DNA of 64,000 nucleotides, from the IMG/VR virus record IMGVR_UViG_3300001419_000001, positions 1 through 64,000 of that record. One strand, written 5' to 3'. Below, in pieces: positions 1 to 64,000 of this stretch. Numbering within the stretch: position 1 is the first letter of the stretch; each line of letters starts with the position of its first letter. The notes beneath the pieces are model-generated. The model saw only the letters and a list, made by a program, of their open reading frames with translations. It searched no databases and had not been told where the DNA came from. This DNA is from an uncultured virus (IMG/VR IMGVR_UViG_3300001419_000001). Lineage: Duplodnaviria > Heunggongvirae > Uroviricota > Caudoviricetes. Both the position numbers and the translations under genes were made by a program.

Positions 1-1231
1 CTCGCTGCCAGATAAGAGCCTTGACTGGGAACATGGCACTAAAACCAACACCACCAGAAAGAGTACCAGCAGTTGAGAAACGAAGCCAGTCAAAGTTGTA
101 CTTGGTATCACCAAGATCAACGATCTTATCTGCTTCTAGGTCACTCTGAGTAAACACGGTACCACCACCGGGAGCAACAATAATGTTGTCTAGTTCGGTG
201 TCAATCTGACCAGCAGTTGAGGCAGCAGCAACGGTATAATCAGTACCGCCCAACTCTACAGTTTGCTGTAGAAGGTGATTGGTCTTGACAATGGTTGCAC
301 CCATGTAGGTAAGAGTGTCGGTAAGAGCATTCATACCCTGAGTATATGGGGCACCAAGACCGCCAGCAGCAGCAACGCCACCAAACATGGGCTGCATGTT
401 CTGAACTTCAGTATTGGTACGAGCAACACCTAGGGCACGGATGTCATTGAAAGCACGGGGGCTGACAGCAACATACACACCATTGGTTGGTGCATCAATC
501 TCTTGTAGGCGAACCATATAACGCTCGATGTACTCAAGAAGTTTGAGTGCAGCAGTGGCACGATTAGCCTGAGTTGCAGCAGAGTGACCAAGATGGTTAA
601 ACGCTGCATCAGCAGGCATGTCATAAGAGGCACTGGTAAGATCTGTAGCGGTAGTAGCACCACCAAAGTTACCACCCTTGGTGACGGCAGGACTTCTGCT
701 TGCCATGAATGCACCCTGAGCAATGAGAGAAGCAATCTGCTTGTCTCTTGCATTGGCTAGTGCAAGACCAGCCTGTCGGGCTAGTTCTGCACGATACTCC
801 CACTGAGTAAGCATGAGCGAAATATCGTCAAGTTCAAAGTGAGAGGCCATGGGACGCTCATCAAGCGAAATATCGAACCACTGAGGATCAGTAGTTCCAG
901 TTGAACCCTCTAGTTCTTCACCGGCTTTCCACTGTGCCTTGAGGCCAACGGTTCCCGTGATTGGGAATCGCATGGTGGTACCGCTAGTGATAGCCCGAGT
1001 GGTGACAAGTGGCTCAAAGATGTTGTACTGATCGTACGCATTGAGAACTTCACCACTCCAAATAGGAAGCCAATAATCAGCAGTACCATCTTGTGGAACT
1101 GTGTATTGACCAATAGCACCAGCAGAGGTGTTGGCAGCAGCCTGACCACCAGTTAGCCAGCCAGTAGGAAGTGCGCCAGNGTTTTCACCAGCACTATTAG
1201 AAAATGGGTAATTATAAACATTATCAGCCAT
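1..1231 (-). CDS. Major capsid protein (T7 gp10-like), 3' end runs out of the window
   Basis: Not in the ORF track. Manual translation from ATG 1231 (AGGAG SD at 1241-1245) gives MADNVYNYP...WLPIWSGEVLNAYDQYNIFEPLVTTRAITSGTTMRFPITGT, resembling T7 gp10 FLKVFGGEVLTAF...RSISSGKSAQFPVLG. Directly follows the scaffold gene. Confidence 0.92.
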   Translation of the reverse strand, partial: MADNVYNYPFSNSAGENXGALPTGWLTGGQAAANTSAGAIGQYTVPQDGTADYWLPIWSGEVLNAYDQYNIFEPLVTTRAITSGTTMRFPITGTVGLKAQWKAGEELEGSTGTTDPQWFDISLDERPMASHFELDDISLMLTQWEYRAELARQAGLALANARDKQIASLIAQGAFMASRSPAVTKGGNFGGATTATDLTSASYDMPADAAFNHLGHSAATQANRATAALKLLEYIERYMVRLQEIDAPTNGVYVAVSPRAFNDIRALGVARTNTEVQNMQPMFGGVAAAGGLGAPYTQGMNALTDTLTYMGATIVKTNHLLQQTVELGGTDYTVAAASTAGQIDTELDNIIVAPGGGTVFTQSDLEADKIVDLGDTKYNFDWLRFSTAGTLSGGVGFSAMFPVKALIWQR

Positions 1232-1313
1232 TGCGATAATCTCCTTATGTTTTAAACTTAACAAACAGTAAGGATTAGATTATCCTAGTCCCTTCTCACG
1301 GGGATTGTTAGGG

Positions 1314-2258
1314 TCATCTCCTCTTGTAGCCGTGTTGGTGAGTAATCACCATACGTCTTTCGACGGCTTGCCGGAAAGCAGGGTCGGTACGATACCGAGG
1401 ATCTGAAACTGCTGCTTTCATTTCCGCCTCCGAGTTGAATGCTTGTGCTTCAACACCGGGCTTGGGAACTTGACCGGCTGGTACGGCATTTGGGGTTGAG
1501 ACAGACGGCTCAGGTTGAGATTTCTGAGTGGCTGGTTGAGCCTGCTGATATCTTGCTTGAAGACCAAGAAGTATAGAGGCACTGGCAGGGGTTTGCAGTC
1601 CTCTGTTCATGGCTTCAACCTCAGCAGCAGACAAGTTTTCACCCGCCCACTTGAAAATCCTTTTTAGATTATCCGTACCGCCAACAACCTTGGCAGATTC
1701 ATCGAATGCTTGCTTCTGCATTGCTTGTCTGCCACGAACCATTTGCTCGACTACAATAGGATCTGCGTTGAGTCTCTTGGCAACTTCCTTTCTTGTGGCT
1801 TCCGTAAGGTCGCCATTCTTATCAATCTCCCTTCCCCACCTTGCCCAATCCTGCTCGGTGATATTACCGTATTCTGGATCTTTAGGTTTTGAAATTGACA
1901 ACTCATCAGGAATATTGCTGATGTCCTCAACAACAGGTTCTTCCTGTTGCGTAGGTTGTTCTTGAGCCTGCGGGTCATAATTTGGATTTCCAACCGCTGT
2001 CTCGTTGTATTGCTTCTTAAGTTCGGCAATCTCTTGCCGAGACTTGGTATACTGTGACTGGGCACTCTTCAAAGAGTTGAACCAGTCCTCAGCATTTTTA
2101 AAATTTTGGGGAATCTTTTCCCCTTGGTCCTTGACATACCTTACAAACGCAGCCCTTTCACCTGCAACAACAGGATCCTCGTCTGGTTCTTTAGGCATGA
2201 CAATATCATTACCTACCTGAGTCTCTGTGGATTCTTCAGGCTTGTTTTCTTCTATCAT
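1314..2258 (-). CDS. Capsid scaffolding protein (T7 gp9-like)
   Basis: Acidic 314 aa; C-terminal AAVSDPRYRTDPAFRQAVERRM typical of gp9; immediately upstream of the capsid gene. Confidence 0.88.
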   Translation of the reverse strand: MIEENKPEESTETQVGNDIVMPKEPDEDPVVAGERAAFVRYVKDQGEKIPQNFKNAEDWFNSLKSAQSQYTKSRQEIAELKKQYNETAVGNPNYDPQAQEQPTQQEEPVVEDISNIPDELSISKPKDPEYGNITEQDWARWGREIDKNGDLTEATRKEVAKRLNADPIVVEQMVRGRQAMQKQAFDESAKVVGGTDNLKRIFKWAGENLSAAEVEAMNRGLQTPASASILLGLQARYQQAQPATQKSQPEPSVSTPNAVPAGQVPKPGVEAQAFNSEAEMKAAVSDPRYRTDPAFRQAVERRMVITHQHGYKRR

Positions 2259-2370
2259 TTTTCTTCATCTCCTTTGCGATTGTTCGCTTCTTGCGAGTCG
2301 CTTTGGAACTATCGGGCTTTAACCCGGTATTCTCAATTGCGTATTTCTTTGTGTTATGTGGAGTTTTCAT
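2236..2370 (-). CDS. Small basic hypothetical protein (44 aa)
   Basis: Manual translation MKTPHNTKKYAIENTGLKPDSSKATRKKRTIAKEMKKNDRRKQA; ATGA overlap with the upstream ORF. Confidence 0.45.
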   Translation of the reverse strand: MKTPHNTKKYAIENTGLKPDSSKATRKKRTIAKEMKKNDRRKQA

Positions 2371-2489
2371 CCATACTTCTTCTTCATCATAGGCTTCTTG
2401 CCCTTTGGAGCAACAGCCTTACCCATCTTCTTCTTTCCCTTCATTGGTGAGTAATCCTTCATCATTTCCTTTTTAGACTTCATAGGCAT
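2367..2489 (-). CDS. Small Lys/Met-rich peptide (40 aa)
   Basis: AAGGAGG SD, then MPMKSKKEMMKDYSPMKGKKKMGKAVAPKGKKPMMKKKYG. Confidence 0.65.
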   Translation of the reverse strand: MPMKSKKEMMKDYSPMKGKKKMGKAVAPKGKKPMMKKKYG

Positions 2490-2541
2490 GTTTGCCTCCT
2501 TGTGATAGTGCAACCTTATGGATGTTATGAAAAGACATGGA

Positions 2542-2721
2542 TCACCTTCCTTTCTTTTTAAAACCCTTCAACGTCTTGGCGAGGTTGCATTGACGCTTTG
2601 AGCGAGTTGAAAGATCCTTGGATTGACAATAACCAGAAATTGATTTACCGGCTGCCTTTGCTTTTTTTGTAAGTGCGCCGGGTCTTTTTATAGCGGACTG
2701 AATCCATTTCTTTTTTGCCAC
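2542..2721 (-). CDS. Small basic phage protein (59 aa)
   Basis: AAGGAG SD and GTG start; MAKKKWIQSAIKRPGALTKKAK...KRQCNLAKTLKGFKKKGR resembles a recurrent small basic protein of aquatic phages. Confidence 0.7.
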   Translation of the reverse strand: MAKKKWIQSAIKRPGALTKKAKAAGKSISGYCQSKDLSTRSKRQCNLAKTLKGFKKKGR

Positions 2722-2794
2722 TTATTGCTCCTTTAGCATGTGATCCTGTTTTACGAGTAGTGTGACCGCAGTTACATTTAAATTTCTTAATCAT
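2645..2794 (-). CDS. Small basic hypothetical protein (49 aa)
   Basis: MIKKFKCNCGHTTRK...KKSKGSR with AAGGA SD; overlaps the next ORF by 77 nt. Confidence 0.4.
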   Translation of the reverse strand: MIKKFKCNCGHTTRKTGSHAKGAISGKKEMDSVRYKKTRRTYKKSKGSR

Positions 2795-2804
2795 AATTTA
2801 TTCC

Positions 2805-5800
2805 TTAAATTTGATACCTGACAATCACAATGCCGGAGCCTCCCGGGTTGTTCCCGCCACCGCCGCCGCCAGTGTTTGCGGTGCCGTTTTGGAAAGCGTT
2901 ACCGCCGCCGCCAAGGCCGCCAGTGCCATGCGTGCCTGTGTCATCGCTGCGGCCACCGCCGCCGCCTGCGTAATAGTCGCCGCTGCCCACCGGCCACTCC
3001 GCACCAGCGCCACCGTTTCCGCCGGAGGCCTGAGTGGCGTCCCCGCCAACACTACCAGCACCTCCACCACCGCCACCGCCAAAAGCGCCGGGCACATTGG
3101 AACCATTGCCGCCATCGTTGCCCTGCCCAGATGTGCCTTGTCCTGGCGTTTGGACAACCCGTGCGCCGCCCCCAGAGCCGCCATCGTTGCCTGCTGTATA
3201 GGAATTAAGGTTACCCGCACCGGCGCCGCCCCCGATGGCAGTCGCTCCAAAGGCAACCGAGTCGTTCCCGTTTTGTTGAACCGCACCACCACCCCCAACC
3301 GTGATGGTATATGTCTGCACCGACAATGCCGACGTTCCGCTTAGCATTCCACCAGCGCCGCCACCTGCACCACCCTGAAACGTACCACCTCCGCCACCGC
3401 CAGCTACGATGAGGTATTCGACATCACCGGCGCTGCTGACGGTCAGGGTGCCCGACGACGTGAACGTGTGATACTTGTAACCGCCGGACGTAGTCTCGGT
3501 TCCGCCGGTGGCTTGTAGTCCAGAAACAGCAGTTTGAGTAATTGAAATTGTTTCAGTGATGCCAGTAACAGTTATAATAGTTATTGTTCCATTTCTATCT
3601 TCTGATCCACTGTGTTGAGCAAGATCAAAAGTAACTGTCCCATTGCCAATATATGATGTGTTTGTCAGTGTTATCCAACTGTCGTTTGTTGTTGCTCTCC
3701 ACTGGCAATCAGATTGTGTTTCAACAGCAATTGTTTCTCCTGAATGAGAAGTATCATCAAACTGAGTATTTGATACTGTGGTTCTGGTAATTGAACAACC
3801 ATATTGAGGAAGTGTTTCGTCGGGAGAAACTTCTTCTTTTATTAATGATGCTCGGGGAGGATTGAGACTAAATGGATGACCTGATGGCAACAAACTCTTT
3901 ACTTTATATTTTTCTGCAAAGTAGCCTTCAAGTTCTTCTCTGTATGATAATTGATCAATGGCTTGGTCTTGTGTTTCTTTGAGTAAAACTAATTCATAAA
4001 AATCACCAGAAAAGAAATCAACCAATGTTTCTGTGTCAGCATCAAAGGCTGATCCAATATAAGCAGCATCAGTTGTGATGATGGTATTGTAAGGAATATC
4101 GGAATATTGAGGAGGGAAACCCGGTTCCACTCCATTACTTCTAAACTTTACAATACCACCTATTCTCGATACAATTATAATTACTGGATTACCAACTGTA
4201 TATGCCCCATCTCCTGATAAAACTGTTTCTGGTGTGCCATCGTATTGAGTATTAAATTTAATTCTGTTATTGCCGTTTGAATCATCTAGTATAATTTGTA
4301 ATGATCCATCCGTACCAATGCCACCTTGACTAAAGATGACCTGTTCGTTTCCTGTAGAAGCACCCGGAACAACAACAAATCCAAAAATAAAATCTGTATT
4401 TAGTGGAAGTTGGAATCTATCGGTATCTTCTGGATTCACAAACACATCATCAACACCATCAAAATCCAAAGGAATAAATCCATTCAAACCATATGCAGTT
4501 CTTCCTGCTTGTTGACTGGTTGTTTCTTGAAAGAAATCATCTGGGTCATTTGCAGCATATAAAGAACTGTTTGATAGTGTTGTATATGTGGCTCCATCAT
4601 CTGATGCCGTGAATTCTTCTGGCTTGTACCAAGCAAAACATGGAGCAATTTGATTTGGGTTTTTTACAGGTCCAAGTGTCTTGCTCCAAAACACATCCCA
4701 ATCTTCTGGAATATTGTAGTTTTGTTCTCTATTGTAAAGAAGGGTATTCCTATAATTTACAATGAACTCTTTTGTACCAGTTCCCATGAACTGCGTTTGG
4801 TTAACACGAAGACTTAACAGATCTCCTCTATTAAAATCACCATCAATGTTTATTGACATGAGATAAGGAATGTAACGATCATTTCTTATTACAGTTGGAA
4901 TTGGTGATGCGCTTGGTATTTCTGGTGCGGGTTCATCAAATAAAAGATTGAAATTATCAGATGTAACAGGATTCACACCTTGTTCGCTAGATTGAAAAGT
5001 TAATGAGTATGTTATATTTGGATCACCAGTTACACCAAGGTTTGTAAACGTATACACACCATTTACAGCAGTAATTTGGCTTGTACCTTGCAGCGAACCA
5101 TTAGATCCATTTAGTGTTACCCGAACTGAACTTGTGTTATCTGTGGTTATGACCGATCCATTTTGATCTTCAATAACCAAAACTGGTTGTGATACAAACT
5201 CAAGTCCCGAATAATTTGGTACTGGTTGTGTTGTAATTACTATAGTTGATGGGACCTGATCTTCACCCGAACCGCCACCACCCGGTGGTAATGTTACACT
5301 TATTGGATTTGAATCCACATGTAATGCAGGACTTGCAATAGAGAACCTAAGCACATATGATTCACCAACATCTCCAGTTAAAGTGAGATCTGTAAAGGTG
5401 GCTACTCCATTTACCACAGTAACTGTAGTTGTACCACCCAATGTTCCATTTGCTCCAGACTGAATTGCAACAGATACTTGAGTTGTACTATCAGAGACTG
5501 TTGTTATGTTATCTGCATCCCTAAGAGCAACAACTGGTTGAGTAACCAAAAGATTTCCACTAGTTCCTGCACTTGGTTGAGTAGTCAATACTAGATTTGT
5601 TACTGGTCCATGAGCATTGGTAACATATTCTGCTATTCTTACATCAAGAGATCTAGTATCATAATCTCCAGTAATACTAGCCTTTCCAAATCCTGCTCTT
5701 ATGTAATTATTTACCTCTTCCGCGGTCCATCGGGAGTCCCACGCACCCTTGCGGTTGGCGCGGGCCTTCTCGATGAAGGTCAGGAAGGCGTGGTATCGAC

Positions 5801-5918
5801 GAGCCGTCAGCTTGGCCCACGCCTCTTTGGCAGGATCGCCACTTCCGCCGTCCAGCACCTCCCAGACCTTCTGACGCACCGCCTGCTTCTGACCGGTGGC
5901 CCCGTCGTCGACGTACAC
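2805..5918 (-). CDS. Large virion adhesin/fibre-like protein, C-terminal part (2 Ig-like repeats, LamG-like, BACON-like and Gly-rich domains)
   Basis: Two repeats LV.TTQP...QPV...VNGV.TFT.L; LamG-like FDGVDD...FSGDFYELVL; BACON-like WRATTNDSWITL...GNGTVTF...RNGTITI; Gly-rich GGYKYHTFTSSGTLTV...SGIVIVRY. Probably continuous with the upstream ORF. Confidence 0.75.
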   Translation of the reverse strand: MYVDDGATGQKQAVRQKVWEVLDGGSGDPAKEAWAKLTARRYHAFLTFIEKARANRKGAWDSRWTAEEVNNYIRAGFGKASITGDYDTRSLDVRIAEYVTNAHGPVTNLVLTTQPSAGTSGNLLVTQPVVALRDADNITTVSDSTTQVSVAIQSGANGTLGGTTTVTVVNGVATFTDLTLTGDVGESYVLRFSIASPALHVDSNPISVTLPPGGGGSGEDQVPSTIVITTQPVPNYSGLEFVSQPVLVIEDQNGSVITTDNTSSVRVTLNGSNGSLQGTSQITAVNGVYTFTNLGVTGDPNITYSLTFQSSEQGVNPVTSDNFNLLFDEPAPEIPSASPIPTVIRNDRYIPYLMSINIDGDFNRGDLLSLRVNQTQFMGTGTKEFIVNYRNTLLYNREQNYNIPEDWDVFWSKTLGPVKNPNQIAPCFAWYKPEEFTASDDGATYTTLSNSSLYAANDPDDFFQETTSQQAGRTAYGLNGFIPLDFDGVDDVFVNPEDTDRFQLPLNTDFIFGFVVVPGASTGNEQVIFSQGGIGTDGSLQIILDDSNGNNRIKFNTQYDGTPETVLSGDGAYTVGNPVIIIVSRIGGIVKFRSNGVEPGFPPQYSDIPYNTIITTDAAYIGSAFDADTETLVDFFSGDFYELVLLKETQDQAIDQLSYREELEGYFAEKYKVKSLLPSGHPFSLNPPRASLIKEEVSPDETLPQYGCSITRTTVSNTQFDDTSHSGETIAVETQSDCQWRATTNDSWITLTNTSYIGNGTVTFDLAQHSGSEDRNGTITIITVTGITETISITQTAVSGLQATGGTETTSGGYKYHTFTSSGTLTVSSAGDVEYLIVAGGGGGGTFQGGAGGGAGGMLSGTSALSVQTYTITVGGGGAVQQNGNDSVAFGATAIGGGAGAGNLNSYTAGNDGGSGGGARVVQTPGQGTSGQGNDGGNGSNVPGAFGGGGGGGAGSVGGDATQASGGNGGAGAEWPVGSGDYYAGGGGGRSDDTGTHGTGGLGGGGNAFQNGTANTGGGGGGNNPGGSGIVIVRYQI

Positions 5919-5922
5919 GTCC

Positions 5923-7725
5923 TCATTGACGGTAGGTCGGATCCACCGATTGCATGTAGGAGACGATGTCGCGATCGGGATCGCTCCAACCCGCAGACGC
6001 CTGAAACGTCGCGAAATTCGTCTCGAACGTACTGGACGAGTCGTACCCCTTCGCCTGATGGGTGGCGAAGTCTCCGCCTGAGAAGACGCTCGTGCGGTCG
6101 GAGTGGTAGAGGTTGCCGGTCGCGTCGCCCCAGTCGATCGACGAAGGCGGCGTATCTCGATAATCGAAGTACAGCAGATGCCCCGTGGGATTCGGATTGG
6201 TGTCGTACTCCTCGCGCACCGAGAACTGATTCCCGCCGACGTTCAGGGCGGCGACATGGGCAGGGTCGCTGGTGTCGTAGTAGGCGAAGAACCTCGTGCC
6301 GTCGGCACCATATCGGTGATCGACCACGTTGTTGGTCATCACGCCGAAAAGCAATGCGCCGGGACCGTCGTAGCTGGTGTTGGTCTTCGGAGACATCGAG
6401 AACGACGAGAAGTAGCCCCCAGAGTTGGTGTATCGGTGGAAGTGCGCAGCGATGTTGTCGTCGATCACCACGTTGCTGTTCNGACCNNTCNCACCAAGGC
6501 CGGATCCGAACCCGCCCGGTGGAAGGAACATGTCGTCGTGAAGCATGACGTTGTGCCGGAACAGAAAGTCGTTCCAGTAGGTCTTGATGGCCTGTGGATG
6601 CCCGGAGCCGCATGCTTGGGACGCAAACAGGAACAGATTGCGTTCGCACACTCCCCCGACGCGCATCTGAAGATCGGATCCGCCGCCACCTCTTGCAACG
6701 ACGTTGCCTCGAACCTTCAGATCTGCGTACGAGGAGAGATACATGTTCCGGTCGAAGTAGGTCCGCTTGGGTTGCACGCCTTGACCTGCTGGAAGTGGAT
6801 CGGTGGATCCGATGTTCCAAGTCCATGTCGTCGGCTCGTTGGGGTCTTCCTTGTATCCGTTGCGGTCGAAGACGCATTCCTCGATGACGAGATCCCAGCC
6901 GATCTCCTTGGCGTATGCGCGGTTGTAGGGTCTGGCAAGAAACAGCCCCTGATTGTGGCCGCCGGGATCGAAACTGTCGATGACCACGCATCGACGGAAC
7001 CGGGCGTTCTTGTAGAGCGATGTGTTGATACCGCCCATGCCCCTGACGAACTTGCAGTCCTCGACAAGCAGTCCGGTCATCTCGCCATCGGTGTCGATCC
7101 AGCTGAGCTCTCCGACCTGCTTGAAGCCCATTCCGGGCATCTCGATCGAGGCCACGACGCGGTGGCTGCCCATGACCGCGAAGGCATTGGAAAAGACGGG
7201 TCGCGGATCGGACAACGGCCCCCACGAGGTGACGACCATCGGTTCGGACTCGCTGCGGCCTCGGGGTCCGCCGGTGAAGTTCTCCTCGGCACCGTGCCCA
7301 TGGAGCAGACCCTTGTGTTGGTTCCACGCCCCGATGAACTGTCCCAGTTCGATCGTGGCTGGGGCGTTCGTGTAGGGATTGACGTATTCCTTGACCGTCA
7401 TGAACGACTGCCCACGCCGGAACAACATCCAGTCGGGATATCCGGTGGTTCGAGGGAGGCTGTTGTCGTAGTTTGGGAACCCATCCGGCCGGTCGCCGCT
7501 GTATTGCGACGCCCGGACGTACTTGGACGCCTCGAAGGCATCTGCAAAGGCCCGGATCGGACCGACCGGGTTCATCGGATCGGGTCCGATTTCGGGATCG
7601 CTAGGCAGGTAGTAGCCACGACCGTATACAGCAGCAGCATTGGTATCATTGCCTGTGTTAGATACATAAATTAATCTGCTATCAGAAGAAGGGGATAATA
7701 CAGTCCATCCGTTTACTACAGTCAT
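5923..7725 (-). CDS. Putative parallel beta-helix polysaccharide-binding/lyase-like domain; N-terminal part of a frameshifted adhesin
   Basis: GWTVLSPSSDSRLIYVSNTGND, YPDWMLFRRG, GRSESEPMVV and repeated (V/I)EDC/EECVFDRNG/RGNVV/RHNV turns; ATGA overlap with the portal stop; contains N bases. Confidence 0.65.
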   Translation of the reverse strand: MTVVNGWTVLSPSSDSRLIYVSNTGNDTNAAAVYGRGYYLPSDPEIGPDPMNPVGPIRAFADAFEASKYVRASQYSGDRPDGFPNYDNSLPRTTGYPDWMLFRRGQSFMTVKEYVNPYTNAPATIELGQFIGAWNQHKGLLHGHGAEENFTGGPRGRSESEPMVVTSWGPLSDPRPVFSNAFAVMGSHRVVASIEMPGMGFKQVGELSWIDTDGEMTGLLVEDCKFVRGMGGINTSLYKNARFRRCVVIDSFDPGGHNQGLFLARPYNRAYAKEIGWDLVIEECVFDRNGYKEDPNEPTTWTWNIGSTDPLPAGQGVQPKRTYFDRNMYLSSYADLKVRGNVVARGGGGSDLQMRVGGVCERNLFLFASQACGSGHPQAIKTYWNDFLFRHNVMLHDDMFLPPGGFGSGLGXXGXNSNVVIDDNIAAHFHRYTNSGGYFSSFSMSPKTNTSYDGPGALLFGVMTNNVVDHRYGADGTRFFAYYDTSDPAHVAALNVGGNQFSVREEYDTNPNPTGHLLYFDYRDTPPSSIDWGDATGNLYHSDRTSVFSGGDFATHQAKGYDSSSTFETNFATFQASAGWSDPDRDIVSYMQSVDPTYRQ

Positions 7726-9335
7726 TGTTGTCCTCCTAATCCAAACATTTGCATTGCTTGATCTATTGCTTCGGGAGGAATATTCTGACCTCCGGTCTGC
7801 TCAATATCCCGATTGGCTGCATTCGCAGCAACACCAGCCACATTACTTGCCAAGATCTGCTGCATCTGTACATTCTGTTGAGCCTTAGCCATGGCTTCTT
7901 CTTGCTGTCTAATTTCATCTTCACTTTTGACCCACAACTTGGGATCAAACCCAAGAGCAAGAACAAGGGCACGACCATACTCATCCCACTTGAACAATTT
8001 GTTTGCAAACTCAGGTAGGTTTCGTGCCATCTCACCAAGTTGCATGAGTCTGGTAAGGTCGCTGTCTCTTGACAGGGCTTGAAGACCAGTGGTTATTTCA
8101 ATTGCCAATAGACCACTTTCTTCATCAAACTGTTCTTTCATTCCCATGTCTATTTCATTGTTATTAATCATCAATAGAATGGTTCTTCTAACAAGTGGCT
8201 CCATAAGTTCTCTTGCAATGGCAGAGAATGTACCACCCAGAATTGTTTCAAGTTCATTGCCCACCGCTCTTATTGCTGTGGCTGTGACTCTATCACCAGT
8301 TGGCATTGCAGCAGACTGAAGTAGGAAACCATTTCCAACTTCCCTACGCATGATCTCAACCGATGATTGAGAGATTTGAACCTGTGGATTCATGGTTGAT
8401 GATGGTGAGATGACATATACATCATCCTTTCTTGCTGGCACCCAATCACCATTGCTTGCCCTTGACAAGTCATTGAGTTCCGTAAGACCAGCGGGATCCA
8501 CACCCATGAAGAATGTGGAAGCCGCCGCCATGCCCTGAATCATTGACCTTGAATAAGATTCAAGAGTTACAATGTCACCATAGATATCCTCAACATGTGA
8601 TCTGCCATAATCTTCATTGGCTACTCCGGTCCATCTAAGGATGATGAAGGGGCTTACTTCAAAGTAACCTGATTCAATGATCTCCTCATTGAGTTCTTTT
8701 TCCATAAACCATTTACCTTCATCATCCTTGATGATCCGAATGTAAACTGAATCAAATCCAGTCTGATCATTCTCTCCATGTTGGAAGTATCTAGACTCAT
8801 CAACCTTTTCATCATTTGGTTTGCTTAGATATTCAACATAGATAAGTTCTTTGATATCACCTTGCACAGTTCTTCTAACAACAAACTGATCAAGAGGAAT
8901 GACTCGGAATGAATAGTCATTATCCATGATGATCAATGAGTTTCCAGTTACAATGAGATGCTGTAGTGCAAGATAGATTGCATCCCTCATGTTTTTGGTT
9001 AATAGTTTGTTGTATATCTGTTGCGACAATACCTCAAGGTATTCTCTTATATTTAACTCTGCATCTCTACCATTTTTAAAACCAAGTTTGAAGAATGGAG
9101 TATCGTTAAGTGGGATAAGAACACTTAAGATTTTAGATGCAAGACTTGTGACACCTCTTGAAGCAATGCTTGAGTATTGCTGAAACATTGGTTCCTGTTC
9201 AGAATGATTCTTTGGTGGAAGCAGTGTTGGAATTGTAATGGCAGAGCAGGCTCTTGCCCTCTCCAGATACAATTCTCTTTTCCTGTCCAGTGCTTCCCAT
9301 CTTTCTTTGATGTTTTTTTCAGGAACCTTGCTCAT
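7722..9335 (-). CDS. Portal (head-to-tail connector, T7 gp8-like)
   Basis: 537 aa; YSSIASRGVTSLASKI, PFFKL, YGRSHVE, RVTATAIR...ELETILGG motifs. Confidence 0.93.
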   Translation of the reverse strand: MSKVPEKNIKERWEALDRKRELYLERARACSAITIPTLLPPKNHSEQEPMFQQYSSIASRGVTSLASKILSVLIPLNDTPFFKLGFKNGRDAELNIREYLEVLSQQIYNKLLTKNMRDAIYLALQHLIVTGNSLIIMDNDYSFRVIPLDQFVVRRTVQGDIKELIYVEYLSKPNDEKVDESRYFQHGENDQTGFDSVYIRIIKDDEGKWFMEKELNEEIIESGYFEVSPFIILRWTGVANEDYGRSHVEDIYGDIVTLESYSRSMIQGMAAASTFFMGVDPAGLTELNDLSRASNGDWVPARKDDVYVISPSSTMNPQVQISQSSVEIMRREVGNGFLLQSAAMPTGDRVTATAIRAVGNELETILGGTFSAIARELMEPLVRRTILLMINNNEIDMGMKEQFDEESGLLAIEITTGLQALSRDSDLTRLMQLGEMARNLPEFANKLFKWDEYGRALVLALGFDPKLWVKSEDEIRQQEEAMAKAQQNVQMQQILASNVAGVAANAANRDIEQTGGQNIPPEAIDQAMQMFGLGGQQ

Positions 9336-9338
9336 TTG

Positions 9339-9683
9339 TTACTCCAGTTCTGTTCTTGGTGCGTAATCTGGCTGTTCAATTTGTGGAGAATCCAAATTGA
9401 CATTGCCATATTTCTCCATGTCTGCTGCTGACATTCCTTCAGCCTCAGCCATAATAATATCCTCTCTCTTCTCTTCTGCTGCTTCTAGTCTTGCTCTTTC
9501 AAGTTCTGCTTCTCGTCTTCTTTCCAACTCAGCAACACGCTCTGCTTCTCTACGAGCCGCAGCCCTTTCTTCTTGTTCAAGAGATGCTTGCTGTTGCATT
9601 GTAAATGCTTCTTGTTGAAGTTGTCTTTGCATTTGCATCATTTCTTGTGCGCTCGGTCCGCTACTTCCTTTGCCGCCCATCAA
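9339..9683 (-). CDS. Small virion protein, in the T7 gp7.3 position
   Basis: MGGKGSSGPS start, coiled coil, directly upstream of portal. Confidence 0.55.
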   Translation of the reverse strand: MMGGKGSSGPSAQEMMQMQRQLQQEAFTMQQQASLEQEERAAARREAERVAELERRREAELERARLEAAEEKREDIIMAEAEGMSAADMEKYGNVNLDSPQIEQPDYAPRTELE

Positions 9684-9849
9684 ACACCTCCTTCCAATGT
9701 TGAATCTTTTTTAACACTTGCTCTTGTCCGAACAGTACGCCTCTTTCGAACTCCCCTTTTCTTAGGTCGTTCGGCGTTATTGTCCCGATTGCTTTCCTCA
9801 GTGCGTCCATCAGTTCCTGACTGATGAACAGGTTCTGTGTTGGCTCCAT
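9661..9849 (-). CDS. Hypothetical protein (T7 gp6.5-like position)
   Basis: ISQELMDALRK...LFGQEQVLKKI; GGAAG SD; synteny. Confidence 0.55.
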   Translation of the reverse strand: MEPTQNLFISQELMDALRKAIGTITPNDLRKGEFERGVLFGQEQVLKKIQHWKEVFDGRQRK

Positions 9850-9974
9850 TGCTTACTTCCGTATACATGTTATATAAAAAATACAAATCTGAATTGCGAT
9901 CAATCAGTCCTCTTTCGACTCTATACTTGATTGCAGCCATTCTAATTGCACTACTGACTGCATCTGTAATGCCT

Positions 9975-10271
9975 CTATTCATGCTCAACTTCCTCATCAT
10001 TGTCTTCTGGATTTGGTTCACCAACAAGAACATCAACATGAAAGTCCATTTCACTTGGGTCAATGTCTTTTTCATTGACTTTCTCTCCCAAATTGTGCAT
10101 GAATATCTTAACCATGCCCATGTTGTTGAACCCAATTTTGACTCTGGAATGTTTGATAGACATGAGTTTTACACATTCATCAACGGCAAGGTCGAGATCG
10201 TATTCGCTTTTTACAGAGTAAAAACTCATGTTCTTTCTCCTTATGTTACTTCGCATCCAGATGAACTGCAT
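9975..10271 (-). CDS. Hypothetical protein
   Basis: 98-aa ORF after nrdJ; likely true start at MSFYSVK (AAGGAG SD). Confidence 0.55.
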   Translation of the reverse strand: MQFIWMRSNIRRKNMSFYSVKSEYDLDLAVDECVKLMSIKHSRVKIGFNNMGMVKIFMHNLGEKVNEKDIDPSEMDFHVDVLVGEPNPEDNDEEVEHE

Positions 10272-12151
10272 GACAAAGTGTGATTGTGTTTTGTCTCATC
10301 TTCTAATTCATATTGTGACAACAATTCCCAATCAATTTCTACAGGCATCTCACTTACCATCTTGTTGTAGGTGTCTAAATCAATTGCCTCGAATGGGGCT
10401 TGTCTATAGACATGATCCTGACTGGGAAGGAATGAAATGCCAGAAACCAATTCCCAATTCTTCCATACCCATTGACCAACTTCTAAGAAGTCGTCATCTG
10501 TATATGACACAGTGATGCTTGGTTTATGATCACAATAATGTTCTTGGAAGAACTTCCACCACTCAAGATGATTCATTGCTTTTAAATTATCTTGTGTGAT
10601 TGAAGACTCGGGAGATGCAATTGGGAATGAGAATACCAAAGTATTCTCTGGACGCATGACACATGGCTCACACGGAACGCCATGATCCTTCATCAACTTG
10701 CCAATTGGATCCTTGATATCAAGTCTTACTCTTCTGATGTAGTACTCAGAATATCTTGGATGCATGCCAGAAGCCGAACCAGCCACGCATGATGTCGTTC
10801 CTTCTGGCTTGACACAGGTAATGCTGGCACTTGGATTGATGCAAAGATACTCAGCCCAATCCTTGTTTACATCATGAGTGTATTGCCTAAGTTCAGACAA
10901 GATGCCTTTCTCACCATCACTACCACGGAACCATAGTTCCTTGGCATCCATGATGCCGGTAATGGATACACCAAGTAGTCTTTCTTCCATACAATTGTCT
11001 CTGAACGTGTAGTCACCACGTTCTTCAAAGAACTTGAAATCAGTAAGACCACTCTGGAGCGTACCTAGAATGGTAGCCAACCGAATCTTTTCCTTGATTG
11101 TTTCTTTATTATCATAACTCCTTGCCACAACAGTTGACAAGTTGCAGAACTGCTTGGATCTAAGGATGATCTCTGAACATGGATTGGTCCCAAACTTGTG
11201 ACCTTCCACTCTACGACCAGCCTTGCGAGCAATTGTTTCCATTGCCTTGCGATTGCAAATGCCCCGCTCACCAGAATGAGAATCATATAATGAACTCCAC
11301 TCTTGGAGATACTCGCTGAACGAGGGCTTGGACTCATAGACTGCACTGTTGTTGGCGAGGCTACGATGACCTGCTGAATCCCACCATGCACCAGACTTGC
11401 ACATGGCTATCTCTCGGTCGCCCAAGTCGGACAGGGAAATCAGGGCGGATCTACGGACACCACCGCAAATCACAATCTCTGCAATCTGACAGACGAGATC
11501 ATGAACCTCGATTGGCTTGAGTTTCCTGCCCTTGGCTTTGTAGAACATGTTTGTTGTGAATCTAATCAACCTTTCAAACGGTTCTGGACCACTGGCTCTG
11601 CCACCAAATGTTTTGAGGCGGGCACCAGCAGGACGAATCTTGCTGAGATCAATGAATGGATGATGCCCTGAATACAGGTTGTGGATTAGTTTATGGAAGG
11701 CGTCAGCCCAGCCAGCCCGTGAATCTTCAACAACAATATTGTCTTCAGCCTTCCTGATTTCAGAAGGAACCTCTGGCAACTTGTTGACAAACTGAGACTC
11801 ACAGGAGAACCCAACACCAGTACCACACATTAGAATATACATAATGTTTCTAAAGTCTGATGGTCTTTCGATAGCAACATAAGAGCAGTTGTATGCTGCA
11901 ACATCATCGACATCAAGTGCTGGACCAGCAGTCATAAGGGCACGCATGGAACCAAAGATCTCTCTTTTCTTCATTGCCTTTCGACATGTTTCCATATCTT
12001 CAAGACGATCATTAGTTGAGATTGAAAACCGCTCAATGAGATAGTTGATGTATCGGTCAACCGCTTCATCCCAAGTTTCTCTTTTACTTTTTTCAGGAAT
12101 CCACCTGCAATATCTTGAAATTGCGACAAAATCTTCAAATAATTTGGACAT
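10241..12151 (-). CDS. nrdJ: Class II (B12-dependent) ribonucleotide reductase
   Basis: YNCSY, MCGTGVGFS, IRPAGARLKTFGGRASGPEP, GGVRRSA, GTNPCSEI, TCVKPEGT; no small subunit gene in the window. Confidence 0.93.
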   Translation of the reverse strand: MSKLFEDFVAISRYCRWIPEKSKRETWDEAVDRYINYLIERFSISTNDRLEDMETCRKAMKKREIFGSMRALMTAGPALDVDDVAAYNCSYVAIERPSDFRNIMYILMCGTGVGFSCESQFVNKLPEVPSEIRKAEDNIVVEDSRAGWADAFHKLIHNLYSGHHPFIDLSKIRPAGARLKTFGGRASGPEPFERLIRFTTNMFYKAKGRKLKPIEVHDLVCQIAEIVICGGVRRSALISLSDLGDREIAMCKSGAWWDSAGHRSLANNSAVYESKPSFSEYLQEWSSLYDSHSGERGICNRKAMETIARKAGRRVEGHKFGTNPCSEIILRSKQFCNLSTVVARSYDNKETIKEKIRLATILGTLQSGLTDFKFFEERGDYTFRDNCMEERLLGVSITGIMDAKELWFRGSDGEKGILSELRQYTHDVNKDWAEYLCINPSASITCVKPEGTTSCVAGSASGMHPRYSEYYIRRVRLDIKDPIGKLMKDHGVPCEPCVMRPENTLVFSFPIASPESSITQDNLKAMNHLEWWKFFQEHYCDHKPSITVSYTDDDFLEVGQWVWKNWELVSGISFLPSQDHVYRQAPFEAIDLDTYNKMVSEMPVEIDWELLSQYELEDETKHNHTLSCSSSGCEVT

Positions 12152-12236
12152 TTATGTTACTCTCCGTCTGAACTAGTGGGCGGCCATAAGAAAGCCTGCT
12201 GAACCAGTGATGAACACACATTTATGTTACTCTCCG
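12148..12236. repeat. 19-bp perfect direct repeat ACATTTATGTTACTCTCCG (12148-12166, 12218-12236)
   Basis: Read directly; on the minus strand each copy contains GGAG SD plus ATG. Confidence 0.9.
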
Positions 12237-12646
12237 GTTGACCCAAAACCACCATTTCCCCGTACAGTCTCGCTCAACTCTTCTACAACCTTGATTTCAG
12301 GTGAGATATACGGAACAATTATTAATTGTGCTACCCTATCCCCACGATTCAAGGTTACACTGTACCTTTTGTCATTGTTCTTGACATTGATGATAATATT
12401 ACCTCTATAATCACTGTCAATGATGCCAATTGTATTTGCCAAAGTAAGGTTTTTCTTGCCCATGCTGGACCTTAAGCACAAGAGACCAAAGTGATTCTCT
12501 GGAATCTCTACACTTACCCCAGTATCCACCATAGATGTGGTTCCTGCTAGGATAAAGGTGTTTTGAAGGACATATAGATCCAATCCAGCAGCACTTGAGG
12601 TTCCCCTAGTGGGCACAAATTCCTTATCTGTAACGGTTATATTCAT
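12227..12646 (-). CDS. dut: Trimeric dUTPase
   Basis: AAGLDL, RSSMG, GIIDSDYRG, RVAQL, RGNGGFGSTG; start moved to MNITV (AAGGAG SD). Confidence 0.95.
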   Translation of the reverse strand: MNITVTDKEFVPTRGTSSAAGLDLYVLQNTFILAGTTSMVDTGVSVEIPENHFGLLCLRSSMGKKNLTLANTIGIIDSDYRGNIIINVKNNDKRYSVTLNRGDRVAQLIIVPYISPEIKVVEELSETVRGNGGFGSTGE

Positions 12647-13440
12647 TCTGCGATTTCTCCTTCTGCTATATGCTTGGTTTTTGGACTCCAAAGGGTAATG
12701 GCTTGCTCTGCTTTGTCGTATTCCCCTTGCTGTAAAATGTGAACACAGACGGCCTGAGAGATTGCAAACTCCTCCTTGGACATATCAGGACGCTTGTTCT
12801 CAGGGCGACGGTCCCAGTCTTCATTAAGGTAAAAATCCATGATGACACTTTCCCAATCTTCTGGGGGGTTGTTGTCTAGGATCTTGTCAGCCTTGGCAGG
12901 ACCAACCTTCCATAGACCCCACACATTGTCGGTGGAATCACCAGTGATCCATTGCTTGTAGAAGAATCTGTTGCCAGCCTCTTCAGACACAAACACAGGC
13001 TCATTCTCCTTGTCTGGATTCCAGTGCCAGCCCGGAACCTGACGGAGATCCTTGTCAACAGTCACACCAATTGCCTTGCCAGATGATACCATGATGCCAA
13101 TGAGGTCGTCAGCCTCCAGTCTATTGACGCAGGTGGTGGATGTTGATTTCATCTCTACTGGATGATGTTCCCATAGCAACTCGATTGCATACTCCATGCA
13201 GTCTGGAGACTTGGCTCCTTCACGGTGCTGCTTGTACAACGGCCACAACTCACGACGGAAGTTTACTTCTCTTGGGCAGGACATGGCAATGATGATTCTA
13301 TCCACGCCTTCTGGAGTCCATGCCTTGATGTCTGTTGCAATGCGACCCGGCAACTCGTCAACGCCTTCGCCATCTGCCCAGAATGCAGAACGATANGCAA
13401 TGATGTCGCCATCAATGATTGCAGTAGTTGGTTTATTCAT
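12643..13440 (-). CDS. 5'-3' exonuclease (T7 gp6-like)
   Basis: IIDGDII, NFR...YK..R, LEADD, DKDLRQVPG, GDSTDN...VGPAKA. Confidence 0.92.
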   Translation of the reverse strand: MNKPTTAIIDGDIIXYRSAFWADGEGVDELPGRIATDIKAWTPEGVDRIIIAMSCPREVNFRRELWPLYKQHREGAKSPDCMEYAIELLWEHHPVEMKSTSTTCVNRLEADDLIGIMVSSGKAIGVTVDKDLRQVPGWHWNPDKENEPVFVSEEAGNRFFYKQWITGDSTDNVWGLWKVGPAKADKILDNNPPEDWESVIMDFYLNEDWDRRPENKRPDMSKEEFAISQAVCVHILQQGEYDKAEQAITLWSPKTKHIAEGEIAE

Positions 13441-14173
13441 TGTCTTCCATTTCATCTTCTATCAAGTTAAGGATGTCGTCAATCTGGTCGATTTCATCCT
13501 TGAGCATGAGCAATTTGAGGAATGCCTCGTTGCCCATTTCACCTTTTCTGTACTTGATGTTTGTTGGATCATTGGATGGATTGTCTTCAGTCAACCACTT
13601 GAAGAAGTTTGATCTGACATATTCAACAAGTTCAGGAATAGGCTGTCGGTTGACAAGGTACTCATGGAATAGATCCGTGTAGTCTGAGTTGCCTGCTTCG
13701 ACGTTGACAGCAAGAGTTTCAGACTCATGAAGTCTCCATTCCTCAAACATTTCAGGAAGAGTTCTCTTGCCTGTAGTAATGAAGATTTGATATGCATCTA
13801 CTTCACGACCGAATGCAATCTCATTCATGTAACGAACATCGTCTTGAATAATGAGGTGTTCAAACCTGTCTTCATTCCTTGACTTGAGGAAAGTCTCAAC
13901 TTCAATAAGCATATTGACTTCTTCCTTGACCTTGTTTACCCAGTAATCAGGATTTTCCTTTCGCCTTTGGGCACCAAGTCTCTGGCAATAACGACGATAC
14001 TCTTCAGGGCTTTCATCTTTGGTGATTCCTTTTTCCTTTGCCTCTTTTTTCAGTGCTTTGGCAAACGGAAGAATGATGGGGATATATCCATTCTCCATGG
14101 CTACATCATGAATGATGCTAGCAACGGTGGATTTGCCTGCTCTTCCTGCACCACACAGTTGAATGAATTTCAT
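13433..14173 (-). CDS. Deoxynucleoside monophosphate kinase-like P-loop protein
   Basis: GAGRAGKST, FAKALK, Q.LG...R...PDYWV, DDVRYMNE, HESE. Confidence 0.8.
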   Translation of the reverse strand: MKFIQLCGAGRAGKSTVASIIHDVAMENGYIPIILPFAKALKKEAKEKGITKDESPEEYRRYCQRLGAQRRKENPDYWVNKVKEEVNMLIEVETFLKSRNEDRFEHLIIQDDVRYMNEIAFGREVDAYQIFITTGKRTLPEMFEEWRLHESETLAVNVEAGNSDYTDLFHEYLVNRQPIPELVEYVRSNFFKWLTEDNPSNDPTNIKYRKGEMGNEAFLKLLMLKDEIDQIDDILNLIEDEMEDNE

Positions 14174-14219
14174 AAGTTCTCCTATGGATTAAATATACTA
14201 CACTTACCAACAAGTATAA

Positions 14220-15923
14220 TCAATGTGTTTCAGACCAGTTACTACCGACGCGATACTCTGCATCGGTTTTAATCTTGCAACCAAAGTAATCACCAGCACG
14301 CAAGGCACAGGTGCATACTTCGCGACCAAGATCATGAGCGATGTCAGGTGAGCATTCGATTTGAATTTCGTCATGGACATTGGCAACCCATCGCCATTGA
14401 TTTGGAAACATTCTATTGAGATACATATCACAATAACATGCCCATACCTTGGCAATGTGGGCACCAGAAGATTGCAGCAATGTATTGAGGGCAGCGTGTG
14501 CAGACCTGACTGGAATATCCCGCCAGTTGAATGGTCTTACGCAACCATGGGCATGAGTTGAGAACTCACAATCCTTGATGACTCTGCGAAGACCCGGAAT
14601 GTTCTTGAGTAGTTGGTTCTTGGTATCTCTTGCTTGACGAGCAGAGGAGCCAATGACACTACCAAACTTTGCATCACCACCACCATACAAGAAACAATAG
14701 ATGGCACTCTTTGATTTGCTGCGTGAGTCAAGACCCATTGCATTTTGATTGTGAGTATGAATATCACCTTCAAGAATCTGCTTTGCATATGCACCGTCAT
14801 CATACTTGTGAAGATAGTGTGCAAGCATTCTCAACTCCAAACCAGACAAGTCGGCACCAACAAGAACCCATCCCTTGCGAGGGACGAATAGAGACCTTGC
14901 TCTCTTGTCGCTGCTGACTTGCTGCATGTTGGGGTTGTTGGATGTCATGCGACCAGTGACAGTGCCTAGGATATTTATATTACCATGAAGCCTGTTGTCA
15001 CGGCTGCACTTGGCACGAAGGATCCAGTCTGAGATCTGAGATAACAACTTGGTCTCATCAAAGTATTTGACCAGTATCTTTGCCTCGGGGTATTCCAACT
15101 TGGCAAGCACGGATCTATCAACCTTTGGGTTTCCCTTGTCGGTTGTTGGAGGATTCCAACCATACTTCTCATTGAGACGCTCTGCAATCTGTTGACGAGA
15201 ACCCGGATTGAATACGGTGATCTTGTCCTTGAGTCTCTTACCAGTCTTGTCTGACCACCTTTCTTCTATTTTATCTGGAAAGATCTTTTGCATTTGATCT
15301 TCGATCTCAGCCTTGTCAAGCATGAGTTGCTTTTCATTTTCCTCTGCTTGTACAAGATCAAAACCAAAACCATTTTCCACCTGACTAGAGATGATCTTAG
15401 CAACATTCATTTCCATGGCTATTGCTTTTTCATTCTTCTCTCTGAACTCTTGCTGATACTTGTAGATCTTTGCAGTGACCACGGTATCTTGAACGCAGTA
15501 GTCCAACATGTCTTGGCAGAATGCATCAAACCCACCAGTGTACTCTGTCTTCTGATCTCCAAGCAGGAGACCCCATGACTTGAGTGAGTGGGATTGACCC
15601 GGAAGCATGGGCTTGTCAGGCCAGATCAAACGAGACACAACCAAAGTGTCATACACTTTCTTGTAATTAACTTTTCTTACAAGTCTATTTAGCAATGGCA
15701 AGTCATAACCAAAGATGTTGTGACCAACAACAAGATCAGCAGACTCAAGAGCCTTGATGAATTCTTCAAGTTGATCTTCGGTATAGGACTTGCACTCACC
15801 AGTCTCGACATTACAAGTTGCAGCACACCAGATGCGAGTAGCCTCTGGAATGCATTCCCCTTTTCTATTAATTGTTACTTCATTCAGACCATTACCTTCA
15901 ATGTCAAATGCCAATACTTCCAT
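14220..15923 (-). CDS. DNA polymerase, family A (T7 gp5-like)
   Basis: Exo FDIE/GHNIFGYD/YCVQD; TVTGRMT, DLSGLELR, RSKSKSAIYCFLYG (Tyr at the T7 Y526 position), VHDEIQ. Confidence 0.96.
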   Translation of the reverse strand: MEVLAFDIEGNGLNEVTINRKGECIPEATRIWCAATCNVETGECKSYTEDQLEEFIKALESADLVVGHNIFGYDLPLLNRLVRKVNYKKVYDTLVVSRLIWPDKPMLPGQSHSLKSWGLLLGDQKTEYTGGFDAFCQDMLDYCVQDTVVTAKIYKYQQEFREKNEKAIAMEMNVAKIISSQVENGFGFDLVQAEENEKQLMLDKAEIEDQMQKIFPDKIEERWSDKTGKRLKDKITVFNPGSRQQIAERLNEKYGWNPPTTDKGNPKVDRSVLAKLEYPEAKILVKYFDETKLLSQISDWILRAKCSRDNRLHGNINILGTVTGRMTSNNPNMQQVSSDKRARSLFVPRKGWVLVGADLSGLELRMLAHYLHKYDDGAYAKQILEGDIHTHNQNAMGLDSRSKSKSAIYCFLYGGGDAKFGSVIGSSARQARDTKNQLLKNIPGLRRVIKDCEFSTHAHGCVRPFNWRDIPVRSAHAALNTLLQSSGAHIAKVWACYCDMYLNRMFPNQWRWVANVHDEIQIECSPDIAHDLGREVCTCALRAGDYFGCKIKTDAEYRVGSNWSETH

Positions 15924-17643
15924 AATTGTATAGAATCTCTCCGTCTGGGGTTACGGTAAACTCCACCTCTTGCAATCTACTTGTGTCCTTGTTGTAGTAC
16001 AGGGCACAACCAATGCCACAGGCACCAGTCTTGCGATTCTTGAGAACACGAATGCAAGTTGTGTTTGAGATGTTTGGATCTGGATGTTGCCTGTTTCTTT
16101 CAAGTGCAAACACATAGTCTGCAATCTGAGCAAGCGAACCAGAACCACGAAGATCGCTAAGTGAGATCCTATCACCTTCATCTACGTTCTTGTCAGTTTT
16201 CTTGATGTGTGATACGACATGAACAATAACACCAGTACGTTCAACCAATGCTCTTAGTTGCTTCATGACATCATCAAGGATCAACCTTTCAGAGTTGCCA
16301 TAATTGTCTTGCTGACTGAGAAGCATGTTGCCAAGCAGGGTGATGTGATCAACAACAAGAACCTTGCAACCAAGTGCAACAGCCATGTACTCAAGACGAG
16401 ACATTACATTGTCGATGTTTGAGTTGCCGATGTGATCATAGATGTACAACGGATAGTCGCCAATCTCTCTGCGGGCAGCACCATACTCCTCATCGGATAG
16501 GTTGTCTGCAACACCAAGATCGACTTCACTTCTGTTGAACTTCTTTCTAAGATCATTGAGTTGTCGTTGACCCATGATCTTACGCACATGCTTGCCTAGT
16601 TTGAGCGAGATGAGATCATCAACAGTAGACTCTGGAGATTCCTCCAAGAAGATGCAACCAGTGGGATTGCCTTGTTCAAGGTGATGAATCAAGATCTCCT
16701 TGATGATTGAGGATTTGCCATGACCAGTGGCAGAAGTCCATAGATACAATCTTCCACTGTCTTGACCAACCATGAAGTTGGTTAGGTTTTCCCAAGGGAA
16801 CTCATACAGGATTGATGGGTTGTTGTTTTCACCAGTGACCTGAGACACATGCAGAATGCTGTCAGGACTGTGGGTCTTGGCATTCCAATAGGCTTGGAGC
16901 AGTTGCTTGCCTTCTCCAGCAACCAGCATCTCATTGGGATCCTTGCGGGGCAGGTCCATGATCTTGACCTTGCCCGGAGGGAGGATCTCTGCAACTTCCT
17001 TTGCAGCCTTGCGACCCGGATCATCCATATCGAAACAGATAACGATGGTATCGAATGATGCAAGGAACTCATAGTTGTCCTTGATGCTTCGTGCTGCACC
17101 CTGTACTCCGGTTGGAATGGAGACTACAGGATACTTGTTGTCGAACAATTGAGACATGCTTAGGCAATCAATGGCACCTTCTGTGATGAGAATGCGTGGA
17201 CCACCACGTTCCCATACATGCTGACCAAACATCTGTAGTTGCTTGGTGTTGCCAATCCACTTGAAGTCCTTGTTCTGGATGTTGCGAATCTTTTGTGCTT
17301 GCAACATACCATCGGAACTATAATAGTTCTCGATCTCGACGTGACGATCCATTGTGTTGCACGTCTGATACCTGAACTTCCTACAGGTGTCGGCATTGAT
17401 GCGGCGATGGGGAAGCATTTCAATGTCGCCAGCAATTGGATTGAAGTCTCTTACAATGTTTTCATCTCTCACTTCCGTCATGTACTTCTTGTCCCCTTTC
17501 TCATAATAGCCACAAGCAAAGCAATACTTGTGGTTGTCATCATAGATGGCTAGATTATCACCAGATGTGTCACCACCATTTGATATACACTTGGGGCATG
17601 ACTGTCTCTCTACAACTTTGCTATCTGTTGCTTCTAAACTCAT
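15904..17643 (-). CDS. Primase-helicase (T7 gp4-like)
   Basis: CPKC...CFAC zinc ribbon, TOPRIM ITEGAID/FDMDDPG/KDPNE, Walker A ATGHGKS, VVDHI, LRGSGSLAQ, KNRKTG. Confidence 0.96.
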   Translation of the reverse strand: MSLEATDSKVVERQSCPKCISNGGDTSGDNLAIYDDNHKYCFACGYYEKGDKKYMTEVRDENIVRDFNPIAGDIEMLPHRRINADTCRKFRYQTCNTMDRHVEIENYYSSDGMLQAQKIRNIQNKDFKWIGNTKQLQMFGQHVWERGGPRILITEGAIDCLSMSQLFDNKYPVVSIPTGVQGAARSIKDNYEFLASFDTIVICFDMDDPGRKAAKEVAEILPPGKVKIMDLPRKDPNEMLVAGEGKQLLQAYWNAKTHSPDSILHVSQVTGENNNPSILYEFPWENLTNFMVGQDSGRLYLWTSATGHGKSSIIKEILIHHLEQGNPTGCIFLEESPESTVDDLISLKLGKHVRKIMGQRQLNDLRKKFNRSEVDLGVADNLSDEEYGAARREIGDYPLYIYDHIGNSNIDNVMSRLEYMAVALGCKVLVVDHITLLGNMLLSQQDNYGNSERLILDDVMKQLRALVERTGVIVHVVSHIKKTDKNVDEGDRISLSDLRGSGSLAQIADYVFALERNRQHPDPNISNTTCIRVLKNRKTGACGIGCALYYNKDTSRLQEVEFTVTPDGEILYNYGSIGI

Positions 17644-17848
17644 TAGTCTCCCTTGTCAGAATAAATGACCAAGCAAGTGCAACCACAGAAACAACAATAA
17701 AGATTGAGGTTGGTGTGATTAGAATCAAGAAAGGAATCCAAAGGGATACGGAATCAGACACGGCAGCAGCACCAAAGCCAATCATACCGAGAAAGAAAGC
17801 AATCCAATTGGTTATGAAATAAATTCTTTCAATATAAATGTGCTTCAT
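17621..17848 (-). CDS. Small membrane protein (2 TM)
   Basis: Two hydrophobic stretches; GGAGG SD; overlaps neighbours. Confidence 0.55.
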   Translation of the reverse strand: MKHIYIERIYFITNWIAFFLGMIGFGAAAVSDSVSLWIPFLILITPTSIFIVVSVVALAWSFILTRETNEFRSNR

Positions 17849-18245
17849 CTAGAACCTCCATGATGCTGGGTGGATCGGAGTTTTCCACTTCAAGCGAAAT
17901 GGCATTGTCGATCTCAACCCACATGTTCTTCATAAATTCATTCTTATTATTTCTGTCATTGTTATAGACAACAAAGAAGTCATCTTCGTCACCAAACATG
18001 GTGGCTTCGGCCCGGAGGCGAAGGTGGGGCTCCGCGTCGTCGAGGACCACGTCTCGCCCAAACACTCTCGCCTCGTGGAAATGATAGCCTTCAACGCACC
18101 ATCTTGTTCCGAAGTTACCACCAACAGTGGTGTCATCTTCCATCCAATACACTTCAACTTCTGCGCTGACATGATATGTGATGTTGTTGTCAACCACTTC
18201 AAACTCAAAAGTTCTTTCAACGGTATACACTGGATTGTAATGCAT
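17829..18245 (-). CDS. Hypothetical acidic protein
   Basis: 138-aa ORF with AAGGA SD, in tight gene packing. Confidence 0.6.
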   Translation of the reverse strand: MHYNPVYTVERTFEFEVVDNNITYHVSAEVEVYWMEDDTTVGGNFGTRWCVEGYHFHEARVFGRDVVLDDAEPHLRLRAEATMFGDEDDFFVVYNNDRNNKNEFMKNMWVEIDNAISLEVENSDPPSIMEVLDEAHLY

Positions 18246-18260
18246 GTTTGTTTCCTTTGG

Positions 18261-18294
18261 AAAAAAATAGGGAAGCCTATTGCTAGACTTCCCT
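18261..18294 (-). terminator. Intrinsic terminator
   Basis: Minus strand AGGGAAGTCTA-GCAA-TAGGCTTCCCT followed by A and T7. Confidence 0.8.
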
Positions 18295-18645
18295 TACCAT
18301 CCCATGACGGGTGGTGTAGTAGATTTCATTAAATATTTCTTTGCACCAATTCATGCACAGACAACATGGTCTGGACATTCTCCATTGATTGAGATAACCA
18401 AATCTAAAATTGACTAGTGTATATTTCCTGCACTTGTCTTTTACTTTGATCCAAGCATCCAACTCCGAATGAACTTCATCAAATCTATATTTGTATGAAG
18501 CAGCAAGGGGATGAGTCTTACGTTTGTTGATACCAACTGCAACAGGTCTTGACTTGTGCAGTATGATAGACACATGCTTAAACTTTCTTCCCTTAAGCAA
18601 AGGGAGTTGTTTCAATGCGAGATTTTCCAGAGCATCTATGTTCAT
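18283..18645 (-). CDS. Cytidine/dCMP deaminase-superfamily protein
   Basis: VHSELDA (HxE) and SRPCCLC (PCxxC) zinc motifs. Confidence 0.75.
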   Translation of the reverse strand: MNIDALENLALKQLPLLKGRKFKHVSIILHKSRPVAVGINKRKTHPLAASYKYRFDEVHSELDAWIKVKDKCRKYTLVNFRFGYLNQWRMSRPCCLCMNWCKEIFNEIYYTTRHGMVREV

Positions 18646-19016
18646 GCCTTTTCCATTGCAACTGTGAAGTAACCATCTTGATCAGGCTCTGCCCAATTCT
18701 TGCTGACATACAAGCCAATGATTTGGGAGTCGTCAATCCACAGTTTCTTGTTCATTAAATCCATAACGGCTTTAGCTAGGTTATCGACATCAGACTTTGG
18801 GAATGGCAACTTGGTTGTCTTTGGTCTCTTACAATAGCATTTGATATCGACCATCAATACATCATCAAAAGGAGTGAATCCTTTGAGCATTTCAGAGACA
18901 ACCTTTGATCCTTCTTCCCTGAACCGCTTGTAGGCACCCGTGTAGTAGGAACCATGCCTACCAACACGAGGCCTAGAAGCGGCAACTGGACTCACCGGAA
19001 AGGTGAGTTCAATCAT
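18642..19016 (-). CDS. rusA: RusA-like Holliday junction resolvase
   Basis: PVAASRPRV, DVDNLAKAVMD, WIDDSQI. Confidence 0.85.
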   Translation of the reverse strand: MIELTFPVSPVAASRPRVGRHGSYYTGAYKRFREEGSKVVSEMLKGFTPFDDVLMVDIKCYCKRPKTTKLPFPKSDVDNLAKAVMDLMNKKLWIDDSQIIGLYVSKNWAEPDQDGYFTVAMEKA

Positions 19017-19525
19017 TAGAAGGGAATGTCATCGCTGGATTCGGCAGCACCGGCTCCAACGAAGCCCCCATCAACAGTACCCATGCCGGAACCACCACCG
19101 GAACCCGGCTCGTAGTTACGCTTGATCAACTGGATCTTTTCCATGTAAAAGGAGACCGAGTTGTCTCTGGCAATGAGTGCTGGAGTAACCTTGACTCTAA
19201 CCACATCTGAACCAAATGGAATGGTTTCAGTGGGTTGGTCATTGCTGTCAAGCACAGGGAATGCCTTGACTCCCTTGCGTGCCTGAAGCACATTCTTGAA
19301 CCGGACAAGACGATTCCCAGTCTCAGGATCATTCTTGAGACCATTGATCTTCTTGCCACCAAGTTCCTTTGCAGCAGCCTCTAACTGCTTGTTAATCTCA
19401 TCATCAATAATTAGAGTGACAGAGTGATTGGGGTTGCCAAACTTGTCATCCGGGGACATGAGATGGGACCATCGCACTTCTGCGGGTCCGACAACAATGC
19501 TGTTGCCATAATTACTTTTCGTCAT
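19016..19525 (-). CDS. Single-stranded DNA-binding protein (T7 gp2.5-like)
   Basis: WSHLMSPDDKF...SVTL, GSDVVRV, IQLIK; acidic tail ending DDIPF; position in the replication module. Confidence 0.8.
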   Translation of the reverse strand: MTKSNYGNSIVVGPAEVRWSHLMSPDDKFGNPNHSVTLIIDDEINKQLEAAAKELGGKKINGLKNDPETGNRLVRFKNVLQARKGVKAFPVLDSNDQPTETIPFGSDVVRVKVTPALIARDNSVSFYMEKIQLIKRNYEPGSGGGSGMGTVDGGFVGAGAAESSDDIPF

Positions 19526-19763
19526 CAGATTCTACTCCTTCGATAACTGGGTCTGAAGCACCTTCTTCTTTCGGGTTCTTCATGACGAAATTCTGAACAT
19601 CATTCTTGTTTGTTTCAACAATGTTGTTCATGGTAGTGCGGATCTGGAAACTGATGTTGTCCAGAGCCATAAAAATCTCCCTTAAATACTGTAATACAGC
19701 ATTGGTTGCAACCATAGGGGGATACGATTGTTTGGGTTGTTCAGTCTTTTGTTCTTCAGTCAC
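19512..19763 (-). CDS. Hypothetical protein
   Basis: Probable GTG start coupled to the upstream stop, GGAGG SD. Confidence 0.5.
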   Translation of the reverse strand: MTEEQKTEQPKQSYPPMVATNAVLQYLREIFMALDNISFQIRTTMNNIVETNKNDVQNFVMKNPKEEGASDPVIEGVESDDEK

Positions 19764-20425
19764 ATGACCTCCAAGTAGGGATGACCATCCTTCACGACAC
19801 CACATGAAAGGAATGGTTTCTTTAATGAATATCTACCATAGAGCATGGCAAGATGTTCCGCATCCACACCACATCCCACATTCATACCAAAGACGGTGTC
19901 AGTTCCATTGTTATGATGAGAGATTGAAGCAACTGAATGCAAGTGACCACAGACGACGCTTCGTCTTAGATAACAGGCAGCATTGAATGCTGGGGTCTTG
20001 CCACTCCAATTGGTTCCGTGTGTGTATAGGATTCCATCTACAACATGGTCGTATGCCCATGTCCATCCTCTTGTTCCATATACGTCGTTATAAGGCTTCA
20101 AATACAAACTGGGAATACCTTCTGACTTGGCTCGACGCATCACACGCTCGTCATGATTGCCAATACAAACAACAGCATTGGGGAATGCCCGATACCATTG
20201 ATTGACTTGCTTCTGTGCAATCAAGTATTCACTATAAGCCGAAGGTAGATCTGGATTCTTTTCGTGGCGAGAGATTGCTTCATGATCAACGATGTCGCCA
20301 ATGAATACAGTCTTGTTTGTATTGTATTTCTTTGTTATCTTCTTGCAGAAAGAAAGATATTTGTCATGGGTTGCTGGTGCATGAAGATCACCAACAACTA
20401 GTACACTACTCATCTCTTCTTCCAC
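19760..20425 (-). CDS. Calcineurin-like metallophosphoesterase
   Basis: GDLH, GDIVD, GNHDER, THG, GHLH. Confidence 0.9.
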   Translation of the reverse strand: MEEEMSSVLVVGDLHAPATHDKYLSFCKKITKKYNTNKTVFIGDIVDHEAISRHEKNPDLPSAYSEYLIAQKQVNQWYRAFPNAVVCIGNHDERVMRRAKSEGIPSLYLKPYNDVYGTRGWTWAYDHVVDGILYTHGTNWSGKTPAFNAACYLRRSVVCGHLHSVASISHHNNGTDTVFGMNVGCGVDAEHLAMLYGRYSLKKPFLSCGVVKDGHPYLEVM

Positions 20426-20691
20426 CGTGCTTCAGCATCTCTTCGCCATTGCTCGGCTAGAGATGGGAGATCCACACGCTTTCTTGTATTAGGCACAGGA
20501 TGTGCAGAAACAAACTGACCTTCTTCATCTGCAACATGAACCCATTCCTCAACATACGCTTCGATGGGCTTATACACATCAATTAATTTGTTGATATGAT
20601 CTTGTTGAAGATTATTCAGACTTGGCTTTACGCCTTCTTCTGCGTTCTTTGTCACGTTTCTTTTCCTTTCTTTTTTTGAAGTACTTGTCAC
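20410..20691 (-). CDS. Hypothetical protein (start uncertain)
   Basis: ORF fills the gap and overlaps the phosphoesterase start. Confidence 0.45.
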   Translation of the reverse strand: MTSTSKKERKRNVTKNAEEGVKPSLNNLQQDHINKLIDVYKPIEAYVEEWVHVADEEGQFVSAHPVPNTRKRVDLPSLAEQWRRDAEARWKKR

Positions 20692-20740
20692 TGTCCCAAG
20701 ATCTTTGATCTTTTCTTCGGATGCTCTTGTCTTCAGCCAT
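20612..20740 (-). CDS. Arg/Lys-rich peptide (42 aa)
   Basis: Manual translation MAEDKSIRRKDQRSWDSDKYFKKRKEKKRDKERRRRRKAKSE; GAGG SD. Confidence 0.5.
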   Translation of the reverse strand: MAEDKSIRRKDQRSWDSDKYFKKRKEKKRDKERRRRRKAKSE

Positions 20741-20936
20741 CAAGCACCTCGTTTCTTAGATCATTGAGTTTATTCCATTGTTTGAGAATGCTTTCATGGA
20801 GAATAATATTGTTCTTTATTATTTTACCAAGAGCATCTGAATCAAGATCATAAACTCCCTGTTGACCGACAATGAAAACAAGTGACCTACCATCTGAGAA
20901 TTCCCTGTTTGTCCATACGATATCTTGCTTAGTCAT
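20733..20936 (-). CDS. Hypothetical protein
   Basis: 67-aa ORF overlapping both neighbours. Confidence 0.5.
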   Translation of the reverse strand: MTKQDIVWTNREFSDGRSLVFIVGQQGVYDLDSDALGKIIKNNIILHESILKQWNKLNDLRNEVLDG

Positions 20937-21294
20937 TTTTAATTCTGTCTAAGAGAATCTGCTGATGTAAGACCATGCACTTGGGAATCTTGTGGATCTG
21001 ACTGGTTTCGGCTGGGCCAACAGTTGATGCAACCACATATTGATTGGCATCTTCATGGATTAAAAAACCAACTGTGTACATGACAGGCAATTGAGTCTTG
21101 CTGTACTTCTTTGTGTCTGACATCTCCATCCATTCTGAACCTCCAATTGTTTGAGCATCAACCCAAGAAAAATATATAATTGGTTTTAAATATTTAACTG
21201 AAGAAGTATTGTGATTCAAGGACTTCATTGATGTCAAAGTCATCTTTTCTCTCCGGGATGTCAGGTAATCTGATTTCATATTTCTTTTCGACAT
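20929..21294 (-). CDS. Conserved phage hypothetical protein (true start probably later)
   Basis: W.DA....W...TVGFL...IPK.MV pattern common in phage proteins of unknown function. Confidence 0.6.
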   Translation of the reverse strand: MSKRNMKSDYLTSRREKMTLTSMKSLNHNTSSVKYLKPIIYFSWVDAQTIGGSEWMEMSDTKKYSKTQLPVMYTVGFLIHEDANQYVVASTVGPAETSQIHKIPKCMVLHQQILLDRIKND

Positions 21295-23626
21295 ATGATT
21301 TGAATTGTTTCAAGGGATTGTCTGTGTGAATCTTTACAAACGATTCTTTCAGAATCTTATCCATGATGTCCACATATGGACCATAGGTACCATATGAATC
21401 ATGAACAAAACTAAATGCCTTGATACCTTGCAGCCACATCTCATGTATGGTCATGAACATATGGGCTGCGTCCCAACTATGAATGAAGTTGGGAGATATG
21501 GCAAGATACTGTGCATCTCCATCGAGATCCTTGCTCAATGTGGAGAACACAAGTTGTTGCTTGTTGAACAACTCAGCATAAGAGATACGTTCAATGATTT
21601 GATTGTACACATGCTGAACAACAAAGCCACTGCTTGTTTCCCAAAGCAATGGTTTGTTTGTTGCGTTGATTAAACGAGCAACTTCTCTCAAGTAGTCTTT
21701 GCCCTTGTTGGGTTCTTCCATTGTACCTTGCAATCCACTTTGCAAAGCACGGGACAACTCAACTATTGCACTACCTCGCTCTTCCTTTGGAACCCAATCA
21801 ACATGACCTTCTTCTTTGACATACTTTTGTATGCCGTAGAAGGTTAGACCATAGGAGTCACACATGGTGCTTCTCTTTGCGACAGATCTTGGAAGTTCAT
21901 CATGCCAATACTCTTTGAATTTATCATACCATTCAACATCATCAATGTTGTTGGAGATGATTTCATAAGTCTTGTCTGCCACATGTTGATACAGATCTTG
22001 AGGCTTGTCACTTGGCAAGACATTGGTTAACTTAGCCAACTTCTTGTCTCGCATGATTGCAGCCCAGTGCTGCACACCATTGTTTGCACCATCCTTTTGA
22101 ACAGGCAACTGAGTCATGCCATCGGTTCGACACAACTCAAAACAAGCAGCAAGTCTTTGAAATGATGGGTTCTTCTTCTTTGCATTGGATACCCATTCTT
22201 GATTATTGAGTGGATCTTCTGCAATGGATTTGATCATGTCCATATTGTCATCAACCCACCTGACTCTTTCTTCATAGGTCAACTTGTCCTTGTCGAACAG
22301 GTTGGCGGTATGAACCTTGAGCCACCACAGTCCCTTCTCCGTCTGCTGGATTGGTTCTGCGAAGTGGATCAATGCACGATCAAAGTCGATGCCTTGGCAT
22401 GACAGAAGTTCACATACGGTGTATGCTCTGCCTCTGAAGTCCAAGGTGTAAGGCATGTAGAAGAAGTCATTGAGAAGAAGTGTCCGAGCAAGAGACAGAC
22501 GCACAATCATTCTGCTGCGTGCCTGTTCCTCCTTGTACCACTCACCCCATGCTTCAGTGGATTCCGACATCCACAATGCCTTTTCTCTTTTTGTGCCATC
22601 TTCTGGGTAAGGACGAGAGAATGCAAAGTCTTTCTGCGTGTAGGCAGGAAGGTTTGCAATCTTGTAGTCAAACTTGAACATGGTGGACATGACTTCAAAT
22701 ACTTTCTTGTTGATGGACCATTCAGTCATCATCAAGGCATTGATGCCATCAATAACCATATCAGAAGGCTTGGACTTGTAGTCTCTTGGATCACAGCCAA
22801 TGGGATGATATCTCTTGATCATCTTCTTTCTGATCCAAGGATTCAAGAAACCACCATCCTTGTCCTTGGTATGCAATGCAGGAGGGCAAAGCATTGGTCT
22901 GTAGACCATGCTTCCAGTCTCAAGCATCTGATGCCTATTGCCTAGTTCCTTGAGTACATCTGGAGCAAATGAAACAAGAAGAGACTTCTTGCGTCGTCCG
23001 GTCCAGACAACCTTGCCTTCCAAGATGTCGGAAGACAATGCAATGCGTAGCATGTTGTGACCAAAGTCTTCCTTCTGTTTGGGAGTGTATTTATATACCA
23101 TTCCCATTTTCTTAGTGAAGGCCCTGGCCCTCTTGGGTGTCCAGTTCTTGATGAACTTGGATTGTCTCAGCCAATCGTCCTTGAATTTCTTCTTGGCTCT
23201 TTGGTATGAGACAATATTGATTACATTATCTGCAACCAACTTGGCAATTGTTTGTGCGCTGGGTGCAGACAAAGGTACACCATGAACAAAGTCAATGTTT
23301 GTCATGTTGGTTCTGCTTAGAAACAATTCAATCACTGCTCTTACAGTGATGTCAGCCATCTTTGCAGCACCAATAGACAACAAAGGAGGAAGCCACTCGG
23401 GATTCTTTGGACCACTACATACCTTGTCTATCCATTGTTGATAGAATGGAGTGAGGTGGATGACAGCAGACTCAAGAAGCAACTGCTCAGGTTTGCCTTC
23501 ATCCTTCACTCTATCCCACTCTCTCCAATACCTTTCAATTCCTGCGGTTAGAAGATCCTCTTCCCACAGGAGTTGCTGGTCTGTCTTTTGTTTCTTTTCT
23601 TCTGAACTTAGTTTGTCCCAAAGCAT
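21194..23626 (-). CDS. T7-like single-subunit RNA polymerase (810 aa)
   Basis: PMLCPP, DFRGRAY, motif A DGANNGVQH, QDLY, motif B RSVAKRSTMCDSYG, PNFIHSWDAAH, motif C VHDSYG. Confidence 0.97.
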   Translation of the reverse strand: MLWDKLSSEEKKQKTDQQLLWEEDLLTAGIERYWREWDRVKDEGKPEQLLLESAVIHLTPFYQQWIDKVCSGPKNPEWLPPLLSIGAAKMADITVRAVIELFLSRTNMTNIDFVHGVPLSAPSAQTIAKLVADNVINIVSYQRAKKKFKDDWLRQSKFIKNWTPKRARAFTKKMGMVYKYTPKQKEDFGHNMLRIALSSDILEGKVVWTGRRKKSLLVSFAPDVLKELGNRHQMLETGSMVYRPMLCPPALHTKDKDGGFLNPWIRKKMIKRYHPIGCDPRDYKSKPSDMVIDGINALMMTEWSINKKVFEVMSTMFKFDYKIANLPAYTQKDFAFSRPYPEDGTKREKALWMSESTEAWGEWYKEEQARSRMIVRLSLARTLLLNDFFYMPYTLDFRGRAYTVCELLSCQGIDFDRALIHFAEPIQQTEKGLWWLKVHTANLFDKDKLTYEERVRWVDDNMDMIKSIAEDPLNNQEWVSNAKKKNPSFQRLAACFELCRTDGMTQLPVQKDGANNGVQHWAAIMRDKKLAKLTNVLPSDKPQDLYQHVADKTYEIISNNIDDVEWYDKFKEYWHDELPRSVAKRSTMCDSYGLTFYGIQKYVKEEGHVDWVPKEERGSAIVELSRALQSGLQGTMEEPNKGKDYLREVARLINATNKPLLWETSSGFVVQHVYNQIIERISYAELFNKQQLVFSTLSKDLDGDAQYLAISPNFIHSWDAAHMFMTIHEMWLQGIKAFSFVHDSYGTYGPYVDIMDKILKESFVKIHTDNPLKQFKSYVEKKYEIRLPDIPERKDDFDINEVLESQYFFS

Positions 23627-24318
23627 TAATGTTCCTGATAATTATCAGTAAGATATTCCCAACACACAGGAAACAATTCCTTCATGATGACTCCGATTGC
23701 AGAGGCATACTGTTGGATTTCCCATTGTGCATGAGGATGAATTCTTTGATTGTAGAATCTAGCATAAGCAGCAAGACTGCCAGTCCAGATCCACTCAGTG
23801 AACGTACCTTGGGGGAGGACAAAACGAGCCTGCTCTGGTGCAACACCAGAATCAAGAAGTTTCCTGTAAGACCTGAATGCACAGTCAGTTGCAAATCTGT
23901 ATGCTGCATCCATGGACTTGACAGGATCTTCCGCATCTGATTCAAGATCCCATTCAATAAAATTGGATGAGCCTTGCTTGCTGTTGGTTGGCTTGCCTCG
24001 CCACTTGGGATGGTAGAATTCTGGAAAACCGAGTTCCACATATCTACCACTAACTTCATTCTCTACAAAGCCTTGCTTATGCTTGAAGAACTGGGTTCTG
24101 ATGGAGATAGGTGCCTTGATCCTCAAAGAGATCTGAGGATGGGCAAAGGGAGTCCAGTGATAGTGTCTTGCAAGATATGAAATCAACTTCTCATCTGAAC
24201 TATCAAAACTAAATTTCTCCTTTTTGAAAGACACTCTTGCTGCATTGACAACAGTGAGATCATCTCCCATGTGGTCAATCAAGGTGACTTTTCCACGCCC
24301 AAGCAATTCAATATCCAT
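23626..24318 (-). CDS. thyX: Flavin-dependent thymidylate synthase
   Basis: VVNAARVSF, HWTPFAH, KHK...NEVSGRY, EQARFVLP, HAQWEI. Confidence 0.93.
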   Translation of the reverse strand: MDIELLGRGKVTLIDHMGDDLTVVNAARVSFKKEKFSFDSSDEKLISYLARHYHWTPFAHPQISLRIKAPISIRTQFFKHKQGFVENEVSGRYVELGFPEFYHPKWRGKPTNSKQGSSNFIEWDLESDAEDPVKSMDAAYRFATDCAFRSYRKLLDSGVAPEQARFVLPQGTFTEWIWTGSLAAYARFYNQRIHPHAQWEIQQYASAIGVIMKELFPVCWEYLTDNYQEH

Positions 24319-24769
24319 GGTTTTTCAGACTCCTTAGTAAAGTGCTAGGAAGAACACAAAAAGGTAGGTCTATGTCACAAGAATAATTCAACATCTTTCT
24401 TGTAAACGAAACACAATCTTGTTTGAGGAATCCCAGCAGACCAAACGAATAAAACCAAGCATACACAGTCCACTTCTTGACAGGAATATACTTAGACATC
24501 ATTGCTATGTCCAATAACCTATCATCTTCAATTTCAGTTATTGGAATTGATAATGAAGGTGGACCAAATGCTCGATCAGAAACTCTTCTAGTTACCCATT
24601 GTACTTTGTTTGTAAAAGGATGGACGACCCAATCGCCATACTGGATAGCGAGATGGGTTACGTCCTCCTTACCGTACAATGCTCTTAGGATTGGAAGATG
24701 GATGTAGTATGTCCATCCCATTCTCTCAAGAGATGTCCACTTGTAGCCTAATACAGATACATCAATCAT
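24308..24769 (-). CDS. Possible permuted papain-like (NlpC/P60-type) protein
   Basis: THLAI...VVH precedes QDCVSF and a later LPS.L, the His-before-Cys order of permuted NlpC/P60 enzymes. Confidence 0.45.
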   Translation of the reverse strand: MIDVSVLGYKWTSLERMGWTYYIHLPILRALYGKEDVTHLAIQYGDWVVHPFTNKVQWVTRRVSDRAFGPPSLSIPITEIEDDRLLDIAMMSKYIPVKKWTVYAWFYSFGLLGFLKQDCVSFTRKMLNYSCDIDLPFCVLPSTLLRSLKNHGY

Positions 24770-25050
24770 TGAGGTCTTTTATCAAGGACTTTCTGGGTAT
24801 TGCTAAGTGCCTTGGTTACAGGATCATCCTTTGACCATGCAATACTATCAAGAACAGACAACTCGTATCGAGTCAGTTCTATAATAGCACGAACAATTTC
24901 CTTGTTCAAACCCCAAACAGAAGAGTAACTTGGAAGATGATCAACAACATCAGGTTGCTTGGCAAGTTCCTTCAACACCTCTTCCAAGTCTTCACGACAC
25001 TGACGAAGAACTGTAGTGGTATAACGAATTTGATCAGTGGTTGTTACCAT
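24766..25050 (-). CDS. Hypothetical protein
   Basis: 94 aa, AAGGA SD. Confidence 0.6.
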   Translation of the reverse strand: MVTTTDQIRYTTTVLRQCREDLEEVLKELAKQPDVVDHLPSYSSVWGLNKEIVRAIIELTRYELSVLDSIAWSKDDPVTKALSNTQKVLDKRPQ

Positions 25051-25059
25051 TCTTATTCC

Positions 25060-25989
25060 TTAAACGCGAGTAAGAGTAGTGGCAAACAGACGCTCCTTGG
25101 TTGAAGCATTGTTGCCAAAGAAGTTGGACACAAAGCGATTCTCAGTCTTGTTCTCACCCCTGTACGAAGTGTCATGATCAAGCCACTTGGTGATGGCATT
25201 CATGGCAGTCCAGAGGTTTGCACCACACTCATCAGTCTCATTGTCGAAGTTGATGTTCCACTTGAGAATAGCATTGATCTTCTTGGTATGGGCACGAACC
25301 TCAGCATCAGACTTGGGATTATTAGGAACATTCTTTACAAACTTGTTGTACATGTGGCTAAAGTAGTCATAAAGCATGATGGAATCAACACTCTTAGCAG
25401 CAAGAGTTCTGCTGTTGTTTGTAAACTCTTCAGTTCTCTTATAGAACTCACCAAGAGTATTTATAAGGGACTCCATCTTGTCACCCATGTTTCCCTTGTG
25501 ACGGATGGAGATGTAGGAACCTTGGGCTCTACCTTCTCTCATTGCCATGTTCAAAGTATTCTGACAGATGACACGGACAGACGTAGGCGTCCCCCCAAGG
25601 CTCTGCATTCCATTGTGACCATTGGTCAGCAAAAGATACGGAAACACATCATCATTGCCAGAGACGTTGAATGCGTCGGCTTCAATTGAAAGCCAGACCT
25701 TTTCTCCATGGCTGAGTTCACCAGCAGTTGACACCTTCATGTTATTGTTTCTGGTGATGGTCTCCGCCATATACACAAGTTCTTTATTTTGAACAATCTG
25801 ATAGTTCTCGGACACGATACCAAGGACTCTACCATTGTCCGTACGAACCGTGGCTCTCTTGTCTAGGGTATACCCCTCCACGCTCGGACATGGAGCATGA
25901 AGACAATCAGACAACTCAACGGTCCAGTCGAGGTTAGCATCCTTGAGGATGTTGCCATTGTTGGTCTTGCCAACATTAAATACACTCAT
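25060..25989 (-). CDS. DUF932-family phage/plasmid protein
   Basis: ANLDWTV, RTDN..VLGIVSENYQIVQN, YLLLTNGHNG, TSVRVICQNTL, NLWTAMNAIT.W.DH. Confidence 0.88.
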   Translation of the reverse strand: MSVFNVGKTNNGNILKDANLDWTVELSDCLHAPCPSVEGYTLDKRATVRTDNGRVLGIVSENYQIVQNKELVYMAETITRNNNMKVSTAGELSHGEKVWLSIEADAFNVSGNDDVFPYLLLTNGHNGMQSLGGTPTSVRVICQNTLNMAMREGRAQGSYISIRHKGNMGDKMESLINTLGEFYKRTEEFTNNSRTLAAKSVDSIMLYDYFSHMYNKFVKNVPNNPKSDAEVRAHTKKINAILKWNINFDNETDECGANLWTAMNAITKWLDHDTSYRGENKTENRFVSNFFGNNASTKERLFATTLTRV

Positions 25990-26312
25990 GAGTTAGACTC
26001 CTGTTCAAGAAACATTTGTGGCAAATCAATATGATCATCTTCATTGTCACGCTTGGTTTCAATTAAGTTGATATTATTAATAAGCCAATCAGTAAAAGGT
26101 TGAAGTTTATTCCTAGGGAAATATCCATGGACTCCCATTCCAATGAGATCATGGCGAATAAGGGCATTGTCAATTATTGCAATCTCAACTGAATCAGAAT
26201 CTGAATATGTTCCTTCCCCAGAGATAGCAGAAAGGTATATATTATTATCTTTGCTGATATAATATTTTGTTCGATGGATCCAGCCATCATATCGTATAAA
26301 TGGATAACTCAT
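25986..26312 (-). CDS. Hypothetical protein
   Basis: Likely start MSYPF with AGGA SD. Confidence 0.5.
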   Translation of the reverse strand: MSYPFIRYDGWIHRTKYYISKDNNIYLSAISGEGTYSDSDSVEIAIIDNALIRHDLIGMGVHGYFPRNKLQPFTDWLINNINLIETKRDNEDDHIDLPQMFLEQESNS

Positions 26313-26499
26313 TGTCTTTCCTGTAGCAAGCAAAGGGGATCCAATCCTTTCCCTTGAGGATCCAGCCATCATAGGTGTAATCCTCAATCTTCCCTTGTTT
26401 CAACAAGTCTTCCAGTAAAGTGAACTTCTGAGTAGGAAGAGTCCCATTCAAATTCCGAAGGCTCGTCTTCCCAATGCTCTTTGACATCCCTTCTTTCAC
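26287..26499 (-). CDS. Hypothetical protein
   Basis: GTGA overlap with the upstream ORF, AGGAG SD. Confidence 0.5.
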   Translation of the reverse strand: MKEGMSKSIGKTSLRNLNGTLPTQKFTLLEDLLKQGKIEDYTYDGWILKGKDWIPFACYRKDNELSIYTI

Positions 26500-26702
26500 G
26501 GAGATACTCCTCTAGATAAGAGTTCAATGTCAATGCGATCAATTTCTTGCTGCATTTCAGACAGAAACTCATTGGAATCTGGAAAATCGACAGGCAATTC
26601 TTGAGCATTTGCCATTTCCTTTATCATAATAAACACATTCCGTGCAATCACAAGGGATTGCGTATCAAATTCTTCAAGATTTTCTGGAGGTTTAAGCATC
26701 AT
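26496..26702 (-). CDS. Hypothetical acidic protein
   Basis: 68 aa, first ORF after the tRNA pair. Confidence 0.55.
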   Translation of the reverse strand: MMLKPPENLEEFDTQSLVIARNVFIMIKEMANAQELPVDFPDSNEFLSEMQQEIDRIDIELLSRGVSP

Positions 26703-26773
26703 TTACATCATGCTTCCTTTCTGTATACTAGGTTATTGGGATCTGTATCATAACTATATACAATACAAAGATA

Positions 26774-26846
26774 TAGGACCACTGGGACTCGAACCCAGAC
26801 TGGATGGATTTTAAGTCCACTGCCTCTGCCGTTGGGCTATGGTCCC
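26774..26846 (-). tRNA. tRNA-Leu(TAA), short variable loop, no encoded CCA
   Basis: GGGACCA TA GCC..GGC A GTGGA CT-TAA-AA TCCAT CCAGT CTGGG TTCGAGT CCCAG TGGTCCT A. Confidence 0.85.
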
Positions 26847-26912
26847 GGTGGGACTCGAACCCACAACTTACGGATTAAAAGTCCGCTACTCTACCAATTG
26901 AGTTACGAGACC
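26840..26912 (-). tRNA. tRNA-Lys(TTT)
   Basis: GGTCTCG TA ACTC..GAGT A GCGGA CT-TTT-AA TCCGT AAGTT GTGGG TTCGAGT CCCAC CGGGACC A. Confidence 0.93.
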
Positions 26913-26956
26913 GTACAGTTGAGGGTAGTTTTATTACCCACAATGCGTATTATTTA

Positions 26957-27151
26957 TCAGTCATTGAACTCAGCCTGCCACTCTTCATCAGTTACTCCAC
27001 TAATGATGAACTCCCTGTCAGAAGGGGGCAGGTGAGGAGCAACGACTTGGATATGCTCTCCCTTCAACCAGTTGTCATATTGCTCTTGGGTAATGTCAAT
27101 AATCTTTGTTCTTTTGATACCCGAGAACATGCTAACTCTAGTGATTTCCAT
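26957..27151 (-). CDS. Conserved phage hypothetical protein
   Basis: TAAGGAG SD; R.S..SG...W..G..IQ...PHL...DREFIISG.T.EEW pattern. Confidence 0.75.
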   Translation of the reverse strand: MEITRVSMFSGIKRTKIIDITQEQYDNWLKGEHIQVVAPHLPPSDREFIISGVTDEEWQAEFND

Positions 27152-27165
27152 GGGTGTCTCCTTAG

Positions 27166-27239
27166 CGTTCCCGGCTGGACTCGAACCAGCAACCTACTGC
27201 TTAGAAGGCAGTTGCTCTATCCGATTGAGCCACGGGAAC
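27166..27239 (-). tRNA. tRNA-Arg(TCT)
   Basis: GTTCCCG TG GCTC..GAGC A ACTGC CT-TCT-AA GCAGT AGGTT GCTGG TTCGAGT CCAGC CGGGAAC G. Confidence 0.93.
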
Positions 27240-27244
27240 AATTG

Positions 27245-27424
27245 CTAAAATTGATATTCATTTAGACCAATTTCAAGAATTGGAGTGACATCATATATCT
27301 TTTCACTACCATTTGAAACTCGTTCAAGTTGGTCCTTGGTAAGAACTACAATGCAACAACCTTCCAACCCACTGAAAGTTTCACCATCATTCAATACCAC
27401 AACAGAAACAGTTTCATTATTCAC
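27245..27424 (-). CDS. Hypothetical protein (59 aa)
   Basis: AAGGAG SD, GTG start overlapping the upstream stop; MNNETVSVVVLNDGETFSGLEGC... Confidence 0.6.
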   Translation of the reverse strand: MNNETVSVVVLNDGETFSGLEGCCIVVLTKDQLERVSNGSEKIYDVTPILEIGLNEYQF

Positions 27425-27561
27425 CGTAGTCTCCTTCCACTACCACTTTTGGCGACTCTTTTCCATTTGTTACCCCACTTGGGCTTCATCTTGCGAGGCT
27501 TGCCTTTCTTGAGGATGTCCCTCAAGCGTTGCCTCTTTATGCCAGTTGACAATTTAGCCAT
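27421..27561 (-). CDS. Small very basic protein (46 aa)
   Basis: AGGAG SD; MAKLSTGIKRQRLRDILKKGKPRKMKPKWGNKWKRVAKSGSGRRLR. Confidence 0.55.
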   Translation of the reverse strand: MAKLSTGIKRQRLRDILKKGKPRKMKPKWGNKWKRVAKSGSGRRLR

Positions 27562-27658
27562 GTTGATCTCCTAGGCATTGTTGACTCTTACATCAAGGAG
27601 TTGACATTTTGTCATGCTGATCTCCTTGTAAAATTAATTCAGAGGATGCTTGCTTCTG

Positions 27659-27976
27659 TCAGAGACAAGACAGGTACACCTTATCTTGGTAGGAATCGAG
27701 ATTCCAATCGACCTCATCAAAGATGAAGGCGCCTGAGCGACGAACACCGTTCATGTATTCCTTATCGAGGCCGTGGTTCTCAGCAAAGCAGCGAAGGGAA
27801 TTGGCTTCCTCGAAGATGCTGCTGTACGGCTTCGCGGGGCAGTCTAGAGAATTGGCTAGATTCTCAGTGCTGAGGACCAAGATCTTAGTAAGAATGTTTC
27901 GCGAAACATTGACGGTTCCGCTAGCATTGCGAGATGGACGAGATGCGGTACGAATCGAACGAGTACGAGTTGGCAT
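27659..27976 (-). CDS. Early hypothetical protein
   Basis: 105 aa, AAGGAG SD. Confidence 0.6.
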   Translation of the reverse strand: MPTRTRSIRTASRPSRNASGTVNVSRNILTKILVLSTENLANSLDCPAKPYSSIFEEANSLRCFAENHGLDKEYMNGVRRSGAFIFDEVDWNLDSYQDKVYLSCL

Positions 27977-28044
27977 AATGATCTCCTTGAAAGAGGAATA
28001 AGCAAGACGGTGAGTGGTCTTACCACCCGCCTTCGCCCTGCAAA

Positions 28045-28119
28045 TAGGCCGGGCAGGATTCGAACCTGCGTCTCCCCAGTTATAAGCCGGGGCGCTTTAG
28101 GCCGCTGAGCCACCAGCCC
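28045..28119 (-). tRNA. tRNA-Ile(TAT)
   Basis: GGGCTGG TG GCT..AGC..CCCGG CT-TAT-AA CTGGG GAGAC GCAGG TTCGAAT CCTGC CCGGCCT A. Confidence 0.85.
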
Positions 28120-28170
28120 AAGTATTATTTTTTAAGCGGTTGATCTTAAACTCAACCTGTCTTGCCAAGA

Positions 28171-28402
28171 AAAGGAACCTAGGGTATTTCTACCCTAGGC
28201 TCCACGATAGTAATTGCCCACAAGAAACGCACTATCATTGTCTCTTGTGTGTCTCTAGGTATCAAGACCTATTGACTTGGCGGTTTTTTGTCCCGCTATT
28301 TATTAACCGCCTACGGGCTAGGTTGCTTGCGGTGCCCCTTCTGGCTTGATCCAAGGCTAGGGCGTAGCCTAAAGGAGCCTAGGGTATTTCTACCCTAGGC
28401 TC
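28171..28402 (-). repeat. Two copies of a 32-bp palindromic element (28171-28202, 28371-28402); terminator-like GAAA hairpins
   Basis: aaaggaRcctagggtatttctaccctaggctc, one mismatch between copies, exactly 200 bp apart. Confidence 0.88.
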
Positions 28403-28439
28403 GACTCCCGGTTTATCCTACCGGGGGAGGTGTGGGAGG

Positions 28440-28649
28440 TTATTCCACTACTGCCAGACCTCGCTCTTGAGCGACCTCCATCAATGCCTCGATCTTGACA
28501 GGATCCTTCATGGTTCCGGCCTCGATCTGTCCAAGCATCCCAAGGATGAGATGATTATCAACCCTGCGATACTTCTCCAAGGAAGATTCCTTCTGCGTGG
28601 TAGTAACAATGTACTCCACCCCATTAACAACCATCTTCTTTGTAGGCAT
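28440..28649 (-). CDS. Early hypothetical protein
   Basis: 69 aa, AGGAG SD. Confidence 0.6.
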   Translation of the reverse strand: MPTKKMVVNGVEYIVTTTQKESSLEKYRRVDNHLILGMLGQIEAGTMKDPVKIEALMEVAQERGLAVVE

Positions 28650-28762
28650 GGACCTACTCCTGTGAAAGTTGGTGCGTTACCTTGCCTACACCATGTCGGC
28701 ATGGCACACACCGGGTGAACAAATTTCAAAAGGCTGACGCCGGGCTTACCACCGGCGGCAGC

Positions 28763-28972
28763 CGTAAGATGTAAGATGTAACTCGTACATGGAAAAAAGC
28801 AGGTAGCCCTAAGTACGACCCCCTGTAGCCAGTAAAGTACGGTAAACTACGGTAAACTGCGGTAAGAAAGTACGCTAAAGTACAATTTAGGTACAGTCCG
28901 GGGTACCCTACGGTAGTGTAAACAGTATAGTAGGGTAACAGTAGGGTAATGTAGGGTAACGTAGGGTATTTC
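28763..28972. repeat. Non-coding array of short GTAA/GGTAAA/GTAGGGTAA repeats, ~10-bp period
   Basis: AGTAAAGTAC GGTAAACTAC GGTAAACTGC GGTAAG... and four GTAGGGTA(A/T) copies at 28930-28970. Confidence 0.8.
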
Positions 28973-28999
28973 ATTGCCCTTTTATTTTACAACTAACTA

Positions 29000-29422
29000 T
29001 CAATCCTCGTTGGTGTACCTTGCCTCAGTTGGCTTGAAGTGCGTGTGCCACCCGGTTTCCCGAGTCTCGGCGTTCCACTTCTTCCAGAACTCCTCCTTGG
29101 CGTCTGACAGCGTTGGTCCACCAACATGTGTGACCGTGATCGTGTCTCCCATGGGGTGCTTTGCACGCTTGATGGTCACACGCCAAGACAACTCCGACAC
29201 CTGCTTGGTGTAGGTAGTCTTTGCCATCCACTGGTTGGGAATTACTTCCCAGCCCATGGCCTTAGCCATGGCAGTCACCGGACCCCAAGGGGATCCACTC
29301 TTGATGGCAAGTCCCTGAGTGTCTCCCTCGGCCTCCAAGATCTTGAACCTCTTGTCCAAGGTGATGGAAACCAGAGAGGTTCGGTCCTTTGACCACAGAA
29401 GGAACTTTCTACATGGAAACAT
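29000..29422 (-). CDS. Early hypothetical protein (140 aa) downstream of the short RNAP
   Basis: GGAGG SD before MFPCRKF; GC-rich like the RNAP gene. Confidence 0.65.
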   Translation of the reverse strand: MFPCRKFLLWSKDRTSLVSITLDKRFKILEAEGDTQGLAIKSGSPWGPVTAMAKAMGWEVIPNQWMAKTTYTKQVSELSWRVTIKRAKHPMGDTITVTHVGGPTLSDAKEEFWKKWNAETRETGWHTHFKPTEARYTNED

Positions 29423-29526
29423 GCTTAACCTCCGGTGCTTAGCACCGATAGAGAAAGGAACACCTAACCACATTGGTTAGGGAATGCCCTTGCCCCCATT
29501 TCTGGGAGCAAGGGTCCATGTGTTGC

Positions 29527-31317
29527 TTAGCAACCAAGGATGTGACGGGACTTGGCAAACCGCTTGCGGTCAGCACCCGGATAATTCAGGGGCGTGACCT
29601 TTGAGGGAATCAGGATCTCACGATCCAAGAACTTCTGATCCACCCGACTGATGCAAGCCTTGAAGGCCTGCCGAGCCCATCGAGCGTGGGCGATGGGAGT
29701 TCCGATGGAGTCATGGATTGGCGCAATGCGAATCCCTGCCTCTGCCGCCATGAGAGCCATGAAGTGGATTGCACTAGCATCCACAGAGTGGATGACATTC
29801 GGGCCTGCCGCAGCATCTGAGGACGCTGCGTGAAGTGGCTGGAATGAGATTCGATGACGCTTGCCATCGAAGGTCACACTCACATCCCACGGCTTGGCAT
29901 CCATGTCGACGACCATGCCGCGGTTGAAGACACGGCATCCCGATGGCGAAGTCCAGTTAAGGACTTGACCATCATTACGACGGTTACGAGATGCCTGCTT
30001 GATTGCCATCATGGAAGGACGAAGACGGCTGGTAAGACCAGCAGCCGCCTTGGACCCGAACAACGAAGTCTCGTATGCCCGAGCCACATCACTGGCAACA
30101 CGAACTGCCAGAGACCATCCAAGAGCCTGCCACACACCAGCGTACCTCTCGTTGAGGTCCAACTTGGAGACCTTTTCAAGAGATCCCACTATGTAATCAC
30201 CAGCATTGTCCACATACTGGATTGGGCTGGTCTGCGGGTTCTTGAGAATTGCACCCCGAGTAAGCGAGGGGTTTGCTGCCGAGTAGATCATCGGAACAGC
30301 AAACGTCTTGGCGGTCTTCCGATCAACGAACATCGGGTTGTCCCTGACATGAACAGGCAGGAGACGTGCCTCGTTGACGTAGGCAGACATTGCAGTGTAC
30401 AACGACTGCGGCGAGTCTGAAGGGTAGAGGTTGGTGAGATGGCACAGAGCCTCGTCACCAGTGAACCAGCCATACCACGCTGGACCAGATGCACTCTGGT
30501 CCTGCTGGAGAATGTAGCCAGAACAACCCTCTTCCTTCATCTCGCGAATTGCCTCAGCAGCCCGCAATGCACAGAAGGGCTTGCTGTCCTTGCAGTCCCT
30601 GACAAACTTCACGGGATCTGCAAGGATGTCCTCGTAGTTGTCCTCCGTGACACCGTACTCCTTCTTGATGACTTCCAGAAAGATCTGGATATCATCGTCC
30701 GAAGCAGGCAACTTCTCAGCGAAGTCACACGACGCACGGTGGGCATCACCACCTTGATAGGAGGCAACGCCGCGCGAGTCAGTGTACAGACGATAGCGGA
30801 AGTCTGGGAACAATGGGAGGTAGTAATTACCCTCACCAAAGTTCGTGAACTCCTGAAGCATCAGGAGTTCCATTTGGTTCCGCTTGGGGTCAAAGAACCC
30901 CTCAGCAGCCAGAGTCCGCATCGCCTGAAGCACCAACTTGTTCGGAGCGAACTCAGTCTCCGACAAGTACGTCACAGCATCCTTGAAGGCATCTGGCAAG
31001 TCAAGGTCCAGAACACCGTCAGGTGCCATCGACCGCCGCCTCGTGGCTGCGGCACTACGCTGAAGACGAGCCGTGGTCTTGCCGGTGGACTCGACATCGT
31101 TGTTCCGAATGAACAACGATGAGTAGTTGTTACCAACTTCACCGGCCTCGTCGATCGCATCACTACCTGAGAGGGAGAACATGCTCAGGTTGCCATCATC
31201 GAGACCCATCTGCAACAACTGCTGCAACCCATCGCGGTCATCGACGCCGGTATGTTCGGCGACCCGTTGCATGAACTTGGATGCACGCAACACATTGTTT
31301 AACAGGTATCTATACAT
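29527..31317 (-). CDS. Second, short divergent single-subunit (T7-superfamily) RNA polymerase (596 aa)
   Basis: PDFRYRLY...SYQGGD, motif A QDQSASG, PQSLY, motif B RKTAKTFAVPMIYS, WTSPSG, GPNVIHSVDAS, motif C PIHDSIG, in the T7 order; AGGAG SD. Confidence 0.9.
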   Translation of the reverse strand: MYRYLLNNVLRASKFMQRVAEHTGVDDRDGLQQLLQMGLDDGNLSMFSLSGSDAIDEAGEVGNNYSSLFIRNNDVESTGKTTARLQRSAAATRRRSMAPDGVLDLDLPDAFKDAVTYLSETEFAPNKLVLQAMRTLAAEGFFDPKRNQMELLMLQEFTNFGEGNYYLPLFPDFRYRLYTDSRGVASYQGGDAHRASCDFAEKLPASDDDIQIFLEVIKKEYGVTEDNYEDILADPVKFVRDCKDSKPFCALRAAEAIREMKEEGCSGYILQQDQSASGPAWYGWFTGDEALCHLTNLYPSDSPQSLYTAMSAYVNEARLLPVHVRDNPMFVDRKTAKTFAVPMIYSAANPSLTRGAILKNPQTSPIQYVDNAGDYIVGSLEKVSKLDLNERYAGVWQALGWSLAVRVASDVARAYETSLFGSKAAAGLTSRLRPSMMAIKQASRNRRNDGQVLNWTSPSGCRVFNRGMVVDMDAKPWDVSVTFDGKRHRISFQPLHAASSDAAAGPNVIHSVDASAIHFMALMAAEAGIRIAPIHDSIGTPIAHARWARQAFKACISRVDQKFLDREILIPSKVTPLNYPGADRKRFAKSRHILGC

Positions 31318-31383
31318 GATACCAGTCTCCTAGTTGACCCTGTTGGTGATTGGGTTTGTGTTGGGTCAGACACAAGCCCTAAG

Positions 31384-31516
31384 TGCTGTAACAGTACAGC
31401 CATGGCTCCCCTCTTGTGAGGGGAGCCGAGGTCACACTGTTGCCACCCACCAGCACAGTAGCATTGCTGGGGGGGTAAGGGGGGGTAACGATACCTCCCA
31501 ACTTGTTACTCCCCCT
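31384..31516. promoter_or_regulatory. Hairpin- and G-tract-rich leader upstream of the short RNAP; probable genome-end region
   Basis: GCTGTA-acag-TACAGC, GGCTCCCCTC-ttgt-GAGGGGAGCC (31404-31427), (G7TAA)x2 (31469-31488); composition shifts here. Confidence 0.5.
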
Positions 31517-31554
31517 CCGTAAATTCCTGACCCCCTAGTCGATTTTCTTTTTTA

Positions 31555-31785
31555 TTATTTTTTCCAAGAAATTCTCTTTGGTCCTTTCTTGCGGTTCTTT
31601 GCTGACGAACACATGGCTTTGGTTGGTCGGCACGCTGGATATGGTCGTTTGCTTCCTCCCTTGGCAGACTTCCTCCCACATGTCTTTCCTGTCTTGCAAT
31701 CCACCCATCCCTTGCCTTGATTGCGACTAAACCATCCATGCAATCCCTTTTTCTTTTCTTGATCGAAGTTAGCCTTTTTTGCCAT
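31555..31785 (-). CDS. Small basic protein (DUF5872-like)
   Basis: GL..WF...GWVDCKTGKTCGR...YPACRP. Confidence 0.7.
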   Translation of the reverse strand: MAKKANFDQEKKKGLHGWFSRNQGKGWVDCKTGKTCGRKSAKGGSKRPYPACRPTKAMCSSAKNRKKGPKRISWKK

Positions 31786-31927
31786 TGGACTTACCCTTTC
31801 CCCAGTTCTTGGCTCCGACCTTTCGGCATTTTACCAGTGCCCCGGAGGCGTATGCGCTGGGCCATTTGGTGTAACGACTTTTTACTTTGGAGTAGCAGGC
31901 GTCTCGTTTTGCTTTCTTTTTTGCCAT
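31769..31927 (-). CDS. Small basic protein
   Basis: DACYSKVKSRYTKWPSAYASGALVKCRK, a recurrent motif in aquatic phage proteins. Confidence 0.7.
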   Translation of the reverse strand: MAKKKAKRDACYSKVKSRYTKWPSAYASGALVKCRKVGAKNWGKGKSNGKKG

Positions 31928-31928
31928 G

Positions 31929-32189
31929 TCAGCACGCCCACTTTCTTCTTGCCTTACATGCTCGTTTATCAGGAGTCTTTTTACAATCAATATTGAATTT
32001 CTTGATTTGTCCTAGGTTGCGGGCACAGAAGGATTTCTTTCGTGGACCCCCTCCCGGCTGGGGTGGCTTGAGGTTGGAGCCTGTCTTTCGGTTGATCATG
32101 GCTCTTCCCTTGGCGGTAAGCCCACCCTTGGGATCTTTACATTTGTTTCCGATATTGCAACCTTTCATTGCACCTTTCTTCTTTGCCAT
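31929..32189 (-). CDS. Small basic protein (DUF6321-like)
   Basis: KDPKGGLTAKGRA...GSNLKPP...RKKSFCAR...ARRKW.C. Confidence 0.7.
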   Translation of the reverse strand: MAKKKGAMKGCNIGNKCKDPKGGLTAKGRAMINRKTGSNLKPPQPGGGPRKKSFCARNLGQIKKFNIDCKKTPDKRACKARRKWAC

Positions 32190-35100
32190 TACGGTCCTCC
32201 TAACTGTTCTGGTGGTTTGGCAGGATTGATACTCCTTGGTCCCTCCATTGGGCTAGGAGTTGTGGTTGGTTGTGGCTGAGGTGCCGCAGGAGGCTCTGAG
32301 ACGCCCTCTGCGGGACTTTGTAGGTTTTGGAGTAGTTCGGTAGCCTTGGGAGGCTGGAACGGCATAGGAGGCATCTGAGCGTCCATAAACGAAGGCATTG
32401 GTTGGACTAGGTTCTTCATTCCTGTTGGGAATGCTTCGTTCAGTATTGCCCTAAATAGGCTTCTTTCTGTCTCTAACTGATTATCCATCAAGGTGTTACC
32501 TACATTTATGGGGCTTGTGTTCCTTCCTCTATTGGTTTTATTCTTGTTTTGTTTGAATTCTGGGTCAATGACTGATGCAATATAGTATCTTGTAATTGGG
32601 TCAATAAATGGAATTAACCTAGCCGCAAAATCAGTAGCCTGCCCTAATGAAAATTCACCATCTCTATTGATGGCATCTTGACCAATTTGAATACTTTTTG
32701 CTACACCGCTTAAGATTGCGGCGGCTGCTGGAGGCAGTCCTGCCAAGGTCATGTCATAGATTGAGATTTTATCACCAGCAATGGTCTTGCCAGCAATAAT
32801 GGGAAGTAGTGATGCAACGATGCTTGGTAGCATTCTTGTCGTAAAGAATGGGTTTCGTGCAACAACGGTTGTGAGAAGCGTATAGTCTTTTATGTTTGGT
32901 CCTTCTTTCTTCCATCTTTCTATGTCATCTTCTGTAATGACACCAACAGCCCACAACAATGCAAGATTGTAAATAATATCAAAGAACCCTGCTGTTATAA
33001 CCTTGGTTGCAAGGATCCCACCTGTTGTTCTGCCATAGGATTCTAAGGCATGTTGGGTTACAAACAACTTTGGAAACGATCTGTACAGATTCATGAATGA
33101 TAGGATAGGACGACCTTCTGTCTGCCTATCCATTGTATTTCCTTCTGTAATAGCCTGTCTCATCAATGAGACTTGGAATTTACCAACAGCATTCAATGCT
33201 TCGTATAGATCGTTCTTTGTCAGCCCACCAGAGTTTGGCATCTTGTCAAACAGTCTTGATGTTACAGATTCTTCAATCATTCTTTGGATTTCGCTGATAT
33301 CAAAGAACTCTCTTCCCAATATTCCAGTTTTCGAGATTCCGTTAAGTTCAGTTACAATGTACTTTAGAGCCTTGATTGTTTTTCGATCAAGCAAACCAGA
33401 CTCATGCATGTATTGGACAACCAGTTTTTCAGATCCCCAAAGATCCAAGATCCTAGTAGTTCCTACTTCTACTTCCAATCTCTTGTACATTTCTGGTCCT
33501 CTTGGACCATCATATTGTTCGATAAAATCAAGATACTTCTCTAATTTGTTGATTCTTCTAATCAATGCTACCTGTGCTTGTCGCATCATTGCGGCTCTTA
33601 ATGCAGGTTCTACTATAAGATGAGAGTCTTTTATTCTTTTCCAAAAAGAATCAATAGCACCTTTTACCTTTATTGGTTTTGTTTTTTTGAATCCATTTTG
33701 ATCTAGACTGCTGACGGCTTCTTCTTCATCTTTAGTAATTAATTGATGTTCTAAGAATCCTCTTGTTGCTGTGTCGATATCGAACAAGGCTTGAGGGACA
33801 GATGTGAATATTGAATTGTTAAGCAATCTATTTCCAAGTTTTCGTGAGATGACATTTGTAAATAAGGGCAATATACCAGAGACCACATCTTTCATGAATG
33901 CTATGGGATTGCCTCCATAGATTGTGGTAACAACGGTACTTAATGTACCTTCGTTGATTAATGCTGCGGCGTTTCGGTTTGGACCCCATAGTGCAGTGGT
34001 AAAGAAGTCTGCTGCACGCAATCCAAAATTTTCTTCACCCGATCCTTGAGTTTCAATTACTCTAGTTGCAGCACCAATTGCAAGATCGTGTTTTCTCTGG
34101 ACCTCATCCAATACACTATCCCAATCGGAATCTTGCTTTGCGCCTTTAATTGCTTCAATGAGGTTTGCAAAACTAACTCCCCTGACTCCAGACAGGTCTT
34201 GGATGGCTTTTCGGTTATAGGCAGATCTTGCCATTGTTCTTTCCATACCTACAATGATTGATTTTAGATCTGTTGAAAACCCATTTCTAAGGATGCTTCG
34301 TTCGTTTGGATTCAAACCACTTGCCTCGATAAAGATATCCTTGGCAGTTACATCCAATGACTGGGCATTAGGCATAACAGTACTATGACCTTGTGAGTTT
34401 ATTAAATTAAGTACTCTCAACCTAATAGGAGAATTCTTTTTGTCAAGAACATTGTTTTTAAAATACTTTGGTGGTTTTGTAGAACCATAAAAGATGTATG
34501 GCAGTCTGCCTCTTACAATATCTTGTTCTTGTCGTACCGCCGATTCACTAACTTGATTGTTTAAGTTACCCTGTAGGTATTTAATTATCGTATTTCTTTG
34601 ACTTGAATTTAAAGATTTAAAGATAGTACTATATGATTTACCAGAGTTTGCTTGTCTTAGGATTCTAGTTGCGGCTTCTAAAAGATGCTCTTTGGCGGCT
34701 TGCCAATTGCTGTTTGTTGTGTTTAACTTTAAGGAATACTTAAACGAACTAAGAGTCAAAGTGGTATTTGGGTTCTTTTCTTTGTATAACTCAAAAGCAA
34801 AAGACTCAACTTCATCGAGAATAAGTCTTTGTGCTTCATTTAGTTTGATTATCTCACTTTGGATTTTATTGTAGAATTCCTCAATTGGGCTGTTGTTTGA
34901 ATATGCATCGCTGATACTAAACATGCCACCGCTCAGGTAGAGGGAGTATACATCTACCATGCCCTCATCTTTCATGTTGTCTTCTACCTTTTTGGTGTAT
35001 AGTTTGGACAATGCTTCTTCAAATCTACCAGCACTTTCCGAATCTTTCTCAAAGAATGTGTTGTTTATTCTCAAAGCAATCATATCTTCAGGCGAGACAA

Positions 35101-38100
35101 AGCTTGAAGTGTAGGTTTCATACTCTACAGCAAGATCTACAAAGTTTGAAATGTTGCTTGCATATGTTTCAGCATACTGTTTGGCAAGTTCAAACATCTC
35201 ATTTGTAAGATCTTCACCAATTGGTATTTGATTTCTATCAGATGGCTTTCCTAAAAGCATATAATAGAAGGCTGCACTGCGAATTAATTGTGCTTCTCTT
35301 TGGTTATAGGAGTTTTTAATTCTTTCTGACATCAATACAACAGGTCTTGACCATTGTTCAATGTAGTTTTTGTCTTGAAGAATGCCCCCAACCTTTTCAC
35401 TGAAGATTCCACCACCCTTAACCGTGTTCATAATGAAGCCAAGTGCAACCAAAATTGACTCGGCAGACGCATAGGTAAGGTTTGCACTGCTACCACCACC
35501 CAAACCTCCGCCAAGTTTACCTTGTTCTCCGACTTTTCTTGCTGTTCCGGTCAAGAATGTTTCAATAATCCAGTTTCTTACTCTTGTTGCCTTGGGCATA
35601 TCCCTTACAAGTCTTGAAATTACAGAAAGATTATCTGGTCTTACGCCTCTAATCTTTGAGATTCTCTCCAAAACAAAGGTAGCAAGTGCTATTCTTTCAT
35701 CTTTGCTTCTTGGTTTTCTTGTAATCTCAACTTGACCAGTCTCACTACCATATTGAACCAGTCTATTTATGGTTTCGATGTACTCTTTTGTGTCCAAACC
35801 TAGAATTGTATTTGCTGGTAGTTCAGCCAACTCGTTTTTGTAATTTATAAGTGTGGCTTGCTCCTCTTCACTAAGATATTCCACCCTTGATTCTAGTGCA
35901 TCCACTGTATTGTACTTGCCCAAAAGGTCAACAATTTTATCACTGTCTATTATTCCGGTTCCTCGCTCCAATTCTACAAGAGGAGTGCCGAATGTTCCTG
36001 TTATATTGTCAACCGCAGCCCTAGATGTGCTGTATGTATTGCCAAAGTTAAACATGACTTCAACAAGGTTGTCCATATACTCCATTGCTTTGCGATTTGA
36101 TTGTCTAAATACCTGCATTCTTTGTGTTATGGACGAGGCAATTCTTTTTATTCTATTGAATGCTCGCTCCCACCAACTGGTTGCCTCATCAACAACATTG
36201 TATTTTTCTCTGAGTTTGTTAATATTGTTGATGACACTCTTGTTATTGATGGTTCTTGATATTAAAACAAATGCTCCCCACTCTGCAAGAAATTCTTCTG
36301 CATTTGTGGTATAGTGATCAAGCAATGCATTTATTTCACCCTTGTCTCCAGCATACATGGAAGTTACCATGTCGGTAATTGCTTCTTTTCCTTCTTTGGT
36401 TCTGAATGCTGCAATAAATCCACGATATGCTTCACTTTCGGTTTCCAAATGCCTGAGCCTTGCAATGTGTGAAATCTCATGTGCCATGACTTCCAATGCT
36501 TCAGGTACGGCTCTACGCTTTAATAGTTGTGGGTTGAGTTTGATTACAAACCTATCGCCATATCTCTGACTTAAACCAGCACGCTCAAGGCTAGGGTCTA
36601 AAACAATTGATAAGTTGTTTGCAAACTCCTTGTTGTGAGTTAGAATGATTCCAAACATGCCTCTATACAACTCGGCAGTTTCTTCTGTTATTGCTCCTTG
36701 TTGAACAAGTGCAGAGATTTGTATTTCAATATGTTGTCCATTTGATTGGAATGCATCAGTAAGACCGTCGTCTTCGACAAGTGTCTCAATATTGTTGTCT
36801 GTTAACAAGATGCCAGCCTCTTGGGTGTATTGTTTGTTGGCATTCTCAAGGGCTTGCTTTGCGAGTTGAACTTCTTCTCTGCTAGAGGTATCCTCAACAC
36901 CAATAGCCTTAAGAACCTTTGGACTAATGTTTATAACTTCAATTGGTCCATTCAACTCAACAAATCTTTTGGCTTGATGGGAGAATTTGTTTCTAGGTAC
37001 ATCTCTTGTAACAGCGTTCAAATAATCATTTATAAATAAAGAAGCATCTCGATAAATCTTTTCAAACTGCTTATTATCCATAGCAGATCCAACATAAGAT
37101 CTTAATCTTTGTAGTCTTGCTTCTCTTTCTTCAACTTGAGACATGATGATGATTGCTGGAATAAGATACTTGTTGTCGCTTGTTAATAGAGTTTCAAGTC
37201 TTTCTGCTTCTTCTGTAAGTCCATACATCCTTGCCGTCTCAATTGCTCTTGAGATTTTACCCTGCCATGCTCTATCAAATGCGGTGCCTCTTGGGTCAGC
37301 ATCTTTTCCTGCAACATAAAAACCAGCATCATATACTTCAACAGGCAAACCAAAATCGCCACTCATTCCCACATTGTATGTTGTTCTTAATGGAGAAGTA
37401 GAGCGAGAGTGCAGAATTGAAAGGATATCCATTTCATCAGCATAGGCCATTCTCTGTGTTTCGTAGAATCGTCTTCGTTCTGCATTCATAAACACCATAT
37501 TCTCATTGTCTACCATGCCAATATCTGTTCCAAGTGCTGTTGCTAGTTCTGTGTTATACAACAATACTTGGTTTTGAAGTTGGGTAAACATGTTTTGCAA
37601 ATCTTCTGGTGTTAGTTTGTAGATTGTATTGCCATTGGTTCGTGAAGTATCGAACCTAGGCATTCCACCATCCCGTCCCCTTGCTTTAGGATTCTTAGCA
37701 TTGTCAAAATCTATTTTATTTCCAATTTGAGTTTCTTGTGTAACTTCATCAATGAACAAGTAAAGATCAAACTCTTCTCTTCTTTGCGTTCTATCCGATG
37801 TGAAGATCTCTCTAAATACTGCTTGCTGATGTTCTTTTGGTACAGAACTCAATAGTACAAAGCCATTACCATCCTTTTCCAGCGATTTAAAGTTTTCTGG
37901 GTCTACCTTTTTCATGTACTCTGTTGCTATTTTTCTGCCTTCAGTTTCATATACAACATTGTAAATCATCTGTAAGGAGTCGATACTCTGCACTGTAAGA
38001 GTTGTTATTCTTGTAGAGCGTTCGTCTGATGAAGGTTCTCCAGAAGCAACGATGTTGTTTGTTGGCTCAAGACCTAGTGTAATTGGCTTAAGGACATTGA

Positions 38101-41100
38101 CTCCTCTTTTAGCAAAATAAAACAACATGTCAATGTAATGTTTTTCTTGTAATGTCTTGCCCTCAATACCAATCATCTTGCCAAATTCAAGATAAGATCT
38201 TGATTCAGCCGATACGCTGTCGTGAAATGACCATAGTTGGGTCAATGCTTGATACATGTTCAATGCGTGTGACTGAGCCAATACATATTCTTTTCTTTCT
38301 TGTCCCGGCTTGTTTTTAAGTTTAGCCATTTTTCTAACGTAAGGACTGATTGCAAGATTGTTGATTTTCCAAATGGTATATAGTTTTGCCCAGTTCTGTT
38401 CTTCTACAAGATCTTTATGACCATGGGTCATGCCAAATTTTTCAAGAGTGTATTGAAGGTTGTTGGCTCTCAACTCCAATCGTCTAGATGTGTTTCCAGT
38501 TGTCATCTCATAGATGCCATCAACTGGTGTGGGATAGACATATGGAGCCTTGGAGTTTTTGTACCTATTGGCATATCCTCTTGCTTCAGATGGAATAACA
38601 TCATTGACAGAAGTTATCTCTTTGTCCATTCTAGCTACCTTGTCTGCTTTGGCATCTTGGATCAACTTATTATAGAACATCTGTTGAAGTGACATGATGC
38701 CTCTTTCCTGCCAAGGAATGGCTGCATACTCTGGCCTGAATGCACCAAGCCCCTTGATGCTTTTTTCTGATCCGGGGTTGTATTCAATATCCATTGCAGT
38801 ATTAAGTGTTCTAGATGGGTCAACCAAGAATCGGATTGCATTCTTAAGCAAGCCACCATTGCTTCTTCTTAAATCAATTGCGTCTTTTGATAAACTTGGT
38901 TCATTGCGAATATAGTCAATATATGATTGGTCTTCTCTAGTTGATCGCTCATACCACTCTTGCATAAATCCTTCTCTTGTTTCGGATTCAGCCATGTTGT
39001 AGTTACCAAACTTTGGTGCATATCGTGGTGATAGTTGCATAGCAATATGTCTTGCCATAAGTTTTTGCACCTCAAGTTCAGCCTTATCTCTACTCAATTT
39101 GCTAAGATTGTTTTTATTGAATCCCCACATGGCATACTTCTGATCATCTTTTCCACCGGGGGTATTTTCTCTTTCGACTGATGACAGTTCTGAGTTGATA
39201 GGTTGGAACTTATGCCCAACAAAATACCCACGCCCACCACTTGAATCAAACCCCATTGTAAAATAGACATTGAAATCTTCAAAACCAAGAATATCCGATT
39301 CCTCAATGCGACGGCCAAGGATATCGGAATGTTCTTGTATTCTACCTCTTATGCCATCATTCTCGATACCTCTTAATCTAAAGGGAACTCTTTGCAATGC
39401 ATTCAATGCTATTAGAGTAGGTGTTGTCTTATACCATTCTTCTTTGCCCATTAGAATAATATTAAGTTTCCTTGCTTGCTCATCTCCCAGTTTAATAAGC
39501 CCATCTTCAGTTTTTTCTAAACCACCAACAAACTCTATTGCTTTATCAATTCTTTCTTGATATTCGGCTCTTACTGTTTTAATATCAAGTTTTCTAATTT
39601 CAGCAATAAATTTAATTCTTTCTTCAATGGCTTCTTGTAAGAAATTTAAGGAGAACATTCTTTCTGCGGTTATAGTGTAACCATTTTCCTTAGCCTTTTG
39701 TCTAAGATTTTTTGTCCAATCTTTTTGGTATACATCCCGCAATTCTGTTGATATTGCCGCTGCTAATTGTTGTCTTTGCTCAGAAGTAACACCACCCAAT
39801 GCTTCATCTAGAATATTGAATTGAAGATATGCTTTGGTGTTCATCAAGTGTTGAGCAATAAAATCTGCATCAACTCCCGTAAGTCCTACTGGTTTGGATT
39901 CAGACATCCAATTTTCAATACCCTCTCTAACTGCTTTCAACCCACCAGAATATAGTCTAGCAATAACTGCATTCTTAAAACCTTCTCTTGCTTCTTGAGC
40001 AGATTCTGTTAAAAACTCTTTTAGTCTTCGTGCCTGCTCCGTTCCATTTGTATCTTTCTGTGAGATATATACCTTTTCAATTTGATCAAGACTATCACGC
40101 AAGAGAGTTACGGCTTCTTGGTATCTATCTTTTGCTTCATCCTCAAGACCAATATCTCTTAACATGTCATCCAACCTAGATCCATCTTTGTCAAGGTACA
40201 TCAAAGACAAAGCAGCCATGTGGTGGGCACCGTTCATGTTGAAGTCAAAGTAATTACTTCTACTAAAACCACCCTCTTTATATGCTTTGATTCCTCTTTC
40301 AAGTGATTGATATAAAATATCTTCGCCTAAAAATGGATATGTTTTGACATGAGCAAACAATGGACCCATACCCGAAAGAACTGCGGTTGCTGACAACGAC
40401 CCCGGAGAAAGTGCATCTTCCTTGAACATTCTATTTTTGGTATTTTCATCCAAGAATATTTTTGCTCCGGGTGCATATGTCATTGAGTCGTGTTGCCAAA
40501 GAAGTAGCAACTCTGGCATATCCAATAGTGCTTCAATTGTCCTTGCCCTAAGATCTTCAATTGTTGGTAGTTTATTAGATAAAGCCCTGTTATTTGTATT
40601 TGGATTCAAGCCCATTGATAACAGATCTGGTCTTCTATCGGTTAAGACTTCATCTGGATCTTCTGTGAGATTCTTGTAGGCATTGATAACAGACTCTGGA
40701 TCGTCGATGTCGGAATTAAGAATATGTTGAATGCGTTGTCTTAATCTGTAATCTACAAATGCAGATTCAATGTCTGGCAATGCCCTTGGGAAAATATGAT
40801 GGACCTCACCAACAACCGGTGCCCTAAAGATAAGAGACTGATATACCTTCCTATCTGGTTTACCGCCTGATGACAATAGGTGTCTATTAGCCCTAGCACT
40901 TATTTCTTCACTAGGTTTAGAATTTAATGATGGTTTAAATCCTTGCCGGTGGTTTGTAATAATTTGTGCAATACCACGACCAAGGCTTGTTGCTACGGCA
41001 TAGTCAATGTTTCCATTTCCAAAATCAACAATATCAAAGTCTTTCAAATCACTGTACTTCTTGATTGTGGCAATGAGGAATTCCATAATGTAGTCATCTT

Positions 41101-44029
41101 CTCGGTTTGTTGATTCTTGCGGCTTGAAGTTCTCTGCTTCTGCAAGTTCAGCAAGTCTTTTCTGATAGGATCTACCTAGTTGTTCCTTGAATCCATCAAC
41201 AACAGCACTGATGTATTGGTTCCTTTGGTCTTTTTCATTCCCTTCTGCAAACTCAATGCCCGGAATCAATCCGTTTTTATCTGCTCCTATAATCCCAATT
41301 GGAAGTCTACTGTCGTTGCTTAGATAAGTACTCTTGTTGATTTCCTTAGCAGCCTCCGCATTTAACTTGGAAATCTTAACGGCTGTCATGTATGCCTGTT
41401 GTTCTGGCGTAAGACCTTCTTTAATAACCTTAGATAGAACTCTTCCAAAGGCTTCAGTGTTTGGCGCAAATCTTAAGGATGCAGCCATAAGAGCCATTAC
41501 AATTGGTTGGGCTTTGTCAAGATCTATGACCGTTTTGTTGTTTTCTTCTTGTCCAAGGAAACTATCAAATGCCGTTGCCATTGTTCTACCTAATGCTGTT
41601 GTAGTCCACTGTGCAACAGATTCAGATATGCCATTATAGGTAGATGAGTGTTGTGTAACGGATGCCCAAGTAGGCACTAGTTCCTCAATAGTTACAGCAT
41701 AGACGTTCCTGTTGGTGTGTCTGACTCTGACAGAAGCACCGTTTCTTTCCTGCATGGCCCTGAACACTTGAATGTTTAATGCTCCATCAGCCAGTGAATA
41801 TGTTTCCAGTCTTTGTCTTGCCTGATCAGAAGTTACTTTGTTGATGTCCTCGACAATTATTTCCTTTTCTTCTGCGGACAATACTTCATCTGGTATTGCA
41901 GAAAGATCTTCAATGGTTACTGTCTGATCAAGAGATCTTTTCTTCAACAATGGAGGCATGTAGTTATCTTCTGTCTTAAACTCAGATACACCTACTGCTG
42001 ATGCCACATTGCCCAACTTATACATCTGGCTAGTGGCATTTGTTGAGTTCTCCGTTGTGCTTCGGAATGCCCTCATGTTTTGGAATATATCGAAACTACG
42101 AAGCATGATCCTAGATGCCATTTCGGTTGCTTCTCGTGTTCCAATCTTTTGAGCAATGGCATATAGATCAAATGCGTTGCCGTTATATGTTACCAAAGCC
42201 ATGCCTTGGTTTTGTTTTGATTCAATCTCAACCAATAGATCCATCAACTCTTCGCTGGTAAATGCCACACCATCTGCACTTGATCGAACAGAACTAGGAT
42301 CTTTCTCCCTGCCCTCTTCTGTAAAGATGACGGTGTGGATGTTTTTATCACCATCCAAATATGTTTCAAGACCCAATGAAAAGACTTTTGTGTTCTTCTT
42401 CCAGTTTACTGGATCGGTAAACTCTGGGGATGATAGCACATCTTCATCCAATCCTAGTTCTTTTAGCAGAGTTTTTGTTATACTGAGAATCTCATCATAT
42501 GACATGTCTCCAGCACTGGTATCCGAATCTCTCCACTGAATTGCCTTCTTAAACAATATAGTAGCATCTACGTCATCAATCTTTGGGATTTGGCTGATGA
42601 TCTTGGCAATAAATGCTATATCGACAAACCTTCCAAATTGGGGCAGTCTTCGATATGTTTCCATTCGAGATAGCAATGACTTTAATGCTCGATAGAGAAC
42701 CTCTCCGTCTTTTTCTCCAAGGACATTCTTGCTTGGGATCTTGCCCGGTGTAGAATCTCTTATGCTTTCTGCCAGTGACTTGTCAGGTATCAGTAGCATC
42801 TGTCCATCTGTTTCGTCAATGATCCCCTCTATTGTTGGATCATTCAGTGATGAAGCAAGTTCATCAAGGGATTCCTCATCTGCAAAATCAGTATCCGCAA
42901 TGAATTTTTCTCTAGATCCTGCATACTCAAAGGAAAGGCTCTTCCACTCTTTGAACAACTCATTGACCTTTTTTCTGGTAAGCGGCTTGTTTTTGTCCAC
43001 CCGTTGCATTACAAAATTCTCACCCAATACTTTAGCAAGCAAGGCTGATTCAATTGTATTACTTTCCTTGAACATTTCTTCAATGACATCTTCCCTGAAT
43101 GAAATGTCTCTCTTCATTTCTTCTATGTCTTTGGCTATGCTTGCTAGAGTTTGTGGAACACTGTCAATGAATGAGTCCAAGGAAACTCCTCGGTAGATAC
43201 CAAAGTCTTTTGACAACTGATCAATAAGATCTCGCTTTTGTTTGATCAATTCTGCCAATGCTTTTCTTTCTGATGGGTTTCTTTGTTTAAATTGCTCTAC
43301 TACTTTATTAGACTTCTTTTCCAGTTCTTTTATTTTCTTTACAATCTCTGACGCTTGCTTCTTTAATGCTCCCTTTCGTTTAGAATTTTTTTCAGAGTCA
43401 ATTTTATTATTGATTCTTTGTAATCTTTTGCCTAACTTAACCAACTCTAGTCTGTTTTCGTTGATTGCTTTAGGCTTGTTTTGATTTAGAAGCATTACAA
43501 TTGTGTCGATATCTTGATTTAGATCATCCAATTTCAACTCTAGTTCATTAAGTTTAGCATTGTCTTGCCCTCGTCTGTTATTTGCCTCGGCTCTTTCTCT
43601 TGCTTTTCTAAGAAGAGTTGCTAAACGGTTTGCCTTTACCTCATCTCCAGAATCACGATATCGTTGGATCATGCTCTCTGCTGTTTCAAACCTAGTTATT
43701 TTTGGTTGTGGACCCCCTCTGTTTGATTTCTTATAGACCAACACTCTAAGTCTTTCAGTCTCACCTTGTGAAAGAATACTAGAAATTCTTGGTATACCGG
43801 CATCAAAGCCTCGTCTTGCCTTTTCAATCAGTCCATCCAATTCTCGTTGCTCATCTGCATTCAGCCCTTTGGGTTGCACCAATCTAGCATATCCAGCAGG
43901 ATCGCTAAGTGCTGCCTCCACATGGGCAAGGTCTGCTGCAATTTGATTTGCATTCAATCCTCTGCCTTCTAGTTGAGTGCGTCTTTCATCAAGAATTTTT
44001 TGTATAAGTTCTGGTGAGCATGGGTCCAT
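32189..44029 (-). CDS. Giant (3946 aa) internal virion/ejection polyprotein with putative virion RNA polymerase, degenerate DnaQ-like exonuclease and zincin metallopeptidase domains
   Basis: One 11.8-kb ORF with AAGGAG SD; motifs YFDFNMNGAHHMAAL, KDRY, REGFKNAVIARLYSGG, TYNGNAFDL, AHEISH..EEFLAE; one Cys found by eye; last gene of the internal virion cluster. Confidence 0.8.
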   Translation of the reverse strand: MDPCSPELIQKILDERRTQLEGRGLNANQIAADLAHVEAALSDPAGYARLVQPKGLNADEQRELDGLIEKARRGFDAGIPRISSILSQGETERLRVLVYKKSNRGGPQPKITRFETAESMIQRYRDSGDEVKANRLATLLRKARERAEANNRRGQDNAKLNELELKLDDLNQDIDTIVMLLNQNKPKAINENRLELVKLGKRLQRINNKIDSEKNSKRKGALKKQASEIVKKIKELEKKSNKVVEQFKQRNPSERKALAELIKQKRDLIDQLSKDFGIYRGVSLDSFIDSVPQTLASIAKDIEEMKRDISFREDVIEEMFKESNTIESALLAKVLGENFVMQRVDKNKPLTRKKVNELFKEWKSLSFEYAGSREKFIADTDFADEESLDELASSLNDPTIEGIIDETDGQMLLIPDKSLAESIRDSTPGKIPSKNVLGEKDGEVLYRALKSLLSRMETYRRLPQFGRFVDIAFIAKIISQIPKIDDVDATILFKKAIQWRDSDTSAGDMSYDEILSITKTLLKELGLDEDVLSSPEFTDPVNWKKNTKVFSLGLETYLDGDKNIHTVIFTEEGREKDPSSVRSSADGVAFTSEELMDLLVEIESKQNQGMALVTYNGNAFDLYAIAQKIGTREATEMASRIMLRSFDIFQNMRAFRSTTENSTNATSQMYKLGNVASAVGVSEFKTEDNYMPPLLKKRSLDQTVTIEDLSAIPDEVLSAEEKEIIVEDINKVTSDQARQRLETYSLADGALNIQVFRAMQERNGASVRVRHTNRNVYAVTIEELVPTWASVTQHSSTYNGISESVAQWTTTALGRTMATAFDSFLGQEENNKTVIDLDKAQPIVMALMAASLRFAPNTEAFGRVLSKVIKEGLTPEQQAYMTAVKISKLNAEAAKEINKSTYLSNDSRLPIGIIGADKNGLIPGIEFAEGNEKDQRNQYISAVVDGFKEQLGRSYQKRLAELAEAENFKPQESTNREDDYIMEFLIATIKKYSDLKDFDIVDFGNGNIDYAVATSLGRGIAQIITNHRQGFKPSLNSKPSEEISARANRHLLSSGGKPDRKVYQSLIFRAPVVGEVHHIFPRALPDIESAFVDYRLRQRIQHILNSDIDDPESVINAYKNLTEDPDEVLTDRRPDLLSMGLNPNTNNRALSNKLPTIEDLRARTIEALLDMPELLLLWQHDSMTYAPGAKIFLDENTKNRMFKEDALSPGSLSATAVLSGMGPLFAHVKTYPFLGEDILYQSLERGIKAYKEGGFSRSNYFDFNMNGAHHMAALSLMYLDKDGSRLDDMLRDIGLEDEAKDRYQEAVTLLRDSLDQIEKVYISQKDTNGTEQARRLKEFLTESAQEAREGFKNAVIARLYSGGLKAVREGIENWMSESKPVGLTGVDADFIAQHLMNTKAYLQFNILDEALGGVTSEQRQQLAAAISTELRDVYQKDWTKNLRQKAKENGYTITAERMFSLNFLQEAIEERIKFIAEIRKLDIKTVRAEYQERIDKAIEFVGGLEKTEDGLIKLGDEQARKLNIILMGKEEWYKTTPTLIALNALQRVPFRLRGIENDGIRGRIQEHSDILGRRIEESDILGFEDFNVYFTMGFDSSGGRGYFVGHKFQPINSELSSVERENTPGGKDDQKYAMWGFNKNNLSKLSRDKAELEVQKLMARHIAMQLSPRYAPKFGNYNMAESETREGFMQEWYERSTREDQSYIDYIRNEPSLSKDAIDLRRSNGGLLKNAIRFLVDPSRTLNTAMDIEYNPGSEKSIKGLGAFRPEYAAIPWQERGIMSLQQMFYNKLIQDAKADKVARMDKEITSVNDVIPSEARGYANRYKNSKAPYVYPTPVDGIYEMTTGNTSRRLELRANNLQYTLEKFGMTHGHKDLVEEQNWAKLYTIWKINNLAISPYVRKMAKLKNKPGQERKEYVLAQSHALNMYQALTQLWSFHDSVSAESRSYLEFGKMIGIEGKTLQEKHYIDMLFYFAKRGVNVLKPITLGLEPTNNIVASGEPSSDERSTRITTLTVQSIDSLQMIYNVVYETEGRKIATEYMKKVDPENFKSLEKDGNGFVLLSSVPKEHQQAVFREIFTSDRTQRREEFDLYLFIDEVTQETQIGNKIDFDNAKNPKARGRDGGMPRFDTSRTNGNTIYKLTPEDLQNMFTQLQNQVLLYNTELATALGTDIGMVDNENMVFMNAERRRFYETQRMAYADEMDILSILHSRSTSPLRTTYNVGMSGDFGLPVEVYDAGFYVAGKDADPRGTAFDRAWQGKISRAIETARMYGLTEEAERLETLLTSDNKYLIPAIIIMSQVEEREARLQRLRSYVGSAMDNKQFEKIYRDASLFINDYLNAVTRDVPRNKFSHQAKRFVELNGPIEVINISPKVLKAIGVEDTSSREEVQLAKQALENANKQYTQEAGILLTDNNIETLVEDDGLTDAFQSNGQHIEIQISALVQQGAITEETAELYRGMFGIILTHNKEFANNLSIVLDPSLERAGLSQRYGDRFVIKLNPQLLKRRAVPEALEVMAHEISHIARLRHLETESEAYRGFIAAFRTKEGKEAITDMVTSMYAGDKGEINALLDHYTTNAEEFLAEWGAFVLISRTINNKSVINNINKLREKYNVVDEATSWWERAFNRIKRIASSITQRMQVFRQSNRKAMEYMDNLVEVMFNFGNTYSTSRAAVDNITGTFGTPLVELERGTGIIDSDKIVDLLGKYNTVDALESRVEYLSEEEQATLINYKNELAELPANTILGLDTKEYIETINRLVQYGSETGQVEITRKPRSKDERIALATFVLERISKIRGVRPDNLSVISRLVRDMPKATRVRNWIIETFLTGTARKVGEQGKLGGGLGGGSSANLTYASAESILVALGFIMNTVKGGGIFSEKVGGILQDKNYIEQWSRPVVLMSERIKNSYNQREAQLIRSAAFYYMLLGKPSDRNQIPIGEDLTNEMFELAKQYAETYASNISNFVDLAVEYETYTSSFVSPEDMIALRINNTFFEKDSESAGRFEEALSKLYTKKVEDNMKDEGMVDVYSLYLSGGMFSISDAYSNNSPIEEFYNKIQSEIIKLNEAQRLILDEVESFAFELYKEKNPNTTLTLSSFKYSLKLNTTNSNWQAAKEHLLEAATRILRQANSGKSYSTIFKSLNSSQRNTIIKYLQGNLNNQVSESAVRQEQDIVRGRLPYIFYGSTKPPKYFKNNVLDKKNSPIRLRVLNLINSQGHSTVMPNAQSLDVTAKDIFIEASGLNPNERSILRNGFSTDLKSIIVGMERTMARSAYNRKAIQDLSGVRGVSFANLIEAIKGAKQDSDWDSVLDEVQRKHDLAIGAATRVIETQGSGEENFGLRAADFFTTALWGPNRNAAALINEGTLSTVVTTIYGGNPIAFMKDVVSGILPLFTNVISRKLGNRLLNNSIFTSVPQALFDIDTATRGFLEHQLITKDEEEAVSSLDQNGFKKTKPIKVKGAIDSFWKRIKDSHLIVEPALRAAMMRQAQVALIRRINKLEKYLDFIEQYDGPRGPEMYKRLEVEVGTTRILDLWGSEKLVVQYMHESGLLDRKTIKALKYIVTELNGISKTGILGREFFDISEIQRMIEESVTSRLFDKMPNSGGLTKNDLYEALNAVGKFQVSLMRQAITEGNTMDRQTEGRPILSFMNLYRSFPKLFVTQHALESYGRTTGGILATKVITAGFFDIIYNLALLWAVGVITEDDIERWKKEGPNIKDYTLLTTVVARNPFFTTRMLPSIVASLLPIIAGKTIAGDKISIYDMTLAGLPPAAAAILSGVAKSIQIGQDAINRDGEFSLGQATDFAARLIPFIDPITRYYIASVIDPEFKQNKNKTNRGRNTSPINVGNTLMDNQLETERSLFRAILNEAFPTGMKNLVQPMPSFMDAQMPPMPFQPPKATELLQNLQSPAEGVSEPPAAPQPQPTTTPSPMEGPRSINPAKPPEQLGGP

Positions 44030-44041
44030 ACTATCTCCTTG

Positions 44042-46741
44042 TTAACAATCCGTTCGTTTTCTTGCATCAGCAATAAACTGATCAAAGTCAGATTGAGGTT
44101 CTGTTTTAGTTAGATCAATTGGTGGGGTATCTGTTTCCGAAACACCTTCATCTACAGGTGTTGTGATTTGTTCTAAGGGTAATGTAGGCGTACCCTCGGC
44201 TTGTTCACTTGCTGGTGGTTTAGGAGTCTCAGGAGCAGCCTCAGGAGCAGCCTCAGGAGCAGCCTCAGGAGCAGCCTCAGGAGCAGCCTCAGGAGCAGCC
44301 TCAGGAGCAGCCTCAGGAGCAGCCTCAGGAGCAGGTCTAGTCGCTTGTGTTGCTTCCCTTTCTTCTATCAATCTTCTTACAATACTTAATGTATTTTTGT
44401 GTATGTTGGCATTTAGATTTTCAACCATGGTAATGCCTTCTTTAGCCAACTCTGTATCAATAACACCATCATCATCTCTGAAGATATCCAAGAACTCCAA
44501 GGCTTGTGCATTTTCATTATAACTATTAAGATCTATTTTTAAGTCTGGTAGATTTGTCTTTTCTCTTGCTGATTTATATATTTCAGTAATTCTTTCTGCT
44601 GCTTCTGTGATTGCTTCAGGATCAGCACTAATCTCTTCATAAGTATCTTGAATCAATTCTTTAAAGGCATCTATATCTGTTGATGCCAATCTCATAAGGT
44701 CGGTTTCTGAGATGCCTTTTTCCTCAAGTTTATTTCTCATAATGAACTCAATTGAAATAGCCCTTTGTAGAGCCTTCATGTCTTCATCACCAACACGAAT
44801 GTTTCTTTCTCTTAGACGATCTACTGTATGGGTATGCAGAAGAATGGCTGCTTCTTCTGTTGTCAATTGCACGCCTTCTGGGACAGAATCAAACACTGAA
44901 CTGATTATGGAATTGAGATCAATGTTGACACCCTTGTTGGCTGCTTGTCGTTGAAGGGCTGACTGCAATCGTATTACACTTAATGGCATTGACTTATCCC
45001 CAGTCATCTGCTGCCAAGCGAAGTGTTGATGGAGTTGAAGGAATGCATTGAAATACGTCTCTTGGATAACCTCAATTGGTACATCCTTCACATTGAGGTT
45101 TGCTTGTAACTCAATCATTTGCTTGAGAGCAGGGTCTATTTTTCTGGTTGCCTTATCCCAAAGTGCTGGACCAATTTGATCAGCACCTATTCCTTCAATT
45201 GCCTGTCCCAATCCCAAGTTGATTCCCCTGAAAACTTTTCCAAATACTATCTGACCAACACCCTCTTCAAGCATTTCACCCCAAAGTCTTCCACTGCTCC
45301 ATTCCATATTGTCTGTAATCTGGTTTTGTATATTGTACAAGGCACCTTCTACAAGACCTTGCCCAAAGTCAGTGAAAACCGAAGTCATGAACTTACCCGC
45401 AGTAACCTCTGATCCCCATTGTACACCTTCAACAGCCAGTCTTCTTGATAGGATACTGTTGGTTACAATATAACCCCAGTTACTTGGGACCATGAGTGCT
45501 TGGTATGTTCTTAGATTCTGCAACAATGAGTTTGTTTTCTTTGTGGCATTGGCTAGATCTCTGGCATTGTCAGCCATCCTAGCAGCACTGTATACTCCTC
45601 TGCTTAAAGATCTTGCTTTGTTTGCTCTGACTAGTGTTGTAACGGCTCCTACGCCTGCGTAGCCGCCTGCTGATGCTAGGGTAAGGGCAAGTTCTACAGG
45701 CATGTCGGCAGATCTAAAACTCTGAATGATGAACTGTTTTGCAAAATCTAATTTATTCTCAACCCAGTTTTGATCTCTTGCTCTAGATGAAAGTATTGCT
45801 TGGATGTGGGACATATCCACGGCTTCATTGATAGCGTATCTAAACTCCCAATGGTTTGGTGTCCTTAACAATTGTTCTACATTTACTCCAGCAACATTTA
45901 CTAGATATGAAGAGTAGTCTGGGTGGTATTCTTGCATGAGTTCCCAAGCCTTTTTAGCATCCCATCCTTCTTGTTTTTGCTCCCCAAATACTTGAGTTGG
46001 AAGGATCCCCTCTTCGCCAAACAAGGCTCTAATATTTTCAAATAAAAAGAAGTTTGTATCTACATCTTCCATTCCCTCTCGTCTATTATCGACAAAAGGA
46101 ATGTAGTCAAGGATCTTTGCCCAAGTTGAATCATAGGCAGTTGATCGTTTTCTAAATGCTTCTTCTTCTGGGGTTAAGCGAGGAAACAACTCTGGGTTCT
46201 CTCTCTCAAGAGTTCCAAAGTATTGTTCTCCTATTGTGTATAATCTAGTAGTTCTATAGATAGATGGGGTTTCAACAGCAGATAAAGCAAGTTGGTTGAG
46301 TCTTCCGTAGGATGCTTGATCAAACGCTTGCTGCGGATCAATATCTCTAGAAACAAGGTTTCCCGTCTCTAAATCGAAACCAATAACAGGAGCCAGTGGA
46401 CCAAGGTCTTTGCGTAGTTTCTTTTGGTTTTCTGTTAATCCACCAGAATTGTCTAACATTTTGTTTATAAAATCATATGATTCTTGTCTTGACTGGGCTT
46501 GTTGTTCTTTCATCTCTTGTTCTAATTGAGATCTTTGAACCATACTGGGATCTACGCTTTCATAAAAACTAGTATAAACAACAAGGTCTGAAACAAATTT
46601 ATTAAACTCTTCCATATTCTCATCTGTTTCTTCTGCTATGGATCCAGCCATCATATCGTATATTCTTTGGTTTTTTTCCTGCCTAAGCCTTTCTTGCTCA
46701 GATGGCTCGTTCTTCATTTTCCACCAGTCATATAAACTCAT
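44042..46741 (-). CDS. Internal virion/ejection protein (899 aa)
   Basis: Lies between two other large internal proteins; Gly/Ala-rich amphipathic middle; only Cys seen is the last residue. Confidence 0.65.
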   Translation of the reverse strand: MSLYDWWKMKNEPSEQERLRQEKNQRIYDMMAGSIAEETDENMEEFNKFVSDLVVYTSFYESVDPSMVQRSQLEQEMKEQQAQSRQESYDFINKMLDNSGGLTENQKKLRKDLGPLAPVIGFDLETGNLVSRDIDPQQAFDQASYGRLNQLALSAVETPSIYRTTRLYTIGEQYFGTLERENPELFPRLTPEEEAFRKRSTAYDSTWAKILDYIPFVDNRREGMEDVDTNFFLFENIRALFGEEGILPTQVFGEQKQEGWDAKKAWELMQEYHPDYSSYLVNVAGVNVEQLLRTPNHWEFRYAINEAVDMSHIQAILSSRARDQNWVENKLDFAKQFIIQSFRSADMPVELALTLASAGGYAGVGAVTTLVRANKARSLSRGVYSAARMADNARDLANATKKTNSLLQNLRTYQALMVPSNWGYIVTNSILSRRLAVEGVQWGSEVTAGKFMTSVFTDFGQGLVEGALYNIQNQITDNMEWSSGRLWGEMLEEGVGQIVFGKVFRGINLGLGQAIEGIGADQIGPALWDKATRKIDPALKQMIELQANLNVKDVPIEVIQETYFNAFLQLHQHFAWQQMTGDKSMPLSVIRLQSALQRQAANKGVNIDLNSIISSVFDSVPEGVQLTTEEAAILLHTHTVDRLRERNIRVGDEDMKALQRAISIEFIMRNKLEEKGISETDLMRLASTDIDAFKELIQDTYEEISADPEAITEAAERITEIYKSAREKTNLPDLKIDLNSYNENAQALEFLDIFRDDDGVIDTELAKEGITMVENLNANIHKNTLSIVRRLIEEREATQATRPAPEAAPEAAPEAAPEAAPEAAPEAAPEAAPEAAPETPKPPASEQAEGTPTLPLEQITTPVDEGVSETDTPPIDLTKTEPQSDFDQFIADARKRTDC
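44228..44334. repeat. Perfect 12-bp tandem repeat (CTCAGGAGCAGC, ~9 copies) encoding (APEA)n
   Basis: Read directly: 8 full units plus 11 of 12 nt. Confidence 0.97.
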
Positions 46742-49700
46742 GATCGTTTCCTCTTGGCTTCGTCTCGAATTGCCTTAGCAACATCTTCCATTCTTTTCCG
46801 AATACCTCTTCGACCATCCTCAACCGCTGTTCGATACTCATCATTGTTTAGGAATTCTTTTGCTGCTTCTTCATACTTGCCTTCAGAAAGCAGTCTTCTG
46901 GTTTTAGGTGACTTGCCCCAACTACCCCTAAATGTAGCAGAGATAATGTATTTTTGAAGTTCATCAGAGTGATCGTCAAAGGTTAATCCACCTAGTTTTC
47001 CACCCTTTGGTCTTTGCTGTGTTTTTTTATTGTAGATATATTCGTGGTTTGTGAACTCTCTGGCTCGTTTTATATAGTCTGGCACATCTGTTTCAAACAA
47101 CCTAAGGGCTTCTTCCTTGGTTATTGATCCCTTGCCTTTCATAAACTCATCGTAGTTCTTATCTGGAAGGGCTTTTTTAAAGGCAGCCCTACTTCTACTA
47201 CTACCATCTAATCTGTGTCCATGACCAACTGTTAAGTATTGCTCAGTTTTAGTTGCCTTTCTTGGCTTTGATATAAAACCTTCCTCACCAATAATTAATT
47301 TTGCTACATCTCTTTGTGGTGGCAAAGCCATTGTTGTTTGAGAGAGCATAGCAGCAGCCGATCCCAAAGTACCAAGCGAACCTCCTGATGCAGTATTAGA
47401 ACTTAATGGTATTGTTTTTTCCCCATCAAAAAAGCCACCACCACTGGATTCTTCGCTTGGTAAGTAATCCTCTCCTAGTTTTTCTTCTATTACTTTTATT
47501 ACATTTTTAGGAAGATCTGCGGTTCGTCTTTTGGGATCTATTGGTTTAACTTCTTTTCTACCGTTAAATATTGGGGCTGTTTGATAAGTAAGCGCACCAT
47601 AAAGTCCTCCCATACCAATAGCCACTCTTTCTAAATCTCTCATTTCTTTTGGCGTACGAGGATTTACAATTGAATTAGCAACTGATCTTAAATCAATAAA
47701 TGCCATAAGATCTCCAGAAAGCGGTAGTTCTTGATTACTTCCATTATTCCTTATGATAAACGCACCCTCATTATTTCTTTGAAATCCATACGGATCTCTA
47801 GGTATTTCTACTAATCCCCATCCTCCCTGATCAAATGCTCTTCTTAGATCATTATCTTCCAAGTTGCCAGAATTGTATGTAAAATCTGGATATCTAGGAT
47901 TGGCAAATGATGGTACTTCTTTGTTTGCCAAGTATGATGCTCCTCTCATGAAATCTATTAATGTAATATCTGAAAACGCAAGCGTCTGTATTGTGTCTTT
48001 GGTTTTGTCAGATAGTTGATTCCATGTTGCTCCAAAACCGGGAATTCCAGTTTTAATAAACTCTAATCTATTTTTTGAATATTGTTCAGGATTGAAGGAA
48101 AGTTTTGGTCTAGAGTTGAAAAACAATCCTGCTATTTGGTGTTTATCATTTGCAAAAACATGTTTTCCATTTGAGTCTTGTAAAAGATTATTGGGGAAGT
48201 TCCATGATGGTCTTCCATTTTTATTTAAATATGGCGGCGGCACATTTAAAGATTTTGTTTGATCGAATCCACCTCTCATGTTTGTTGAGCGATAGGACCA
48301 ATATGGACCCACTGGTCTTGTGACATTTGACAAAAGGAATTCATCTGCAATTTTTTCAAATCTATCGCTATAAGATAGACCTTGTTCTGGGGGTATATAT
48401 CCTTGTTCGTTAGCATATGCTAAGAACCCTAATGTAAATGCAAAATTATCTGAACGTCCCGGTGTAGTTTCTGACGCAAAGGCATCAAAGTTATCCAATA
48501 AAATTTTCATCATCTCTAGTTGATCTTGATCAGACCCATTACTACCGAATTCCGCAAGTCTGCTTTGGTTTTCTGGATTACGATATGATTGCAATATTTT
48601 ATTTAATGATATAACATTTGGATCATTTGCCCATAATGGTATTACTGTACCCGGAAGAATTGTATCTGATTCATTTAAAGACGATGCATTCCAAGCATCA
48701 GCAACTCCTTCTGGAACTCGAATAGTAATGTTGTGGTTTGCTCTTTTAAGTAAGTTCAGCATTCCTATTGTAGTATCTAAAGACAATTGTCCTCTGTTGT
48801 CATCATTGATAACTATTTGCTCAGATCGCGGTGCCCTTGTATTTGTTATTGAAACAAGAAGACCTAGTGGTGTTTCTATGTTTAAGTCATCACGATCTTG
48901 TAGCGAAGACCTATATAATCTCGCTGCTTCCATTGCATTTAAATCATTTCCATTGGGCCTAATTTCAGGCATAGCACTGGTAAAATTTGAATTTCTTATG
49001 TTATTTAGACTTGCTTTATCATCGCCTGCTATAGCAAAGCGAGTTGTAAAACCAAACGATGTTTCTCTAAGAATTCTTTTTTTATCCTCTGGAGAAACAT
49101 TTTTTAATGCTCTTAGTTGTTTAGCGACATTCAAAGAAAATGCTAGTGATATGTTGTCAGTTTTTTCATTTGGGTTATTGAATATCCTTGTAAATCTATC
49201 TTGATATCTTACAGATGGGTCATATGTTAGGTCAACAATATTAGATGAAGCAGGACGACCAATCATGGTATCTGATAGATTGAGTTGAAATGCTGCATTA
49301 TCTCTTAGAGATATTCCCTCATTGGCAACCATTTCTCCAACTCCAATAAATGCAGTTAGAAATGTAAGTGGAGTACCTATCATATCTGGTTCGTCTCCGA
49401 AACTCCTTTCAGCATCTGCTACAGAAATTAGGAAACTTTCCATTCTATTAATTTTATTCTCATCTACTGTGGGACCATAAATCAAATCATTGCTAAGGTA
49501 TGCCCATGCTACGGCTCCCTTTTGAGTTAGTTGTCCTGCTTCCTTATTGAATAAATTAGGATCTTCCCACAAATTTCTCACATCTGCAATAGATGATTTA
49601 TCAAAATTAAATAACTCTTCTGATGATATGGTTATATTGGGACTGACAAGCCCCCAACCAACCAATTGTTTTGTAAACATGTTTCCTGTTTGTGTTCTAT

Positions 49701-51756
49701 ACTCAATGTCTAAGGCTGTTTGATATAGTTTTGTGGCTGATGCTTCATTGTGACCTGATCGTAATAAGTCCCCTAGAAAATCATCAAGGCTATCTGGATT
49801 TTCTTTATATCTTTTTAGAAAATCTAATGCTTCGTATCTCATCATGGGGTTTTTAAGCGGATCTTCTGTGTTTATCCATCTATTTATTACATCTCTTGAT
49901 GCTCCAGAATTTGCCTGCCTGTTGTCAAACGCACTAAGCACTGCTCTGACTTTGGTTTGGATTGTAGAAGAAGAATCTCCCATAATTCCCAACACTTTTT
50001 GAGAAGGCAGTTTTATTTGATCACCAAGTCCAAGTGTATCAACAATATCAGCATCGGATACACTCTGATCAAATGGGAATAATTCTCTTGTTATTCTAAT
50101 AAGCGATGCATTGATTCTATCTGCTGCTTGGTCCACATTAGCAGAGGCTAATATATGAGTATCTCCAATTAGATTACTCAAAGTATTTTGATAAATGGTT
50201 TGATACTCTCTTGATTGGACTACTGTAGAAAGCATCTCATTTTTCTTTGATTGCTGATAAGACATGCCTTTTTCTGTAAGGAAATATATTCCGTTTTCTT
50301 CAGTATATAATCCCCTCTCTACCAAGTTTTCTTTGCTTGTCTGGAAGTGCAACTCTGCTACTCTAACTTGACTGGAAGATAAAGGCATTCCTCTGTATCC
50401 TAGATTGTCATCCCAATATGCTGATGTTAGGGATATTACAAAAGGAAGAGGTTTGTATTCGTTTTCTGGTGGTCTTGTCAATAAACCTCTCATTCCATCA
50501 ACAGCATCTTTTTCTGTTGTTCCTATATACAACTCCGTTGGTGGAATATATTTTGCTCCTTCTGGATTGCTAGCATACTCATTTAATTCCATACTTCTAC
50601 CCAATACTGTTGCATATCTTTCTTGTTGTAGTCTTCTTTCTGTCTCTTTACTAGCAATTTTTACAATAGGCCCTTCAACTGAACTTACGAAGGCACGAAT
50701 TTGGCTTTCTCTTTCTTCAGGAGTTAAGTTTGGCACAAATTGTAATGAATGATCTGCTATGGCTTGCACCAATCTGTTCAAATTGTTAGCCGTAGGGTTA
50801 TCTACTATGCTGTCAATAATAGAGCCATTTACAATATCTCCATCTGCAAAACCAATTGCTTGAAAAAACTGATCGGCATTTGGCATATCTCCAACCAATT
50901 GTTGAAAACTTGGGAAGATTGTGTTTATGTCTCCATTTGTTGATAAGGCTACAAACTCAGGAAGAACATCAACCACAGTTGACATTGAATCTTTCCATCC
51001 TTTGGTAGCCTGTTCTAATAGATAACTATTAGCACCCCTAGAGTAAGAAGAGTTGTTTTTAAATATACCTAGTTGAATCTGTTCCATTGCTGTAGATTTT
51101 GTGTCACGATATGAATTTATTTGTGTGACCAAATCGTTTATTTTTGGATCGGATCTAAACGCTATATCCATTGCAGCAGGATTCAATAAAGGATTATCTC
51201 TATTAAATCTATCTACTTCTTTTTGATACTCAAGGAAAAGTTCATTTAATCTGCCATCAACATTTTGATTTCTTTGTGCTAAGATTGACGTTTTCAATCT
51301 AGATGCTTCTGCTTTCCCACCAGATGTGATAAGATTACCAAGCATTCTTTCTTGAATATCCAGTTCCAACTGAGACTTTCCTTCTGGTCTGTTGATAGGA
51401 TATTCATTGTTGTTGTAGTTGTAAAGTGATTCTCCATTGAGGGAGGCTTGCTCAACTTTATTCAACTCGACTTGGTATGCATTGATTGCATCTTGATCGT
51501 GTCTTTGGTCTCTTTGTCTTTGTGCCTGCTCTAGTTGACCCGGTATTTGTGCCAGTCCCATTGCAGCATTTGCAATATTAGCCAGATTACCATACATGTA
51601 TTCTTCTTGTGATTGACTGGGAAGACGACCATAGACATCTCCAAGTTGGATTTGCCCTCCAACAACCTGCCCCTGTCCATAGTATTGTGGAGACGGTGTG
51701 ACAATATCGGTATTAGGTGGTACTGCCTCTGGTCGAATCATTCTTGGATCAATCAT
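46738..51756 (-). CDS. Internal virion protein (1672 aa) with C-terminal GH24/T4-type lysozyme domain
   Basis: C-terminal LIIGEEGF...YLTVGHGH...GKYEEAAKEFL...R.RM; no Cys seen; gp15-like position. Confidence 0.75.
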   Translation of the reverse strand: MIDPRMIRPEAVPPNTDIVTPSPQYYGQGQVVGGQIQLGDVYGRLPSQSQEEYMYGNLANIANAAMGLAQIPGQLEQAQRQRDQRHDQDAINAYQVELNKVEQASLNGESLYNYNNNEYPINRPEGKSQLELDIQERMLGNLITSGGKAEASRLKTSILAQRNQNVDGRLNELFLEYQKEVDRFNRDNPLLNPAAMDIAFRSDPKINDLVTQINSYRDTKSTAMEQIQLGIFKNNSSYSRGANSYLLEQATKGWKDSMSTVVDVLPEFVALSTNGDINTIFPSFQQLVGDMPNADQFFQAIGFADGDIVNGSIIDSIVDNPTANNLNRLVQAIADHSLQFVPNLTPEERESQIRAFVSSVEGPIVKIASKETERRLQQERYATVLGRSMELNEYASNPEGAKYIPPTELYIGTTEKDAVDGMRGLLTRPPENEYKPLPFVISLTSAYWDDNLGYRGMPLSSSQVRVAELHFQTSKENLVERGLYTEENGIYFLTEKGMSYQQSKKNEMLSTVVQSREYQTIYQNTLSNLIGDTHILASANVDQAADRINASLIRITRELFPFDQSVSDADIVDTLGLGDQIKLPSQKVLGIMGDSSSTIQTKVRAVLSAFDNRQANSGASRDVINRWINTEDPLKNPMMRYEALDFLKRYKENPDSLDDFLGDLLRSGHNEASATKLYQTALDIEYRTQTGNMFTKQLVGWGLVSPNITISSEELFNFDKSSIADVRNLWEDPNLFNKEAGQLTQKGAVAWAYLSNDLIYGPTVDENKINRMESFLISVADAERSFGDEPDMIGTPLTFLTAFIGVGEMVANEGISLRDNAAFQLNLSDTMIGRPASSNIVDLTYDPSVRYQDRFTRIFNNPNEKTDNISLAFSLNVAKQLRALKNVSPEDKKRILRETSFGFTTRFAIAGDDKASLNNIRNSNFTSAMPEIRPNGNDLNAMEAARLYRSSLQDRDDLNIETPLGLLVSITNTRAPRSEQIVINDDNRGQLSLDTTIGMLNLLKRANHNITIRVPEGVADAWNASSLNESDTILPGTVIPLWANDPNVISLNKILQSYRNPENQSRLAEFGSNGSDQDQLEMMKILLDNFDAFASETTPGRSDNFAFTLGFLAYANEQGYIPPEQGLSYSDRFEKIADEFLLSNVTRPVGPYWSYRSTNMRGGFDQTKSLNVPPPYLNKNGRPSWNFPNNLLQDSNGKHVFANDKHQIAGLFFNSRPKLSFNPEQYSKNRLEFIKTGIPGFGATWNQLSDKTKDTIQTLAFSDITLIDFMRGASYLANKEVPSFANPRYPDFTYNSGNLEDNDLRRAFDQGGWGLVEIPRDPYGFQRNNEGAFIIRNNGSNQELPLSGDLMAFIDLRSVANSIVNPRTPKEMRDLERVAIGMGGLYGALTYQTAPIFNGRKEVKPIDPKRRTADLPKNVIKVIEEKLGEDYLPSEESSGGGFFDGEKTIPLSSNTASGGSLGTLGSAAAMLSQTTMALPPQRDVAKLIIGEEGFISKPRKATKTEQYLTVGHGHRLDGSSRSRAAFKKALPDKNYDEFMKGKGSITKEEALRLFETDVPDYIKRAREFTNHEYIYNKKTQQRPKGGKLGGLTFDDHSDELQKYIISATFRGSWGKSPKTRRLLSEGKYEEAAKEFLNNDEYRTAVEDGRRGIRKRMEDVAKAIRDEAKRKRS

Positions 51757-51767
51757 TTAAAGTCTCC

Positions 51768-52448
51768 TTAAGGTCTTGCTAGGTAATATGGTGCAGGTGT
51801 TTGACCAACTTGTGGTGCTGATGTGCCCATGCCGGAAATAGAGGCATACGCGCCTAGACCTGACGCAAGACCACCTGCTGTTCCTGCAATAATATTCATT
51901 GCCCCATAGGATTCTCCTATTGGCTTTTGACTGGATAACTGTAGGTTGGGCATGATTAAATCAAAGCGTTGTTGATTCATCATATTCTCCATTTGTCTCT
52001 TGATATTGTTTTCTGTTTGTTTATAGTTTCTATCTGACTGCATTGTTTGATTTAGGAAGTTTGCACTTTGTGCTAGGCTCAATGCCTTGGCTGTGCCTCC
52101 AGATATTTTGGATGCTGCTAGTTGATTACCTAATGCACCTTTCATTTGTCTGTAGGTTTTGCTCATCTCCCCATCTGCAAATGATTTTTGGAGGCTAAGT
52201 GCTTTAAGTGAATCGCTCTCAAAAAGATATGCTGCTCGTTGAATGGCAGCATTTCGTTCCATTTGTTGTTGCTGGGCATAAGAGGCATTGAATAATTGCT
52301 TACCATTGTTGATGGCCTTTTGCATTTCTCCCTGAATCCAAGCCTGTCGTGCTTGTTGCTCTCTTCTTCTAGCAGCAGAATTGCCTGTAATACCTTGAAA
52401 AATACCGCTTACTATGCCAGCACCTAGTGCAATTGCTCCTAAATCCAT
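51768..52448 (-). CDS. Internal virion protein (T7 gp14-like)
   Basis: Gly/Ala-rich hydrophobic ends, Gln-rich middle, AASKISG; first gene of the ejection cluster. Confidence 0.7.
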   Translation of the reverse strand: MDLGAIALGAGIVSGIFQGITGNSAARRREQQARQAWIQGEMQKAINNGKQLFNASYAQQQQMERNAAIQRAAYLFESDSLKALSLQKSFADGEMSKTYRQMKGALGNQLAASKISGGTAKALSLAQSANFLNQTMQSDRNYKQTENNIKRQMENMMNQQRFDLIMPNLQLSSQKPIGESYGAMNIIAGTAGGLASGLGAYASISGMGTSAPQVGQTPAPYYLARP

Positions 52449-52451
52449 ATG

Positions 52452-54116
52452 TTACCTCCATCCCCATTGGTTACTTTTCTTTTGTTGCTTCTTGGCTGTC
52501 AGTTCGCGAATAGCCCCACTGTGGGGAATCCAGTCAGAAGCCCTGAAATCGCTAGCCCAACTAGCAACCATGTTTTCCCATTCTTTTTGTTTATTATCTT
52601 GAATAAGTCTATCTGTATTGTATTGCATCATGTCCTTGTAGAAGTCCACGGCACTGGCAAGGGCATCAATGCGGTCATCATGTTTGAGGCATCCACGCTC
52701 GTCTGTGAGCCTTGTGAGTTGGATCTGGTTCTTCTCATCCTTGGCTACCCTACGATCCCATACAAGGCGATGCTGGGCTATCACAGGCTCTAGGGTATCC
52801 AGCATCCTTGCTTCCTTCCGTCCCGATACACGGAACTCCTCGATGCCTATACGCCCACAGTTCTCAATGAGGAATGGGGTAATGACTTTGGAAAAGAGAC
52901 CATCACCAAAGTTGGACTCTACCCGTACCATTTTGATCCCATATTCTAAACATAATTTAGCAATTTTGTTTAGGACAGCATCGTTGTATCCCCCCTCCCA
53001 TCCAATCAGTTCGTGGATGTAGATCATCCCACCAGCCGTGGAGGCAATGCATACAGCAGTCTCATCTGCCCCACGACCAGAGGGATCTATGACCATGTGT
53101 CTATGTTGATAGTCCACATAGTTTGAGGATATGTGCATAGGTTCCATGATCATATCCCCACCCAGTCCCCAACTTGGCATCTTCTTATTGGCGTTTTGAC
53201 CCTGCCAGATGACTTTCTCTGGAGCCTTGTCAAACGGCACATCGAATACGATGAGATCGGACAGCTTCAACGGATACTTGTCTATATCTGACAGGGTAGT
53301 ATCAAGCATGTATTGCAAGGCAAAAGCCTTGGGTCCAATCTTAGCCTTGCGTTCCATGAGCATTTCCGTGTCAAAACGCTCAGGCTGGGTGGACTCGCCA
53401 GCAGCAAGATTAAGATCCCATATCCAATCAGCAATATCCTCGGATTCACCGGGGAGGCTTTGGTCAGGCATGAGAGCAGGATACTTGACCAATGGATATG
53501 ATTGCTTGAGTACTGTATATATTGATTCCGCAGAGTGCGGTGTCCCTAGGAACAAGACTCTTGATCCCTTGTTCCTGACGGACTCTAGTTCGGTTAGTTT
53601 GTGAAGAAGACGCTCTCTTGCTTCTACAGTTTGGGTATTGGTTGAGATCTCTACGTCATCACAGATGATGAGATCTGCGTGGAGTCCTGTAATCTGAGAG
53701 GTTGATCCTCTGGCAGTGCAGGATAGATCCTGTGTGAATGATGTTCTGATATTGTGATTGAAGCCAAGTGCCGAGTCTTTGGTATGCTCATCTGGAATCA
53801 TGTGATTGCAGTATGGCACCATGTTCAGGATCTTTCTTGTTTGAGATACAAACTCAATGGCTTTCTGTTGGGTGGCAGACAACACCAATACAGTCTTGTT
53901 TGGATTTGCCATCATGAACCATGAGGCAAACATGGCGGTGAGCGTGGACTTCCCTGTTCCACGCCCAGCCGCCAGAATGAAATCGTTTGGTCCATACTGA
54001 AGTTGTCTTGAGATTTCATATTGCATGGGGGTAGGCTCTCCAAGTCCTAGGTGCTTCATGCAAAAGAACACATGGTTCCTGAAATCATTAACGACTTCTT
54101 CAGTAGGTTTAATCAA
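52452..54116 (-). CDS. terL: Terminase large subunit (T7 gp19-like)
   Basis: AGRGTGKS, QITG.HADLIICDDVE, LGTPH, IDPSGRGADET, ESNFGDG, HDDRIDAL. Confidence 0.96.
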   Translation of the reverse strand: MIKPTEEVVNDFRNHVFFCMKHLGLGEPTPMQYEISRQLQYGPNDFILAAGRGTGKSTLTAMFASWFMMANPNKTVLVLSATQQKAIEFVSQTRKILNMVPYCNHMIPDEHTKDSALGFNHNIRTSFTQDLSCTARGSTSQITGLHADLIICDDVEISTNTQTVEARERLLHKLTELESVRNKGSRVLFLGTPHSAESIYTVLKQSYPLVKYPALMPDQSLPGESEDIADWIWDLNLAAGESTQPERFDTEMLMERKAKIGPKAFALQYMLDTTLSDIDKYPLKLSDLIVFDVPFDKAPEKVIWQGQNANKKMPSWGLGGDMIMEPMHISSNYVDYQHRHMVIDPSGRGADETAVCIASTAGGMIYIHELIGWEGGYNDAVLNKIAKLCLEYGIKMVRVESNFGDGLFSKVITPFLIENCGRIGIEEFRVSGRKEARMLDTLEPVIAQHRLVWDRRVAKDEKNQIQLTRLTDERGCLKHDDRIDALASAVDFYKDMMQYNTDRLIQDNKQKEWENMVASWASDFRASDWIPHSGAIRELTAKKQQKKSNQWGWR

Positions 54117-54334
54117 TATGTTGATTCCTTGATCTTGAAGGGTGCAGCCTCGGACATTGCCTTGGTTACTTCTTCAAGTGCTTGACTTGGGATGCCATCT
54201 GCTGCTTCTCTATTGTCATTGATGATGCCACGGATGACGGTATATAGCCCCGGAGTACACTTGTCAGGATCCTTGAGATCCCGAACAAGTGAATCCAGTA
54301 GCATCTCATTTAAGATCTGTACTTTACTCTTCAT
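54113..54334 (-). CDS. Terminase small subunit (T7 gp18-like)
   Basis: Short helical protein coupled (ATGA) to terL; L..DL.D....TP.LY..I.....DN pattern. Confidence 0.7.
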   Translation of the reverse strand: MKSKVQILNEMLLDSLVRDLKDPDKCTPGLYTVIRGIINDNREAADGIPSQALEEVTKAMSEAAPFKIKESTY

Positions 54335-54422
54335 CGAATAAGGCTTCTAATCTTAGAGATGGGAAATATACATCCTGCGATGTATCCGGCTAGGCACATC
54401 AGCCCAGCAAACCACAAACTTC

Positions 54423-54980
54423 CTAGGAATGCTTCCATTGTTTTTTCTCCTTTTTGTATGCAGCATCAAAGTCCTTGTCTGTTGCTCTGAGAACAGCCAC
54501 GGCTTCTCTGATGCTTGTTTTGGAAGTATCGTCTTCTGCCTCAATCATCAACTTTGCGGTTTCTTTCTTCCCTTTGGGAATCATTGAGGCAAACAATCTC
54601 ATAAACGCTCTAATTGGTTTTCCCAATCCAAGGTACCATAGGATGACGAAGGCTCCTATGATTCCTAGTGACAACAATCCGTATTCCAGTATTGGTGCCC
54701 ACCATGGAACTGTGTCATCAATCTCTGGTAACAGTTCCACGGTATTGTACATAATATCAATAATATCTTGTTGCTCTCTTGCTCCATGTTTTGCTTCATC
54801 ACTGATGAGCAGAACATCCATATGCTCGGTTTTACGGACCTCTTCCTCAATAGTTTGGAATCGCTCTTTGCTTGACTGTGCTACTCTAGAAACCTCTACA
54901 ACATTCTTTCCTATTTGTTTGGAAGGGGAACACCCATTAATTAGAACGATCAAGACGATCCATGCGTACTCTAAGCGCAT
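54423..54980 (-). CDS. Membrane lipoprotein (spanin/lysis-related candidate)
   Basis: Signal peptide with lipobox-like INGC and an internal TM helix. Confidence 0.55.
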   Translation of the reverse strand: MRLEYAWIVLIVLINGCSPSKQIGKNVVEVSRVAQSSKERFQTIEEEVRKTEHMDVLLISDEAKHGAREQQDIIDIMYNTVELLPEIDDTVPWWAPILEYGLLSLGIIGAFVILWYLGLGKPIRAFMRLFASMIPKGKKETAKLMIEAEDDTSKTSIREAVAVLRATDKDFDAAYKKEKKQWKHS

Positions 54981-55200
54981 CTATTCTCTCCTTTAAAGCA
55001 GCATCTGTTGCAACAAATTCAATCTGCGATTTGGTCAACTCTTCTACAATTTCTTTTAAATCTTCTAGTTGACCTGTGTTGTAGACTTGATTTGCCTGAT
55101 ATTCACCTACTCTTACAAATACTCCAGCCAAACCTATAGCAATAATTACTATCTGAAGCAATTGTAAAACAGTTGATAAGTCTGGGTGCTTTCCTTCCAT
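54937..55200 (-). CDS. Single-TM coiled-coil protein (holin/lysis candidate)
   Basis: N-terminal TM then coiled coil; lysis-gene position before the terminase. Confidence 0.5.
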   Translation of the reverse strand: MEGKHPDLSTVLQLLQIVIIAIGLAGVFVRVGEYQANQVYNTGQLEDLKEIVEELTKSQIEFVATDAALKERIDALRVRMDRLDRSN

Positions 55201-55212
55201 TGTATCTCTCCT

Positions 55213-56448
55213 TTAGATTTCGTATACAAGTTGTGTTATTGGATTGGTTTGTAATTTTTCAATAGCATCTGCTTTCATGTCATCCATGTATTGAATCATT
55301 CTTTGGCACACAGCGTGTCTTAGTGTTTCTTCGTCTGTTGGACTGTTCCAATCTGGGGCAACACCATTAAAAAATTCTTCAGTATATGCTGCTCTATATC
55401 TGCTTATTCGTTGACCCATGGCTTGTTCGTCTTCTGGAAGATCTGTCCAATCTAGAGGATATGTCGATAGATCAAACGCACTCGGTACCCAAAAAGTTTG
55501 ACCAGACCATAAAGTAAAGTTATTATACGACCCATTTTCCAATGCTGGATAAATCATTTCATCTCTTACTTCTTCACTACCTACAAATATTGGCAAATAA
55601 TTATCACCAATATTTATATATTGATACATTGGACATAGCATTGGAATTATTAGTTTGTCTTGGTTTCTGTCTTCATTGTGTCTTTTACTTGCTTCTATAT
55701 TATAATGCACCCATCTTTTAGTTTGTTCAGATCTTTCTGGGGCTACATATTTATCAAAAAATGAAGGTGATATGTAATCCTGCTCATCAAGAAGTGGACC
55801 ATATGCTGTTACATATTGATTTAATCTTTCGTTTATTAAATCATACTGATTACTTTGCTCTAATCCTAACCAAGTATTGCTAAAGATAAAGAATCTAACA
55901 TTTGGTTCACCATAAAAAGCCCATTTAATTTGTGGAAATGAATTTTTAACTTTTTGGATAAGATCAATCATTTCATTCAATGCATGGAAATAATTATCAT
56001 TTGGTGGATTGCTTACGCCTTGAGCCAACCAACTCATGTATGGGGTTTCAAAATCAAGAATCCCATATTCTGCGTCGTTTAACCAAGGTCGTCCTGCAAT
56101 GTAATTAAGAACTGCTGAATCATTTATAGTACCAGTACTATTTGAATCGCCTGCTGCTTGAGGAACATATAGTTCTCTTTTGTGTCCTTTAGCAAGTGCC
56201 TGTTCATTGTATGTTGGTGTTGGTGGTGCTATCAAAGGCTCTGGTAAGTTATCATAATGGACAGCAGATGAATATGCATATGAGTTATCTCTAATCCAAA
56301 CCTTATCAATTTTTTTCAGTTGTCCTTCTTCTCTAATCCATACATCACTTATTTCTAAGGCTGTTCCTGTGTTGTCTCTAATCCACAGTTTTCCATTCTC
56401 TTCTGGTGGTCCTCCGGGTTGGCTCGGTCCTCCAATATGATTACTCAT
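55213..56448 (-). CDS. Tail-associated glycoside hydrolase-like protein (GH56/hyaluronidase-like TIM barrel)
   Basis: GILDFE, FPQIKWAFYGEP, DYISPSFF resemble GH56 motifs; N-terminal (K/D).WIR repeats. Confidence 0.55.
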   Translation of the reverse strand: MSNHIGGPSQPGGPPEENGKLWIRDNTGTALEISDVWIREEGQLKKIDKVWIRDNSYAYSSAVHYDNLPEPLIAPPTPTYNEQALAKGHKRELYVPQAAGDSNSTGTINDSAVLNYIAGRPWLNDAEYGILDFETPYMSWLAQGVSNPPNDNYFHALNEMIDLIQKVKNSFPQIKWAFYGEPNVRFFIFSNTWLGLEQSNQYDLINERLNQYVTAYGPLLDEQDYISPSFFDKYVAPERSEQTKRWVHYNIEASKRHNEDRNQDKLIIPMLCPMYQYINIGDNYLPIFVGSEEVRDEMIYPALENGSYNNFTLWSGQTFWVPSAFDLSTYPLDWTDLPEDEQAMGQRISRYRAAYTEEFFNGVAPDWNSPTDEETLRHAVCQRMIQYMDDMKADAIEKLQTNPITQLVYEI

Positions 56449-57521
56449 TGTTGGGCTTTCCTAAATATGATCTGGCCTTCTGGTCCAGAGGTTTCTGGTT
56501 GATCTCCTGTCTCGATTACTACAAAGTAAGGAACGGCTGTTCCATAGGTGTGATTGGGTGATGTTGTCATTCTTAACGGCTTACTCACTACTGGGTTGGC
56601 TCTTTCTACTGCCCCAATCTCATAAGAGTTTAATCCGTCTCCACCTAAACCACTGCCCGGTGCAGCAGTCTGTCTTGTTGTTGTGTGATGTCTTGTAACA
56701 TGGGTTGGTAAATCATCAGCAGTGGCTGCTGTGATGCTGTCAATAAACCCATCAGCATTTGTTGAGAGTTTGTAAATATTCAGTGATTGATTTGGAGTTA
56801 GCTCAACATCTGATTTACGAACAACACTTGTAGATATAGTTGGTGGGTTACTAACAGTTGCAGTAGTAAATGAACCTAAAGCAGATGAAATTGATGATGT
56901 AAAACTTCCAGTTTGTGCCACTATAGTGGTTGAAAGTATGGTCCCAAGTGTGGATATCCCCGGTACTTCAATATTCCCATTAAAGGTAGCGAGACCAGTA
57001 AAAACTGATGTGGATCCTACAGCTAAAGTAGTTGGGCTTAGGTTTGCTATTGACAATGTGCCTGATAAATCTGCATCAATGGACCAAATTTTCTTTACTC
57101 TATTTGAAGTAGATCCAATGTCATATAGATTATTTGTTCCGGGTAGTATATCACCATTGAAGGTTAAGTCATTGATAATGGATCCAGTCTCTTTGATATC
57201 TGTTGATCCTGCTTGAAACCTATCACTCAATATCTTGTCTGGGTATATTTCTGTATTATCAGATGTTGACTGAATTGTTATCTTTGAGTTTGTATTTGAG
57301 TTACTAGAAATTACAATTGATTGGAGGCTTGATGCATTAGCACTTCCAATTGTTAAACTAGATGGTGTCCATATTGAATTGTTATCACTTGATCTTAGGC
57401 TTGTTGTATAGGTGCCATTTGTTTTGGCAATAAAATCATTTGAAAAATCAGACGAGGTACAGTTACATCCACCAGTTTGATCGCTGGAGATAATCTCAAT
57501 AATATCATAATTCTGTGGCAT
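56445..57521 (-). CDS. Tail fibre-like protein
   Basis: Ser/Thr-rich; GDILPGTNNLYDIGSTSNR.K.IW fibre motif. Confidence 0.6.
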   Translation of the reverse strand: MPQNYDIIEIISSDQTGGCNCTSSDFSNDFIAKTNGTYTTSLRSSDNNSIWTPSSLTIGSANASSLQSIVISSNSNTNSKITIQSTSDNTEIYPDKILSDRFQAGSTDIKETGSIINDLTFNGDILPGTNNLYDIGSTSNRVKKIWSIDADLSGTLSIANLSPTTLAVGSTSVFTGLATFNGNIEVPGISTLGTILSTTIVAQTGSFTSSISSALGSFTTATVSNPPTISTSVVRKSDVELTPNQSLNIYKLSTNADGFIDSITAATADDLPTHVTRHHTTTRQTAAPGSGLGGDGLNSYEIGAVERANPVVSKPLRMTTSPNHTYGTAVPYFVVIETGDQPETSGPEGQIIFRKAQQ

Positions 57522-57530
57522 GGTATCTCC

Positions 57531-59378
57531 TTATACTATTGGTAGTTTACTTGCTCTGGCTGGGGTTACAAATAGTGTTGTTGCACTTACAGCAACACCA
57601 ATTGGATCTACCAATGCACCAGAACCTGATGGGGATGTAGATGTAATTCCTCCTGCAACTGTAGCAGATAGCCAATACCAGTTTCCAATTTCCAAATTGG
57701 TAAATCCAGACACGGCTCCAATAAATACAACAGAAAAACTTTGGTTGTCTGATGAACCAGACAGTCCATCAATCATTCCTATTCCAAGTGTTGCTGGATT
57801 GTTTGCTTGTGATTTTGTCCACAGACCTGTTCCATTGTCTAAATAAACAACATCCCTATTTGCTAATGAAGTGTTTGATCCTGCTACTTGCCAAGCAACA
57901 TGGTTTGTTACTGGTGAGCCAATGCCAGCAATAATCTTACCAGTTGCATCTGTTTTAAGATAATCCGCACTTTGAACATTGTCAACTACCACATCCCAAC
58001 CAGTTATTGTATTTGATGTTGTTATGGTTCCTATTGTACCAATATTTCCTGTTGTTGCAGAAAGACTAAGGGTTGGAACAAATGGCGATGAGCATGAGGC
58101 TAAAGTACCAAACTGGGCGTCTCTACCAAACCTAACTCCTGTAAACGGTGGCTCGTTGTTAACATCGAGAGTATCATTACCATAGCAATCCTGTGTTTCT
58201 CCATTAGAAAACCATATTAGTTTGTTTATAAACTCTACTGTTCCACCATCAATATAATGGCTTGTGGCACCAGCAAACAAACTGTCATCGTTTATTGTAA
58301 ACAATACATCTCCAGATGATGTATTAGTTGAGGCTGTTGATTTGACAACCTCAAATGCATTGTGATTTCCTCTACCTTTAACAGATACCACTGGAGTATT
58401 TACTACTGTGTCGGTTGGAGTATAATTAAACCAATTGTTTCCAGAAGAGTACACACTTCCTTTAGCCCAGATAGACATGTTGTTGTTGAGTATAAGGGAA
58501 TTACTGGAAGTAAGGTTGAATATGATATCGTTACTAGAATTGTTTACTGATAATACATCTGTAGATTGACTTGCATGTGTTATGATTTTTAATGCTGAGG
58601 CATTTGCATTTGAAACTTTTATAGTGTTCCACTCAAGTTCTTCTCCAGTTACACCCGGAAGTTTTCTAATGTATCCTAGACTATTCAATACTGTTGATTT
58701 TTGCGATGACCAATATGCTACACCACCTCCGCTTTCCGATGGTTGGTTTTGTAGCGTTCCTGTGTGGCTAGTTGTACAATACCAAACAGTATCATTAGTT
58801 GCTTCTGTATTAGGATCGTCATGTTTAACAACATCACCTTGGATATAACTAGTACCCTCTTGCCAAGACTCAACCAATCCTAAATTATTAAGGACTGCAT
58901 CAATTTCTGTTTTGTTATAGTAGTTGGCAAGAGAAGCACTGATAAATGAATAGATGTCTGCATCCTCTCCATCCAATCGTGCTGCCTCTTCTTCCAACAA
59001 GTGAAGTGCCTGAGTATTTACAACATTCAAATCTCTGCCACTTAACTTTGCACCATCAACAAAAGTAGTATATAGGCTAGTGGAAGTAACCCTAACTAAC
59101 TTAAGTTTGTGTATTGCAGGATCTAGATATGCTGGAATCTGCTCATTGCTTTGTCCTGTATAGGTAGCATTTTTTAAACTGACCGTTGATGCGTTGCTTA
59201 AAGTATGGATCCATGATGGTCTATATAGTTCAGTCCATGGGTTGGTGTTGTTGTCAACCGCAAAGTAAATCTTTAATTGAGCAACCCCAAGTTCTTGAAT
59301 GAGTTGTATAGGAGACCATGATATAAATTCAATATCATAACCACTTCCTGCTGATTTGATTACTTCTACTGTAGCCAT
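57531..59378 (-). CDS. Tail fibre with T7 gp17-type anchor and CBM5/12-like module
   Basis: RVT...FVDGAKLSGRDLN...QALHLLEE; W.EGTSY..GDVVK...WYC...H...P.....YW. Confidence 0.8.
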   Translation of the reverse strand: MATVEVIKSAGSGYDIEFISWSPIQLIQELGVAQLKIYFAVDNNTNPWTELYRPSWIHTLSNASTVSLKNATYTGQSNEQIPAYLDPAIHKLKLVRVTSTSLYTTFVDGAKLSGRDLNVVNTQALHLLEEEAARLDGEDADIYSFISASLANYYNKTEIDAVLNNLGLVESWQEGTSYIQGDVVKHDDPNTEATNDTVWYCTTSHTGTLQNQPSESGGGVAYWSSQKSTVLNSLGYIRKLPGVTGEELEWNTIKVSNANASALKIITHASQSTDVLSVNNSSNDIIFNLTSSNSLILNNNMSIWAKGSVYSSGNNWFNYTPTDTVVNTPVVSVKGRGNHNAFEVVKSTASTNTSSGDVLFTINDDSLFAGATSHYIDGGTVEFINKLIWFSNGETQDCYGNDTLDVNNEPPFTGVRFGRDAQFGTLASCSSPFVPTLSLSATTGNIGTIGTITTSNTITGWDVVVDNVQSADYLKTDATGKIIAGIGSPVTNHVAWQVAGSNTSLANRDVVYLDNGTGLWTKSQANNPATLGIGMIDGLSGSSDNQSFSVVFIGAVSGFTNLEIGNWYWLSATVAGGITSTSPSGSGALVDPIGVAVSATTLFVTPARASKLPIV

Positions 59379-59380
59379 TG

Positions 59381-62300
59381 TTATCCCTCAAACAAATTGG
59401 TTTGTGGAGTTGTCACCGTGTAGAAACTCACCCTAATATTTGCAGGGATTCCAAGACGGATAAACTGTACTGCTGTTTCAAGACTAAATGCTGCGGCAGA
59501 TCCACCATCTGTTGGGCTATTGTTGTGCTTATTGATATACATATCTTCATAATAAGGTGGATGATTATTTATATTTGATGTGCTATTTGCTTCTGGTTGT
59601 GCAACAGAAGTACTATCCCAATCATGAGCGTGATAATCTGCCAGCCAATCCAATGCAAGTTGTCTAAAGTTACCATCACTATCAGCATATACATCAATTA
59701 AACCAATTCGTTTAAGTCTTGGTACCTTAAGAACAAGATCAAATCCATTACCTGTCTTGTTCCTAATGTCAATACCAAGTTTTTCATAAGGATAAGTATC
59801 CCATGCTCTTACTACATTGGCATCAAAGTCATCTGGGTAAATATGATAACCATCTGAGTTGGTTCCGCCAGATCCAATTTGAGTGCATCCGGTGCCCCCG
59901 TCATCACAACCATCAATGTACTTCTCTACCTTTGCTACAATCTCATAACAATTTGCATCAGGGCAGTTTGTAGTTGTTACAGACCCAGCCGTAGAGAATT
60001 GAACTTCAAACACATACTCATCATACATGTCAGGAAGAACTCTTTCAAGGTTTGTGAATACTTTATTTGCGTCAACTTTGATTGAATAACTACCGCCCTT
60101 AGCCATGGTTAAATCAGTAGGATCTGCTAAATAATCTGTATACCAGTTTGTAGATGCTGGTAGAATAGTATAACTATTGTCATTTTCAAGAGATACTTTA
60201 GCAGGATCAAATGGATTATAATAACTGGTACTGTCTATATTGGCTGGATCGCTTGAGTCATTCCCACTATCATAACCTGTTATCCACCATCGCCAATAGA
60301 ACCAGTTGCTCCCAGTCCCTGCTCCAAGATATGTTGAAACATCAGTGGGAATCCCCGACTCATCAACTTTACCAAGCGTATCCATATTACCATCCCATAC
60401 GATATACGAAGGTGGGCTTCCTGTTCCATCCCACAGATGCGATAGGTAGTATGTAACAACACTTGGTACATGTTTTGTATTGGAGTAGTTATTAAGATTC
60501 AATGCATCGGTAAATTGATAATTGACAGTAATCATACTGTTTGTTTGATCTGTATATTGAACACTTGCATTTGGATAATCGGTCAATGGATGTTCTTCTG
60601 TATAACCAAGTGCTGTGCCCCAGTCAGATTTATTAATGACACTGCGAACTCTAGAAAGATATCTGTCTGTAGTTGGGTTAAGTGTCCCACTTGTAAACTC
60701 TAATCCAAAGGTATGGGTCTTGCTTGGGTTGTATAAGAACTTTTCAATATTGGTCATATATAACTTGTTCTTGCATACTGAGCAAGTAAGTGCAGGCCAT
60801 GGCCTATAGTATGCCAAATCTGATTGTGTTGGATCTGATCCTGTTAGAGTACCCCCTGTGCCGGGGTGGTCTAAGGTATCAAACTTGTTGATATCAAAAT
60901 AAGCAAGGGGATAGTCTGATATACTTGAAATATTTCTACCCTCTCCTCTACCAATTTCCCATCTAAATGATGTTAGGATTATGCCGCCAGATGCCGTGCT
61001 GGTACTGATTTGATTTGCAATATATACTGGTAGTTGTTCCGTTGGATCTCCTAGTTGATCTGAGATCTGTTGCTGTGCGGCGTAGTATCCCAACCCAAAG
61101 GATGTAATGGCATTGGGTATTAGATCCTTGGGTACAGCCATGCAGCCTGTAGTCAATGCTCCCCATGCAGCATCTATATCAGTATCACACTGCCCTAGAA
61201 CATAATAGTCATCAAGATCATTATTGGCTGTTGTGTTGTAGGTTTCAAAGGTTTCAAAGTAAGTTGCAGCGGCTGGCAGGGATGCATTAACCCAATTGGT
61301 TCCGTTGAAAGAAAGGAACTCCCCACTTGTTACACTGGTAATGCTTACATTATTTAGATTATCTAAAGTAATATTACCAGCAATCTGTGAGGGTGGTGCC
61401 CCCACAAATGATCCATTACCATCCCAAATCAATACATCATTAGCAGTTACGCTTGACAGGTCAAAGTTAAATGGAGAACTGGTTGATGGTGTTACTGTAA
61501 ACAATGCTCCACCTGACCCATCATCATTAGCAACTTGATAATAGTTGTTACTTGCAAATTCCTTTTCTTGAATTAAGAAGAGCAACTGGTGCAAAGATGT
61601 ATTAAGATCTTCAGCACTTAACTTGGCTCCATCCTTGAATGTCAAGAACATTCTCTTGTCATCACTACATCTTTCAAATCTTAATTTTGCAAACCCAGCA
61701 ACAGTAACCGATTGTTGTAAAGTAACTGTTGCATCTTGCTCATTGATTTGGAAATCAGTCTCATAAGTTAGTTGAGTTTTGTTTCCGCTTCCATCTACAA
61801 GATAGACACATAATTGAAGTGAGTCAGGTACAGAACACAGTGTTGCTACATTACCGTATCCATAGGGGGTTCCAGTAGTAGGATTATCATATTCAATAAT
61901 AACCGAGGCACCCAAGTTGGATGGGTTGTAATAGATTGGATCATTTGTATTAAAATCGTAACACACTGTTTCTTCTCCTGTTGTACAGTCTGGATTGTAT
62001 GGGTTTGGACATGGATCATCTTCATAACAACCAAACCAAATAGGAATGTAACTTCCTCCGCACTCATAACAATTGGCACTAAAGTCTGCACATTGTGGTG
62101 GTTCACATGCCCCTTGTTCGACTTCTTCGCAAGTAATCCATATAGAACTGTTTGGGCATTGACAACAATTTACACTGCATTGTTCAGCAGTTGGGTCAAT
62201 GTTACAGTACTCACATGATTGGCAAAAACTTTCAGGCATTGGGTATCCATATGGTTGACACCCTTCACCACACGTTGGACAACATAAATCTTCTGGTGCC

Positions 62301-62980
62301 CAGATACCACAGTTTTCAAAACCCGGATAACAACACTCAACACAGCCGGGTTCTCCGGGTACACAGCATGTTGATGGACATGTTTCAGTAGATGGGATTA
62401 ACTTACATCCGCCGCCCTCACCACACGGGCATGGAACATAATCATCACATCCACCATTACATGGATTGCACAATGAATCTTCACTGTCGCAATCAACAAA
62501 CTGACCATATTCATTTATACATTTATTGTTATCCAGCGCATCACATTGAAAAACCCCACAAAGAGTTAGATCATAATTGCAATCTTCTGGAATAACACCA
62601 CAAGGAATTGTTGATCCATTGTCGCAAAATTCACCAAGTGCATCACAAAATGCTCCCCCTAAATTGTCTGCACATTGTTCACATATACCGCAATTGCAGT
62701 TTTCTTGGCCTACATATTTAGACATTATACAAATTAACGACCAAAGAGTATTACCGCAGTTGTTGTATAAATCACAAATATTACAAATAGATGATCCTAA
62801 TGCAGCAAGTTGGTGTGTAGGATTATCAGGATTAAGGCCGGGAGAAATAGTAATCTTTGGATTGGATCCATAATAACTATTCCACTGAGCGTTTTCATTC
62901 TCCGTCTTCTCAAAGGCGTATTGCACCCATTGAGCATTTGTAAACCATCTATATGACGGTGAACGAATCCAGTCAGCCAT
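59381..62980 (-). CDS. Tail fibre-like protein with Cys-rich N-terminal extension and internal gp17-type anchor
   Basis: R.S....TFKDGAKLSAEDLN.SLHQLLFLIQE at about aa 435-470; L..L.NV.I.....G.FL.FNGTNWVN repeats. Confidence 0.75.
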   Translation of the reverse strand: MADWIRSPSYRWFTNAQWVQYAFEKTENENAQWNSYYGSNPKITISPGLNPDNPTHQLAALGSSICNICDLYNNCGNTLWSLICIMSKYVGQENCNCGICEQCADNLGGAFCDALGEFCDNGSTIPCGVIPEDCNYDLTLCGVFQCDALDNNKCINEYGQFVDCDSEDSLCNPCNGGCDDYVPCPCGEGGGCKLIPSTETCPSTCCVPGEPGCVECCYPGFENCGIWAPEDLCCPTCGEGCQPYGYPMPESFCQSCEYCNIDPTAEQCSVNCCQCPNSSIWITCEEVEQGACEPPQCADFSANCYECGGSYIPIWFGCYEDDPCPNPYNPDCTTGEETVCYDFNTNDPIYYNPSNLGASVIIEYDNPTTGTPYGYGNVATLCSVPDSLQLCVYLVDGSGNKTQLTYETDFQINEQDATVTLQQSVTVAGFAKLRFERCSDDKRMFLTFKDGAKLSAEDLNTSLHQLLFLIQEKEFASNNYYQVANDDGSGGALFTVTPSTSSPFNFDLSSVTANDVLIWDGNGSFVGAPPSQIAGNITLDNLNNVSITSVTSGEFLSFNGTNWVNASLPAAATYFETFETYNTTANNDLDDYYVLGQCDTDIDAAWGALTTGCMAVPKDLIPNAITSFGLGYYAAQQQISDQLGDPTEQLPVYIANQISTSTASGGIILTSFRWEIGRGEGRNISSISDYPLAYFDINKFDTLDHPGTGGTLTGSDPTQSDLAYYRPWPALTCSVCKNKLYMTNIEKFLYNPSKTHTFGLEFTSGTLNPTTDRYLSRVRSVINKSDWGTALGYTEEHPLTDYPNASVQYTDQTNSMITVNYQFTDALNLNNYSNTKHVPSVVTYYLSHLWDGTGSPPSYIVWDGNMDTLGKVDESGIPTDVSTYLGAGTGSNWFYWRWWITGYDSGNDSSDPANIDSTSYYNPFDPAKVSLENDNSYTILPASTNWYTDYLADPTDLTMAKGGSYSIKVDANKVFTNLERVLPDMYDEYVFEVQFSTAGSVTTTNCPDANCYEIVAKVEKYIDGCDDGGTGCTQIGSGGTNSDGYHIYPDDFDANVVRAWDTYPYEKLGIDIRNKTGNGFDLVLKVPRLKRIGLIDVYADSDGNFRQLALDWLADYHAHDWDSTSVAQPEANSTSNINNHPPYYEDMYINKHNNSPTDGGSAAAFSLETAVQFIRLGIPANIRVSFYTVTTPQTNLFEG

Positions 62981-62992
62981 GTTGATTCTCCT

Positions 62993-64000
62993 TTACTTCT
63001 GGATTGAAGTGTCGCCCGGTCTGAAGTTTCCAATCACTTCTATCGAGGTTATGTTGCAAGGTGTTGGGAAATCACTCTTGATGTAGATGGTGGTTGAGTC
63101 GGCATATCCTAGGATCTTTGACAACAACTCTCCTTCCCTCTCAATCCGAAGCATTCCAAGAAGATCTGTAGTATCGTTATAGGTAAACGTCTCGCTCCTT
63201 ACTGAAGATCTTGCCCTATTGTATCTTTCAATTTCAATATTATATTGAGCAGAGTTTCGGTGTCTTGTGGTCATCCTCTTAAGATTCAAGACTCCGGGTC
63301 TTGCTATGTTCTCTGCGTCTCTCACATGAAGAGGTGATAGTTGAATGTTCATCTCATACGGTCGCCCTGCCCACACACGCCTTGGCTGATATGATCCATT
63401 AGGTTGTCTCTCAGAAGCAAGGTTTCCGGGCACCAATAAGTTAGTGGTAAAGTGCCCATCATATTCCTGTGAGACAACGCCTGTTGCAATGTGTCTTGTA
63501 TATCTTCTGCTCTCTGACCATCCATCGTCCAAAACAACTTCAATAGCCGCAGGATCAAAGTATGGTAGCCTGATGGTTGTGATATTTGAGTCCGCATCAT
63601 ATGTAATCTTGTTTGACTCCACTCTAATCAACCTATCAAGCAAAGGTGTGGCAAGGGTGACAGGCTCAAAGGTACCATAGTATGCATAAAGCCTTGGAGT
63701 TACACCATTGGTTCTCTTAACAACAAGATAGAAACCTGTCTCATATCCTTGTACTGCCATGATCTGATCGTTTTCATCCAATACCCATCGGTAGAATGCA
63801 TTTTGCACAAGTTGCTGACCATTGACCTTTTGGGTATAGATATACATATGATTCTTGTTATCTTTATCAACCATGATGATTGAGTTGTATGATGGAACTG
63901 CTGTTACCTCTTGGTAATTGACAGGTAGATATCCACGACAATGAGTACTTAACTCATAGGCGGTTGAATACTCATTGCCAAATGCATCTGACCCACTGTA
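62993..64000 (-). CDS. Tail tubular protein B/nozzle (T7 gp12-like), 5' end outside the window
   Basis: Frame open to the window edge; ELSTHCRGYLP, VQNAFYRW, I.SDFPTPCNITSIE..G.F. Confidence 0.85.
   Translation of the reverse strand, partial: YSGSDAFGNEYSTAYELSTHCRGYLPVNYQEVTAVPSYNSIIMVDKDNKNHMYIYTQKVNGQQLVQNAFYRWVLDENDQIMAVQGYETGFYLVVKRTNGVTPRLYAYYGTFEPVTLATPLLDRLIRVESNKITYDADSNITTIRLPYFDPAAIEVVLDDGWSESRRYTRHIATGVVSQEYDGHFTTNLLVPGNLASERQPNGSYQPRRVWAGRPYEMNIQLSPLHVRDAENIARPGVLNLKRMTTRHRNSAQYNIEIERYNRARSSVRSETFTYNDTTDLLGMLRIEREGELLSKILGYADSTTIYIKSDFPTPCNITSIEVIGNFRPGDTSIQK

Follow-up and report, generated by a model that had tools for sequence, protein, structure and literature searches.

An organelle-type overlap of tRNA genes, in which a whole acceptor strand is shared, is present in a bacteriophage, and the observation is real and conserved. 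The DNA analyzed (here called the window) comes from a virus record of 67,122 bases that has direct terminal repeats and is rated complete; it comprises positions 1 to 64,000 of that record. Nearly all genes of the window are on the minus strand, as are its four tRNA genes, which were found with ARAGORN. The overlapping pair consists of tRNA-Lys(UUU) at 26840-26912 (minus strand) and tRNA-Leu(UAA) at 26774-26846 (minus strand), each 73 nt long; the pair spans 139 nt, and Lys comes before Leu in the transcript. Read in that direction, Lys is GGTCTCG...CGGGACCA and Leu is GGGACCA...TGGTCCTA, the start of Leu lying within Lys. The shared heptamer, GGGACCA (26840..26846, read 26846->26840 on the minus strand), is both positions 67 to 73 of Lys, that is, GGGACC plus the discriminator A, and positions 1 to 7 of Leu, that is, its complete 5' acceptor strand. 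A reading made from the sequence alone (the sequence-only reading) had claimed this 7-nt sharing between tRNA-Lys(TTT) and tRNA-Leu(TAA), and ARAGORN and the sequence itself bear it out, with both genes on the minus strand.

The same reading held both cloverleaves to be complete, and this was confirmed by ARAGORN and by full-length matches to the Rfam tRNA model (RF00005). Lys scored 74.8 bits and Leu 58.1 bits, each over positions 1 to 71 of the 71 in the model, compared with a gathering score of 29 bits. Leu was scored alone; a joint cmscan drops it through the removal of overlapping matches of the same clan. The acceptor stem of Lys is GGUCUCG/CGGGACC, with one wobble (U5.G68). That of Leu is GGGACCA/UGGUCCU, with G1.U72, and is accompanied by a discriminator A73 and a 5-nt variable loop. 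All seven shared bases pair with the Leu 3' strand UGGUCCU, six in Watson-Crick pairs and one in a G.U pair; the chance that a random 7-mer would pair at all seven positions is about (6/16)^7 = 0.001. Reading the CCA inside GGGACCA as an encoded 3' end of Lys was considered and rejected, as the acceptor stem would shrink to 4 bp. CCA is encoded in none of the four tRNAs, so the host CCA-adding enzyme would be needed whichever tRNA matures.

We searched for relatives of the window with its 596-amino-acid (aa) RNA polymerase, which is encoded upstream of the tRNA cluster, and obtained 3 loci from viral_contigs and 24 from metagenome_contigs. The position of Lys was reached in only two of them, L018 and L010 (the same contig as L022); L009 (100% identity) and the 92-93% relatives L012-L017 stop before the Lys/Leu position, and the others end earlier or without a tRNA. 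The polymerases of L018 and L010 are each 61% identical to that of the window. L018 carries tRNAs Ile, Arg, Lys, and Leu, and its Lys (9737-9808) and Leu (9802-9874) have the identical 7-nt overlap with the same heptamer; the overlap sought in relatives is thus present in a second phage. L010 carries Ile, Arg, and Lys with no Leu. Its Lys ends in ...CCACCGGGACCA, directly followed by a ribosome-binding site and a gene, and the alignment shows that exactly Leu positions 8 to 73 are missing, a clean 66-nt deletion that leaves Lys whole. The heptamer GGGACCA is invariant in the window, L018, and L010. Exact and degenerate patterns of the junction matched 0 loci in the IMG/VR viral_contigs besides the window's own and near-identical records.

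These data also bear on an assembly artefact, in which two copies of GGGACCA and a spacer would have been merged into one. A short direct repeat is collapsible in principle, but we give this explanation almost no credence. The repeat, at 7 nt, is far below assembler word sizes, and contigs from three other runs (2/3 studies) span the junction without a single indel. X4 record 17, a contig of 724 nt, covers 26300-26920 with 26 substitutions and 0 gaps; X1 record 3 (26730-26886) and X6 record 27 (26810-26920) have no indel at the junction. L018, clearly a different phage, has the identical junction, and in L010 the Lys gene ends in the same heptamer and then runs into unrelated sequence. That the 7-mer is not a collapsed one, which the sequence-only reading had set down as a point to confirm, therefore holds on the contigs of other runs and on the L018 junction.

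Between L018 and L010, polymerase identity is 73%. A maximum-likelihood tree of 11 polymerases, rooted at the midpoint only and with L034 and L028 on long branches, makes L018 and L010 sisters (support 97/93), places the window and L013 outside them (87/88), and has L019 branching further out. Because the window lies outside the L018-L010 pair, the overlap would be older than the split of those two. The simplest history is that the overlap was present in the common ancestor and that the L010 lineage probably lost Leu later, with Lys kept intact. The known carriers of the overlap are two divergent lineages plus near-identical variants, and one sister lineage has lost Leu.

By its Pfam matches, the phage is a T7-like podovirus with a portal, a capsid-assembly protein, a nozzle, a terminase, and a gp14-like protein. 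The same phage encodes a primase-helicase, a family A DNA polymerase, and two T7-type RNA polymerases (PF00940), one of 810 aa at 21197-23626 (minus strand) and an early one of 596 aa at 29527..31317 (minus strand); the tRNA cluster sits between the two RNA polymerase genes. Two giant open reading frames (ORFs) with no Pfam match, of 3946 aa (32189-44029, minus strand) and 1672 aa (46741-51756, minus strand), adjoin the gp14-like gene and probably encode unusually large internal virion or ejection proteins. No close relative was found among GenBank phages, the best RNA polymerase identity being 28%, and the neighboring DUF932 gene, used as a query, returned distant loci only (26-30% identity).

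The cluster begins with tRNA-Ile(UAU) at 28044-28120 (minus strand), which is kept in L010, L013, L018, and L019, and continues with tRNA-Arg(UCU) at 27165-27239 (minus strand); both were called by ARAGORN and Rfam. A 64-aa ORF (26957-27151, minus strand) lies between tRNA-Arg and tRNA-Lys in the window, where the gap in L018 and L010 is only 2 nt. About 50 nt upstream of tRNA-Ile, at 28174-28203 (minus strand), is a strong terminator-like hairpin of 13 pairs followed by a T run, so the tRNA cluster may start its own transcription unit.

The textbook tRNA-Leu is of the long-arm type, and the phage Leu is not. A pattern made from its D and anticodon arms matched at least 121 loci in genome_contigs; among the 80 titles listed, nearly all were Actinomycetota (among them Microbacterium, Rhodoluna, Ca. 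Planktophila, and Nanopelagicaceae), and four belonged to other groups. In 58 of 60 bacterial loci, ARAGORN called one lone tRNA-Leu(taa) of 74-76 nt, the other two loci being incomplete, and in 58 of 60 there was no tRNA neighbor within 150 nt. This actinobacterial short-arm tRNA-Leu(UAA) resembles the phage Leu in its D arm (UAGCCCAAYGGCAGAGGCA, with C13.A22), its anticodon loop (CUUAAAA), its 5-nt variable loop, its A73, its length of 73-76 nt, and, less exactly, its T arm, which is similar. The bodies of the bacterial tRNAs are almost the same as that of the phage Leu; among the matches listed, the best was identical to it at 63 of 73 positions, and the discriminator was A in 113 of the 116 resolved loci. 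The difference lies in the setting and the acceptor stem. The bacterial genes stand alone and have GCCCCCG-like acceptors, the 5' strands among the matches listed being GCCCCCG (44), GCCCCGA (23), GCCCCCA (12), and others, whereas the phage Leu is overlapped and has GGGACCA/UGGUCCU. GGGACCA was the acceptor strand of 0 of the 121 bacterial family members among the matches listed. Judged by sequence, the phage Leu is a member of the actinobacterial family whose acceptor stem has been refitted to the tail of Lys. Such refitting is hard to explain unless the Leu helix matters. The runs that contain the window sequence are labeled freshwater and estuary, and from these labels and the type of the Leu tRNA we take an actinobacterium of fresh or estuarine water to be the probable host.

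Short Leu(UAA) genes are also annotated in the phages P-SSM7, P-RSM6, and ZC03 and in Acinetobacter phage vB_AciJM_313 (L001-L004). There, the spacer between the upstream tRNA and Leu is 3-4 nt in the first three and about 40 nt in the Acinetobacter phage, and in none of the four does Leu overlap the upstream tRNA. These short-arm Leu(UAA) genes have G1.U72 and A73, and the hosts of their phages are Pseudomonas, Prochlorococcus, and Acinetobacter, not Actinobacteria, in contrast to the cellular short-arm Leu family, which is almost wholly actinobacterial.

We asked whether the two genes are under selection by comparing stems among the three Lys (window, L018, and L010) and two Leu sequences. 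Standard pairs were found throughout, in 89 of 89 and 82 of 82 stem cells of the two structures. Compensatory changes occurred at six pairs, five in Lys and one in Leu; the one in Leu is pair 49-65 of the T stem, with a switch from C49-G65 to G49-C65 between the window and L018. Few sequences are involved, and the changes are supportive of selection on both tRNAs rather than proof of it. The X4 variant gave further signs of purifying selection on the tRNA pair. Of its 26 substitutions in the 621 nt covered, 25 were listed, and just one of these (26788, in the Leu T loop) falls inside the 139-nt pair. At the rate of the flanks, about 5%, some 6.9 substitutions would be expected there, for a Poisson P of 0.008, or P = 0.03 if the 26th, unlisted substitution is also within the pair.

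Codon use differs along the phage genome. The early 596-aa polymerase gene (GC3 of 0.63) has TTA at 1 of 52 Leu codons, AAA at 0 of 26 Lys codons, one AGA codon, and one ATA codon, and its homologues in L018, L010, L013, and L019 likewise avoid these four codons. Regional counts were made on uncurated minus-strand ORFs of at least 100 codons. They gave TTA at 59 of 368 Leu codons and AAA at 154 of 257 Lys codons for region 32000-44100, and 103 of 436 and 148 of 231, respectively, for region 44100-64000, which holds late genes. In late structural genes, TTA thus makes up 16-24% of Leu codons and AAA up to 64% of Lys codons. Counts over whole loci were discarded, as they mix early genes, late genes, and spurious ORFs; the comparison by gene and region was used instead. 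The codons that are split between early and late genes are exactly those of the four phage tRNAs (TTA, AAA, AGA, and ATA). This codon use is consistent with a real need for the Lys and the Leu tRNA alike, and from their sequences both tRNA genes look functional.

Two acceptor helices compete for the shared strand, and we calculated nearest-neighbor energies for them on the natural sequences, with tertiary structure, modifications, and proteins ignored. When the window dimer was folded without constraints, the minimum-energy structure was not a double cloverleaf; therefore, defined states were compared. For the window, the energies were -39.9 kcal/mol with the Lys acceptor formed, -39.1 with the Leu acceptor formed, and -29.0 with neither, the helix contributions being -10.9 for Lys and -10.1 for Leu. 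For L018, the corresponding energies were -39.3, -37.8, and -27.5 kcal/mol, with contributions of -11.8 and -10.3. Lys is the stabler helix in both phages, by 0.8 kcal/mol in the window and 1.5 kcal/mol in L018. The Lys helix of L010, a phage that lacks Leu, consists of Watson-Crick pairs only and contributes -13.9 kcal/mol, so that it is 2-3 kcal/mol stronger than in the window and L018. A G.U pair is found in the Lys helix only in the phages that bear Leu, U5.G68 in the window and U6.G67 in L018. In both phages the substitution lies in the 5' strand, which is not shared, and the shared strand does not vary. Across these three sequences, the G.U pair in the Lys helix has the look of tuning, by which the Leu helix is able to compete.

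One strand cannot occupy two helices, and hence the two folds are mutually exclusive. We consider it probable, although far from certain, that maturation is likewise mutually exclusive and that each Lys-Leu precursor yields either Lys or Leu. Lys and Leu would be transcribed as a single precursor, in which the heptamer would pair with either the Lys 5' strand or the Leu 3' strand to give two exclusive folds of nearly equal stability, and an irreversible cut would then fix the outcome of the choice. If the Lys helix formed, 3' maturation to A73, by an endonuclease or by exonucleases, followed by CCA addition would make Lys and destroy Leu. Formation of the Leu helix would instead let RNase P cut before G1 of Leu (after C66 of Lys), making Leu and destroying Lys. 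With each molecule giving one tRNA, the pool of transcripts would still supply Lys as well as Leu, and their ratio would depend on the relative strengths of the helices. We infer these cleavage steps from general bacterial tRNA processing, and we also infer that both tRNAs are actually produced. As to the 3' endonuclease RNase Z (TIGR02651), it was above the cutoff in 0 of five actinobacterial genomes, which are candidate relatives of the host. An RNA run (X20) contains one 220-nt contig from this region (26587-26805), which could be precursor RNA or contaminating DNA.

Counting against this either/or maturation is the order of the genes: with Lys at the front of the transcript, its fold can form while the Leu 3' strand is still to be made. 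The precursor might then always mature as Lys, leaving the Leu gene a tolerated passenger. Such a gene would be a relic in decay or would provide a 3' element, shaped like a tRNA, that serves only the processing or stability of the neighboring mRNA. The advantage of 0.8 and 1.5 kcal/mol for the Lys helix agrees with such an outcome, as does the L010 lineage, which lost Leu without harm to Lys. The only bacterial experiment on an overlapping precursor that we found is one in E. coli, reportedly that of Schuster, Betat and Morl in 2005. A later review describes it as using a Tyr/Cys precursor with a 1-nt overlap, from which the upstream tRNA was freed and the downstream one degraded (PMC4284800); this would favor a Lys-only result. 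Several observations are at odds with a passenger Leu, however. Across a divergence that has left the polymerases 61% identical, Leu has retained its anticodon loop, D arm, and T arm, with the compensatory change at 49-65. The Leu 3' strand is fully complementary to the heptamer in both lineages, unlike the acceptor that is usual in its family. The demand for TTA is far higher in late genes than in the early polymerase gene, and the Lys helix is weakened by a G.U pair only where Leu is present. On balance we regard production of Lys alone as unlikely.

Leu might instead be made from separate transcripts that start or are cut inside Lys, with full-length precursors giving Lys. An internal promoter for a phage polymerase or an endonuclease cut would produce such RNAs; with the Lys 5' strand absent, the Leu fold would be unopposed, and each molecule would again give one tRNA. 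The two RNA polymerases that the phage encodes could have a promoter there, which leaves room for this explanation. We think it distinctly improbable all the same. A scan limited to sigma-70-type promoters gave 9 promoter-like sites against 3.3 expected; the minus-strand sites, at 28265-28237, 27317-27290, and 26653-26626, include none within Lys. For a phage-type promoter there, no evidence was found, and in L018 and L010 the Arg, Lys, and Leu genes are 2 nt apart or overlapping, with little room for signals.

In metazoan mitochondria, same-strand tRNA overlaps of 1-6 nt are reviewed in PMC4284800, with the examples of human tRNA-Tyr/tRNA-Cys (1 nt), land snails (up to 6 nt), and the centipede Lithobius. 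As in the phage pair, acceptor-stem nucleotides on one strand are common to two tRNAs in one precursor, so a single cut cannot free both whole. According to that review, repair falls to the upstream tRNA, by template-independent 3' editing that adds A or CCA, the downstream one always being released intact, and alternative processing is excluded (PMC4284800). The phage pair differs in that its carrier is a bacterial virus and neither tRNA departs from the canonical form. Its overlap, at 7 nt rather than 1-6 nt, takes in a full acceptor strand plus the discriminator, and the shared sequence is G/C-rich and not restorable by A or CCA. Alternative processing, excluded for mitochondria, is for the phage the best reading, and a probable one.

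Repair would have each phage precursor give both tRNAs, with the seven missing bases rebuilt on the remaining strand. Lys would be freed whole and Leu positions 8 to 73 would regain their 5' strand by templated 3'-5' addition of the Thg1 kind, or else Lys would be extended at its 3' end as has been proposed for centipede mitochondria. A perfect template would be at hand in the intact Leu 3' strand. No enzyme of this kind (Thg1-like, CCA-type nucleotidyltransferase, or RNA ligase) was found among the 53 phage ORFs, however, and Thg1 (PF04446) was found in 0 of five actinobacterial genomes that have the same Leu family, which are candidate host relatives only. Addition of A or CCA cannot restore GGGACCA, which has positions other than A and C, and to our knowledge seven templated additions exceed the documented cases. 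We judge repair, and with it the release of both tRNAs from every precursor, to be very improbable. If it were true, the phage pair would be the first natural substrate for a bacterial Thg1-like or similar repair and the first case of tRNA end editing outside organelles.

The sequence-only reading had proposed that one precursor could give only one of the two tRNAs, the choice being made by alternative folding or by RNase P versus 3' processing. With helices that are nearly equal in energy, both genes conserved, and no repair enzyme found, this is the best-supported reading, and it is one that we infer from the genes and their energies.

Phage T4 has dimeric tRNA precursors (Pro-Ser, Gln-Leu, and Thr-Ile) that are packed head to tail, are cotranscribed, and do not encode CCA, as in the phage pair. 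RNase P separates the partners of the T4 dimers; they share no nucleotides, so both mature from one molecule. In mechanism only, the phage pair is also like bistable RNAs and attenuators, in which one strand has two partners and the choice between them decides the product. Unlike those, it has no known sensing of a ligand or ribosome, its outcome would be fixed by cleavage, and its products are tRNAs.

We gauged how common such overlaps are by a survey of all viral_contigs with a pattern made of a T loop and, 9-17 nt further on, a canonical D arm, a spacing that corresponds to overlaps of 1-9 nt. The survey covers two common motifs, and its counts are a lower bound. Of the 89 loci matched, ARAGORN called overlapping same-strand tRNA pairs in only 3: L199 (Asn/Asn, 5 nt), L177 (Asn/Asn, 4 nt), and L211 (Tyr/Thr, 2 nt). 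A short-arm Leu as the downstream partner occurred at 0 loci in this survey. In the literature, we found overlapping tRNA genes reported only from organelles, with no phage or bacterial case. The claim of the sequence-only reading that an overlap of a full acceptor strand is unusual outside mitochondria therefore stands as far as it can be tested, by a survey with 3 overlaps in 89 loci, all of 2-5 nt, and by the organellar cases found in the literature.

Two features of the survey matches are of separate interest. The tandem tRNA-Asn(GUU) genes of L177 and L199 may be smaller cases of the same phenomenon or may be decaying duplicates. Most of the 89 matches (L157-L245; e.g., L176, L160, L171, L186, and L197) are not tRNA pairs; they resemble circularly permuted tRNA-shaped modules, with a T arm, a short hairpin closing the would-be acceptor, and a D arm. 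Many of these have a recurring GGTTACTTC-like motif upstream, and in most ARAGORN calls no tRNA.

Overlapping tRNA genes are usually seen as a quirk of compact organelle genomes. A conserved overlap in a phage offers a natural test, in a bacterial system, of how RNase P and 3' maturation choose between tRNA folds, and at 139 nt the RNA is small enough for direct in vitro work. It raises the question of whether any such tRNA repair exists in bacteria. It also raises the question of whether helix strength sets the ratio in which tRNAs are produced, and the G.U wobbles hint that in these phages the ratio may have been tuned.
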